Counted from the first letter of the stretch, positions 1 through 64,000 are shown. The stretch is DNA of 64,000 bases from Heptranchias perlo (GCF_035084215.1 NC_090340.1:14508001-14572000); one strand, 5' to 3'. Notes: generated by a model from the letters alone, not told the origin. Translations and numbers: made by a program.

Positions 1-680
1 TTGAAAGTGGAGTCACAGGTGGATAGGGTGGTGAAGAAGGCATTCAGCATGCTTGGTTTCATTGGTCAGAACATTGAATACAGGAGTTGGGATGTCTTGT
101 TGAAGTTGTACAAGACATTAGTAAGGCCACACTTGGAATACTGTGTACAGTTCTGGTCACCCTATTATAGAAAGGATATTATTAAACTAGAAAGAGTGCA
201 GAAAAGATTTACTAGGATGCTACCAGCACTTGATGGTTTGACTTATAGGGAGAGGTTGGATAGGCTGAGACTTTTTTCCCTGGAGAGTAGGAGGTTTAGG
301 GGTGATCTTATAGAAGTCTATAAAATAATGAGGGTCATAGATAAGGTCGATAGTCAAAATCTTTTCCCAAAGGTAGGGGAGTCTATAACGAGGCGGCATA
401 GATTTAAGGTGAGAGGGGAGAGATACAAAAGGGTCCAGAGTGGCAATTTTTTCACTCAAAGGGTGGTGAGTGTCTGGAATGAGCTGCCAGAGGCAGTAGT
501 AGAGGCGGGTACAATTTTGTCTTTTAAAAAGCATTTGGACAGTTACATGGGTAAGATGGGTATAGAGGGATATGGGCCAAGTGCAGGCAATTGGGACTAG
601 CTTAGTGGTATAAACTGGGCGACATGGACATGTTGGGCCGAAGGGCCTGTTTCCATGTTGTAAACTTCTATGATGCTATG
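1..680 (+). mobile_element. CR1 LINE 3' portion (RT C-terminus, 3' UTR, TTCTATGA-type tail)
   Basis: ORF 1..600 has CR1 motifs LYKTLVRPHLEYCVQFWSP, RGDLIEVYKIM and FFTQRVVSVWN; ends in ttctatgatgctatg. Confidence 0.93.
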
Positions 681-885
681 GTGGATGGGGTGCCAATCAA
701 GCGGGCTGCTTTGTCCTGGATTGTGTCGAGCTTCTTGAGTGTTGTTGGAGCTGCACTCATCCAGGCAAGTGGAGAGTATTCCATCACACTCCTGACTTGT
801 GCCTTGTAGATGGTGGAAAGGCTTTGGGGAGTCAGGAGGTGAGTCACTCGCCACAGAATACCCAGCCTCTGACCTGCTCTGACCT
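681..885 (-). mobile_element. fragment of the tRNA-headed APE-RT LINE family (family B)
   Basis: Translates YKAQVRSVMEYSPLAWMSAAPTTLKKLDTIQDKAARLIG; near identical to 9440-9640 and 53820-54020. Confidence 0.88.
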
Positions 886-1890
886 GTTCAGACAAGACAC
901 AACACTAACGCTCCCGAGTTCACACAAGCCACAGCTCCAACATTTGTGAGGTCAGATAGCGCACAGTACTAACAGTCATGAATTCAGACAAGGCATAGTG
1001 CATCACTCATGAGTTCATACCAAGCACGGCATTAACACTACTAAATTCAGACAAGGCACAATGTTAACACTCGTGAGCTCAGACAAGGCACAGCACTAAC
1101 TCTTGTGAGTTCCGATAATGCATAGCGCTAACACTCTCGAGTTTAGACAAGACACAGTGCTAACAGTCATGAGTTCAGACAAGACACAACGCATCACTCG
1201 TGAGTTCAGATATGGCACAACGCTAACAGTCGTGAGTTCAGACAAGACACAACGCATCACTCGTGAGTTCAGATATGGCACAACGCTAACAGTCGTGAGT
1301 TCAGACAAGACACAACGCATCACTCGTGAGTTCAGATATGGCACAACGCTAACAGTCGTGAGTTCAGACAAGACACAACGCATCACTCGTGAGTTCAGAT
1401 ATGGCACAACGCTAACAATCGTGAGTTCAGACAAGACACAACGCATCACTCGTGAGTTCAGATATGGCACAACGCTAACAGTCGTGAGTTCAGACAAGAC
1501 ACAACGCATCACTCGTGAGTTCAGATATGGCACAACGCTAACAGTCGTGAGTTCAGACAAGACACAACGCATCACTCGTGAGTTCAGATATGGCACAACG
1601 CTAACAGTCGTGAGTTCAGACAAGACACAACGCATCACTCGTGAGTTCAGATATGGCACAACGCTAACAATCGTGAGTTCAGATAAGGCACAGTGCTAAC
1701 ACTCGTGAATTCAGATATCACACAGTGCCAACAATCCTAAGTTCAGAAAAGGCATAGGACTAACATTCGTGAGTTCAGATAATGCACAGAGCTATCGCTC
1801 GTGCATTTAGAAAAAGCATAGTGCTAACACTCGTGAGTTCAGACACGTCACAACCTTAACACTCCTGAGTTCAGACAAGAAAGAGTGCTG
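886..1890. repeat. 31/32-bp minisatellite with a homogeneous 63-bp dimer block at ~1171-1680
   Basis: Unit ~gagttcagacaaggcacagcgctaacactcgt; starts at 1171, 1202 and 1234 give a 31+32=63 period (~8 near-identical dimers). Confidence 0.95.
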
Positions 1891-2062
1891 AACTCCCCAA
1901 GTTCTAATATTGGAGGTGGTAACGTGCAGTGCTTACAGTCCAGGAGCCAACACTGTGCTAATGCTAACACAAAGATGTCCACAGCAAGCACATATCTTGT
2001 CTGCTGACTGGAACAGGGCAGTATGTTTTCCTATTTCTCTTCTTTATGAGGAGGGAGCTAAC

Positions 2063-2415
2063 TGAAGTTACGCTGAAATGTGTTAAATTTGCTTGATCAC
2101 TGGTCAGTATGAGCACACTCCTGTGTTGAGAGACTATCTAAGGCAGACCTGAACTTTGTAGCAAGCTAGACAGAACCTCGTCCTGCCATCTTGTGCATTC
2201 CAGGCACAATTATTCAGACAGCCTTAATGTGGCGGCAATAACAAAAATAACTTACATTTATATAGCACCTTTAACATAGGAAAACATCCGAATGTGCTTC
2301 ACAGGAGTGTAATCAGATAAAAATTGACACCAAGGCAAAGGAAGAGATATCAGGATGGGTGACCAAGCGCTTGATTAAAGAGGTGGTGTAGGAGTATGGT
2401 TCGAGCCCCAAGTGA
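2063..2415. repeat. local duplicated module (unique segment, L2 3' tail, first bases of an LTR-like element)
   Basis: Matches 6103-6230 plus 7168-7375 and, in part, 5305-5485. Confidence 0.8.
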
Positions 2416-2466
2416 GTTTAACACTACTGAGTTCAGACAAGGCACAAAATGTTAACACAATGTTAA

Positions 2467-4117
2467 GACGTCGCTGTCTTTTGCTAGGATCAGCTGTCGG
2501 TCCGTGGATTGATGAGCATCTGCGACAAGTTTGAACTGGCCTCAGGGGCCAGGGTAAATCATACCAAGAGCGAGGCCATGTTCTTTGGGAACTGGACCGA
2601 CCGATCCTTTGTCCCCTTCACCGTCAGGTCGGATTACCTGAAGGTGCTGGGGATCTGGTTCGGGGGGGCCGGTGCGTGCACCAAGAACTGGAAGGAACGT
2701 ATTTCCAAGGTGAAGCAGAAACTGGGACTGTGGGATCGACGATCCCTCTCGATCATGGGCAAAAATCTGGTCATCAGGTGCGAGGCGCTCTCGGTGTTGC
2801 TGTGCTTGGCACAGGTCTGGCCCATACCTCGTTCCTACGCCGTGACAGTCACCCGAGCCATCTTCTGCTTTATCTGGAGATCAAAAATGGACCGTGTCTG
2901 CAGGGACACGATGTACAAATCTCTGGAGAAAGGGGGAAAAGGTGTGCCCAACGTGGCCCTCATCCTGATGGCCACTTTCGTGTGCGGCTGCATCAAGCTT
3001 TGCGTGGACCCTTGGTACGAAAACACAAAATGTCACTAAGTGCTGAGGTTCTACCTGTCCCCGGTGTTGCGAAGGATGGGCCTGGCCATGCTGCCACGGA
3101 ACACTCCGTCCAGTTGGACCATTCCGCCCCACCTGTCCTTCGTCGAAAAGTTTATGCAAAAAAACACTTTCGACCACAAGGCGATCAGTAAGTGGTCCGC
3201 ACATAACGTCCTCGAGACCCTGTGGGAAAAGGAGATGATGGATCCTGCCAGTTGGTTCCCCGAGCAGACTGTCAATGTCATTTGGCAGAACGCCTCATTG
3301 CCAGAACTTTCAAACAAGCACCAAGACATAGCATGGCTGGTGGTGAGAAGGGCCCTTCCTGTCAGATCCTTCATGCACTCCCGGACTCTCAGCGCCACCG
3401 CACACTGTCCGCGAGGAGGCTGCGGTGCAGACGAAACCATCACCCATCTCCTTCTGGAGTGCGCCTTTGCAAGGAAGATCTGGAGAGAGATGCAGTGGTA
3501 TCTGTCCAGTTTCGTCCCGAGCAGTTTCATAACACAGGACTCTGTGCTCTACGGGTTGTTCCTGGGGACGCACACCGAGACAGACATCAACTGCTGCTGG
3601 AAGACCATTAACTCGGTGAAAGACGCCCTTTGGTCTGCCCGAAACCTGCTGGTCTTCCAGTGCAAGGAGCTGTCCTCGACCGAGTGTTGCAGACTGGCAC
3701 ATTCCAAGGTCCAGGACTACGTGCTCAGGGACGCACTGAAGCTAGGTGCGGCCGCCGCAAGGGCTCTGTGGGGAAAGGCAACCATTTAGAGCCTTCCCAC
3801 CATTGTATACCGAGGGGCTGCAATCAGGGAAAAACCCCTCCGGGCAGAATGTAAAATTCAAAGTGCTGTAATGTACCTGTAATAAATCTGTAACGTACCT
3901 GTAATGAATCTGTAATCAATAATCTGTATTGAGTATAATGCAATGAGACACCCCAGAGTGTCATGAACTGTAATTATGTACAATGTGTTCATTGAACTGT
4001 ACTTGATGTAACCTGCAAATTGTATAATCTGTATTGTGTACGTTTGGAATGTGATATGACAACTGTACTGTATGTTTTGCTGCAAATTTTATGAATAAAG
4101 TATATTTTTTTTAAAAA
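2467..4117 (+). mobile_element. 5'-truncated Tx1-type (L1 clade) LINE
   Basis: ORFs 2509..3039 and 3040..3789 are in frame, split by one TAA; motifs FELASGARVN, YLKVLGIWF, GGKGVPN and a C-terminal zinc finger CPRGGC..ETITHLLLEC; 3' UTR ends aataaagtatattttttttaaaaa. Confidence 0.88.
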
Positions 4118-6102
4118 TGAGTTCAGATAACACATAGCGCTAACACTCCTAAGTTCAGACAATGCACAGCGCTAACACGCATGAGTTCAGACAAGACACA
4201 ACGCTACAACTCATGAGTTCAGATAACACATAGTGCTAACAGTTCTGAGTTCCAACAAGGCACAGCGCTAACATTCTAGATCTCAGAAAAGACACAGCAC
4301 AATCACTTGTGCGTTCAGGAAACACACAGTGCTAATACTTCCGAGTTCAGACAAGGTACAGCGCTAACACTCATGGGTTCAGACAAGACATGAGGCTAAT
4401 GCTTAGAGTTCAGATAATGCACAGCGCTAACACCACCTTGTTCAGACAAGGCACAGCATTAACACTTGCGAGATCAGACATGGCACAGCACGGCAGTAAC
4501 ACTGCTGAGTTCTGACAACACACGCCGCTAATGTTCTTAGAATCATAGAATCATAGAAGTTTACAACATGGAAACAGGCCCTTCGGCCCAACATGTCCAT
4601 GATCTTGATCTTAGAAACTACACAGCGCTATCACTACTGCGTTTAGAAAATGCACAGCGCTAACACTCGTGAGTTCAGACAAGGCACGGCATGGCACTAA
4701 CAATCCTGCGTTCAGACAAGGCACGAGGCTAACAGTTGTGAGAACAGACAAGGCACAACGCTACAGTCGTGAGTTCAGATAACTCACAGAGTTAACACTC
4801 CCCAGTTGAGACAAGGCACAGCACTAACACTCATGAGTTCAGAAAATGCACAACCCCTACGTTCGTTAGTTTGGACAAGACACAATGCTAATACTTCTGA
4901 GTTCGGACAAGGCACAGCACTAACACTCCTGAGTTGAGACAAGACGCAGCACTAACACTCATGAGTTCAGAAAATGCACAACCCCTACGTTCGTTAGTTT
5001 GGACAAGACACAATGCTAATACTTCTGAGTTCGGACAAGGCACAGCACTAACACTCCTGAGTTGAGACAAGACGCAGCGCTAACACTCATGAGTTCAGAC
5101 GAGTCACAGCGTTAACATTCGTGAGTTCAGACAGGTCACAGTGTTAACACTCCCTAGCTCAGAGAACGCACAACGCTAACACTTGTGAGTTCAGACAAGT
5201 TACAGCACTAACACTGGGGAGTTCAGACACGTCACAACATTAACACTCCCGAGTTCAGACAAGGAACAGTGCTAATACTCCCCAAGTTCTAATATTGGAG
5301 GTGGAAGCAACGACAACAACAATTTACATTTATATAGCACCTTTAACATTGGAAAATGTCCCATTGCGCTTCACAGGAGTGTAATCAGATAAAAATCAAC
5401 ACCAAGACAAAGAAGGAGATATCAGGATGGGTGACCAAGAGCTTGATTAAAACGATAGTGTAGGAGTATGGTTCGAGCCCCATGTGAGTTCAGCACTCCT
5501 GTGTTCAGACAAGGCACAAGGCTAACACTCATGAGTTCAGGTAATGCACAACGCTAACACCCATGAGCTTGGAGAAGGCACAATGCTAATACTTCTGTGT
5601 TCAGACAAGGACAGTGCTAACACTCCCGAGTTCAAACAAGGCACAGCACCAACATTCGTGAAGGCAGTTAATGCACATCGCTAACAGTCTTAAGCTCAGA
5701 TAAAGCATAGCGCATCACTCGTGAGTTCAGACAAAGCGTGGCATTAACACTCGTGAGTTCAGATAATGCACAACGCTAACACTCCCAAGTTCAGACAAGG
5801 CACAGCACTAATACTCGTGAGTTCCCACAAGACACGCCGCTACAATTAGTGAGTTCAGATGACACACAGCACTAACACTCTTGGGTTCATATAATGCTTA
5901 CTGCTAACAGTCCTGAGTTTAGACAAGGCACAATGCACAACATTCTTGATCTGACAATTCACAGCGCTATCACTCATGCATTCAGAAGATGCATTTCCAA
6001 ATTCAGAAAAGGCGCAGCACTAACATTCCCAAGTTCAGACAAGGCACAAGGTTAACAGTTGTGAGTTCAGACAAGGCACTGCGCTAACACTCGTGAGCTC
6101 AG
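4118..6102. repeat. continuation of the 31/32-bp minisatellite (diverged, interrupted)
   Basis: Same gagttcagacaaggcacagc..taacactc unit; interrupted at ~4538-4605 and ~5285-5485. Confidence 0.92.
4538..4601 (-). mobile_element. very short CR1 3' tail insertion
   Basis: tagaatcatagaatcatagaagtttacaacatggaaacaggcccttcggcccaacatgtccatg is the reverse complement of the tail at 623-680. Confidence 0.85.
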
Positions 6103-6230
6103 TGAAATTACGCTGAAATGTGTTAAATTTGCCTCAACAGACACTGGTCAATATGAGCACACTCCTGTGTTGAGAGACTATCTAAGGCAGACCTGAACTT
6201 TGTAGCAAGCTGGACAGAACCTCATCCTGT

Positions 6231-7168
6231 CATAGAATCATAGAATCATAGAAGTTACAACATGGAAACAGGCCCTTCGGCCCAACATGTCCATGTCGCC
6301 CAGTTTATACCACTAAGCTAGTCCCAATTGCCTGCACTTGGCCCATATCCCTCGATACCCATCTTCCCCATGTAACTGTCCAAATGCTTTTTAAAAGACA
6401 AAATTGTACCCGCCTCTACTACTGCCTCTGGCAGCTCGTTTCAGACACTCACCACCCTTTGAGTGAAAAAATTGCCCCTCTGGATCCTTTTGTATCTCTC
6501 CCCTCTCACCTTAAATCTGTGCCCCCTCGTTATAGACTCCCCTACCTTTGGGAAAAGATTTTGACTATCGATCTTATCTATGCCCCTCATTATTTTATAG
6601 ACTTCTATAAGATCACCCCTTAACCTCCTACTCTCCAGGGAAAAAAGTCCCAGTCTGTCTAACCTCTCCCTGTAAGTCAAACCATCAAGTCCCGGTAGCA
6701 TCCTAGTAAATCTTTTCTGCACTCTTTCTAGTTTAATAATATCCTTTCTATAATAGGGTGACCAGAACTGTACACAGTACTCCAAGTGTGGCCTCACCAA
6801 TGCCCTGTACAACTTCAACAAGACATCCCAACTCCTGCATTCAATGTTCTGACCAATGAAACCAAGCATGCTGAATGCCTTCTTCACCACCCTATCCACC
6901 TGTGACTCCACTTTCAAGGAGCTATGAATCTGTACTCCTAGATCTCTTTGTTCTATAACTCTCCCCAACGCCCTACCATTAACGGAGTAGGTCCTGGCCC
7001 GATTCGATCTACCAAAATGCATCACCTCACATTTATCTAAATTAAACTCCATCTGCCATTCATCGGCCCACTGGCCCAATTTATCAAGATCCCGTTGCAA
7101 TCCTAGATAACCTTCTTCACTGTCCACAATGCCACCAATCTTGGTGTCATCTGCAAACATACTAACCA
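6231..7168 (-). mobile_element. 5'-truncated CR1 LINE, same subfamily as 1..680
   Basis: ORF 6441..7178 has FADDTKIGG and LVRPHLEYCVQFWSP; (catagaat)n tail at the left end. Confidence 0.93.
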
Positions 7169-7204
7169 TTCTAGGCACAGTTATTCAGAGAGCCTTAATG
7201 TGGC

Positions 7205-8535
7205 AGCAACAACAGCTTACATTTATATAGCACCTTTAACTAGGAAAATGTCCTAATGCACTTCACAGGAGTTTAATCAGGTAAAAATCGACACCAAGGC
7301 AAAGGAGATATCAGAATGGGTCGACAAAGAGCTTCAGTGAAGAGGTGGTGTGGAAGTATGGTTCAAGCCCCATGTAGTCAAATATCCCATAAGACACTGC
7401 GCCGCCTGGGCCTACGTAAGAATGGGAACTGAGCTAACTAAGTTCAGGAGAACAATAACGGTCTGACGAGATAAAGTAAGGATGGATTGACACAGTCATA
7501 TTGACTGAGCACATCCACCATTACTGCTGATAAACAGGACAGTTGGACGAGGTAATTATAGGTTCAGTACATGTATAGATAAGAAGTTGCCACATCTTGG
7601 TGACTAAATTATTGTCCAAGAAATGTGTAGAATGCGACAGCCAAAGGCTACAAAGGGAGGGCTCAGGCCACTTAGAGTTAGAACAGTTCTGATCAGTTTG
7701 CGTTTGCGGGAAAACCAGGTTTTATAAGTTCATATTAAATAACTGTAACAGTTATTATGCTATTGATGTCTATGTAATAAACTTATTTTCAACAACACAC
7801 TCGAGCCTGAACGTGAGGAATCATTTGTCCAAAGTCATAGATTCCTTACAGGGAGGTTTTAAGGAAGATCTTAAAGTAGGAGAGAGTAAAGAGGTGGAGA
7901 GATTTAGGGAGGGAATTCCAAAGCTTAGGTTTGCGAAGGGAGTGGCGGATGCACAAGAGGCCAGATTTGGAGGAATGCAGATTTATTGGTGAGTTGTCGG
8001 GCTGGAGAAGGTCACAAAGATATGAAGGGGTGAGGCCATGGAGGGTTTTGTACGTGAGGATGAGAATTTGAAACTCATGGCATTGGTGGACTGGGTGCCA
8101 ATGTAGGTGAACAAGCACAGGGATGATGGGTGAGTGGGACTTGGTGCGAGTTAGGATTCTGAGCAGCAGAGTTTTGGATGAGCTCAAGTTTATGCAGGGT
8201 GGAAGATGGGAGGCCGGCCAGAAGAACATTAGTATTGTAGGGTCTGGAAGTAACAAAAGCAAGGTTGAGGGTTTCAGCAGCAGATAAGTTGAGGCAGGTG
8301 GTGAGACTGATGATGTTACGGAGGTAGAAGTAGGCAACCTTTGTATGGAGAGGCTATGGGGTCCGAAGCTCAGCTCAGGGTCATATAGCATGTCGAGGTT
8401 GTAAATGGTATGGTTCAGCCTGAGACAGTGAACAGGGAGCGGGATGGAATCAGTAGTGAGGGAACAGAGTTAGAGGCGGGCACCGAAGACAATGGCTTTG
8501 GTCCACCCAATGTTCAATTGGAGGAACTTGCAGCT
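7205..8535 (-). mobile_element. L2 LINE 3' fragment interrupted by an LTR-like element
   Basis: Minus ORF 7846..8391 has the L2-type C-terminus ILTRTKSHSPIIPVLVHLHW..ILTYKTLHGLTPSYLCDLL; L2-type tail (acatttatatagcaccttt) at 7205-7348. Confidence 0.75.
7349..7850 (+). mobile_element. solo LTR-like element (~500 bp)
   Basis: Begins TGT, ends TACA, has AATAAA near 7776 and splits a contiguous L2 sequence; TSD is degenerate. Confidence 0.55.
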
Positions 8536-9066
8536 CATGCTGCTCATTCTCCTTCCGTTGCTTCTTCTCTTGCTCATTCAAAAAAAAGAGTTCACAAGGT
8601 AACTATGGATGAGCAAAGCTATTTTGCTCGCCTTGAATCAAATATTGATCCCTTTGTGTGAAGAAGGATTTCTTGATATTAGTTTTAAATTTGAATCTAT
8701 GTCATTTTCTCCTAAACTGGCAATCCTCCTTATGGCCCTTCTTGGGAGTCACGTCTACTATGTTGAACTGCCATTTCGAAGCAGTCAAGCCAACGTATGA
8801 GACTTCCACCTATGGAAGCAGTAACTGTTAACACTGCATAATTACAACAGCTCTTATACTCCCGTCTTGATGTCTGGCGGCTGCAGTGATCTCCTGGACT
8901 GCCACAATCACAGGGTTTTCCTCACTTCATCTCCTGCCTCCCTCATTGCATTGCAGATGCAGTTTCTGGACTTCTCCAATGGTTCCATCATCCGCACCAG
9001 GAGACAAGAGTCTCTCCTACTGCCTGCAAGTGAGACCTAGGCTCGTGCATCATTGATCTTTAACAC

Positions 9067-12000
9067 TTTTTTTTATTCGTTCATGGGATGTGGGTGTCAC
9101 TGGTGAGGCCAGCATTTATTGCCCATCCCTAATTGCCCTTGAGAAGGTGGTGGTGAGCCGCCTTCTTGAACCGCTGCAGCCCGTGTGGTAAAGGTTCTCC
9201 CACAGTGCTGTTAGGAAGGGAGTTCCAGGATTTTGACCCAGCGACGATGAAGGAACGGCGATATATTTCCAAGTCGGGATGGTCTGTGGCTTGGAGGGGA
9301 ACGTGCAGGTGGTGTTGTTCCCATGTGCCTGCTAGGTGGTAGAGGTCGCGGGTTTGGGAGGTGCTGTCGAATAAGCTGTGGATGGTACACACTGCAGCCA
9401 CAGTACGCTGGTGGTGGAGGGAGTGAATGTTTAGGGTGGTGGATGGGGTGCCAATCAAGCGGGCTGCTTTGTCCTGGATGGTGTCGAGCATCTTGAGTGT
9501 TGTTGGAGCTGCACTCATCCAAGCAAGTGGAGAGTATTCCATCACACTCCTAACTTGTGCCTTGTAGATGGTGGAAAGGCTTTGGGGAGTCAGGAGGTGA
9601 GTCACTCGCCACAGAATACCCAGCCTCTGACCTGCTCTTGTAGCCACAGTGTTTATGTGGCTGATCCAGTTAAGTTTCTCGTCAATGGTGACCTCCAGGA
9701 TGTTGATGGTGGGTGATTCGGCGATGGTATTGCGGTTGAATGTCAAGGGGAGGTGTTCAGACTCTCTCTTGTTGGAGATGGTCATTGCCTGGCACTTATC
9801 TGGCGCGAATGTTCCTTGCCACTTATCAGCCCTAGCCTGGATGTTGTCCAGGTCTCGCTGCATGCGGGCACGGACTGCTTCATTATCTGAGGGGTTCGAA
9901 TGCAACTGAACACAGTGCAATCATCAGTGAACATCCCCATTTCTGACCTTAAGATGGAGGGAAGGTCATTGTTGAAGCAGCTGAAGATGGTTGGGCCTAG
10001 GACGCTGCTCTGAGGAACTCCTGCAGCAATGTCCTGGGGCTGAGATGATTGGCCTCCAACAACCACTACCATCTTCCTTTGTGCTAGGTATGGCTCCAGC
10101 CACTGGAGAGTTTTCCCTGTCATTCCCATTGACTTCAATTTTACTAGTGCTCCTTGGTGCCACACTCGGTCAAATGCTGCCTTGATGTCAAGGGCAGTCA
10201 CTCTCACCTCACCTCTGGAATTCAGCTCTTTTGTCCATGTTTTGACCAAGGCTGTAATGAGGTCTGGAGCCGAGTGGTCCTGGTGGAACTCAAACTGAGC
10301 ATCGATGAGCAGGTTATTGGTGAGTAAGTGCCGCTTGATAGCACTGTCGACAACACCTTCCATCACTTTGCTGATGATTGAGAGTAGGCTGATGGGGCGG
10401 TAATTGGCCGGATTGGATTTGTCCTGCTTTTTGTGGACAGGACATACCTGGGCAATTTTCCACAATGTCGGGTAGATGCCAGTGTTGTAGCTGTACTGGA
10501 ACAGTTTGGCTAGAGGCGCGGCTAGTTCTGGAGCACAAGACTTCAGCACTACAGCCGGGATGTTGTCGGGGCCCATAGCCTTTGCTGTATCCAGTGCACT
10601 CAGCCGTTTCTTGATATCATGTGTAGTGAATCGAATTGGCTGAAGACTGGCTTCTGTGATGGTGGGGATATCGGGAGGAGGCCGAGATGGATCATCCACT
10701 CGGCACTTCTGGCTGAAGATGGTTGCAAACACATGCTGGACTCTGCCATCATTGAGTATGGGGATGTTTACAGAGCCTCCTCCTCCCGTTAGTTGTCTAA
10801 TTGTCCACCACCATTAACGACTGGATGTGGCAGGACTGCAGAGCTTTGATCTGATCCGTTGGTCGTGGAATCACTTAGCTCTGTCTATGGCATGTTGCTT
10901 CCGTTGTTTAGCATGCATGTAGTCCTGAGTTGTCGCTTCACCAGGTTGGCACCTCATTTTTAGGTACGCCTGGTGCTGCTTCTGGCATAATCATCTACAC
11001 TCCTCATTGAACCAGGGTTGATCCCCTGGCTTGTTGGTAATGGTAGAGAGAGGAATTGCCGGGCCATGAGGTTACAGATTGTGCTGGAATGCAATTCTGC
11101 TGCTGCTAATGGCCCACAGCGCCTCATGGATTCTCCAATTTTGTGCTGCTAGATCTTTTCTGAATCTATCCCATTTAGCACGGTGATAGTGCCACACAAC
11201 ACGACGGATGGTGTCCTCACTGCGAAGATGGGACTTCATCTCCACGAGGACTGTGCGGTGGTCACTCCTACCAATGCTGTCATGGACAGATGCATCTGCG
11301 ACAGGTAGATTGGTGAGGACGAGGTCAAGTCGGTTTTTCCCTCGTGTTGGTTCACTCACCACCTGCTGCAGGCCCAGTCTGGCAGTTATGTCCTTCAGGA
11401 CTCGGCCAGCTCGGTCAGCAGCGGTGCTACCGAGCCACTCTTGGTGATGGACATTGAAGTTCCCCACCCAGAGTACATTCTGTGCCCTTCCTACCCTCAG
11501 TGCTTCCTCCAAGTGGTGTTCAATATGGAGGAGGGCTGATTCATCAGCCGTGGGAGGGCGGTGGGTGGTAATCAGTGGGAGATTTCCTTGTCCCAGGTTT
11601 AACCTGATGTAATGAGATTTCATGGGGTCCAGAGTCAATGTTGAGGACTCCCAGGGCCACTCCCTCCTGACTGTTTATCACTGTAACACCACCTCTGGTC
11701 GGTCTGTCCTGCCGTTGGGACATGACCTACCCAGGGATGGTGATGGAAGAGTCTGGGACGTTGGCTGAAAGGTATGATTCTGTGAGTATGGCTATGTCAG
11801 GCTGTTGCTTAACTAATCTGTGGGACAGCTCTCCCAATTTTGGCACAAGTTCCCAGATGTTCGTGAGGAGGACCTTGCAGGGTCGACTGGGCTTGGTTTG
11901 CCTTTATCGTGTCTGGTCCCTAGTGGTCCGATGCTGGGTGGTCTGTCCGGTTTTATTCTTATGACTTTTTTTAAGTGAGATTTTACAACTTAGTAGCTTG

Positions 12001-12260
12001 CTAGGCCATTTCAGAGGGCAATTAAGAATCAACCACATTGCTGTGGGTCTGGAGTCTCGTATAGGCCAGACTGGGTAAGGACAGCAGGTTTCCTTCCCTA
12101 AAGGACATTAGTGAACCAGATGGGTTTTTACGACAATCCGGTCATTTCATGGCCACCATTACTGATGCTAGTTTTTTTTTCATTCCAGATTTAAATTTTT
12201 TAAAAAATTAATTGAGTTTAAATTCCTCAGCTGCTGTGGCGGGATTTGAACTCATGACTC
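9067..12260 (-). mobile_element. near full-length family B LINE (APE-RT, frameshifted) with tRNA-like B box
   Basis: ORFs 11072..11638 (APE), 9782..10732 and 9129..9920 (RT); poly(A) read as a T run at 9067-9074; B box gggatttgaactc at 12241-12253. Confidence 0.92.
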
Positions 12261-13977
12261 CTTATTAGCCCAGGCCAGTCTAGGCTCCTGAGATTTTGGT
12301 CTTGGAATCCTTAGTTAAGGCCTCTTGTTTGTGTCACCTCTGGGGAGAGAGAGATGTCTCCTCAAATTTGCCCACCAGCTTATCCTGCTCCCTGCTGCTC
12401 TGTGCTCCAGCCAGTATTTTCCACTGTGTCAGTAACACCACCTCCCTTAATCGGTGTATCTGAGCTGTTGCTTGAGTAAAGATCAGGTACAGCAAGGGTC
12501 TTTCTGGAGGCACCAGGCAGCTCAGATGTTTCTTTCTCTAAGCATTCAGCACCTTTGAGGAATGCAAAGGACAACCTACTGACTTGTGCATCACGAGATA
12601 TGACTGAGAAATAGCTGCCGGCCCTTCCCACCATCAAAATATCAGCTGACATCAAAAACCCACAGCTCTGTAAATACTCCATCCTATTATCAGCCACAAC
12701 TGAAGTCTCTCCTCCATCCCGCACTGGCTCTTGATGTATCTGTTCAAGAATTGCAGATCTTGCTTCCTCCTTTGTCTGCTGAGGGGCCTGATGTTAGCCA
12801 TTCCTCTACCCTTGGTTGTCCTTTGCCTCTGATTGTGCACGTTTCTCTATTGGGTTCACACATGGTACAGACTATTTTGCAATGTGTTTCCACTCAGGTA
12901 TCCGCAGACATTCCCTTGCAAACATGCCAGCATGACCCTGTGGAGATGAGCCATCCTTCCAGCAGCATGCCACCACCTGAATGGGTGCTTGTTCCTTCAT
13001 TCACCTTGGCCAGCCTGCTGATGGCTTTAAAATCTTTCCAGCACTAAGTTTCTAATTGTGGGGTTGTGGACTTGCTACAGTCCCACCCCAGATACTACCT
13101 CCATCCAAACCGCCTACTCCCCTTTAACTGGGGCATAACTCCCTGGGTGCCAAGGAGCTTTTGCCTTCTGGCCCTAATCTCTGCCAGAAATTTCTCTTAC
13201 CAATGTTCAAGTCTCATTTCTCCTTCCTGTTGAACCTTAGTTCCTGTGGAGACTTCAGCCTTTCAACAGCTGCATCTTGCCCCAATTTCCCTCTTTCCCA
13301 GCAGCGGTGATGCAGTCAGGGATTGGTTTCTCACTGGAATCCTCAGTGAGCCCTCCCCGAATATACAACCAGCTGCTGGTGGGATTGCGTGGGTAGGCAT
13401 AAGTCCCACCCTGCCATTCAGCAGCATCGTCAGGGAAATCCCCCATTCCTAGAATTTTGACACTTACATAATTCCTACAATTATGACTTGGGTTGATATG
13501 TCACCCCGACTGACAAAGCGCCAATCAATGATGCTGCACTGACAGACCCAGCACCTAAACTGACACCTCCAGCAGGCAAAGCACCCAAGTTGTCAATGCA
13601 TCAAAGACCATATAAACTCCGATGATCTGGAAAACTGCCTCAACTGGCCCTGGTTCAGGGAAGTACTGACCCAGCTACTCAAATGGACACCTGAAGTTCA
13701 ACCAGAGCTGTAAACACCCAAACTTTATTAAACCATCCCAAGCCAACAGAAGCTGACCCTGCTCCCTGAGGATACAAAGCACTGCCGGCTGTCAGAGCTC
13801 TCTGGAATGACACTCACTGGCATCCCATTGAATTACAACTTTCTCTTCCAGCACCAATCTAAACAAACTAGTCCTGCAAAACTTAGAAGGTATTCCAAAG
13901 CCATTAGCTGGAAACCACTCTCTCTCCACCACCGTGAAGCCCTTGTCCCCACTAAAATATTTCCCCATTATCGTCTA

Positions 13978-14298
13978 GCCTTGGCTCAGTGGTATCACTC
14001 TCACCTCTGAATTGGAAAGTTGTGGGTTCAAGCCCCACTCTAGAAACTTGATCCCATACGCTGTGCTGTCACCTCAATACAGTACTAAGGGAGTGCTGCA
14101 CTGTAGGAGGTGCCATCTTTTGAATGAGACATTAAAACGAGGCTCTGCCTATCCTTTCAGCTGGATGCAAAAGATCCCCAAGGCACTATTCAAAGAAGGG
14201 CTGGGGAGCTCTCCAATATTTACCCTTCAATCAACATCATGAAAACAGATTATCTGGCAATTATCACATTGCTGTTTTGGGAGCTTGCTGTGCAGAAA
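13978..14298 (+). mobile_element. tRNA-derived DeuSINE-like SINE
   Basis: A box ttggctcagtggta, B box gggttcaagccc; Deu-domain-like gattatctggcaattatcacattgctgttttgggagcttgctgtgc; cut by a CR1 tail. Confidence 0.7.
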
Positions 14299-14475
14299 TC
14301 ATAGAATTACATAGAATTTACAGCACAGAAACAGCCCACGTGGCCCAACATGTCTATGCCGGTGTTTATGCTCCACATGAGCCTTCTCCCACTTTACTTC
14401 ATCTCAACCTATCAACATATCCTTCTATCCCTTTCTCCCTCAGGTACATATATAACTTCCCCTTAAATGTATCTA
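14298..14475 (-). mobile_element. CR1 3' tail fragment
   Basis: atcatagaattacatagaatttacagcacagaaacagccc tail; similar to 24980-25150. Confidence 0.7.
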
Positions 14476-14614
14476 TTCTTCCTTTCTTTCCTTCCTTTTT
14501 AACTTCTTGGGGTACAAGAGGTAAGAATCAACCAAGACTGAAATACTTTTCTAAATAATTTTATTGACATTAGGACATGACAGCATTCCAGAAACAGATG
14601 ACACACATTATACG

Positions 14615-16920
14615 GTTTGGGAGTTTAGAAAAAATAATGGCAGTAAAGACTCACAAATCCACAGGATCTGATGGTTTCCACCCCAGGGTTTTAAAGGAAG
14701 TAGGTGAGGAAATTGCAGATGCTTTACCCATGATCTTCCAAATCTCCCTAGATTCAGGAATTGTCCCTTTGGATTGGAAAATTGCAAATTTAACTCCATC
14801 ATTTACAAAAGGTGAGAGATAGAAACCAGGAAATTATAGCCCTGTTCGTCTAACATCTGTTGTGGGGAAGTTATTAGAATCTATAATTAAGGACAATGTG
14901 ATTGACCAGTTAAGAGAAAATTGAGCTGATAAGAGATAGCCAATGTGGATTTGCAAAGCTAGATCATGTCTAATGAACTTAATAGAATTTTTTGAGGATG
15001 TAACTAAAGTAGTAGACAGGGGAAATGACTATGGATGTGGTTTATATGGACTTCCAGAAGGTATTTGATAAGGTTCCACATAAGAGACAGTTAGCTAAAA
15101 TTAAAGCTTATGGAATTGAAGGCAAATTATTGACCTGGTTAGGAGATCGGTTAGGTGGTAGAAGACAGAGAGTAGGGATAATGGATGTGTACTTGAATTA
15201 GAAGGAAGTGACTAGTGCCTTCCCACAAGGATCTGTGCTGGGGCCTCAACTATTCACTGTATTTATTAAGGACTTAGATAACACGATAGAGAGACATATA
15301 TCCAAGTTTGCTGATGACATAAAGATTGGTGGTATAGTAAGTAGTGTAGATGGGAGCAGAAATTACAAAGAGACATTGATAGATTAATTGAGTGGGCAGA
15401 TCGATTTCAACACAGGTAAGTGTGAGATCATCCATTTTGGACCAATAAAGGATAGATCAGACTATTTTTTAAATGATGAAAAGCTGGGAACAGTGGCGGT
15501 CCAAAGACATTTAGGGGTCCATGTACACAGGTCACTAAAATGTGGTAGTCAGGCACGAAAAATAATTATAAAAGCTAATAAAATGTTAGCCTTTATAACT
15601 AGAGGGCTAGAATATAAAGGGGAAGAGGTTTTGCTATAGCTATACAAAGCCCTGGTTAGACCACATCTGGAGTACTGTGTACAGTTCTGGACCATAGAAA
15701 TGATATATAGGCCTAGGACGGAGTACAGGGCAGATTCACCAGATGTTACCAGGGCTCCAAGGGTTAGATTATGAGGAGACATTACATAAACCAGGCTTGT
15801 ATTCCCTGGAATATAGAAGGTTAAGGGGTGATTTGATTGAAGTTTTTAGAATTTTGAAAGGAATTGATAGGGTAGATAGAGATAAACTTTTTCCTTTGGT
15901 GGGGGATTCTCGGACAAGGGGATAAAACCTTAAAATCAGAGCCAGGCCATTCAGTAGATAAGTAAGGAAACACTTCATGCAAAGCGTGGTAGAAGTGTGG
16001 AATTCTCTCCCACAAAAAGCAGTAGATGCTAGCTCAATTAATAATTTTAAATCTGAGATCGATAGATTTTTGCTAGCCAGTATGGAAGGATACTGAGAGG
16101 TATAGAGGAACAGAGGGACCTTGGAGTCCATGTCCACAGATCCCTGAAGGTAGCAGGGCAGGTAAATAAGGTGGTTAAGAAGACATATGGGATGCTTTCC
16201 TTTATTAGCCGAGGTAAAGAATATAAGAGCAGGGAGGTTTTGGTTACAGTGTACAGTTAGGTCACAGTGTACAGTTCGGGTCAGCACATTACAGGAAGGA
16301 TGTAATTGCACTAGAGAGGGTACCGAGGAGATTTATGAGGGTGTTGCCAGGACTGTAGAATTTTAGCTATGAGGAAAGATTGGATAGGCTTGGGTTGTTT
16401 TCTTTGGAACAGAGGAGGCTCAGGGGATATGTAATTGAGGTGTATAAAATTATGAGGAGCCTAGGTAGAGTGGATAGGAAGGACCTATTTCCATTAGCAG
16501 AGGGATCAATAATCAAGGGACATAGATTTAAAGTATTTGGTAGAAGGATTAGAGGGCAGCTGAGGAAAACAATTTTCACCCAGCGGGTGGTAGGGGTCTG
16601 GAACTCACTGCCTGAAAGGGTGGTAGAGGCAGAAACCCTCATTGCATTAAAAAGGTGCTTTGATATGCACTTAAAGTGTTGTAACCTACAAGTGTACGGA
16701 CCAAGAGCTGGAAAGTGGGACTTGGCTGGATAGTTCTTTTTTGGCTGGCACAGGCTCGATGGGCTGAATGGCCTCCTTCTGTGCCACAAATTTCTATGAT
16801 TCTATGATTCTAAGGGCATTAAGGGATATGGAGGCAAGACGGGTGGATACAGTTAGGATCAAGATCAACCACGATCTCACTGAATGGTGGAACGGGCTCG
16901 ATGGGCTGAATGGCCTAGTT
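14615..16920 (+). mobile_element. decayed CR1 with a second CR1 3' part (~16085-16810) nested near its end
   Basis: GSDGFHPRVLKEV and DWKIAN motifs; RT C-terminal ORFs at 15388, 15743 and 16380; ttctatgattctatgattc tail at ~16791-16810. Confidence 0.85.
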
Positions 16921-18016
16921 GAAACTCAGAATGATCAATTCGTCCATTCTGGGAGACTGAGGAGTTAATTCTTCATCGACTTTTTCTTAGAACTGTTTCC
17001 TCTCTCTCTGAAATCACTGTAAAAATAACTGTTTTTATACCTTTGTGCTGCTACCAGAATAGCCTGCTGGTGATTTTCCTCTCTCTCACTTTCTCATGGC
17101 TTCAGAAGACAGCTGTCTTTGTAATGCTTTTCTTGTCTCACCTATCCTTCAAAAGTACAGCAAGTGAACCATGTCCTGACCCTGTAGCCTACTAAGGCTC
17201 CAGACAAATACTTTTCTCTAAACATCATGGACAGTAAGCAAAGACCATCATGCACTCTGCTTTTGGCCAAGTTGAACCAAATTATATTCTGTTACCAAGT
17301 AATCCAGGGGTTCAGGACCATCCCTTTCGTCTTCCTTAAAAACAGGTATTGAAAGTCCATATTGAAAAGTGCAAAATCCTTCACTTCCTTCCTTCTCCTG
17401 GTTTGGCGCCCATCTTCACTCCTTCAAGCCCAAGGGGCATAGGCCTGGGTGTATTCAATGCACAACATCCTTAGCCATCTATCTCCATCTCATGCTGGAC
17501 AACATGAAGAACCTGGATCACGTTCTCCAACACTTCCCACCCACCCAACCCCCATCCACCCCCCACCACCCCCCCCCCGGCCCCCCACCTTAGACCGGGA
17601 TCATGTTCTCCCTCCGCTAGATCTGAATCATGCTCTTGTTTTTTTTTTATAACACCTTTTGGGCCACATTTGAACGGCAGCTAGTTGACGTCATAGGAAG
17701 ACCCTTTGCGCATGTGCAGGTTCTCGCAGCGACGTCATGTAGTGCCAGCACAGAGGGTGCAGTGCATGCACAGCAAGGGATGTCGTTGGATCAGATGAAA
17801 TCCGGAAATTAATACACAGTGTCACTATTCAATTCAATAATGTAATGTTACAGGAAGCAAGTACAGCAAAATATAGCGAAAACTGTTCGTAATCCTGGCG
17901 CTGCTAAACTTTGATCCACGTCCTTGTGACTCTTTCATCTCGTTTCATGCCATCTTCTATTGCCATATTACTTTCTCATCGGCCCATGGACAAACACCAT
18001 ACCCCTATCCCAAAGG

Positions 18017-18096
18017 CTACCGATTTGTTCTCTTCAATGCACCAGTGGAATTTTGTTCAGAAGAAGGCAAGGATTCTAGTCTCATCTTTACTGGAT
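18017..18096 (-). CDS. candidate terminal (cytoplasmic) exon of the IgSF receptor: DPVKMRLESLPSSEQNSTGALKRTNR*
   Basis: Acceptor ttttgattttcaag; phase 1 fits the TM exon donor; lies in non-repeat sequence; no ITIM or ITAM tyrosine. Confidence 0.4.
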
Positions 18097-18224
18097 CTTG
18101 AAAATCAAAATTTGGAATTAAACATTTCAGTATTGGAAATCCTTTGACTTAATTTGTGTTTTTATGTTTCATCTACACAAACTGTTCCTTTATATATATC
18201 AGCAACAATATCATGAAAGTAGGA

Positions 18225-19060
18225 CACTCGCCCACCACTATATCAATATTATTAGACTTACAAACACCCACCACTGTATCAATATCATTACACTCACAGA
18301 CACACCCAGCACTGCATCAATATCATTAGACTTACAAACACTCACCAATACATCAATATCATCACATCACAGATACACTCAGCACTGCATCAAAATCATT
18401 AGACTCAGACACACTCAGCACTACCTCAGTATAACTACACTCACAGACACACTCACCACTGCATCAAAATCATTAGACTCAGAACGCTCACCACTACATC
18501 AACATCATTACACTCACAGCCATATTCAACATTGCACCACTATCATTAGACTCAAACACACTCACCTCTCCATCAATATCACTAAACTCACAGACACACT
18601 CACCACTGCAACAATGTTTTTAGACTCAGACACACTCACCACTCCATCAATATCATAACACTCACAGACCCACTCACCACCACATCAATATCATCATACT
18701 CACAGACACACTTACCACTGCATCAATATCATTGGACTTACAGACACTGACCACAACATCAATATCATTACACTCAGACACTCAACTCTACATCAATATC
18801 ATTAAACTTACAGATACACTCTCCACCGCATCAATATGATTAGACTTCCAGACACCCACCACGACATCAATAACATTAGACTCACAGACACACTCACCAC
18901 TGCATCAATATTGTTACATTCAACGACACACTGACCACTGCATCAATGTCATTAGACTCACAGACACACTCATCACTGCATCACTGTCATTAAGCTCAGA
19001 CACACTCAGCACCACATCAATATAATTACACTCACTGACATACTCACCACTGCACTACAA
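18225..19060. repeat. ~36-38-bp minisatellite
   Basis: Unit ~actcaccactgcatcaatatcattagactcacagacac repeated roughly 20 times. Confidence 0.9.
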
Positions 19061-19062
19061 CA

Positions 19063-21114
19063 CTGCTCTATTTTACCACCCGCTATCGGGTGCGTTTCCT
19101 GCGGGGGGGCTCCGAAAATCGGAGAATCCCGGCGCGGTACCGGAGCCCACCCCGAACCCGCGCACTTCCAGGTTCCCGGCTGACGCGCCGTCGTGCGCGC
19201 GCAGCCCCCGTTGGTGGGAATCACGCAGGCAATTAAAGCCAGCGGGATGCCACTTGACAATATTTATTTCGGTATTTCAGGTCATTAACTGACCTGATTA
19301 AGGGACTATGTGGGATTTTGAACAAAATGGGACTGTTTCCCACACTGGGGGAAACACTCCCAGCTCGAATGGACGAGTTGCAACCGTCAGCCTGTGGCAG
19401 CTGCAAAGGTCCATTTGACAGGTGGGGGGGGGGGGGGTGGGGGAGACCCTCACTCATTGCAGGAGGCCACTCTGTCACTTGGGGCAAAGTTTGGCCTCCA
19501 CCACCCTCCTGACAGTCAAAGGCACCAACCTGTACACGTACCGCGGGGTCCGGAGACATGTACCTACCTTGCGGACCCCCTCAGATGTACATCTTGCGGA
19601 TGGGGGCCGCCGTAGCTGCAGTCATGACCTCCTCGGAGGGCGAACAGCATCACCAGCCTCACCAGCCTCGCCATCCATGCCGTCCACCTCTGACACGTGG
19701 AGCTCCACAACAGAGTGCTGTGACACATCCACCTGTACAGCAGGAGGGAGGGCTACCGCAGAGAGAGATGCGTCGCAGAGGGCACTACCCTCGCCACAGG
19801 GTCCACAGACCGAGGCTCAGCCTCCTGGACCTCTCTGAGCAGCAGTGCACACGGAGGCTCAGAGTCACTCGACATGTAGCCGTGGACATCTGCAGCCTCT
19901 TTCATGCCGAGCTGCTCCCGGCTGGCCCGAGCACCATCTTCTTACCTGTCGCTGTCAAAGTCATCACTGCCCTCCACAACTTCTCCTCCGCATCCTTCCA
20001 GGGTGCAACCAGGGACATCGCCGATGTCTCTCAGTCGTCTGCGCAGAAGAGCCCTGCAAATACACCTACACCCACTCTGCAGTGACACAATGGGTGGCAT
20101 CCGTGGTGGGTCCTCATAGTGATACCCAGGAGCAGGCAATATTGCACAAACCAGACAGGATTCGCGAAGACATGGTGGTAGTGGTGCCAATATAATGTGT
20201 GATGTGAGTTGTTCTGAAATTCAATTTAAGTAACATCCATGACAAACCCTCAAACACCCTTGTGCATCCCCTTCATGCTCACGACACGTTTGCCTTACGC
20301 TGCCTACTGCACATATGTGATGCATGCCCTGTGGCTGCAGCACAGGTTGTGGCAGGTTGAGTGAGGCTGGCCGTGAGAGAGGTGCACAAGAGGGTGAGTA
20401 TGGGATAGAGCCATGAGATTGTATGAGGATTGGGTTGCGTGGTAGTGGCGGGGTGAGTACTGGCGAGGTGAGTAGGTGCAGGTAAGATGAGGATGAGGTT
20501 TGAGTGGGTATGAGGGGTGATGTGACAGAGTAGTGTTGGCAGTGCCGAAGGAGATGTGGGGTGGGGGCAGTGCTGTGGCAGACGGAGTGTAGGGGAAAGA
20601 CTACGTGTACTCACTGTGGCTGACCTACTGAGGTCATTGGTGCACCTCCTGCACTGTATGCAGGTTGGCGATATGTTGGTGGTGCAAGTGACCTCCTCTG
20701 CCACCTCGAGCCAGGCCTTCCTGGTGGCAGAGGCGGGCCGCTTCCTCCCGCCCACCGGGTGGAAGATCTCTGTCCTCCTCCTCCTCCTCACCCCATGTAT
20801 TGATACCTGGGGTGAGGCATCATTAAACTGGGAGCAGCCTTCCCCCTGGGATGCTCCATGTGGTCATCTTTGCTATTGGTTGCAGCATCTGTCAGTGGAG
20901 GACTGCCCCTTTAAATAGAGCGCCTCCAGCTGACAGATCTTACTGCGCATGCGCAGATCAGCAGCGGGGAACCCAGAGGAGCAGGTAAGTGGATCCAATT
21001 AGTGGTTTGCCTGCTATGATCGCGCGGGAAACCCACTAATTTTACCGGGCGCGTTACTCACGCGCCCGATAGCCCACCCGCCAAGAACCCGCAGCCCTGC
21101 TAACATCGGGCCCC
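19063..21114. mobile_element. internally deleted PIF/Harbinger DNA transposon
   Basis: + ORF 19558..20085 resembles a HARBI1-type transposase N-terminus (LSEQQCTRRLR, LPVAVKVITAL, SFQGATRDIADVSQSSA); convergent minus ORF 20279..20791 is Myb/SANT-like (RKAWLEVAEEV..QCRRCTNDL); imperfect TIRs. Confidence 0.8.
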
Positions 21115-22549
21115 AGGTTTCAGAGGAGCGAGACTGGGAATGAAATATTTCTGGTTTAAAAATTTTCATGAGAGAAACAAATGCATGAATTGCAACAATT
21201 ATACATTTCTATCTGGAGCAAATACACAAAAGGAAAAGCGGCCCAACCATGACTAACAAAAGAAATTAAGGATAGTATTAGATCCAAAGAGGAGTCATAT
21301 AAAGTTGCCAGAAAAAGTAGCAAGCCTGAAGATTGGAAGCAGTTTAGAATTCAGCAAAAAAGGACCAAGAGATTGATTAAGAGGGGAAAAATAGAGTATG
21401 AGATTAAACTTGCAAGGAACATAAAAGTGGACTGTAAAAGCTTCTACAAGTATGTAAAAAGAAAAAGATTAGTGAAGACAAATGTAGGTCCCTTACACTC
21501 AGAAACGGGAGAATTTATAATGGGGAACGGGGAAATGGCAGAGCAATTAAACAAATACTTTGGTTCTGTCTTCACGGAAGAGGACACAAATAACTTCCCA
21601 GAAATCTTAGGAACCAAGGGACTAGTGAGAAGGAGGAATTAAAGGAAATTAGTATTCATAAAAAAAGTGCTGGAGAAATTAATGGGACTGAAAGCCGATA
21701 AATCCGATAAAGGGCCTGATAATCTGCATCCCAGAGAACTAAAAGAGGTAGCCATGGAAATAGTGGATGCATTAGTTGTCATCTTCCAAAATTCTATAGA
21801 TTATGGAACAGTTCCTGCAGATTGGAGGGTGGCAAATGTAAACCCACTATTTAAAAAAGGAGGGAGAAAGAAAACAGGGAACGACAGACAGGTTAGCCTA
21901 ACATCAGTAGTAGGGAAAATGCGAGAGTCTATTATAAAGGATGTGATAACAGGACATTTAGAAAATATCAATGGGATTAGACAAAGTCAACATGGATTTA
22001 TGAAAGGGAAATCATGTCTGAGAAACCTACTGGAGTTTTTTGAGAATGTAACTGGTAGAATAGATAAGGGAGAACCAGTGGATGTGGTTTATTTGGATTT
22101 TCAGAAGGCCTTTGATAAAGCCCCACATAAGAGGCTAGTGTGCAAAATTAAAGCACATGGGATTGGTGGTAATATACTGGCATGGATTGAAAATTGGTTA
22201 ACAGACAGGAAACAGAGAGTAGGAATAAATGGGTCTTTTTCGGGGTGGCAGGTGGTGACTAATGGGGTACAGCAGGGATCAGTGCTTGGGCCCCAGCTAT
22301 TCACAATATATATCAATGATTTGGATGAGGGAACCAAACATAATATTTCCAAGTTTGCTGACGACACAAAACTCGGTGAGATCGTGAGTTGTGAGGAGGA
22401 TGCAAAGAGGCTTCAAGGCGATTTAGACAAGTTGAGTGAGTGGGCAAATACATGGCAGATGCAGTATAATGTGGATAAATGTGAAGTTATCCACTTCGGA
22501 AGGAAAAACAGAAAGGCAGAGTATTATTTAAAATGTTGATGTACAAAAG

Positions 22550-22781
22550 TAAACAATTTTACAACACCAAGTTATAGTCCAGCAATTTTATTTTAAATTC
22601 ACAAGCTTTCGGAGGCTACCTCCTTCCTCAGGTGAACGATGTGGAACAGATTCCTCACCTGAGGAAGGAGGTAGCCTCCGAAAGCTTGTGAATTTAAAAT
22701 AAAATTGCTGGACTATAACTTTCTGTTGTAAAATTGTTTACAATTGTCAACCCCAGTCCATCACCGGCATCTCCACATCAC
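22550..22781 (+). mobile_element. Penelope-like fold-back insertion A with hammerhead motifs on both strands
   Basis: Arms 22549-22635 and 22655-22741; 12-bp TSD gatgtacaaaag at 22538-22549 and 22782-22793; 3' tail ccccagtccatcaccggcatctccacatca. Confidence 0.85.
22655..22691 (+). ncRNA. minimal type I hammerhead ribozyme motif
   Basis: tcac CTGAGGA a ggag-gtagc-ctcc GAAA gc tt gtga: stem I tcac/gtga, stem II ggag/ctcc, loopless palindromic stem III; mirror copy on the minus strand at 22599-22635. Confidence 0.75.
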
Positions 22782-24379
22782 GATGTACAAAAGGACCTGG
22801 GTGTCCTTGTACACCAGTCACTGAAAGCAAATGTGCAGGTGCAGGAAGCAGTTACGAAGGCAAATGGTATGTTGGCCTTCATTGCAAGAGGATTTGAGTA
22901 TAGGAGCAAGGATGTGTTACTACAGTTATACAGGGCCTTGGTGAGACCACACCTGGAGTATTGTGTGCAGTTTTGGTCTCCTTACCTAAGAAAGGATATA
23001 CTTGCCAGAGAGGGAGTGCAGCGAAGGTTCACCAGACCGATTCCTGGGATGGCAGGACTGTCGTATGAGGAGAGATTGGGTCAACTCGGCCTGTATTCAC
23101 TTGAGTTTAGAAGGATTAGAGGGGATCTCATTGAAACATATAAAATTCTGACAGTTCAAGACAGACTGGATGCAGGGAGGATGTTTCCCCTGGCTTGGGG
23201 GTCCAGAACATGGGGTCACAGTCTCAGGATACGGGGTAGGACATTTAGGACTGAGATGAGGAGAAATTTCTTCACTCAGATGGTGGTGAACCTGTGGAAT
23301 TCTCGACCACAGAAGGCTGTGGAGGCCAAGTCACTGAATATATTTAAGAAGGAGATAGATAGATTTCTAGGCACAAAAGGCATCAAGGGGTATGGGGGGA
23401 GAGCAGGAATATGGTATTGAGATAGAGGATCAGCCATGATCATATTGAATGGCGGAGCAGGCTCGAAGGGCCGAATGGCCTACTCCTGCTCCTATTTTCT
23501 ATGTTTCCATAAAAAGGAATAAGAGGGTAAGGGAGGCAGTATTAATGAAGGGCACAGCCTTAGAAAGAATAGTTTTTCTCAACGGTGGTGCTCAGGCCGA
23601 GTCTGTCGAATTTAAATTAAGAAATAATAATGGATTTGTCACCATATTGAGGAACCTTATAGATCACCCCATCGGGTAAAAAATGATCATGAGATTAGTG
23701 GGTAATTTATGATGGGCACTTAAACTATCCTAAGGAGGTGCGGGGGAACACAAATATTTGTGGTCGAAATACAGAGGGTTTCTTAGGTTGCAACCAGGAT
23801 TGTTTCTTAGTATGTTACTAGTTCCAACAAGGATAGTTGTAGTGCTGGGTCTTGTTCTGGGCAGTGAAGGAAGACAAGTAATTGACCTGGAGGTAGGAGC
23901 CTCGCCGTGTAGGAAAACATAATGGGAATCCGGGTGTGTTTCTCCGATTTACTGTCCAGTCATTTTAATGGACCAAAACCCATTGATAGCGCATGCTCAA
24001 GCGTCTGATATACACTCCTCGCTGGTAAGATTCTCCATTGGAAGCAGGTACTCTGGAATTAACCCCCTGGGATCAAAAGATGTGGGTAGAGAATGGGCTT
24101 GGTTCAGAAAGCAAAGAGTGGGTTTAAATACATGTTTCTTTGGACTGGCTGGTTGTGGATATGCACATGTACTTCTCCGCCTTACTACTTCCTTCCTTGT
24201 CTTCAGAAACATCCTTAAGACCTTCCTCTTTGACCGTGTTCTCCCCCTCCAGACTTTCACCGTTTCTCTCCTCTACCATCACCCCACTCAAGCCCCCTCA
24301 ATATTGACCATGCTGTAAAGCGTTCTGTGTAATTAGCACTGTAAGAATGTACATTTCTGATGTATGGGCACAAGAAGAA

Positions 24380-25845
24380 TATCATCAACGTTTGCTGGTG
24401 ATACCAAATTGGGAGACGCAGCACACTGAGAAACTATGCAGGAAATTGCAGGTGAACATGGACAGATTAGCAGAGTAGGCAGATAGGTGGTAGACACGGT
24501 TCAATGAAGTGCATGTAAAGTCCTACAGTATGGGGAAAAAGAATAAAGGCAATATACCCTAAATCATCAAATTAATTGAGTGGGCTTAGACGCTTATATC
24601 TTTAGAAGTATGGAGTTCAGATAGAGAAGGCCATTAAAAGGAAAAGAGATTCTTCATTCTATACAGATGTGTAGAAGTGAGGTTGAATTTGCACAAGAGA
24701 GTGGATAGGCCACAGCTGGAGTATTGCATGCCGTTCCCGTCACCCATTATAGGGATCATATTGGAGCAGTGGGAAGGGTGCAGGGAAGATTCACTGGAAT
24801 TATGCCAGAAATGAATCACTTTAGTTACAAAGAAATTCTCAAAAATTAAGATTTTTCTCATTGGAACAGGGCAGGTTTAGTGCGGATCTAATAGATGTTT
24901 TTTAAAATTATGCAGGCGTTACCAGAGTAATTTCTCTTGATACGCCAATCGGTAAATCGGAGACATAAACTTAAAATTACATTGAGTTACACAGAACGTA
25001 TAGCACAGAAACAAGCCATTTGGCACAACTGGTCTGTACCGGTGTTTATACTCCACATGAGCCTCTTCCCATCCTACTTCATCTAACCCTATCAGCATAA
25101 CTTTCTTTCCTTTCTCCCTCAGGTATTCAACTAGCTTCCCCTTAAATGCATCTGTGCTATTCACCTTAACTACTCCTTCTGGTTGCATGTTCCACATTCT
25201 TACCACCCTTTGGGTAAAGAAGTTTCTCCTGAATTCCCTATTTGATTTATTGGTGATGGCCTTATAATTATGGCCTCTAGTTTTGGGCTCCCACACAAGT
25301 GGAAACATCTTAGAAACATAGAATCATAAAATCTTAAAACACAGCCATCGTTCCTGTGCCGGCTCTTTGCAAGAGATGCCAATTTAGTCCCACACCCCAG
25401 CTTTTCCCCCGTAACCCTTCAAATTAGTCCTCTTCAAGAACGTGTCCAATTGCCTTCTGAAAGTTCCTATGGAATCTGATTCCATCACCCTTTCAGGAAG
25501 TGCGTTCCAGATCTTAACAACCCCCTGTGTGAAAAACATTCCCCTCGTTTCCCCTCTAGTCCGTTTGCAGATTATTTTAAATCTATGACCTCTGGTTACT
25601 GACCCACTTGCTAAAGGAAACAGTTTCTCCTTACTTGCTCTGTCAAAACCCTTGGTATCTTCTCCACATCTACTCTATCAAACCCTTTCATAATTTTAAA
25701 GACTTCTATTAGGGCACTCCTCAGCCTTCTCTTTTCTAGAGAAAAGAACTCCAGCCTGTTCAGCCTTTCCTGATATGTAAATCCTCTCAGTTCGGGTAAC
25801 ATCCTTGTGAATCTTTTTTGCACCTTCTCCAGTGCCTCTATAGCC
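24380..25845. mobile_element. cluster of nested decayed CR1 fragments in both orientations
   Basis: ORFs 24919..25308 (-) and 25611..25823 (-) carry FFTQRVV and LIEVFKIMKG motifs; degenerate + strand RT at 24380-24975. Confidence 0.75.
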
Positions 25846-26352
25846 GTAAAGTTACCACCAGAAGAACTAAGAGAGAAGTTAAAAGATATTTTCTTACATA
25901 GATGGTGATGAGGACATTGAATATCTTACCGCAAGTGATACAATAACAACATTGAAACCAAAAATGGTTAAGTATTTGGATGTTACGAAAACGAAAATGA
26001 AAGGGTAGAGGAAAAGGGAAGGGAAGAGTTGTTTGGCATGAAGAGGGAGCTCTGGCACAGACGCAACAGTCTGATCTATGTCCTGCTGTGCTACAATTTC
26101 AATAATTATGTGAATCAGCCGCAACGCCCTGAGGTTATGGAGTGAGATATCAACTAGAATTGCGCTCTTAATCCCTGTTGGAAATTGTGCAGCTGATGAT
26201 GTCTGCTCCAGTCACTATCAAGGCTACAACATGAAGAAAGGCCATTTGGGTAAGCTTGCGAACTGCCAGAGACAACAGCTTGAGGGAGAAAATTGGATCA
26301 ATAAATACACATTGTTGCATTAGTTTACTAAGTTAATAAACCATTGTCTTAC

Positions 26353-26478
26353 CTTCAAAGCAAATTGATTTTGCGTGGTCTACAAGGATACCCATCAGCA
26401 CCAGAATTGCTAATAAGCCCACGAAAAGCTGAAGAACCACCTGGGGTTTGATTCCATAACTGTGGTCTAAAGCTAGAT
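26353..26478 (-). CDS. IgSF receptor TM exon: DLALDHSYGIKPQVVLQLFVGLLAILVLMGILVDHAKSICFE
   Basis: Acceptor gcaattttag, donor gtaaga; 126 nt, phase 1-1; ~21-aa hydrophobic stretch. Confidence 0.8.
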
Positions 26479-26541
26479 CTAAAATTGCAATTACAAGCAA
26501 TAAGTTATTCAGCCTTGAACGTACTTTTCTTCATTAACACT

Positions 26542-27570
26542 ACATAAGAACACAAGAAAAAGGAGCAGCAGTAGGCCATATGGCCTCTCGAGCTTGCTCA
26601 ACCATTCAATCAGATCATGGCTGATCTTCTACCTCAACTCCACTTTCCCGCCCGATCCCCATATCTCTTGATTCCCCTAGAGTCCAAAAATGTATCTATC
26701 TCAGCCTTTAATATACTCAATGACTCAGCATTCACAGCCCTCTGGGGTAAAGAATTCCAAAGATTCACCACCCTCTCAGTGAAGAAATTCCTCCTCATCT
26801 TAAATGGCCGACCTCTTATCCTGCGACTATGCCCCCTAGTTCTAGACTCTCCAGCCAGGGGAAACAACCTCTAAGCACCTACCCTGTCAAGCCCCCTCCG
26901 AATCTTATAAGTTTCAATGAGATCACCTGTCGTTCTTCTAAACTCCAGAGAATATAGGCCCATTCTACTCAAACTCTCCTCATAGGACAACCCTCTCATC
27001 CCAGGAATTAATCTAGTGAACATTCATTGCACCACCTCTACGGCAAGTATATCCTTCCTTAGATAAGGAGACCAAAACTGTATGCAATACTCCAGGTGAG
27101 GTCTCACCAAAGCCCTGTACAATTGTAGTAAGACTTCCTTACTTTTGTACTCCAACCCACTTGCAATAAAGGCCAACATGCCATTTGCTTTCCTAATTGC
27201 TTGCTGTACCTGCACTCCAACATTTTTGTGCTTCTAGTACGAGGAAACCCAAGTTGCTCTGAGCACCAACATTTACTACTGTCTCAATATTTAAAAAATA
27301 TTCTGTTTTTCTATTCTTCCTACCAAAGTGAATAACCTCACATTTCTGCACTTAATTCTCCATCTTCCACCTTCTTGCCCATTCGCTTAACCTGTCTATA
27401 TCCCTTTGCAGACTCTCTGTGTCCTCCTCACTGCTTACTTTCCCACCTAGCTTTGTATGGTCAGCAAACTTGGATACATTACACTCGGGCCCTTCATCTA
27501 AGTCATTAATACAGATTGTATATAGCTGAGGCCCAAGCACCGATCCCAGCGGCTCCCCACTAGTTACATT
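26542..27570 (-). mobile_element. 5'-truncated CR1 LINE
   Basis: ORFs 27352, 27024 and 26634 carry RT motifs; cataagaacacaagaa tail. Confidence 0.9.
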
Positions 27571-27743
27571 ATGTGTATTCCGGTGAGTGCGTTATTAAAC
27601 ATTCCACATGCCCACACTCGGGATATCTGCGCTCGCTTGCCTGCTTATATTCATTACAACATTTTATTCCATGATTTAATAATTGATTTTATTACACCCT
27701 ATTATTTGAATGTGTAGTCACTCCCCGATACAATAACACTTAC

Positions 27744-28003
27744 CGTACGCAACAGGTTGGGATCCAATTCCATCTGCCAGTTTTATTTTGATGTCTCATT
27801 CTTCAATGAAACACTCCGGAGATTGGGACGCAGTGGTCAAAGGAGCACTTTCCCTTTTTTCACTTTTTGGTTGGTTATTCTGGATTACTCGTCTCACCTT
27901 TGTAACTACAGAATTACACCGCGTGACCATCAATTCTGTCTTCCAGGAGACAGCGCCGTGCACACATGGGCACAGAGACCCTGGACCTGGTCAATTTTAA
28001 AGT
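27744..28003 (-). pseudogene. decayed second V-domain exon in the C1-TM intron
   Basis: SGVFH*RMRHQNK then a frameshift to LADGIGSQPVAY G|gtaagt aligns with SGIYLCSAVRQGKIGENGNGSRLTVY G|gtaagt of the intact V; second Cys is TGA (27803-27805). Confidence 0.65.
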
Positions 28004-28746
28004 TTGAAGAAGGCGAAGGGAACGTCCGCTTCCTCAAAACACTAAAGCGACTCTACTGAAAGTTTATAAACTGCCCGCGAGGTACAAGGGAATATGGGAG
28101 CACTTTAAATCGGCTTCACGCAGAACGGAATACGGTCTCCCGCAGCCAGTCTCGTTTTTATTTGGAGTCACACTGAGGCCTGCCTTTACAGTTGTGCAAC
28201 ACTGGGCCGGACCCAAATGTAACAGGACAACAGAAGACAACATAAAGTGGCGACTGAGCTCATATTTTCAGTCGGGGTTGTCCACAAGGTTAGTTTCTGA
28301 TCCATTCACAATGAATCGCCCAACGGAGGTCGGGATCAGGGGCTGTAGTGGGAGAGAGTCGACAGCAGCCAACCTAAACGCAGCTCCTCATGATGGTGCT
28401 CTTTAAGGAGACCAAATAATGGGAAAGAACAAAATCGGTCTGACAAGAGGACAACTTTGAATGTTTTCTGATGAGCGACAGAGGATTAATAATTGGATAC
28501 AAGAGATAAAGCTCCTGCTTAACATTTTGGAAGTTGTCGAGGTTTAACAGACAGTTTCTGGGTGGACGACGATAATATTACTTCCGGTTTTACAACAGAT
28601 TTGGGTCAATAATATTTGACAATAAAACATGAATTTTCCTTTTATTTGGTGTTATAACATGTTTATCAATATGAACAAATTCTATGATATACCCTTTCAG
28701 GATTTAACAGTAACTGACCTCACTTATTGTACTGTTGTCCTCTTAC

Positions 28747-29058
28747 CTGGGTTGGAATTGGTTACAGCGTACGTGACAATGCCGGGAGCCTGGAGGGAGA
28801 TATGAGATACCAAACAGATGTAAACAGTCCCGCTCGGGACACGCTGCCTCTCTTCCAAAGAGCTGGAAATTTCAAACAGTCCCTCAGTGTTTTGCCGTTT
28901 AGTGATATTTATCGCAGTTACAGTTTCGACGCTATTTTTATACCAGGTGAGGGTGAAATCCTCCGGGTGAAATGCAGCAGTCTCACACACAATAGTCAGA
29001 GGCGCTGATGATTTTCTCTCGGGTGCCACGGAGACAATCTTCAGTGGAGTTGGGGCAG
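28747..29058 (-). CDS. IgSF receptor C1-set exon
   Basis: Acceptor ttctgttctgcag, donor gtaaga; 312 nt, phase 1-1; TIVCETAAFHPEDFTLTWYKN, NTEGLFEISSSL and YICLVSH (YxCxVxH signature). Confidence 0.92.
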
Positions 29059-29542
29059 CTGCAGAACAGAAATGGGGAAAATCAGGTTACAGGAGCGATT
29101 TTAAATGTGACTTCGACCTGTATTCGATGCCTTTATTGTAGCCGTACCATTCCACCCTTCTGCCCTTTTAAATGTTTCCCTGATCATTTACACTCTCTCC
29201 ATCCATACCACGAGTCACTATCAGATTCTGTTCAGTTTTACCTCCGCATATATTTTCTTATTGTTCACTCATAGATTTTAGATTATTCCCTGATAATTCC
29301 AACCTTCAAACAGCCACATCACATGAGTCTGGATAAATGATTGTGTTTCATATTTTAATGAATGGAACAAGTTAATCCTGGGAGAAGACCAGTGCTCGGA
29401 GTCCCTCCCTGTTTGTCAGTCACTGTCGCTCTGTCTCCCCAGGAGAGAAGCGGATGATCTGTAGATTACCGAGAATAAAAGGAGCGACCTAACGGACCGA
29501 TCTCACAGCCGGAGCAGGGGAATAGCTGAGGGAAATAGCTGA

Positions 29543-30911
29543 GGTATGTCCTGTCCACAAAAAGCAGGACAAATCCAATCCGGCCAATTACCACCCCATC
29601 AGTCTACTCTCAATCATCAGCAAAGTGATGGAAGGTGTCGTCGACAGTGCTTTCAAGCGGCATTTACTCACCGATGCTCAGTTTGGATTCCGCCAGGACC
29701 ACTAGGCTCCAGACCTCATTACAGCCTTGGTCCAAACATGGACTGAATTCCAGAGGTGAGAGTAACTGTCCTTGACATCAGGGCAGCATTTGACCGAGTG
29801 TGGCACCAAGGAGCCCTAGTAAAATTGAAGTCAATGGGAATCAGGGGGAAAACTCTCCAGTGGCTGGAGTCATACCTAGCACAAAGGAATATGGTAGTGG
29901 TTGTTGGAGGCCAATCATATCAGCCCCAGGACATTGTTGCACGAGTTCCTCAGGGCAGTGTCCTAGGCCCAACCATTTTCAGCTGCTTCATCAATGATCT
30001 TCCCTCCATCATAAGGTCAGAAATGGGGATGTTTGCTGATGATTGCACAGTGTTCAGTTCCATTCGCAACCCCTCAAATAATGAAGCAGTCCGAGCCCGC
30101 ATGCAGCAAGACCTGGACAACATCCAGGCTTGGGCTCATAAGTGGCAAGTAACATTCACGCCAGACAAGTGCCAGGCAACAACAATCTCCAACAAGAGAG
30201 AATCTAACCACCTCCCCTTGACATTCAACGGCATTACCATCGCCGAATCCCCAGCAACATCCCGGGGGTCACCATTGACCAGAAACTTAACTGGACCAGC
30301 CATATAAATACTGTGGCTACAAGAGCAGGTCAGAGGCTGGGTATTCTGCGGCGAGTGACTCACCTCCTGACTCCCCAAAGCCTTTCCACCATCTACAAGG
30401 CACCAGTCAGGAGTGTGATGGAATACTCTCCACTTGCCTGGATGAGTGCAGCTCCAACGACACTCAAGAAGCTCGACTCCATCCAGGACAAAGCAGCCCG
30501 CTTGATTGGCACCCCATCCACAACCCTAAATATTCACTCCCACCACCGGCGCACTGTGGCTGCAGTGTGCACCATCCACAGGATGCACTGTAGCAACTCA
30601 CCAAGGCTTCTTCGACAGCACCTCCCAAACCCGTGACCTCTACCACCTAGAAGGACAAGAGCAGCAGGCACATGGGAACAACACCACCTGCACTCACTAC
30701 CCCGACTTGGAAATATATCGCCGTTCCTTCATTGTCGCTGGGTCAAAATCCTGGAGCTCCCTTCCTAACAGCGCTGTGGGAGAACCTTCACCACAAGGAC
30801 TGCAGCATTTCAAGAAGGCGGCTCACTACCACCTTCTCAAGGGCAATTAGGGATGGGCAATAAATGCTGGCTCGCCAGTGACGCCCACATCCCATGAACG
30901 AAGAAAAAAAA
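29543..30911 (+). mobile_element. 5'-truncated family B LINE in the V-C1 intron, antisense to the gene
   Basis: ORF 29756..30307 has LDIRAAFDRVWH and MFADDC; tail cccatgaacgaagaaaaaaaa. Confidence 0.92.
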
Positions 30912-31426
30912 TACATTTGCTTCAACCTCAGAAGGCATCAGCAACGGAGCCTCTGGGGAAAATTGCCTTTATTGGAGGCAAAAGAGGTGACGACATTATG
31001 ATTCATGGTCCAGTTTTCTCAGTGAATGATTCATTTCAGGAGAGAATGTTAAACCTCACGGAGAACGACAGAGGCAAACAGAACATCTAAAATGGGGTAC
31101 TGGCCCTGTATATGGTGGGAGAGGCGCATTAATATAAAATATTTTCAGTTATATCGGGATTTTTGCCGCAACTTCCATCATCAGAAGTCTGATGTAGAAA
31201 CTACATGTTGAGATGATTCCAGTAACATGTTACTTACTCTCGTCAATAGTGATGGATTTTACACAACTCAGCAAAGGAAGCGTCATATTGAGCCGTGTAA
31301 TTAACAGTTGTTCACAGAGAACGCGGAGTAACACTGAATTTCACTGTAAATATATTAATATAATTATTTTATGCAAAAAATGGTACAATACAACAATGAC
31401 AAACATGCTCCTTGTTACACACTTAC

Positions 31427-31741
31427 CATACACAGTTAAACGTGATCCGTTTCCATTTTCACCAATTTTTCCCTGACGAACCGCTGAGCAGAGATAGATT
31501 CCAGAGTCCTGGTACGTCACGCTATTCAGAGTGAAGCTGCTTCCATTATCTTCCACACCAGTTGTTTTTATGTAATCGGCCTCTGACTTCAGGTATTTGT
31601 TCTCACCCTGTTTCCACCAGTACACTTTTACCATTTCTACCACTGATAAGGAGACTTTGCAATGGAAGGTGACGTTTGTCCCGCTGAGTACAACCCTTTT
31701 TGGGGGAATTTGACTCACTGAGAACGAAAGATGATCAGCGG
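31427..31741 (-). CDS. IgSF receptor V-set exon with in-exon J-like strand
   Basis: Acceptor tctattttctggcag, donor gtaagt; 315 nt, phase 1-1; FSVSQIP..NVTFHC..VYWWKQG..DSGIYLC..GNGSRLTV. Confidence 0.93.
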
Positions 31742-31904
31742 CTGCCAGAAAATAGATTCAAAGTCAGGTTAATTGCATCTGATATGACATGGAAATAATA
31801 AAATAAACATAGATACACGAATTACATTTCACTGACTGTAAGTAGAAACTACTTCAGATACATTTGCGTTATTGGAGCAGCCGGGTCACAGAATAAACCG
31901 GTAC

Positions 31905-31959
31905 CTGTGTAAATAATCCCAGGGACAGAGAGACACAGTAGAACAATACACGCCAACAT
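31905..31959 (-). CDS. IgSF receptor leader exon MLACIVLLCLSVPGIIYT
   Basis: ATG at 31959-31957; hydrophobic signal peptide; phase 1 donor ACAG|gtac; 163-nt intron to the V exon. Confidence 0.85.
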
Positions 31960-32842
31960 TCTGAGCAAAAGATCACTGACTGCACTGTCAGCCGCTGTAA
32001 GAAAGGTTTGCGGATTGTTTAATCTGGAATGTATCGCAATGACGTTTGACATCCTGCCCCTGTGGGTTCAGAAAATGGGTTCGGTGAGATTCAATGAGAT
32101 TTGCTGACGATTTTTGTTCTAAGCGGCCACTGGAATGACCAGTGTCACAGACATCAAAGAGTAAGGAAAATTAGCATCTGAATTTCAAATGAACAATGTA
32201 CCATCAATTGGTGGGACATGTCTTATTTCCCTATAGATTATGATGTGAGAATACAAATCATCAGTGCAAGCTCCTTGGGGTGAATTACGTGAGACATTTT
32301 CAACTTGCTGCTTGGACATAATACAATGGCAGCGGTTCGACAGCCCCTTTATAGAAAACGCCCGATTCCCATTTCTGTTGAAAACGATGAAAACAAAATC
32401 GAGGGGTTTCTATTATTGGCATCTCCAGTTTTTTACGGTCGGGCGGCAAGTCCAAAATGCGCCCCTGAGCGGTGAATTACTCCACCAGTTGAACGAGCCA
32501 GGCTTCGTTCATGTAGTCCCAGCGGGAGGGCCAGTCAAATTTGCAGGCCAGGCTTCACTTGTATCGGAATGGCAGCCCAACAGCAGTTGTTGGAGCGGCC
32601 CAGGACAACTCGCCAGGCCGCCGCAATATCAGGGAACCCGTCGGGTGTCCAGGCCGTAGAAGGTAGGTTAGTTGGCGGGGGAGCGGTGTTTGGAGGAGAG
32701 CACTGGAGCAGCAGCAACTCAGACTCGAATTTTTGAAGACTAGGAGGAGCATTCCTGGTCTTCCCGGCCCAACCAATATAAAAAGGAACTGACCTTGGGA
32801 TCATCTTCTGCCGGGCCCAACTGCTACTGGCCAGAGATTCAG

Positions 32843-33224
32843 CCCGGCACTGTGGCTGCAGTGTGCACCATCCACAGGATGCACTGCAGCAACTCACCAA
32901 GGCTTCTTTGACAGCACCTCCCAAACCCGTGACCTCTACCACCTAGAAGGACAAGAGCAGCAGGCACATGGGAACACCACCACCTGCACGTTCCCCTCCA
33001 AGTCGCACACCATCCCGACTTGGAAATATATCGCCATTCCTTCATCGTCGCTGGGTCAAAATCCTGGAACTCCCTTCCTAACAGCACTGTGGGAGAACCG
33101 TCACCACATGGACTGCAGCGGTTCAAGGCGGCGGCTCACCACACCTTCTCAAGGGCAATTAGGGATGGGCAATAAATGCCGGCCTCACCAGCGATGCCCA
33201 CATCCCATGAACGAATAAAAAAAA
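32843..33224 (+). mobile_element. family B LINE 3' fragment
   Basis: Matches 54043-54429, including the tail gcccacatcccatgaacgaataaaaaaaa. Confidence 0.9.
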
Positions 33225-34897
33225 GGACGTTGCCCGTACGAGCCCGAGGAGTCCAAGTCCATGGAGGTAATTTCAACCTCACTGCCTGGGGTTGCTCTTA
33301 GTTTTATGTGATTGTGTAAAAACTGGTGAAGTCAACGGACATAAAAAGGGGGAGTGATGTAAATGGGCTGCCGATTAACGATCACCCGTTTTACACTATC
33401 GCACGTAGTTAAAATCTACCCCCTGAGCTGTAAACGGGTGGAGCAGATCGCCCACCTGATGTAGAACCTACTGGATTTTCATCCCATTAAAATCAATGGA
33501 ATAAAAATCGGCGGGTTCTACAGAGAGGGGAGGGGGTGGGAGTGAGTGATCTTCTCCGGCAGTTTATCGCCCAAGAAGTGAAGGTGAAAATTACCCCCGT
33601 GTCATTCAATCTGCAGTGGTGATACTCATGTGAGTTGGAGGATAACAAAAGAAAGCAAGGACTAGAACATTTCACATTCTCAGCACGTCCCAAATTACCC
33701 CACAGGCGATTAATTACCTTGAACTGTAGTGAGTATTGTTTTATGGGCGGTGGTTAAAGCAGAACAAATCCCACAAATAGTAAATCAGAAAAATGAGCAG
33801 ATTGTCTGATTTGTTGGTGTTCTTTCAGATACTAGTATTGGTTACAGAATCAAAACTGGTAGACAGCAGATAAACATAGCAACCTAGAAATTGGGCCGCG
33901 AACATTTTTGGCCTGGGTTGGGGGTGTGGTGGTTTGGCGGGCATAGTTCGCGGTCGGTATTGGGCATGGATCGGAGGTCGTGGCCTGTATCTGGGATCAG
34001 GGTAGGGGATCAGGAGTCGGGCCTGGAATGATGCCGATGTGGGGTCTGGAGCAGAGGCGATTGGGCGGGGCAGAGTCGGAAGCGGCGCCAATGTAGGGGG
34101 CTTGAGAGCAGTGGTTGTGGGGGGTCGGGAGCTGCGTGGATGGAGGGGCCAGGAGCGACCATCAGAGCTTTTAATGGGTGGTCAGAAGGATCATGCCTGC
34201 TCCTTCCGGCTCCACATTGAGATGAGTTACTGACCTTTGTATGTGCAAAGGCAATTACGGCTGTTTCAAACATGGGTAAAGCACGCCTCATCTTTCTCCT
34301 GATCCCATAAGGTTGGCGCGTACTTGCTGACCAAAATGTGCACAGTTCCTGCCCGCCACATTGCGGCCTTAGTAGTCCGAGCAGTGCGTAAAAAATGGGA
34401 CCAATTTGTAGTCAGCGAGATTGAAATTAGAAGACACATGTATTGGGGAAATATCCATCATTTGCCTATCATGGTCAGATGCATTGTCTTTCACTGTCAT
34501 TTCATATTTTCACACCTTTCCTTGGAGAATAGCGTGAATAATTGGAAGGATTCACAAGCTGATCAACAGTCTGAGAGACCACAAGGTGATCGCTCCTTCT
34601 ATGGGCATAAACATCTTCATACCAATGGATAGGTTGGTTAACCCAGAATTTACAACAGGATTCTTGTGTCTAGTGGGTGTCAGTGCTGTCCGTCCTGGTC
34701 CTTTGTTTCTCTGGGAGGCCACAAAACCCTCCTACCGCAGGCAGGATTGCTACCATTAAGCAAAATGCTCGCTCCGCATTGCGGATGTAACACAGAAATA
34801 GCAGAGTTTTTTTTTATAAAGTCTGGATATTAATGAACTTCAAACACAATAGATATTTATAATTCTTTCAATAGAGCTTTCGCAATAAGTCACATCT

Positions 34898-35080
34898 AGC
34901 TGCTAGCTCAATTGCTAATTTTAAATCTGCGATAGATAGCTTTTTGCCAACCAAAGGTATTAAGGGATATGGGCCAAAGGCAGGTATATGGAGTTAGATC
35001 ACAGATCAGCCATGATCTTATCAAATGGCGGAGCGGGCTTGAGGGGCTGAATGGCCTACTCCTGTTCCTATGTTCTTATG
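34898..35080 (+). mobile_element. short CR1 3' fragment
   Basis: gatcagccatgatctt..ggcctactcctgttcctatgttcttatg tail. Confidence 0.8.
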
Positions 35081-35314
35081 TATTACCCTCAATCAAATCT
35101 AAGACATAAGAACATAAGAACATAAGAACATAAGAAATTGGAGCAGGAGTAGGCCAATCGGCCCCTCGAGCCTGCTCCGCCATTCAATAAGATCATGGCT
35201 GATCTGATCCCAACCACAAATCTAAAGAACACAAGAAGTCGGAGCAGGACCCGGCCACATAGCCCCTGGGCCCTCTCCGCCACCCACAGGGCATTGACCG
35301 ATCCGAACTCAGCT

Positions 35315-38170
35315 TCATGTCCAATTTCCTGCCCGCTCCCCATAACCCCTAATTCCCTTTACTTCTAGGAAACTGTCTATTTCTGTTTTAAATTTATCTA
35401 ATGATGTAGCTTCCACAGCTTCCTGGGGCAGCAAATTCCACAGACCTACCACCCTCTGAGTGAAGAAGTTTCTCCTCATCTCAGTTTTGAAAGAGCAGCC
35501 CCTTATTCTAAGATTATGCCCCCTAGTTCTAGTTTCACCCATCTTTGGGAACATCCTTACTGCATCCACCCGATCAAGACCCTTCACAATCTTATATGTT
35601 TCAATAAGATCGCCTCTCATTCTTCTGAACTCCAATGAGTAGAGTCCCAATCTACTCAACCTCTCCTCATATGTCCGCCCCCTCATCCCCGGGATTAACC
35701 GAGTGAGCCTTCTTTGTACTGCCTCGAGAGCAAGTATGTCTTTTCTTAAGTATGGAGACCAAAACTGTATGCAGTATTCCAGGTGCGGTCTCACCAATAC
35801 CTTATATAACTGCAGCAATACCTCCTTGTTTTTATATTCTATCCCCCTAGCAATAAAAGCCAACATTCCGTTGGCTTTCTTGATCACCTGCTGCACCTGC
35901 ATACTAACTTTTTGATTTTCTTGCACTAGGACCCCCAGATCCCTTTGTACTGCAGTACTTTCCAGTCTCTCGCCATTAAGAAAATAACTTGCTCTCTGAT
36001 TTTTCCTGCCAAAGTGCATAACCTCACATTTTCCAATATTATATTGCATCTGCCAAATCTCCGCCCACTCACCCAGCCTGTCTATATCCCCTTGCAGGTT
36101 TTTTATGTCCTCCTCACTCTCTACTTTCCCTCCCATCTTTGTATCATCTGCAAATTTTGATATGTTGCACTCGGTCCCCTCCTCCAAATCGTTAATATAG
36201 ATTGTAAAGAGTTGGGGACCCAGCACCGACCCCTGTGGAACACCACTGGTTACTGGTTGCCAGTCCGAAAATGAACCATTTATCCCAACTCTCTGCTTCC
36301 TGTTCGATAACCAATCCTCCACCCATGCCAGAATATTACCCCCAATCCCGTGATTTTTTATCTTAAGTAATAATCTTTTATGTGGCACCTTGTCGAATGC
36401 CTTCTGGAAGTCTAAATACACTACGTCCACTGGTTCCCCTTTATCCACCCTATACGTTATATCCTCGAAGAACTCAAGCAAATTTGTCAGACATGACTTC
36501 CCCTTCATAAAGCCATGCTGACTTTGTCCTATTAAATTATGCTTATCTAAATGTTCCGTTACTGTCTCCTTAATAATAGACTCCAAAATTTTACCCACCA
36601 CAGATGTTAAGCTAACTGGCCTATAATTTCCAGCCTTCTGCCTACTACCCTTTTTAAATAACGGTGTTACATTAGCAGTTTTCCAATCTGCCGGGACCTC
36701 TCCTGAGTCCAGGGAATTTTGGAAAACTATCACCAAAGCATCCACAATCCCTACTGCCACTTCCCTCAAGACCCTAGGATGGAAGCCATCAGGTCCAGGG
36801 GATTTATCCGCCTTGAGTCCCATTATTTTACTGAGTACCATCTCCTGAGTGATTTTAATCGTATTTAGCTCCTCCCCCCCGAGAGTCCCCTGTTTGTCCA
36901 GTGTTGGGATATTCTTAGTGTCCTCTACTGTAAAGACTGAAACAAAATATTTGTTCAGCATTTTTGCCATCTCCATGTTTCCCACCATTAATTTCCCGGT
37001 CTCATCCTCTAAGGGACCTATGTTTGCCTTAGCCACCCTTTTTCTTTTTATATAACTATAGAAACTCTTGCTATCTGTTTTTATATTTTTTGCTAATTTC
37101 TTTTCATAATCTAACTTCCCTTTCTTAATCAATCCTTTAGTTACTTTTTGCTGTCTTTTGAAGAATTCCCAATCTTCTATCCTCCCACTAAGTTTGGCTA
37201 CCTTATATGTCCTTGTTTTTAGTCGGATACTATCCTTGATTTCTTTACTTAGCCACGGGTGGCTGTCATTTCTTTTACACCCTTTTTTCCTCAGTGGAAT
37301 ATATTTATTTTGAAAGTTGTAAAATAACTCCCTAAATGAACACCACTGCTCATGTACCGTCTTACCCTTTAATCTATTTTCCCAGTCCACTTTAATCAAT
37401 TCCGCTCTCATACCATCATAGTCTCCTTTATTCAAGCTCAGTACGCTTGTTTGAGAATCAACCTTCTCACCCTCTAATTGGATATGGAATTCAACCATGT
37501 TGTGGTCGCTCGTTCCAAGGGGATCCTTAACTAGGACATTATTAATTAATCCTGACTCATTACACAGGACCAGGTCCAAGGTTGCCTGCCCCCTTGTAGG
37601 ATCAGTTACATACTGCTCAAGAAATCCATCCCTGATGCACTCAATGAACTCGTCCTCAAGGCTGCTCTGCCCAATTTGATTTGTCCAGTTAATATGATAA
37701 TTAAAATCCCCCATAATTATGGCTGTTCCCTTATTACATGCCCCGACTATCTCCTGATTAATACTTCTTCCAGCAGAGTTGCAACTATTAGGAGGCCTAT
37801 ATACTACGCCCACTAATGTTTTTTTTCCCTTATTATTCCTTATCTCCACCCAAACTGTTTCATTATCTTGATGCTTTGTCCCAATATCATTTCTCTGTAT
37901 TACAGTGATTCCTTCCTTTATTAACATAGCCACCCCACCTCCCCTTCCTTCCTGCCTGTCCTTCCTGATTGTTAAATACCCTGGCATATTTAATTCCCAG
38001 TCGTTGTCACCCTGCAGCCATGTTTCTGTAATGGCCACAAGATCATACCCATACGTAGTTATTTGTGCCGTTAACTCGTCCATTTTATTACGAATGCTAC
38101 GTGCATTCAGATAAAGAACTTTCAAATCTGTTTTGTGACGCTTAGTTCCTGCTTTTTCCTTTTTTAACAC
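35315..38170 (-). CDS. CR1 ORF2p (APE endonuclease and reverse transcriptase), 951 aa
   Basis: YLNARSIRNK, ITETWL, YRPP, MGDFN, TSDH; YRPVSLTS, YLDFQKAFDKV, GVPQGSVLGP, FADDTK. Confidence 0.95.
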   Translation of the reverse strand: MLKKEKAGTKRHKTDLKVLYLNARSIRNKMDELTAQITTYGYDLVAITETWLQGDNDWELNMPGYLTIRKDRQEGRGGGVAMLIKEGITVIQRNDIGTKHQDNETVWVEIRNNKGKKTLVGVVYRPPNSCNSAGRSINQEIVGACNKGTAIIMGDFNYHINWTNQIGQSSLEDEFIECIRDGFLEQYVTDPTRGQATLDLVLCNESGLINNVLVKDPLGTSDHNMVEFHIQLEGEKVDSQTSVLSLNKGDYDGMRAELIKVDWENRLKGKTVHEQWCSFRELFYNFQNKYIPLRKKGCKRNDSHPWLSKEIKDSIRLKTRTYKVAKLSGRIEDWEFFKRQQKVTKGLIKKGKLDYEKKLAKNIKTDSKSFYSYIKRKRVAKANIGPLEDETGKLMVGNMEMAKMLNKYFVSVFTVEDTKNIPTLDKQGTLGGEELNTIKITQEMVLSKIMGLKADKSPGPDGFHPRVLREVAVGIVDALVIVFQNSLDSGEVPADWKTANVTPLFKKGSRQKAGNYRPVSLTSVVGKILESIIKETVTEHLDKHNLIGQSQHGFMKGKSCLTNLLEFFEDITYRVDKGEPVDVVYLDFQKAFDKVPHKRLLLKIKNHGIGGNILAWVEDWLSNRKQRVGINGSFSDWQPVTSGVPQGSVLGPQLFTIYINDLEEGTECNISKFADDTKMGGKVESEEDIKNLQGDIDRLGEWAEIWQMQYNIGKCEVMHFGRKNQRASYFLNGERLESTAVQRDLGVLVQENQKVSMQVQQVIKKANGMLAFIARGIEYKNKEVLLQLYKVLVRPHLEYCIQFWSPYLRKDILALEAVQRRLTRLIPGMRGRTYEERLSRLGLYSLEFRRMRGDLIETYKIVKGLDRVDAVRMFPKMGETRTRGHNLRIRGCSFKTEMRRNFFTQRVVGLWNLLPQEAVEATSLDKFKTEIDSFLEVKGIRGYGERAGNWT

Positions 38171-38253
38171 TTTACCTATTACTCCATACCTTCTGTCCCT
38201 TCCTGTTACGCTTTCCTCTCTCTCCCTGCTCAGGTTCCCAACCCCCTGCCACT

Positions 38254-39189
38254 TTAGTTTAAACCCTCCCCAACAGCACTAGCAAACACTCCTCCTAGGA
38301 CAGCGGTCCCGGCCCTGCCCAGGTGCAGACCGTCCGGTTTGTACTGGTCCCACCTCCCCCAGAACCGTTTCCAGTGTCCCAGGAATTTGAATCCCTCCCC
38401 CTTGCACCATTCCTCTAGCCACGTATTCATTTGAAATATCCTCCTATTTCTACTCTGACTAGCACGTGGCACTGGCAGCAATCCTGAGATTACTACCTTT
38501 GAGGTCCTATTTTTTAATTTACCTCCTAACTCCCTATATTCTGCTTTTAGGACCTCATCCCCTTTTTTACCTATATCGTTGGTGCCTATGTGCACCACGA
38601 CAGCTGGCTGTTCGCCCTCCCCCTCCAAAATGTTCTGTAGCCGCTCCGAGACATCCTTGATCCTTGCACCAGGGAGGCAACACACCATCCTGGAGTCTCG
38701 GTTGCGGCCGCAGAAACGCCTGTCTATTCCCCTTACAATTGAGTCCCCTATCACTATAGCTCTGCCACTCTTTTTCCTCCCAGCCTGTGCAGCAGAGCTA
38801 CCCGTGGTGCCAGGAAGTTGGCTGCTGCTGCCTTCCCCTGATAAGTCATCCCCCCCAACAGCATCCAAAGTGGCATATCTGTTTGAGAGGGGGATGGACA
38901 CAGGGGACCCCTGCACTACCTGCCTGCATCTCTTACTCTTCCTGGTGGTCACCCATTCACTTCCTGCCTGTACACCCTTTACCTGCGGTGTGACCAACTC
39001 GCTAAACGTGCTATCCACGAGTTTCTCTGCATCGCGGATGCTCCACAGTGAGTCCACCCGCAGCTCCAGCTCCGAGATACGATCGGTCAGTAGCTGCAGG
39101 TGGACACACTTCCCGCACACATGGTCGGCAGGGACACTGGTAGTGTCCATGACTTCCCACATCTTGCAGGAGGAGCATATCACGAGCAT
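38254..39189 (-). CDS. CR1 ORF1p (zinc finger, coiled coil, SGNH esterase-like domain)
   Basis: CSSCKMWE..HVCGKC; VIGDSIVRG, HIGTND and DGLHL; probable ATG at 39189. Confidence 0.9.
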   Translation of the reverse strand: MLVICSSCKMWEVMDTTSVPADHVCGKCVHLQLLTDRISELELRVDSLWSIRDAEKLVDSTFSELVTPQVKGVQAGSEWVTTRKSKRCRQVVQGSPVSIPLSNRYATLDAVGGDDLSGEGSSSQLPGTTGSSAAQAGRKKSGRAIVIGDSIVRGIDRRFCGRNRDSRMVCCLPGARIKDVSERLQNILEGEGEQPAVVVHIGTNDIGKKGDEVLKAEYRELGGKLKNRTSKVVISGLLPVPRASQSRNRRIFQMNTWLEEWCKGEGFKFLGHWKRFWGRWDQYKPDGLHLGRAGTAVLGGVFASAVGEGLN

Positions 39190-39226
39190 ATCACATAAGA
39201 CAGATGAAAGGCTTATACACTCACAA

Positions 39227-39712
39227 CGGGGCACTGCTCCAGAGGCTCTATTTACTGTGCTCCATGACAGGGCACTGCTCCAGAGGCTCTATTTACTGTG
39301 CTCCATGACGGGGCACTGCTCCAGAGGCTCTATTTACTGTGCTCCATGACGAGGCACTGCTCCAGAGACTCTATTTACTGTGCTCCATGACGGGGCACTG
39401 CTCCAGAGGCTCTATTTACTGTGCTCCATGACGGGGCACTGCTCCAGAGGCTCTATTTACTGTGCTCCATGACGGGGCACTGCTCCAGAGGCTCTATTTA
39501 CTGTGCTCCATGACGGGGCACTGCTCCAGAGGCTCTATTTACTGTGCTCCATGACAGGTCACTGCTCCAGAGGCTCTATTTACTACTGTAAATGATGGGC
39601 CGTTGATCTTGGGGCTATATTTACTGGTCTCCACGAAGGGGTGCTGCTTCAGAGGTTATTACTGTTCACCATGACGAGCCACTGCTCCTGAGGCTGCGTT
39701 TACTGTTCTCCA
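39227..39712. repeat. 41-bp minisatellite
   Basis: cggggcactgctccagaggctctatttactgtgctccatga, ~9 near-identical units followed by degenerate units. Confidence 0.93.
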
Positions 39713-40189
39713 ACTTATAAGAACCTTTATTGACTTGAGGAGTATATAGAGTATTTAATCATAAATGTAAACCTTCCTCTATCACTGGGACAGAAAATGT
39801 TCATATTGCAGGGAAGTAGGAGGCAGGTTTTATGAACATTATGTAAGCAGTATTGGTGGGACTGTGTTGTTTGGTAGTGTTGGGATGGAGCCACTGGAGT
39901 TTAGGACAGAAGGCCATAGAACATGGGAGCATATGAGGTTTGAGACGTTGGGAGATCTTGGGGGCTGGCTGTTTGGATGTAGAAGCAATGGGAGGGGTGA
40001 CTGTGATGTTTGTAAGCACTGCGAAGGGGATACCAGGTTCTGTTGGGAGGGGCACAATCTCCCGAGAGCGTCACAGAATGTTTTGTTTTCGTGCGCACGG
40101 GTGTCAAAGCAAAACCAGGCTTCTATTACCTCAGTATATATCACAGTGGGTAAACTGAGTTTGTAATTATTCATCTTTTAACTTAATGC

Positions 40190-40910
40190 ATAGGATTATA
40201 GGAACAGGAGTAGGACATTAACACCTTCAAACCTTTTTCATCATTCAATTAAATCATGGCCGATCCGTACATCAACTACATTTACCAGCCTTTGATCCAT
40301 ATCCCCTGATACCCTTCCTAACAAAAATCTATCGATCTCGGTGTTGAAACTTTCAATTGACCTAGCATTCACAGCCTTTTGGGTGAAAGAGTTCCAGATT
40401 TTCACTACCCTTTGTGTGAAAACGTATGTCCAGATTTTACCCCTGAATGGCCTACTTCTAATTTTAAGATTGTGCTCCCTTGCTCCGTACTCCCCCATCA
40501 GAGGAAATAGCTTATCTGTATTTACTCGATCAAATCCTTTTATCATTTTAAACCCCTCCTCAGAAAATTCAATCAAGTTAGTCAGATACAATCTTCCCTT
40601 AACAAATCTATGTTGACTGTCCTTGATTAACCCGTGTCTTTCTAAATGACGTTTTATGCTGTCCCTCAGAATTGATTCCATTAATTTGCCCACCACTGAG
40701 GTTGGACTGATTGGCATATAATTACTCGGTCTATCTCTTTCATCTTTTTAAACAACGTTACAATGTTAGCAGTCTGTCAATCCTTCGGCACCACACCTGT
40801 TGCCAGGGAGGATTGGAAAATGATGCTGAGAGCCTCCAGTATTTCCTCCCTTGCTTCTCTTAACAGTGTGGAATACATTTAACCTGTTCTGGTGATTTAT
40901 CTACTTTCAA
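40190..40910 (-). mobile_element. CR1 fragment with a large internal deletion
   Basis: ORF 40241..40717 joins LTNLIEF directly to FKMIKGFDRV. Confidence 0.8.
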
Positions 40911-41740
40911 AGGCAACGGGCTCATTTGCAGGAGACTGAATGCCGATGAGAGGGTAATCAACGAGGCCCTGGACTTGGGTGAAGCCTGCAATCTGTGAGA
41001 ATCCAAGATTTCAATCCTGCTACTTCCATTGGTACAGTGCTGAAATTATTTGCTTTACGCTCCTGCTTAATGTAAGCATGAACTACAGGCCGACTGATAT
41101 TTTTTGAAATCCTCTTTGGCAGCCTAGACGGAACTAGGGGCAAGGATGGTCAGGGGTGCAATGACCTTGGCTGCCACAGGTATTAATTGCTGTGCTGGCT
41201 GTTGCAGGTCTTGTTGCAGGTGACGATGCAGGGCCTGTTTCCAGATTGATGCTAGAACTTCACTGTCACTTTAAAGTGGAATCTGCTTTGTAGCAACACT
41301 AAAGTTACAGTATTAAACACAGGACCTTTTATATATCTCAGGCTTTTCTTCCTTCTACAATGTACAGTCTTTCAAAACTCAGGCTTGGTTTCACATAATT
41401 GTCCTGATTTAGTTCCTCTTCTCCTTTTCACTTCACAACCTTCGTGATGTTCTGATCTATTGGCCTTGGTCCCTTCACCTTGATTTCTCAATGATCATGG
41501 AAACAGCGACACAACCCGCCGCACTAACCGTTTATCTATCTCTACTTTTAGTTCTCAATAATTCATCAAGTCACTGAACATGACAAATGATTGAAGGTGG
41601 TGTTTTGATAAAAACAAGTTAGATGGACACACGCAGGATAGGGACTGTCCAATCTCATTGCGTCACAACGAGCCGGACAGGAGACTTTGCACCCAAAGTT
41701 TGGGATGGGTCAGTACATAGATTTCACAAGTGTGAACTAG

Positions 41741-41922
41741 CCCTGAAATTCCGTGGGGTTTTCCCAGTCTCCAGCTGTAAATTTGGCGGTTGACCGTTAG
41801 AACCCCTGACAAATGCCCTAATCAGATGGCAACGACCATTTTGGGCGTTTATCTAGGGGTTCAGCCGGTCTTCAGTTGAAGTTACGGCAGAAAACTGGAA
41901 GATCTCCCCAGGAACTTCAGGG
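41741..41922. mobile_element. palindromic MITE
   Basis: Termini ccctgaaattcc and ggaacttcaggg are inverted repeats; imperfect self-complementarity extends inward to gaacccct/aggggttc. Confidence 0.65.
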
Positions 41923-42169
41923 ACATATTCTATATTTCGGAGCGGATTTGTTACCCAGCTCCCGCGTGGTCCAGCATTTCAATGGAGGACTGACCAGGAA
42001 GTATATGATGCTGACGCACGGGGCTTAAAAAATGGTCTGTTACTTCCCACTGTCAATATGTAGGAAACAATCACCAAAAATATAATTTAATAAAGCTTCA
42101 ACAACAGAGGGTAATCATTGAAAATAAACAATCACACTGTTGCCTTGATTGTACTCAGCTTAGAATACA

Positions 42170-44480
42170 AGAACATAAAAAATGGGAGCGGGAAAACGCC
42201 AAACGCCCATTTGAGCCTGCTCCACCATTCTATAAGATCATGGCTAATCTTCCATCTCAACTCCATTTTCCCTTCCGATCCCCATATCCCTTGATTCCAT
42301 TTGTGTCCAAAAAATTATCGATCTCGGCCTTGAATATACTCATTGACTCAGCATCCACAGACTTCTCAGTAAATTCCAAAGAGTCACAACTCTCTGAGTG
42401 AAGAAATGTTTCCTTATCTCCGTCCTAAATGGCCGACCCAATTTCCTGTGACTATGCCACCTAGTTCTAGACTCTCCAGCCAGGGGAGTCAAGCCCTCTG
42501 AGAATTTTATATGTTTCAATGAGATCACCTGTCATTTTTCTAAACTCCAGAGAGTATAGGCCCATTCTACTCAGTCTCTCCTCATAGGAATCCCATGGAA
42601 TCAATCTAGTGAATCTTTGTTGCACCGCCTGTAAGGCATGTACATCCTTGCTTACATAAGGAGACCAAAACTGTACACAGTACCCCAGGTGTGGTCTCGC
42701 CAAAGCACTGTTCAGTTGCATCAAGACTGCCTTACTCTTGTGCTCCAGCCAGCCTGCAATAAAGGCCAACATGCCATTTGTCTTCCTAATTGCTTGCTGT
42801 ACCTGGATGTTAACTTTCTGTGTTTCATGTACAAGGACACCCAAGTCCCTCTGAACACCAACATTTAATGGTTTCTCACCATTTAAAAATATTCTGTTTT
42901 TCTATTCTTCCTACCAAAGTGAATAGTCTCACATTTCTCCACATTATACTCCATCTGCCATCTTCTTGCCCACTCACTTCACCTGTCTATATCCCATTGC
43001 AGGCTCTTTGTGTCCTCCTCACAGCTTACTTTCCCACCTAGCTTTGAATTGTCAGCAAATTTGGATATATTACACTAGATCCCTTCATCTAAGTCATTAA
43101 TATAAATTCCAAATAGCTGAGGTCCAAGCAGTGTTTTATGCCCGTTAATCAATCCTCAATCCATGCTAATCTATTACCCCCAACTCCATGAACCCTTATC
43201 TTGTGTAACAACCTTTTGTGTGGCACCTTATCGAATGCCTTTTGAAAATCCAAATATACTATATCCACTGGTTTCCCCTTATCTACCCTGCTAGTTACAT
43301 CCTCAAAAAACTCTAATAGATTTGTCAAACACGATTTCCCTTTCGTAAAGCCATGTTGACTGCCTAATCAGATTATGATTTTCTAAGTTCCCAATTACCC
43401 CAACCTTATTCATGGATTTCAGCATTTCTTCCACTACTGATGTCGGGCTAACTGGTCTGTAGTTCTCTGTTTTCTTTCTCCCTCCTTTCTTGAACAGCAG
43501 GGTTACATTTGCTACCTTCCAATCCATGGGGACAGTTCTATCATCTAGGTAATTTTGGAAGATCACAACCAATGCATCCTTTATCACTGCAGCCGCCTCT
43601 TTTAAAACCCTAGAATGCAGGCCATCATGTCCAGGGGATTTGTTGGCTTTTAGTCCCAATAATTTCTCCAGTACTTTTTCTTTACTAATATTAATTACTT
43701 TAAGTTCCTCACTCTCATTAGACCCTTGGTGCCCCATTATTTCTGGTATGTTTTTTGTGTCTTCGACTGTGAAGACAGATACAAAATATTTGTTTAATGT
43801 CTCTGCCATTTCCTTATTACCCATTAGAATTTCCCCTATCGCAGCCTCTAAGGGACTCATGGTTACTTTTGCTACTCTCTTCCTTTTGTCATACTTGCAG
43901 AAGCTCTTGCAATCTATTTTATATTTCTTGCTAGTTTACTCTCATATTCTATTTTCTCCCTCTTTATCAATTTTTGGTCATCCTTTGCAGGTTTCTAAAA
44001 CTCTCCCAATCCTCAGGCTTACTACTCTTCTTGGCAACATTATAAGCCTCTTATTTTAATCTAATATTATCCTTAACTTCTTTAATTCACCATGGATGGA
44101 TCACTTTTCCCATTGAGTATTTATTTCTTAATGAAATATATATATATTTGTTGAGAATTAGGAAATATTTCTTTAAATTTTCACCATTGCTTATCTACCA
44201 TCATAGCTTATAATTTAATTTCCCAATCAAACTTAGCCAACTCACCCCTCATACCTATGTAATTGGCTATGTTTAAGTTTAAAACTCTAGTTACGGACTT
44301 AATCCATCACTTTCAAACACAATATGAAATTCTATCATATTATGATCACTCCTCCCCAGAGGATCCTTTTCTACGAGATTACTAATTAATCCTGTCTCAT
44401 TACACATGACAAGATCTAAATAACCTTTTCCCTGGTTGGTTCCACGACATATTGTTCTAGGAAACTGTCTCGAATACATT
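42170..44480 (-). mobile_element. decayed CR1 ORF2 and 3' UTR
   Basis: ORFs 44291, 43303, 42467 and 42340 carry APE and RT motifs. Confidence 0.9.
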
Positions 44481-44483
44481 CCA

Positions 44484-46755
44484 TGATGGTTGTTTTTGTG
44501 ACTGGAAGGATGTTTCCAGTGGGGTTGTGCAAGGCTGAGTACTAGGTCCCTTGCTTTTTGTGGTATATATTAATGATTTGGACTTGAATGTGGGGGGCTT
44601 GATCAAGAAGTTTGCAGATGATACAAAAATTGGCCATGTGGTTGATAGTGAGGGGGAAAGCTGTAGACTGCAGGAAGCTATCAATGGACTGGTCAGGTGG
44701 GCAGAAAAGTGGCAAATGGAATTCAATCCAGGGAAGTGTGAAGTAATGCATTTGGGGAGGGCAAACAAGGCAAGGAAGTACTCATTTATCTCTCTGATCT
44801 ATTTGACCCTATGCCAATTTATGCATGGCTCAGGTAGTAATCCAGAGTTTATTACATTTGAGATTCTGCTTATTAATTTGGACCTTAGCTCCACAAACTC
44901 CCTTAACAGAACCTCATTCCTAGTTCTACCTATGTCTCTGATTCCTACGTGGAACACAACAACTGGATCCTCCCCCTCATGCTCCAAGTTCTTCCTCAGC
45001 CAAGAGGAGATATCCTTCACTCTGGCACCAGGCAGGCAACACAGCCTTCGGGACTCCAGGTCATGGCTGCAGAGAACAGTATCTATCCCCCTGACTATAC
45101 TATCCCTTACTATTACGACATTCCATTTTACTCCCCGCTTGAATGGCCACCTGTGCCATGTGCCATGGTCAAATTGTCCATCCTCCCTGCAGTGTTGTTC
45201 TCATCCACACAGGTAGCTAGTGCCTTGTAGCTGTTGGACAAGGTCAAAGGCTGAGTCTCCTTCATCACTGCACTCTGGGCCACATACCTGCCTGCCTCGC
45301 TGCCACATCCTCCTGTCTGTGACCACTGACTAAATCTAAACAACTATCTAACATAAGCGGTGTAGCTGCCTCCTGGGATAACTCTCCCACTGCATGATGC
45401 AACACAATATCTGCAGATTAGACTCCAGTACAACAACTCTGAGCTGAAGTTCTTGGAGTTGCAGACACTTACTGCAGATGTGGTTGCTCGGGATCTTGCT
45501 GGTCTCTACCAACTCCTGTAGTGGTGAACAGTTGTTTATCGGACTGGAGGAAGGTATACAGTGGTGTTCCCCAGGGGTCCGTACTAGGACCACTGTTTTT
45601 TAAAAAATATATATTAATGACTTGGACTTGGGTGTACAGGGCAATTTCAAAATTTTCAGATGACACAAAACTTGGAAGTGTAGTAAATGGTGAGAAGCAT
45701 TGTAATAGACCTCAAGAGGACATAGACAGGCTGGTGGAATGGGTGGACACATGGCGGATGAAATTTAACGCACAGAAGTGCGAAGGGATACATTTTGGCA
45801 GGAAGAAGGAGGAGAAGCAATATAAACTAAATGGTACAATTCTAAAGGGGGTGCAGGAACAGGGAGACCCGGAGGTATATGTGCACAAATCTTTGAAGGT
45901 GGCAGGACAGGTTGAGAAAATGGTTAAAAAAGCATACGGGATCCCGGGCTTTATAATTAAATGATGTGGAGATGCCGGTGATGGACTGGGGTGGACAAAT
46001 GTAAGGAATCTTACAACACCAGGTTATAGTCCAACAATTTTATTTTAAAATCACAAGCTTTCGGAGATTATCCCCTTCATCACCTGACGAAGGGGATAAT
46101 CTCCGAAAGCTTGTGATTTTAAAATAAAATTGTTGGACTATAACCTGGTGTTGTAAGATTCCTTACATTTATAATTAAAGGCATAGAGTACAACAGCAAG
46201 GAGTTTATTTTGACCCTTTATAAAACACTGGTTCGGCCACAACAGAAGTATTGTCTCTAATTCTGGGCACCACACTTTAGGAAGGATGTGAAGGCCTTAA
46301 GAGGGGGTGCAGAAAAGATTTACTAGAATAGTTCCAGGGATGTTTCAGTTACGTGGATAGACTGGAGAAGCTGAGGTTGTTCTCCTTAGAGCAGAGAAGG
46401 TTGAGAGGAGATTTGATAGAAGTGTTCAAAATCATTAAGGGCTTAGGTAAAGTAAATAAAGATAAACTGTTCCATTGACGGAAGGGTCGAGAACCAGAGG
46501 ACACAAATTTAAGGTGATTGGCAAAAGAACCAAAGGCGACATGAGGAAAAACATTTTTACGCAGCAAATAGTTATGATCTGGAATGCACTGCTTGAAAGG
46601 ATGGTGGAAGCAGATTCAATGGTGGCTTTCAAAAAGGAACTGGATAAAAGGGAAAAATTTGCAGTGCTACACGGAAACAGCGGGGAATGAGACTAACTGG
46701 ATTGCTCTTACAAAGAGACGACACAGGCTCCTTCTCTGCTGCAACCATTCTATGA
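44484..46755. mobile_element. CR1 mosaic: + RT fragment (44484-44780), - ORF1 fragment (44780-45518), + RT and 3' end (45518-46755)
   Basis: FADDTK ORF 44551; HICSKCLQL and VVFHVG ORF1 motifs on minus; ORFs 45521 and 46475. Confidence 0.8.
45962..46167 (-). mobile_element. Penelope-like fold-back insertion B with hammerhead motif
   Basis: Arms 45997-46078 and 46089-46170; TSD tttataattaaa at 45950-45961 and 46168-46179; + strand atcac CTGACGA a gggg-ataat-ctcc GAAA gctt gtgat at 46079-46117. Confidence 0.85.
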
Positions 46756-46944
46756 ACTCCCAAATGCTGCAGTTATGACACACCACCAGCCCTGCCATCC
46801 CCATCTAACCTTGTTTTTATATTTAATTAATTAAAGTTTTTATTCAATTGATATTTTTAGTTTTATTAAATAATTAGTTTATCTAGTTTAAGTTATTAAT
46901 TTAATAGCAAATTATAGTTTCACAGCTCTTAATTTAGGGACAAT

Positions 46945-48692
46945 AAAGGAGCTCTACTCATGGAGGTATAGGGCATGGCCGAAGTATTAAATGAGTACTG
47001 CATCTGTCTTTACCTAGGAAGAAGATGCTCTCAGGGTCTCAGTAAAGGAAGATATAGTTGAGATATTGGATGGGCTAAAAATTGATAAAGATGAGATAAT
47101 TGAAAGGTTAGCTGTACTTAAAGTAGATAAGTCACCCGGTCCAGATGGGATGCATCCTAAGTTGCTGGGGGAAGTAAGGGTGGAAATTTTGGAGGTACTG
47201 GCCATAATCTTTCAAACATCCGTAGATACAGGGGTGGTGCCAGTGGACTGGAGAATTGCAAATGTTACACCCTTGTTCAAAAAAGGGTGTAAGGATAAAC
47301 CCAGCAAATATAGGCCAGTCAGTTTAACCTCAGTGGTGGGGAAACTTTTAGAAATGATAACCCGGGACAGAATTAACAGTCACTTGGACGAATGTGGATT
47401 GATTAGGGAAAGACAGCACGGATTTGTTAAAGGCAAATCGTATTTAACTAAGCTGATAGTTTTTTGATGTGGTAACAGAGAGGGTAGATGAGGGCAATGC
47501 AGTTGATGTGATATACATATGGACTTTCAAAAGGTGTTTGATAAAGTGCCGCATGGTAGGCTAATCAGCAAGATTGCGGCCCAATGAATAAAAAGGGCAG
47601 TAACAACATGGATACAGAATTGGCTAAGGGGCAGGAAACAGAATAATGGTGAACGGTTGTTTTTTAGACTGGAGGGAGGTGTACACTGGTGTTCCCTAGG
47701 GGTCGATGCTGGGATCACTGCTTTTCTTGATATATATTAATGACTTGATGTTCAGGGCACAATTTCAAAATTTGCAGATGACGCAAAACTTGGAAGGGTA
47801 GTGAACAGTGAGGATAATAGTGACAGACTTCAAGAGGATATAGACAGGCTGGTGTCATGGGCGGACACATGGTAGATGAAATATAATGCAGAAAAATATG
47901 AAGTGATTCATTTTGGTGGGAAGAACGAGGAGAGGCAATATAAACTAAAGGGCACAACTCTAAAAGGGGTACAGGAACAGAGAGATCTGGGGGTATATGT
48001 GCACAAATTGTTGAAGGTGGCAGGGCAGGTTGAGAAAGTGGTTTAAAAAGCATACAGGATCTTAGGCTTTATAAATAGAGGCATAGAGTACAAAAGTATG
48101 GAAGTCATGATGAACCTTTATAAAACACTGGTTCGGCCACAACTGGAGTATTGTGTCCAGTTCTGGGCACCACACTTTAGGAAAGATTTGAAGGCCTTAG
48201 AGAGGGTGCAGAAGAGATTTACTAGATTTACCAGGGATGAGGGACTTTAGTTAGGTGGATGGACTGGAGAAGCTGGGGTTGTTCTCCTTGGAACAGAGAC
48301 AGTTGTGAGGAGATTTGATAGAGGTATTCAAAATCATGAGGGGTCTAGACAGAGTAGATAGAGAGAAACTGTTCCCATTGGCGGGAGGGTGAAGAACCAG
48401 AGAACATAGATTTAAGGTGATTGGCAAAGAACCAAAAGGTGACATGAGGAAAAACTTTTTTACACAGTGGTGGTTAGGATCTGGAATGCACTGCCCGGGA
48501 GGGTGGTGGAGGCAGATTCAATTATGGCCTTCAAAAGGGAACTGGATAAGTACTGAAAGGAAAAAAAATTGCACGGCTGGGGGGATGGGGCGGGGGAGTG
48601 GGACTAGCTGGATTGCTCTTGCATAGAACCGGTGCAGACTCGATTGGCTGAATGGCCTCCCTCTGTGCTGTAACCTTTCTATGATTCGATGC
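46945..48692 (+). mobile_element. 5'-truncated CR1 LINE
   Basis: ORF 47066 has KSPGPDGMHP and YRPVSLTS; tail ctttctatgattcgatg. Confidence 0.9.
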
Positions 48693-49094
48693 TCTTAGAG
48701 AGCATGAATAGGTAATACTCACCAACCAATTACCTAACTGCTGTCCTGTGACATCTCTCCTCCAGGCCTTCATACCTGCGGTGGGTTGGAAGGGCGGGGG
48801 CTGTTCCGGTGCTTCCTCCGGGCCGCTGGGGTGGGGGTGGGGGTGGGGGGATTCACGCGAGTACTCTGCGCTGCTCGCTCTCTCTCTGCTGCTCCTTTAC
48901 GCCGGGCCGCTGGGGGCGATTCCAGCGCTTTTTCCTCCCGGGGGATCAGCAATACTGAGCTGGGCTCCGATGATTTCCAACATCCTGCCAATGATCACTG
49001 CCCAAGCTCAGACATAAAGAATGGCCGAGAGAGTCCATTTTACCCCCGCATGAGTCAGGGATGAAGGGTGAATTTAAAAAAAAATGAATCTTAC

Positions 49095-49214
49095 CTGATT
49101 TATTCTCTTCCACTTTCCATTTCCCTGGTACCTGGGTTCACTCTGATTTTCCCACACAACTTTCAGTCGCCTGGTTAATGCAGTCAGATGTTTGTCAGCT
49201 GTCTCTTCCATTGG
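49095..49214 (-). other. candidate orphan exon (120 nt, phase 0-0)
   Basis: ttatttacag acceptor and CAG|gtaaga donor; only one frame open: PMEETADKHLTALTRRLKVVWENQSEPRYQGNGKWKRINQ. Confidence 0.3.
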
Positions 49215-49841
49215 CTGTAAATAATTTTGTCATTAAACCATGAATCTATAAGGATGCACGACTGGGATGTAAAACGAGGAACATTTTTTTAGCTGCGATT
49301 TTCTGTATAAAATGTTTTCTTGGACTGATTTGACCATTTTTGCAATGTTGCGTCTGGAGAGATAAAATTATCATGAAGCATTTCAAATGGAACTCTGGAA
49401 GCTACTCGTCTGAACCGCCTCCACTTTTACATTAACCTACTCTGTCAAAATTTGTATTGTTCGCTTTTCCCATACAGTAACTTATATCAATCACCTGGCA
49501 GTGGACTAAATGCTTGCGGCTACAAACCAAACATAGTGGTGTACATATATAGAAAGGAAACAAAGGTGGTTGATCTCACTATTTTCATTAGGGACGTGCA
49601 TCTTTAACTGCACCGTGATAAGATTCTGTTCAGAGTCGCTGCTCTTTACACATAAATATCTACACCAACAAAAAATACTCCTCGCAGCCAGAAAAACAGC
49701 CTTCAGCTATGGAACATCAAATCCTAATGGCAAACATGTCTCTTTGCCAATACTGTTTAACCTGTTGGCTTTGAGTAAGCCTGGTTAGGGCCATTAAATT
49801 TAGCATCTGGAACATCAAAATGGGTTGCGAATTATGAATCG

Positions 49842-49980
49842 GGTACGGTAGTGCAGTTGTTATTTTACTGGACTCGTAATCCAGAGGCCTGGTTCAATAT
49901 TCCACAGAAAGTAAACTCATATCCTATCATGAAGGTTTGAGAATTTGAATTAAGTTTTTTGTAAATCCGGAAATAAAAAG
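49842..49980 (+). mobile_element. degenerate tRNA-like head of the family B type
   Basis: tagtgcagttgttattttactggactcgtaatccagaggcctgg resembles 51172-51215. Confidence 0.55.
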
Positions 49981-50349
49981 GAATAGCCAGCTGCCCTATG
50001 TAAGCCCTTCTATACACTGCAGGAAGATGCCCATCAAATAGCTGACGAAGGATCTCTGAGGCTGGGAATGGCAACTGCTGGGCACCATTACCTGGATGAT
50101 GAGTAGATGAACAGTTGCACATAGATCCAAGGTTGATGTTTACGTTCACTGGCTTAGGCGAATATACTCACGTTTAAAGTAAGTTGATTTACTGACAGCA
50201 GGAAGAGTTTCAGGTAACTCCGAGCTGCTAAACAATGCCTCAAGTCAGAATCTGCCAGCCAGCTAATGCCCGACTCGTGACTATCCTCCTGGATCAAAGG
50301 GAAGTAATGGGAGACACTGACTGACTTTGCCTCCTGGTCCCCCAATGCC

Positions 50350-50730
50350 TCAAATTTTAAAATACACATCCTCATGATCAAATTTCTTCATGGCATCGAC
50401 CCTCGTAATCTCCGTTACCTCCCCCAGACCCACAGCTCCGAATCCGGCCTTTGGAGCATCCCCCTTCCTTCGCCCCACCATTCGCTGTGGTCCATCCGGC
50501 CATCGAGGTCCTACATTCTGGGGTTCTCTCTCTAAACCAATCTGCCTCGCCACCTCTCTCTCTGCTTTAAGACCCTCCTTAAAACCCATCTATTTGACCA
50601 AGTTTTCAGTTATCCCCACTGATACGTCCTTCATAGGCTCGGCCTACATTTTTGTCTGTTTCGGCGTCTATGAAGCGCCTGTGGACGTTTATGCCTTTTA
50701 AAGCCGCTATATAGATGCAAATCGTTGCTG
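50350..50730 (+). mobile_element. L2 3' fragment
   Basis: Ends tgaagcgcctgtggacgttt..gctatatagatgcaaatcgttg, the L2-type tail seen reversed at 7205. Confidence 0.6.
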
Positions 50731-51162
50731 AGTGGAAATGAAACCCGAGTATAGGTACTTCATAACGGTTTAATTGTATTGCTTAAAACAACTCAATCTT
50801 TCCAGCCTGGCTGGTGCTAAGTGTTTCTGCAGGCGTCACCTATGTGTGATATCTCACCTTTTATTTAGAAAGTCACCTCATTTCCTGATGTATTTAAGTA
50901 TATTGGAGCTCTTGATGAGGTTGCGTTAATGTCAGATATAAACCATGGAATGGATCAGCATAATAGAGTGGCTGTGCTGGTTTAGCCGATAACAACCCAG
51001 CACGATCCCTATGCACAGGTGGGGTTCCGATCCCTTGTCTCTGGTTAAGTGATGGCCAGGGGATGCATTTAGACTTCAATTTACACGTTAGTGCAAAGTT
51101 GTGTGGGCGCTCATCAATTCAAAGGTAAATATATAACTCAGAAGACTAACAAGCATACTAAA

Positions 51163-54100
51163 GGTGTAAGATAGTATAGTGGTTATGTTACTGGCCTAGT
51201 AATCCAGAGGCCTGAACTAAAAATCCAGAGTCATGAGTTCAAATCCCGCCACGGCATCTGGTGAATTAATTCAATTAATTAAATAAAAATCTGGAATTAA
51301 AATACTAGTATCAGTAATGGTAGCCATGAAACTACTGGATTGTTGTAAAAACCCATCTGGTTCACTTTGCCCTTTAGGGAAGGAAACCTGCTGTCCTTAC
51401 CCGGTCTGGCCTAAATGTGACTCCAGACCCACAGCAATGTGGTTGATTCTGAAATGGCCTAGTAAGCCACTCAGTTGTAAAATCTCGCTATGAAAAGTCA
51501 TAATAAGAATAAAACCGGATGGACCACAAGGCACTGGACATGACAATGGCAAACCAAGCCCAGTTGACCCTGCAAAGTCCTCCTCACTAACATCTGGGGG
51601 CATGTAGCCAAAATTGGGAGAGCTGTCCCAAAGACTAGTCAAGCAACAGCCTGACATAGCCAAACTCACAGAATCATACCTTTCAGCCAACATCCCAGAC
51701 TCTTCCATCACCATCCCTGGGTATGTCCTGTCCCACACAGCAGGGCAGACCCACCAGAGGTGGTGTTACAGTGATATACAGTCAGGAGGGAGTGGCCTTG
51801 GGAGTCCTCAATGTTGACTCTGGACCCCATGAAATCTCATGGCATCAGGTCAAACATGGGCAAGGAAACCTACTACTGTCTTTCCTCAGCTGATGAATCA
51901 GTCCTCCTCCCTGTTGAGCACCACTTGGAGGAAGCACTGAGGGTAGCAAGGGCACAAAATGTACTCTGGGTGGGGGACTTCAATGTCCATCACCCAGAGT
52001 GGCTCGGTAGCACCACTGATGGCAGTAGTCCTGAAGGACATAGCTGCTAGACTGGGCCTGCGACAGGTGGTGAGCGAACCAACATGAGGGAAAAACTTAC
52101 TTGACCTCGTCCTCACCAATCCACCTGTCGCAAAGGCATCTGTCCATGACAGTATTGGTAGGAGAGACCACCGCACAGTCCTCGTGGAGACGAAGTCCCA
52201 TCTTCGCACTGAGGACACCATCCAACGTGTTGTGTGGCACGACCACCGTGCTAAATGGGATAGATTCAGAACAGATCTAGCAGCTCAGAACTGGGCATCC
52301 ATGAAGCACTGTGGGCCATCAGCAGCAGCAGATTTGTATTCCAGCACAATCTGTAACCTCATGGCCCGGCATATTCCTCACTCTACCATTACCAGCAAGC
52401 CAGGGGATCAACCCTGGTTCAATAAGGAGTGTAGAAGAGCATGCCAGGAGCAGCACCAGGCGTACCTAAAAATGAGGTGCCAACCTGGTGAAGCTACAAT
52501 TCAGGACTGCATGCATGCTAAACAGCGGAAGCAACATGCTACAGACAGAGCTAAGCGATTCCACAACCAACGGATCAGATCAAAGCTCTGCAGTCCTGCC
52601 ACAATCCAGTCGTGAATGGTGGTGGACAATTAAACAACTAACAGGAGGAGGAGGCTCTGCAAACATCCCCATCCTTAATGATGGCAGAGTCCAGCACGTA
52701 AGTGCAAAAGACACGGCTGAGTGGTTTGCAACCATCTTCAGCCAGAAGTGCCGAGTGGATGATCCATCTCGGCCTCCTCCCGATATCCCCACCATCACAG
52801 AAGCCAGTCTTCAGCCAATTCGATTCACTCCACGTGATATCAAGAAACGGCTGAGTGCACTCGATACAGCAAAGGCTATGGGCGCTGACAACATCCCAGC
52901 TGTAGTGCTGAAGACTTGTGCTCCAGAACTAGCTGCCCCTCCAGCCAAGCTGTTCCAGTACAGCTACAACACTGGCATCTACCCGACAATGTGGAAAATT
53001 GCCCAGGTATGTCCTGTCCACAAAAAGCAGGACAAATCCAATCCGGCCAATTACCGCCCCATCAGTCCACTCTCAATCATCAGCAAAGTGATGGAAGGTG
53101 TCGTCGACAGTGCTATCAAGCGGCACTTACTCACCAATAACCTGCTCACCGATGTTCAGTTTGGGTTCCGCCAGGACCACTCGGCTCCAGACCTCATTAC
53201 AGCCTTGGTCCAAACATGGACAAAAGAGCTGAATTCCAGAGGTGAGGTGAGAGTGACTTCCCTTGACATCAAGACAGCATTTGACCGAGTGTGGCACCAA
53301 GGAGCCCTAGTAAAATTGAAGTCAATGGGAATCAGGGGGAAAACTCTACAGTGGCTGGAGTCATAACTACCACAAAGGAAGATGGTAGTGGTTGTTGGAG
53401 GCCAATCATCTCAGCCCCAGGACATTGCTGCAGGAGTTCCTCAGGGCAGTGTCCTAGGCCCAACCATCTTCAGCTGCTTCATCAATGACCTTCCCTCCAT
53501 CATAAGGTCAGAAATGGGGATGTTCACTGATGATTGCACAGTGTTCAGTTCCATTCGCAACCCCTCAAATAATGAAGCAGTCCGAGCCCGCATGCAGCAA
53601 GACCTGGACAACATCCAGGCTTGGGCTGATAAGTGGCAAGTAACATTCGCGCCAGATAAGTGCCAGGCAATGACCATCTCCAACAAGAGAGAGTCTAACC
53701 ACTTCCCCTTGACATTCAATGGCATTACCATTGCCGAATCCCCCACCATCAACATCCTGGGGGTCACCATTGACGAGAAACTGAACTGAACCAGCCATAT
53801 AAATAATGTGGCTACGAGAGCAGGTCAGAGGCTGGGTATTCTGCGGCGAGTGACTCACTTCCTGACTCCCAAAGCCTTTCCACCATCTACAAGGCACAAG
53901 TCAGGAGTGTGATGGAATACTCTCCACTTGCCTGGATGAGTGCAGCTCCAACAACACTCAAGAAGCTCGACACCATCCAAGATAAAGCAGCCCACTTGAT
54001 TGGCACCCCATCCACCACCCTAAACATTCACTCCCTTCACCACCGGCGCACAGTGGCTGCAGTGTGTACCATCCACAGGATGCACTGCGGCAACTCGCCA

Positions 54101-54429
54101 AGGCTTCTTCGACAGCACCTCCCAAACCCGCGACCTCTACCACCTAGAAGGACAAGAGCAGCAGGCACATGGGAACAACACCACCTGCACGTTCCCCTCC
54201 AAGTCAGACACCATCCCGATTTGGAAATATATCGCCGTTCCTTCATCGTCGCTGGGTCAAAATCCTGGAACTCCCTTCCTAACAGCACTGTGGGAGAACC
54301 GTCACCACACGGACTGCAGCGGTTCAAGAAGGCGGCTCACCACCACCTTTTCAAGGGCAATTAGGGGTGTGCAATAAATGCCGGCCTCGCCAGCGACGCC
54401 CACATCCCATGAACGAATAATAAAAAAAA
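51163..54429 (+). mobile_element. full-length family B LINE: tRNA-like head, single APE-RT ORF (frameshifted) and poly(A)
   Basis: APE starts ~51570 (KVLLTNIWG..LGELSQRLVKQQPDI..LTESYL, GDFNVHH); RT has YRPIS, LDIKTAFDRVWH, GVPQGSVLGP and MFTDDC; no ORF1. Confidence 0.92.
51172..51247 (+). promoter_or_regulatory. internal type 2 RNA polymerase III promoter (A box and B box)
   Basis: A box TAGTATAGTGG at 51172-51182; B box GAGTTCAAATCCC at 51235-51247. Confidence 0.7.
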
Positions 54430-54609
54430 TGTGGTGCTCCGTTCCAGACGGACATATCGCATTGGTTTGAGTTTACAGAAACCGCCTCTAACAGCTTAGG
54501 TTTCCTGGTTTAGCTGCAAAAAATCCACCCCTGCATCAAAGCGTGCTCTTCACAATGTGCAACTAAAACTACATCTATGGATTTCTAAGCAATTTACTTC
54601 AGACACTTT

Positions 54610-56770
54610 GGGGGTTAAATTCGATAACGCCCCAAACCAGCGATGCAGGCAACACATGAGATTCGTGCTGCCTGATGATTACTACCTACAGCCAGAGCTA
54701 CCCGTGCTGCTGAGAGGCTGCAAGCACAAGCAGGATGCCTGAAATGGGGCGTGGCCATCACTTGTTAAAGGCAGTCTGCACCTCTTAATGGGGAGATGCG
54801 CATTCAATGAGAACAGTGCAGTATGGCAGGAAGGATTGCTGGACTGGCAAGAGAGCATGGCCCAAGATTCTCTAACGATGCACTGGAGGCCCTGATGGAG
54901 GGAGCTGATGAAAAGAGGATTATCCTGTCCACACAGGGTGGTAGGAGACCCTTCAAACACCAGATGTAGAGGCAGTGGCCCTGGAGGTGAATGTCAGGAG
55001 CAGTGCACTGTGCACGTGGGTGCAGTGCATAAACAAGTTCAATGAATTGACATGATCGGACAAGGTGAGTGAATGCAAGTGTCAAGTGGCACAGCCTACC
55101 AACTGCACCAATGCTCCATGCACGACACCCCCACCCCCCCTCACCCACCCACCAACAAATGCTGCCCATCGGTATGCAATGCTGCACCTCACCCTCACAT
55201 AGAACCACACTTGCAGGCCACACAACCACGACACAAACAGGTCACACACACTGGCAGCCATTCAAACATGACAGGCACATCACCCAGACACCTTGAAGGA
55301 TACTCACTGACACACTTCCCTCTGTCTTGCAGGAGAAGGTGGCGCATAACAGCTGGCAGCAGGGGAGTCCCAAGGGAGGACAGGCACGCCTACACATCCT
55401 CACCCCCTGGAGGATACAGTGTTGCACATCATTGGATGGACCATTGTTGTGGACGTGGCCACCGGCAGTGCTGGAGATCCTGATGAAGGGGTTCTCTGCA
55501 TACCAAATCCTCCTTCTCGTTTCCCACATCACCCTCATTCCACAATCTTTTGTGACGCACTTGCTGCAGATGGTGTCAGCAAGCACATCTTACTTGCTCC
55601 TCTCCCCACTGCACAACTCAATCCGTTTCCCTTTGTCATTGCAGATACCCAAGATCTGCAGCCGGCATGGTCCGAGGTGGAGGAGGAGAGGGACACTGAT
55701 AACAAAGCCACACCATCACTCGATCTGACTCTCACATCCACCAACTCAGATACTGACACTGTGCGTCCTGTAGAGGCTAGGTTAGAGGAGGGATCGGCAC
55801 ATGGTCAGACACCAGGCACAAGTGCGCAGGAGCTGGGGCGGGGGGAATGGATACCACAGGTGCCAGCTTGCCAGAGGGCGAGGTCGCAGGATGATTCTGC
55901 TGCCGAACGGTCAGATGATGACTTTGATGGGCCAGGCTACAGAAGACGGCTGATGGGCGTACACCACCAAATGCTTGGTGCACTGGAAAGTCTGCCAGAA
56001 AGTCTGTGCACAATATCAAGGAGCATGGAGGATTCCACCTCGAACGTGGCACAGGCCTTTGCACAGAGTTTGGAGCCCACCCTTACCAACATGGAACAAG
56101 TGGTCTGCTCCATCAGCACACCTGAGGAACCCACCATGATGCAGCGTTTGATGGCCAATGTCATGGCTTCCATTGCAGCACAAACTGATATCATTAAAGG
56201 TCTGCACAATTCAGTTGAAGCTCAGACTGCTGCAAACATGACTCTGGGTACCACTGTGGAACGGGGCTTCCAGGGTGTCACAGCATTACAGCAACCCCTT
56301 CTCCAGCTGATCATCAGGCGTGCTAAGGCGCCACCCCATGTGAGTCACAGTGGCGCCATGGCAGTTGAACCTGCTGTCCTCTGTCCGGATGGCAGCATTC
56401 CTGCTCCCATCCCTGTCACACTGCCAGTGCTCTTGCTGTTGCCTATCAGCCAGCCAGGCCAGACTGCTGCAGCCCATGCCGAGATGGTGCAGTCTGAAGC
56501 CAGGTCCTCTCGGCCCAGAGCTGCTTGAGGACGTCCTCCAAGGCCATCCACCTCCATGGAAGGTCAGCAGCCTCCCACCATCCATGCTCCAGCCACTGGT
56601 GGTGCTCCTCGTAGGAGTGCTAGGATAGGTAAAGGCACATGAACACCTGGCACTAATGGAATGCACAAGGGTGAATAGTCTCATTTTGTTTGCCTCATTT
56701 CATGTGTTAATTTATAAACGTGAATTTGAATCTGCATTTGGTGGTGGTTTTTATTTCTGCGATGAGCTGA
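54610..56770 (+). mobile_element. Harbinger-derived fragment carrying a decayed spliced Myb/SANT gene
   Basis: PRFSNDALEALMEG and QCINKFNEL motifs; intron 55065-55332 (gtgagt..ttgcag); long 3' exon overlaps ORF 55419..56528. Confidence 0.65.
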
Positions 56771-56804
56771 GGGAAGAAGCAATGTGTAATACATACAAAC
56801 ATGC

Positions 56805-57688
56805 ATAAGAACATACGAATTAAGAGCAAGAGTAGGCCAATCGGCCCATCAAGCCTGCTCTGCCATTTAATAAGATCATGGCTGATCTGAATGTGACCTC
56901 AACCCTACTTTCCTGTCCACCTACTATAACCTTTGACTCCCTTGTTAATCAGGAATCTATCTAACTCAGCCTTAAAAATATTCAGTGACCCTGCCTCCAC
57001 CGCTCTCCGGGGAAGGGAGTTGCACAGACTCACGACCCTCTGAGAGAAAACATTTCTCCTCATCTCTGTCTTACATGGGAGACCCCTTATTTTTAAACTG
57101 TGGCTCCAAGTTCTAGTCTCTCCCACAAGGGGAAACATCCTCTCAGCGTCTACCCCTTCTAGTCCCCTCAGGATCTTATGTATTTCAATAAGATCACCTC
57201 TCATTCTTCTAAACTCCAGTGTATACAGGCCCAACTTGTCCAACCTTTCCTCATAAGATAACCCCCTCATCCCAGGAATCAGTCGAGTGAACATTCTCTG
57301 AACTGCCTCCAAAGCAATTATGTCCTTTCGTAAGTAAGGAGACCAAAACTGCACACAGTATTGTCGATGTGGTCTCACCAATGCCCCGTACAACTGTAGC
57401 AAAACATCTCCACTTTTATATTCCATTCCCCTTGCAATAAATGACAATATTCCATTTGCCTTCCTAATCACTTGCTGTACCTGCATGCTAACTTTTTATG
57501 ATTCATGTACGAGAACACCCAGATCCCTCTGTACCTCAGAGTTCTGCAATCTCTCTCCATTTAAATAATATACTGCTTTTCTATTCCTCCTGCCAAAGTG
57601 GACAAGTTCACATTTTCCCACATTACACTCCATCTGCCAAATTTTTGTCCACTCACTAAACCTATCTCTATCCCTTTGCAGACTCCTT
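56805..57688 (-). mobile_element. 5'-truncated CR1 LINE
   Basis: ORF 56905..57486 has RT C-terminal motifs; cataagaacatacgaa tail. Confidence 0.9.
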
Positions 57689-59678
57689 GGGGGGAAAAAT
57701 CCGATAGGGGCTGTTTTTGGGTGTAGGTAGCGTGATGCGCTATTACCCTGCACCCAATGGCCCCTGCGCAGGCAGGACGCACGTTTGGACCCACCCGAGG
57801 ACTTACCTGCAATCAGTGTTCCTTTCCAGGCCTTGCACGTGGAATTAATGCAATTCACACTTTCCACCACCAGAGGGAGGTCAATCTCTTAAAAGGAAAG
57901 CTTGTGAATTTAAAATAAAATTGCTGGACTATAACTTGGTGTTGTAAAATTGTTTACAATTGTCAACCCCAGTCCATCACCGGCATCTCCACATCTTAAA
58001 AGGAGGATATTTCTTCGCAATCTCTTAAAGGTAGCTGCTACATGTTATTTGCTGAAAATAACAGTCTACTGTCTGCACTGAGTCTGAACAGAGATCAGAC
58101 ATTGCACACGTAAAACACAGATGCAGGTCCCATCCCTATGTTTACACAATGATGAGTTATGTTAAAACAGTGAATGAAGCTCGCACACTACTAAATCCCA
58201 CATCCTCCAATCTGCACGTGAGACCGCACCAATCCACCGATCCGAGTTGGCACTAGGCCTGCGAGAGTGCATGCACCAAGGTTCTCTGCTGATGCACGAG
58301 AGACCTTGGTTGCAAGAGGTGGACAGAAGGAGGGACATCCTAAATCTGCAGGCAGGGGAGTTGGCGGGGTGGGGTGGGGTGGCGGGGCAAGATGCCCTCC
58401 AGCCATATGCTCATGAGGCAGTGGCAGGATGCGGGGGACAGTGGGCGGTGAAGTCAATGCCAGGCGCACAGCATCATGAATATGGAGGCAGTGCAGGAAG
58501 AAGTTCAATGGTTTGACATGAGTGGTCAAGGTGAGTGAGGTCAACTGTCAAGTGGCATCTCCTACCAACTGCACCACACACCACACCCTCCATTCCCCAC
58601 ATACCAATAAACTCTTTCCATCACTAATCAACTCTTTCAATCAGATGCTTCCTCTCACCCTTACACATTACCATGGCTCAAGCCATCCACCCACAACTCA
58701 CAGGCCACACACACTGGCAGCTATTCAACCATGACAGGCACATCACCCAGACACACGTCCCACTTTCTTGCAGGAGAAGATGGCGCATATCAAAATGCAG
58801 TAAGTGGCCGAGGCATTTAGCTCATCGAGCCAGTCCCGCCATTCAATGAGATCATGGTGGCACTGTGACCCAACTCCATTTACCCGCCTTAGCCCCATAT
58901 CCCTTAATACCATTGGTTCACGGAAATCTATCAATCTCAGATTTAACATTCACAAGTGAGCTTGCATCAACTGCCGTCTGCAGAAGAGCATTCCAAATGT
59001 CTCCCACCCTTTGCATTTAGAAACATTTCCTAACTTCACTCCTGCACATCCTGGCTCTAAATGTTAGGCTATGTCCCCGCGTCCTAGTATTGAGGTCTAG
59101 GAGACCTCCAAAAAACAGTTACAAATGTCTCGGCAGCCAGAAGCAATAATCCAGCAACTAACCTGTAAATCCTGCATGATCCCTTTAAAAAGCGCTGGTG
59201 AATGGCCCTCCAGGCACTCTAAGACAGGTTCAGATGGTCGGGGTTAAGACTGTGCATTGATTTGGGCGTGAAGTCCCAAAATGGTGTCTATCACTTTAAA
59301 TCAGTGTTGCACACTGATTCTCCCTACTTTACATGATTCCAGCATTCATTATCTGCGCCTGCACTAACTCCTATACCAAGATGGCATCTGGTGCACGTCA
59401 CGATGGAAACGTGTGTGTGCATCCAAGACACCATCTTGGATGTCAGAGTGTCCGTGTAGCACCGAAACAACGGGGGCTACATCGCGCACTTTAGCACCCA
59501 GCGAACCCCCCACCTCCACCGCGTTCTTTATCTGCGCATGCGCAATAGTCTTTAACAAGATGGCGTCCCACGCACGTCACGCTAGATGGGTGTGCGCGCA
59601 TTCCACACGCCATTCTGGGTCTTTGGGAGGCTGCGTAGTGATTAAACAACCGGCGCTATACGGCCGAATTTATAGCCC
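57689..59678 (+). mobile_element. second Harbinger Myb/SANT derivative containing nested insertions
   Basis: HAPRFSADARETLV, EVDRRRDIL and QCRKKFNGLT; intron 58531-58773 at the same position as in the 54610 element; CR1 tail fragment at ~58805-59090. Confidence 0.6.
57898..57993 (+). mobile_element. Penelope-like insertion C (single arm, truncated inside the hammerhead)
   Basis: aagcttgtgaatttaaaataaaa..ccccagtccatcaccggcatctccaca; 11-bp TSD tcttaaaagga at 57887-57897 and 57994-58004. Confidence 0.82.
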
Positions 59679-60163
59679 TGTGTATCCTGAGTTCTATAAA
59701 ATAAACGTCCACGTCCATGGATCCAAGAATTAAAACGAAAGTTCGAATCACTTTTGCTTCCTGTATGCTTCATTTTTACAAGGCATCGCAATTGAATCAT
59801 CTACTGGAATGGATGTATTCCTGGAAAGAGAAGGGAATTTGGATTTGCCAATGAAGAGAGAAATAAATCGATATACATCCACAGTCTGACGTGAGTTGAA
59901 CCTGAGCATCTCCAACCATTTGAATTAAAGACTGGATTCCAAAGGTAGCCTGCTGTAAACGGTGTGGGTATTCTTTTGTAACCAGTATCTAATGTCCAGT
60001 TTCTCTCTTGAACAAACAGTTATAAACATGAGATCTGTGGTAGGGATTCCATGATTGTTTATGTGAAGGGAGAGGCGTGCAGCACAGAAGGTAGAAGACT
60101 GGCAAAGTAAGGATTGACGCTATTGGGTTAATTATGTTTTCTTGCTGTGACTGTCCAAATGTA

Positions 60164-60519
60164 GTCATGATGTGGAGATGCCGGTGATGGACTGGGGTTG
60201 ACAATTGTAAACAATTTTACAACACCAAGTTATAGTCCAGCAATTTTATTTTAAATTCACAAGCTTTCGGAGATTTTCTCCTTCCTCAGGCAAATGTTTC
60301 AAGATCTCCTTGAAGCCTACGCATTTATACATATTGAACAATACATGGTGTTTACAGACTGCAGTCTGTAAACACCATGTATTGTTCAATATGTATAAAT
60401 GCGTAGGCTTCAAGGAGATCTTGAAACATTTGCCTGAGGAAGGAGAAAATCTCCGAAAGCTTGTGAATTTAAAATAAAATTGCTGGACTATAACTTGGTG
60501 TTGTAAAATTGTTTACAAT
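60164..60519 (-). mobile_element. Penelope-like fold-back insertion D (perfect 324-bp palindrome) with hammerhead motifs on both strands
   Basis: 60200-60523 is exactly self-complementary about 60361/60362; TSD tgtccaaatgta at 60152-60163 and 60520-60531; tttgc CTGAGGA a ggag-aaaat-ctcc GAAA gctt gtgaa at 60429-60467. Confidence 0.88.
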
Positions 60520-60754
60520 TGTCCAAATGTAAGGAGGACAAAAAGTTTAAAGTTATGGATGGAGCAACTGTGTGAGGGAATATTGTTGAGAATTACAATG
60601 AGTTTTATAAAGGCATGGACTGTTTAGGGACTAAAGGAAATGAAGCAAGTGCTTTAAAACCTGCATTGAACTTATGACTAATATTTGGCAAAGACTTAAA
60701 TTATATAATCAGCGGGGAAAAGGTAGATGAATCAATATATTTTTAAAAAGCAAA

Positions 60755-61512
60755 TCATAGAATGCTAGAATGGTTACGGCATAGAAGGAGGCCATTCGGC
60801 CCATTGATCCTACTAGTCCCACTCCCCCGTCCTTTCCCTGTAGCCCTGCAAATTTTTCTCCTTCAGGTACCTATCTAATTCCTTTTTGAAAGCTACAATT
60901 GACCCTGCTTCCACCATCCTTTCAGGAGTGACTTCCAGATCCTAACCACTCGTTGCATAAAAAGGTTTTTCCTCATGTCACCTTTGGTTCTTTTGCCAAT
61001 CACCTGAAACCGATGTCCTCTGGTTCACAACCCTTCCACCAATGGGAATAGTTTTTCTTTATTTACTTTGTCTCCACTCTTCATGATTTTGAACACCTCT
61101 ATCAAATCTCCTCTCAACCTTCTCTGCTCTAAGGAGAACAACCCCATCTTTTCCAGTCTAACCACATAACTGAGGTCCCTCATCCCTGGAACCATTCTAG
61201 TAAATCTTTTCTGCACCCTCTCTAAGGCCTTTACATCCTTCTTAAACTATGGTGCCCAGAATTGGACAAAATACTCTAATTGTGGCCGAATCAGTGTTTT
61301 ATAAAGGTTCAACATAACATCCTCGCTTTTGTACTCTGGGCCTCTATTTATAAAGCCCAGGATCCTGTATGCTTTTTAACCACTTTCTCAACCTGCCCTG
61401 CCACCTTCAACGACCTGTGTACATATACCCCCAGGTCTCTCTGCATCTGCACCCCCTTTAGATTCGTACCCTTTAGTTTATACGGCCTCTCCTCGTTCTT
61501 CCTACCAAAATG
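60755..61512 (-). mobile_element. 5'-truncated CR1 LINE
   Basis: ORF 61025..61216 RGDLIEVFKIM; atcatagaatgctagaat tail. Confidence 0.88.
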
Positions 61513-62199
61513 TAAATACTGCAGATGCTGGAAATATGATATAAAAAAAGAAACTGCTGGAGGTCAGGCAGCATCTGTGGAGAAGAAAAAAAGAGTTAGC
61601 ATTACGTTTTTCTTCAGAACCGCCAACAAATTAAAGAGTTAGTGTTTATAACTAATATAAGGACAAAATAATAACTTAAGAATCAGTCGGGTGCTTTTCT
61701 GGGAAGCAATGGACTTTTCTAGATAGATGAGGTAGCAAGTAAATGGATGAGTCCTGGGTTATGATGCAAATAAGAGCATTCTATCTGGAACATAATGCAA
61801 AGAAATAAAAATTAATCCGATTGAGTTCATAAAGCGAATTATCAATCGTTATTATTATGTCCATTTATGTTAGTAAATTTGGCGCGCGCACGAGTGTGTG
61901 TATACTTGATTTTCCTTGTGTGTCCATACACGAACATAATCACAGGCAGTTACAACGCTTTCGGTTGTCTCCCATTCACCTCTTGTTATGACGTTCAACT
62001 ATTGCAATCATGCAGCCTATGAGAAGATAGTGCCTGGTATTACCACCTGTTGTGTTCCAGATGAAGCACACTTGTCTGCATCGGAACCCAGGATTCATCC
62101 AGAGTACTTCCTCAACTTCCCCCACAAACCAGAATATTGTCCAATTCATCACCCTTCATGTGCTTTTTAACCGTAATTACAATGGGAGTCCTGTCCTCT

Positions 62200-63715
62200 T
62201 GGAACAGGAGTGGGCCGTTCAGCCTCTCAAGCCAGTTCCATCCTTCATTTAGATCACGGTTGATTTGTACCTTAACTCCATTCACCCATCTTGGTTCTCT
62301 AAACATTAATACCCTTACCTAACAAAAATCTATCAATGTCAGTTTTGAAATTTTCAATTGACCCCCAGCCTCAACAGATTTTTGGGCTTGAGAGTTCCAG
62401 ATTTTCACGGCTCTTTGTGCGAAGAAGTGCTTCCTGGCTCCACCCCTGAACGGCCTAGCTCTAATTTTAAAGTTGTGTTCCCTTGTTCTAGACTCCCCAC
62501 TGGAGGATACAGTTTCACTCTATATACCCTATCAAATCCTTTAATCACCTTAAACATGACAATTAGATCACACCCTTAACCTTCTACACTTGAGGGAATA
62601 CAAGCCTAGTTTATGCAACCTGTCATTAGAATTTAACCCTTTTAGCCCAGGTATTATTCTGGTGAATCTACGCTGCACCCCCTCCAAGGCCAAAATATTC
62701 CACCTGAGGTGCAGGGCCCAAAACTGAACGCAGCATTCGATGTGGAGTCTAACCAGAGCTTTCAATAACTGTGATATAACTTCCACTCCTTTGTATTCTA
62801 CCCACCCTGAGATAAAGGCCAACATTCCATTAACATTTTAAATTATTTCCTGTACCTGTCCTTTAGCTTTTAGTGATTTCTGTACTTGGACCCCTAAATC
62901 TCTCTGCTCCTCCACAGTTCCTAGCTTCCCACCATCTAGATAATACTCCGATTTCTCTTTCTTAGGTCCAAAGTGGACGACCTCATACTTCCCCGCATTA
63001 AAATCCATCTGACACAGTTTTACCCACTCACTTTATCAATTTCCCATTGCAACTTTCTTCTCCCATCTATTATATTTACTGTGCCACCTAACTTGGTGTT
63101 GTCAGCAAACTTGGTGTTGTCAGCAAACATACGGCTGTCAATTTCTTCATCGAAATCATTTATAAATATAGTGAAAAGCTGAGGTCCCAAGTACAGATCC
63201 CTGGGGAACACCACTAGTCACATTCTGACAATTTGAATATATATCCATTATTGCTACTCTCTGTCTCCTACCTTGTAACCAATTCCCTATGCATATCCAT
63301 AGGTTCCCTCCAAATCCATGTGCTCTCATTGTTGTTAACAGTCTCTTATGTTGAACCTTGTCGAATGCCTTCTGGAAGTGCATATAAATAACATCCATAG
63401 ACACTCCCTCATCTACCACCTTAGTTACCTCCTCAAAAAATCAACTTGGTTCGTTAGACATGACGTAACCTTTTCAAATGCATGCTGGCTCTCTCTGATC
63501 AGTTCATATTTGTCCAAGTGCTCAGTCACTCTGACCCTAATAACAGATTCTAGTAACTTCCCCACAACGGACGTTAGACTATTAGGCCTATAATTGACTT
63601 GTTTATCTCTTCTACCCTTCTTAAATGATGGAATAACTTTGGCAATTTTCCAATCGAAGGGGACAATTCCTGAATCAAGAGAGTTTTGGAAGATCATCGA
63701 CAATTTCCTCACCTA
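62200..63715 (-). mobile_element. decayed CR1 LINE
   Basis: ORFs 63425, 63156, 63020 and 62568 carry RT motifs. Confidence 0.88.
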
Positions 63716-64000
63716 CTTTTGCCCAGTGTCCTGTCCCTGTGGTGGTTCGAGTAGGGCGTCAATGATGTCACAGCAGGAGAAGAACTACGCAAAATCTTCT
63801 CCATGATCGCCTCCATCCTACAGTTCGAAGGTATAAAACACTGTAATAAGGGATAACGTTAATTAACAGCATTCCTCTTAAAATAGTTATAATTATGAGG
63901 AAATTCTATGTAAAAATCCATCACTGATGCTAAATTCTGTTTACGTTTTAACTAACTGGCCAGAAATTACATTTCGGGATCCCGTATGATCAGCGGAACA

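Follow-up and report, generated by a model that had tools for sequence, protein, structure and literature searches.

Short inverted insertions with minimal hammerhead motifs in Heptranchias perlo and their likely origin from a Penelope-like retrotransposon

Gene and repeat content of the locus

The window analyzed here, a stretch of 64,000 nt of Heptranchias perlo DNA (GCF_035084215.1 NC_090340.1:14508001-14572000), contains an immunoglobulin-superfamily (IgSF) gene on the minus strand at positions 26150-31990. Its leader (near 31980), V exon (from about 31741), C1 exon (29059-28746), and transmembrane exon (26479-26352) all lie on this strand, and the predicted tail is short. A candidate terminal exon, also on the minus strand, starts at 26279, 73 nt after the transmembrane exon; it has a pyrimidine-rich acceptor and reaches a stop after 41 codons. 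An earlier note on this DNA placed the first of the insertions described below, copy A, in the putative last intron of the gene. Such a position is not established, as the candidate terminal exon is located upstream of copy A; if this exon is used, copy A would lie 3.4 kb beyond the coding part.

The window also contains several classes of repeats. Large minisatellite arrays with 32/63-bp and 36-38-bp units occupy positions 848-5952 and 18190-19117, the first of them being interrupted at about 2488-3789 by an L1/Tx1-type fragment with a zf-RVT domain. An apparently intact CR1-type LINE on the minus strand (35315-39288) encodes a 344-aa ORF1 with a GDSL esterase domain and an open 987-aa ORF2 with APE endonuclease and reverse transcriptase (RT), and is preceded by a 41-bp tandem array at about 39144-39717. 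Another LINE family (RVT_1) is represented by three copies (9067-11402, 29753-30871, and 52027-54426), whose 91-95% similarity points to recent LINE activity. In addition, a CPEB3/HDV-like ribozyme match was obtained on the minus strand at 34544-34618 with a sub-threshold score (28.2 bits versus the gathering cut-off of 35). P2-type pairing is present in this match, P1 pairs poorly, and the position of the catalytic C is filled by U; it is possibly a decayed motif or a chance similarity.

Four related insertions and their hammerhead motifs

Four related insertions had been reported to start at 22550, 45962, 57898, and 60164 (copies A, B, C, and D, respectively), and these coordinates proved to be exact. 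Each copy has its own target site duplication (TSD), as had also been proposed, of 12 bp in A, B, and D and of 11 bp in C; a flanking direct repeat of at least 11 bp was found in just 1 of 1500 random pseudo-insertions. The TSDs are biased toward A/T (36 of 47 letters, p 0.0015), a bias that is not significant when copy B is set aside (24 of 35, p 0.066). The units are 96-356 nt long, contain no ORF, and together comprise seven arms, and no further relatives were detected in the window using nhmmer. Three of the four copies (A, B, and D) consist of two arms inverted head-to-head, only one of which bears a tail; copy C is not inverted. The shared tail, previously described as being of about 40 nt, is indeed present, but its length varies (40 nt in A, about 35 nt in B, and 36 nt in D).

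Copy A is enclosed by TSDs at 22538-22549 and 22782-22793. Its inverted tail-less arm on the minus strand (22550-22654) contains a complete minimal hammerhead motif with C3 at 22631 and a predicted cut between 22603 and 22602, and extends at most 23 nt 5' of C3. The main arm on the plus strand (22655-22741) has another complete motif with C3 at 22659 and a predicted cut between 22687 and 22688, bears two private changes at 22722-22723, and is the only arm that continues into the tail (22742-22781, plus strand). In copy B, located between TSDs at 45950-45961 (all A/T) and 46168-46179, the main arm occupies the minus strand at 45962-46082, including the tail at about 45962-45996, and starts at hammerhead U4; the inverted tail-less arm on the plus strand (46080-46167) carries a complete motif with C3 at 46084, and the two arms overlap by 3 nt of microhomology. 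Copy C (TSDs at 57887-57897 and 57994-58004) is a single plus-strand arm with a tail (57898-57993) that begins inside the hammerhead GAAA, 6-8 nt 5' of the predicted cut. Copy D (TSDs at 60152-60163 and 60520-60531) consists of a main arm on the minus strand (60164-60361) and an inverted tail-less arm on the plus strand (60362-60519, C3 at 60434). The main arm includes the tail at 60164-60199, the end of which falls over an ATG (60168-60166), a complete motif with C3 at 60289, and 72 nt of upstream sequence beyond the motif. Together the arms of D form a loop-less perfect palindrome of 324 nt (60200-60523). Overlaps of 1-3 nt are observed at the unit centers and junctions.

Copies A and B both interrupt ORF2 of a CR1-type LINE (recognized in A by Pfam RVT_1). 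An empty site corresponding to copy B, with the target present once and a gap of 0, was identified in both CR1 paralogues that span the two flanks. The CR1 host of copy A shows a gap of 16-18 nt about 6 nt to the left of the TSD (22532-22537) in comparison with all five paralogues; it has thus lost a short piece, and the empty site is not clean. No paralogue of the C and D flanks was found within the window.

Over the 100 nt shared by all copies, C and D are 100% identical, A is 98% identical to them (2 positions differ), and B 90-92% (8-10 positions). The arms of D are identical at 324 of 324 positions, and those of B match at 170 of 174 positions, the center included. Arm-to-arm differences amount to two adjacent positions in A and one position in B, N7, which is part of a CpG; they may represent later mutation. 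The identity of C to D and of the two arms of D indicates that the family is young, in agreement with the suggestion of a recently mobile lineage.

A descriptor scan of the window revealed five complete hammerhead motifs (both strands of A, the plus strand of B, and both strands of D); no motif was found in any of 40 order-2 Markov control windows. The scan bears out the claim that three insertions carry the series stem I-CUGANGA-stem II-GAAA-GC-UU-stem I. In full, the layout is helix I, CUGANGA, an extra A before stem II, a 5-bp helix II with a 3-nt loop, GAAA, GC, UU, and helix I. The sequences ascribed earlier to loop II (gtagc/ataat/aaaat) do vary, but they comprise the 3-nt loop together with the fifth base pair of helix II, which is G-C in A and A-U in B and D; a C-G form of this pair occurs in a loose contig end of the public run X5 (see below). 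Position N7, noted as G or C, is G in A and D and C in the plus arm of B, and is also U in the minus arm of B. The G-U-compatible stem changes with a retained core were recovered as well. Helix I has two such changes, and helix II, with one two-sided change (G-C/A-U) and one one-sided change (A-U/G-U), is 100% paired in a count of seven rows that come from only four insertions and include some flank letters. The presence of a ribozyme motif on each strand holds for A and D but not for C, which has the 3' half only, or for B, whose tail-bearing arm starts at U4 without C3 and stem I and which therefore has the full motif on one strand only.

The observed motif fits the minimal consensus of metazoan Penelope-like elements (PLEs), CUGANGAH / G..C / GAAAN-palindrome-NUH (Cervera and de la Pena 2014, PMC4209133); the extra base after A9, G10.1-C11.1, and the palindrome at positions 15.2-16.2 all agree with it. 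Metazoan PLE hammerheads share with ours CUGANGA plus the extra base, the G10.1-C11.1 pair, the absence of loop 3, the palindromic AAGCUU helix III, a short helix I, and an AU-rich 3' side; helix II of the present copies differs in having 5 bp and a 3-nt loop. The painted-turtle motif in the supplement has the same GAAA-G-C-U-U half, and the occurrence of two minimal hammerheads on opposite strands, at distances of 100-700 bp, had been reported by 2014 (PMC4209133). No shark entry was found in the two supplementary files of this paper that were searched. A scan of the window with Rfam models yielded no hammerhead family match at E<=1, which is expected for a motif without helix III and is no evidence either way; microRNA hairpin models matched these hairpins with scores below the gathering cut-offs.

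The near-perfect inverted arms, the TSDs, and the loop-less perfect palindrome of copy D might alternatively reflect a DNA transposon of the MITE or fold-back type that has terminal inverted repeats, or an artefact created by palindromic reads during assembly; in either case the match to the hammerhead would be incidental. However, the inverted repeat of the insertions is not terminal, with 35-40 nt extra on one side, the TSDs vary in length and sequence, C has no inversion, and the centers differ among copies. An artefact of reads would not be expected to leave arms that differ at two (A) and one (B) positions, and an incidental match is opposed by the 40 motif-free controls and by stem changes that keep the pairing. 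These explanations are thus disfavored, and we regard them as highly improbable.

Predicted folding places the hammerhead at a disadvantage in the complete units. In single arms, helix II forms with a predicted probability of 0.61-0.96, and for intermolecular pairing via the palindromic helix III the predicted energy is -6.5 kcal/mol. When the complete fold-back is transcribed, the arms are predicted to pair with each other; a forced hammerhead fold costs 50-69 kcal/mol, and the hammerhead helices have near-zero predicted probability in five of five cases. The hairpins are therefore unlikely to be working ribozymes according to these models: the fold-back structure is predicted to bury the ribozyme instead of switching it on, and the motif on both strands of A and D is likely a by-product. 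A possible pseudoknot, composed of two crossing 6-bp helices around an inner hairpin, was noticed at the putative RT start sites (22703-22783 on the plus strand and 60164-60244 on the minus strand). It would be formed by the pLTR end and the tail. Its helix a (6 bp) is invariant among copies, helix b (6 bp) shows one G-U to G-C change and is broken in A by the two private changes, and the inner hairpin has one compensatory change. The folding z-scores of this part are only -1.2 to -1.6, and the inner hairpin pairs less well in the loose ends from other organisms; the predicted pseudoknot is a lead only.

Relatives in public contigs and the search for a parent element

The tail-bearing half of copy D (301 bp) was compared with contigs of the public runs X1, X19, X5, and X7 from three organisms. 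The runs were picked via a CR1-rich stretch around copy A, and shares of 0.05-0.3 in other organisms were left out. The 301-bp stretch is hit by 25,512 contigs in X1, 3,610 in X19, 1,654 in X5, and 468 in X7, numbers that refer to contigs only, the depth being no copy number. Cover starts abruptly at the tail end and drops steadily toward the 5' side. Loose ends of X1 contigs pile up at the tail end (62, 87, and 42 contigs at 60166, 60167, and 60168, respectively), and the flanks beyond them are unrelated (agreement 0.37-0.38 in X1). The family is very abundant and young, and its sharp 3' end, random flanks, and falling 5' cover are as expected for 5'-truncated units of pLTR plus tail. Past the center of D, 20 X1 and 3 X19 contigs run on with one sequence (agreement 1.0), hence longer copies exist. 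At position 60290, 104 X1 and 25 X5 contigs continue as in A and B, not as in D, which shows that there are subfamilies.

Partial tandems are seen at several contig joints, and five of these fall at 60210-60215, close to the inner end. One X19 contig joins 60290 to 60162, which corresponds to a 129-nt head-to-tail unit from the hammerhead start to the tail end and could be a genomic tandem or a circle. The X19 contigs cover the unit; this run is taken as RNA by guess, its contigs carry no end or strand information, and the cover is not counted as a sign of expression. Such a unit starting at the hammerhead, together with the above contigs that leave the D sequence at 60290, would agree with a free-standing, pLTR-derived non-autonomous element of about 130 nt, either a non-LTR retrozyme or SINE-like, that spreads by tandem or circular transcripts, dimeric hammerhead cutting, and a PLE protein acting in trans. 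Retrozymes form direct tandem arrays of 50-970-nt units with mostly canonical motifs (Cervera and de la Pena 2020, PMC7229834; Li et al. 2026, bioRxiv 10.64898/2026.07.22.740005); they are pLTR relatives, are present in a chondrichthyan (bioRxiv 10.64898/2026.07.22.740005), and resemble our insertions in being ORF-less and hammerhead-bearing. Unlike them, the copies in the window are dispersed, inverted, and bounded by TSDs. None of the four is a direct tandem, no arm begins at the cut site, and D has 72 nt of additional upstream sequence, with the contigs showing that its parent extends further. The head-to-tail joint was seen in one contig of one run, which may be DNA, and partial tandems are normal for PLEs. 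We therefore find a free-standing element of this kind quite unlikely.

The tail-end ATG is templated. Of the contigs that end at 60166 or 60167, 62 of 149 in X1, 28 of 57 in X5, and 13 of 23 in X7 reach its G, more often than expected by chance, which suggests that the ORF of the putative parent may start at this ATG. Shark Penelope ORFs are known that start after such a tail. All three frames between the hammerhead and the tail end are closed by stops, and there is no ATG at stem II.

The parent element itself was sought in several ways. A six-frame scan of the window for PLE-type RT or GIY-YIG motifs gave no credible match and one spurious one, and Pfam analysis of 13 of the 87 listed ORFs detected only Ig, CR1/L2-type RT, APE endonuclease, GDSL, and zf-RVT domains. 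Among the loose ends listed, none continues beyond the tail into a single conserved sequence or into an RT plus GIY-YIG ORF. Neither the tail nor the cut-site region was matched when contigs from metagenomes, viruses, and prokaryotes were scanned for these patterns. No protein of longer or similar length shared the 40-residue frame that ends the tail, a weak test with a frame that runs into the D flank. Literature searches with a 13-mer of the tail matched only unrelated papers, and within the part of the literature covered, no paper was found on the motif of this family or on a two-cDNA model of PLE inversions; the family may well be already catalogued in repeat databases such as Repbase or Dfam.

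Membership in Penelope-like elements nevertheless appears likely on the strength of sequence features. The Penelope-like lineage proposed in the earlier note is supported by the hammerhead consensus, the one-sided tail of 35-40 nt, the inverted 5' copy, the TSDs of 11-12 bp, and the recent activity. PLEs are present in all vertebrate lineages (PMC4350176). The signature described for EN+ PLEs consists of a 30-40-bp tail at one end and an adjacent inverted 5'-truncated copy, with the TSD enclosing the entire unit (Arkhipova et al. 2013, PMC3846280; Craig et al. 2021, PMC8557442). Our copies share with these units the head-to-head inversion, the tail on one arm, a junction palindrome or short overlap, and strong 5' truncation, and the TSDs are of similar size (8-10 bp in the described units, 11-12 bp here); they differ in being only 96-356 nt long and ORF-less. 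Published work on Penelope-like elements thus already covers minimal hammerheads, tails, and inverted copies, and the family assignment is ordinary.

Origin of the inverted units

A biochemical reference is PAc, a Poseidon element of Anolis carolinensis, whose purified protein cuts and extends both strands, prefers AT-rich DNA, and begins reverse transcription at two positions within the RNA, which mark the limits of the tail (Frangieh et al. 2024, PMC11167929). The PAc protein is modeled as a dimer, its template is uncleaved RNA, and cleavage by the PAc hammerhead requires the protein. Lack of cleavage, which the earlier note proposed as part of a refutation, is therefore too strict a ground for rejecting the assignment. 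The insertions resemble PAc in having two 3' end classes about one tail apart, a likely uncleaved template, and AT-rich targets and, by eye only, in a C-rich stretch and a helix joining the pLTR end to the tail. In contrast, the PAc ORF begins at stem II and runs through the tail, whereas here the frames are closed, with the tail end, 93 nt 3' of the cut, providing the first likely start codon.

Taken together, it is probable that the insertions represent the 5'-truncated terminal repeat and tail of an EN+ Penelope-like retrotransposon, with the hairpin formed from two cDNAs joined head-to-head. Under this scheme, a GIY-YIG nuclease would nick both strands 11-12 nt apart in AT-rich DNA and so give rise to the TSD; the duplications are observed, and we infer the nicking from the family. 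RT would then initiate internally on the RNA, at the tail end and at the pLTR end, which are separated by about 36-45 nt. The arms indeed fall into two 3' end classes, one at the tail end and the other at the pLTR end, 36-45 nt inside, and the start of RT at these sites is modeled on PAc. Synthesis would stop early, for a cause that is conjectural. The start of every one of the seven arms lies 5' of the predicted cut, mostly near the 5' border of the hammerhead; in five cases it falls inside the core or no more than about 25 nt from C3. The template was thus likely uncleaved RNA. Finally, the cDNA ends may anneal over 1-3 nt of microhomology, and repair would fix an inverted unit with the tail on one arm; C would be an example of the simple stump that is left when a single cDNA is retained. 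The hammerhead would belong to the parent RNA and be a passenger in the stumps.

The same Penelope-like origin could also produce hairpins in another way, if one cDNA (or an antisense template) folds back on a micro-palindrome and copies itself, and a nuclease then trims one tail. Fold-back has been proposed for head-to-head PLE palindromes (PMC3846280), as has tail formation by endonuclease resolution (PMC8557442). In agreement with it, the center of B is a TCA-CC-TGA micro-palindrome, and the arms of D end at the same base. The polarity of the centers argues in the other direction. In B, and likely in A, the tail-less arm extends further 5' than the tail-bearing arm. Two bases in the center of B read correctly only on the tail-less arm, so that a tail-primed cDNA could not supply the loop, and the 23-nt center of A fits the tail-less arm better (helix I of 6 bp versus 4 bp). 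These centers favor two cDNAs over a snap-back, an argument drawn from two asymmetric units, of which A is uncertain; the symmetric D fits a snap-back or a hairpin-capped intermediate equally well. Self-priming is, moreover, sterically poor with a 2-nt loop, as in B, or with no loop, as in D. Self-copying of one cDNA is accordingly a possible but doubtful alternative to the joining of two.

A bolder version of the two-cDNA scheme, which at present we would call unlikely, holds that the minimal hammerhead mainly pairs RNAs and is not a cutter. Two RNAs would be joined via the palindromic helix III in a dimeric RT-nuclease particle, each protein would prime one target strand from one of two start sites set by a pseudoknotted fold of the pLTR end and tail, the RTs would stall at the paired hammerheads, and the cDNAs would fuse head-to-head. 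If this were true, the fold-back stumps would be direct records of two-RNA twin priming, and some units should hold arms from different source copies.

For a family as young and abundant as this one, the junctions of thousands of short units could be used to test the origin of the inverted copy and the tail, and the same junctions could test the role of the weakly active PLE hammerhead. It is also likely that such perfect hairpins give rise to false microRNA calls and, if transcribed, to double-stranded RNA.
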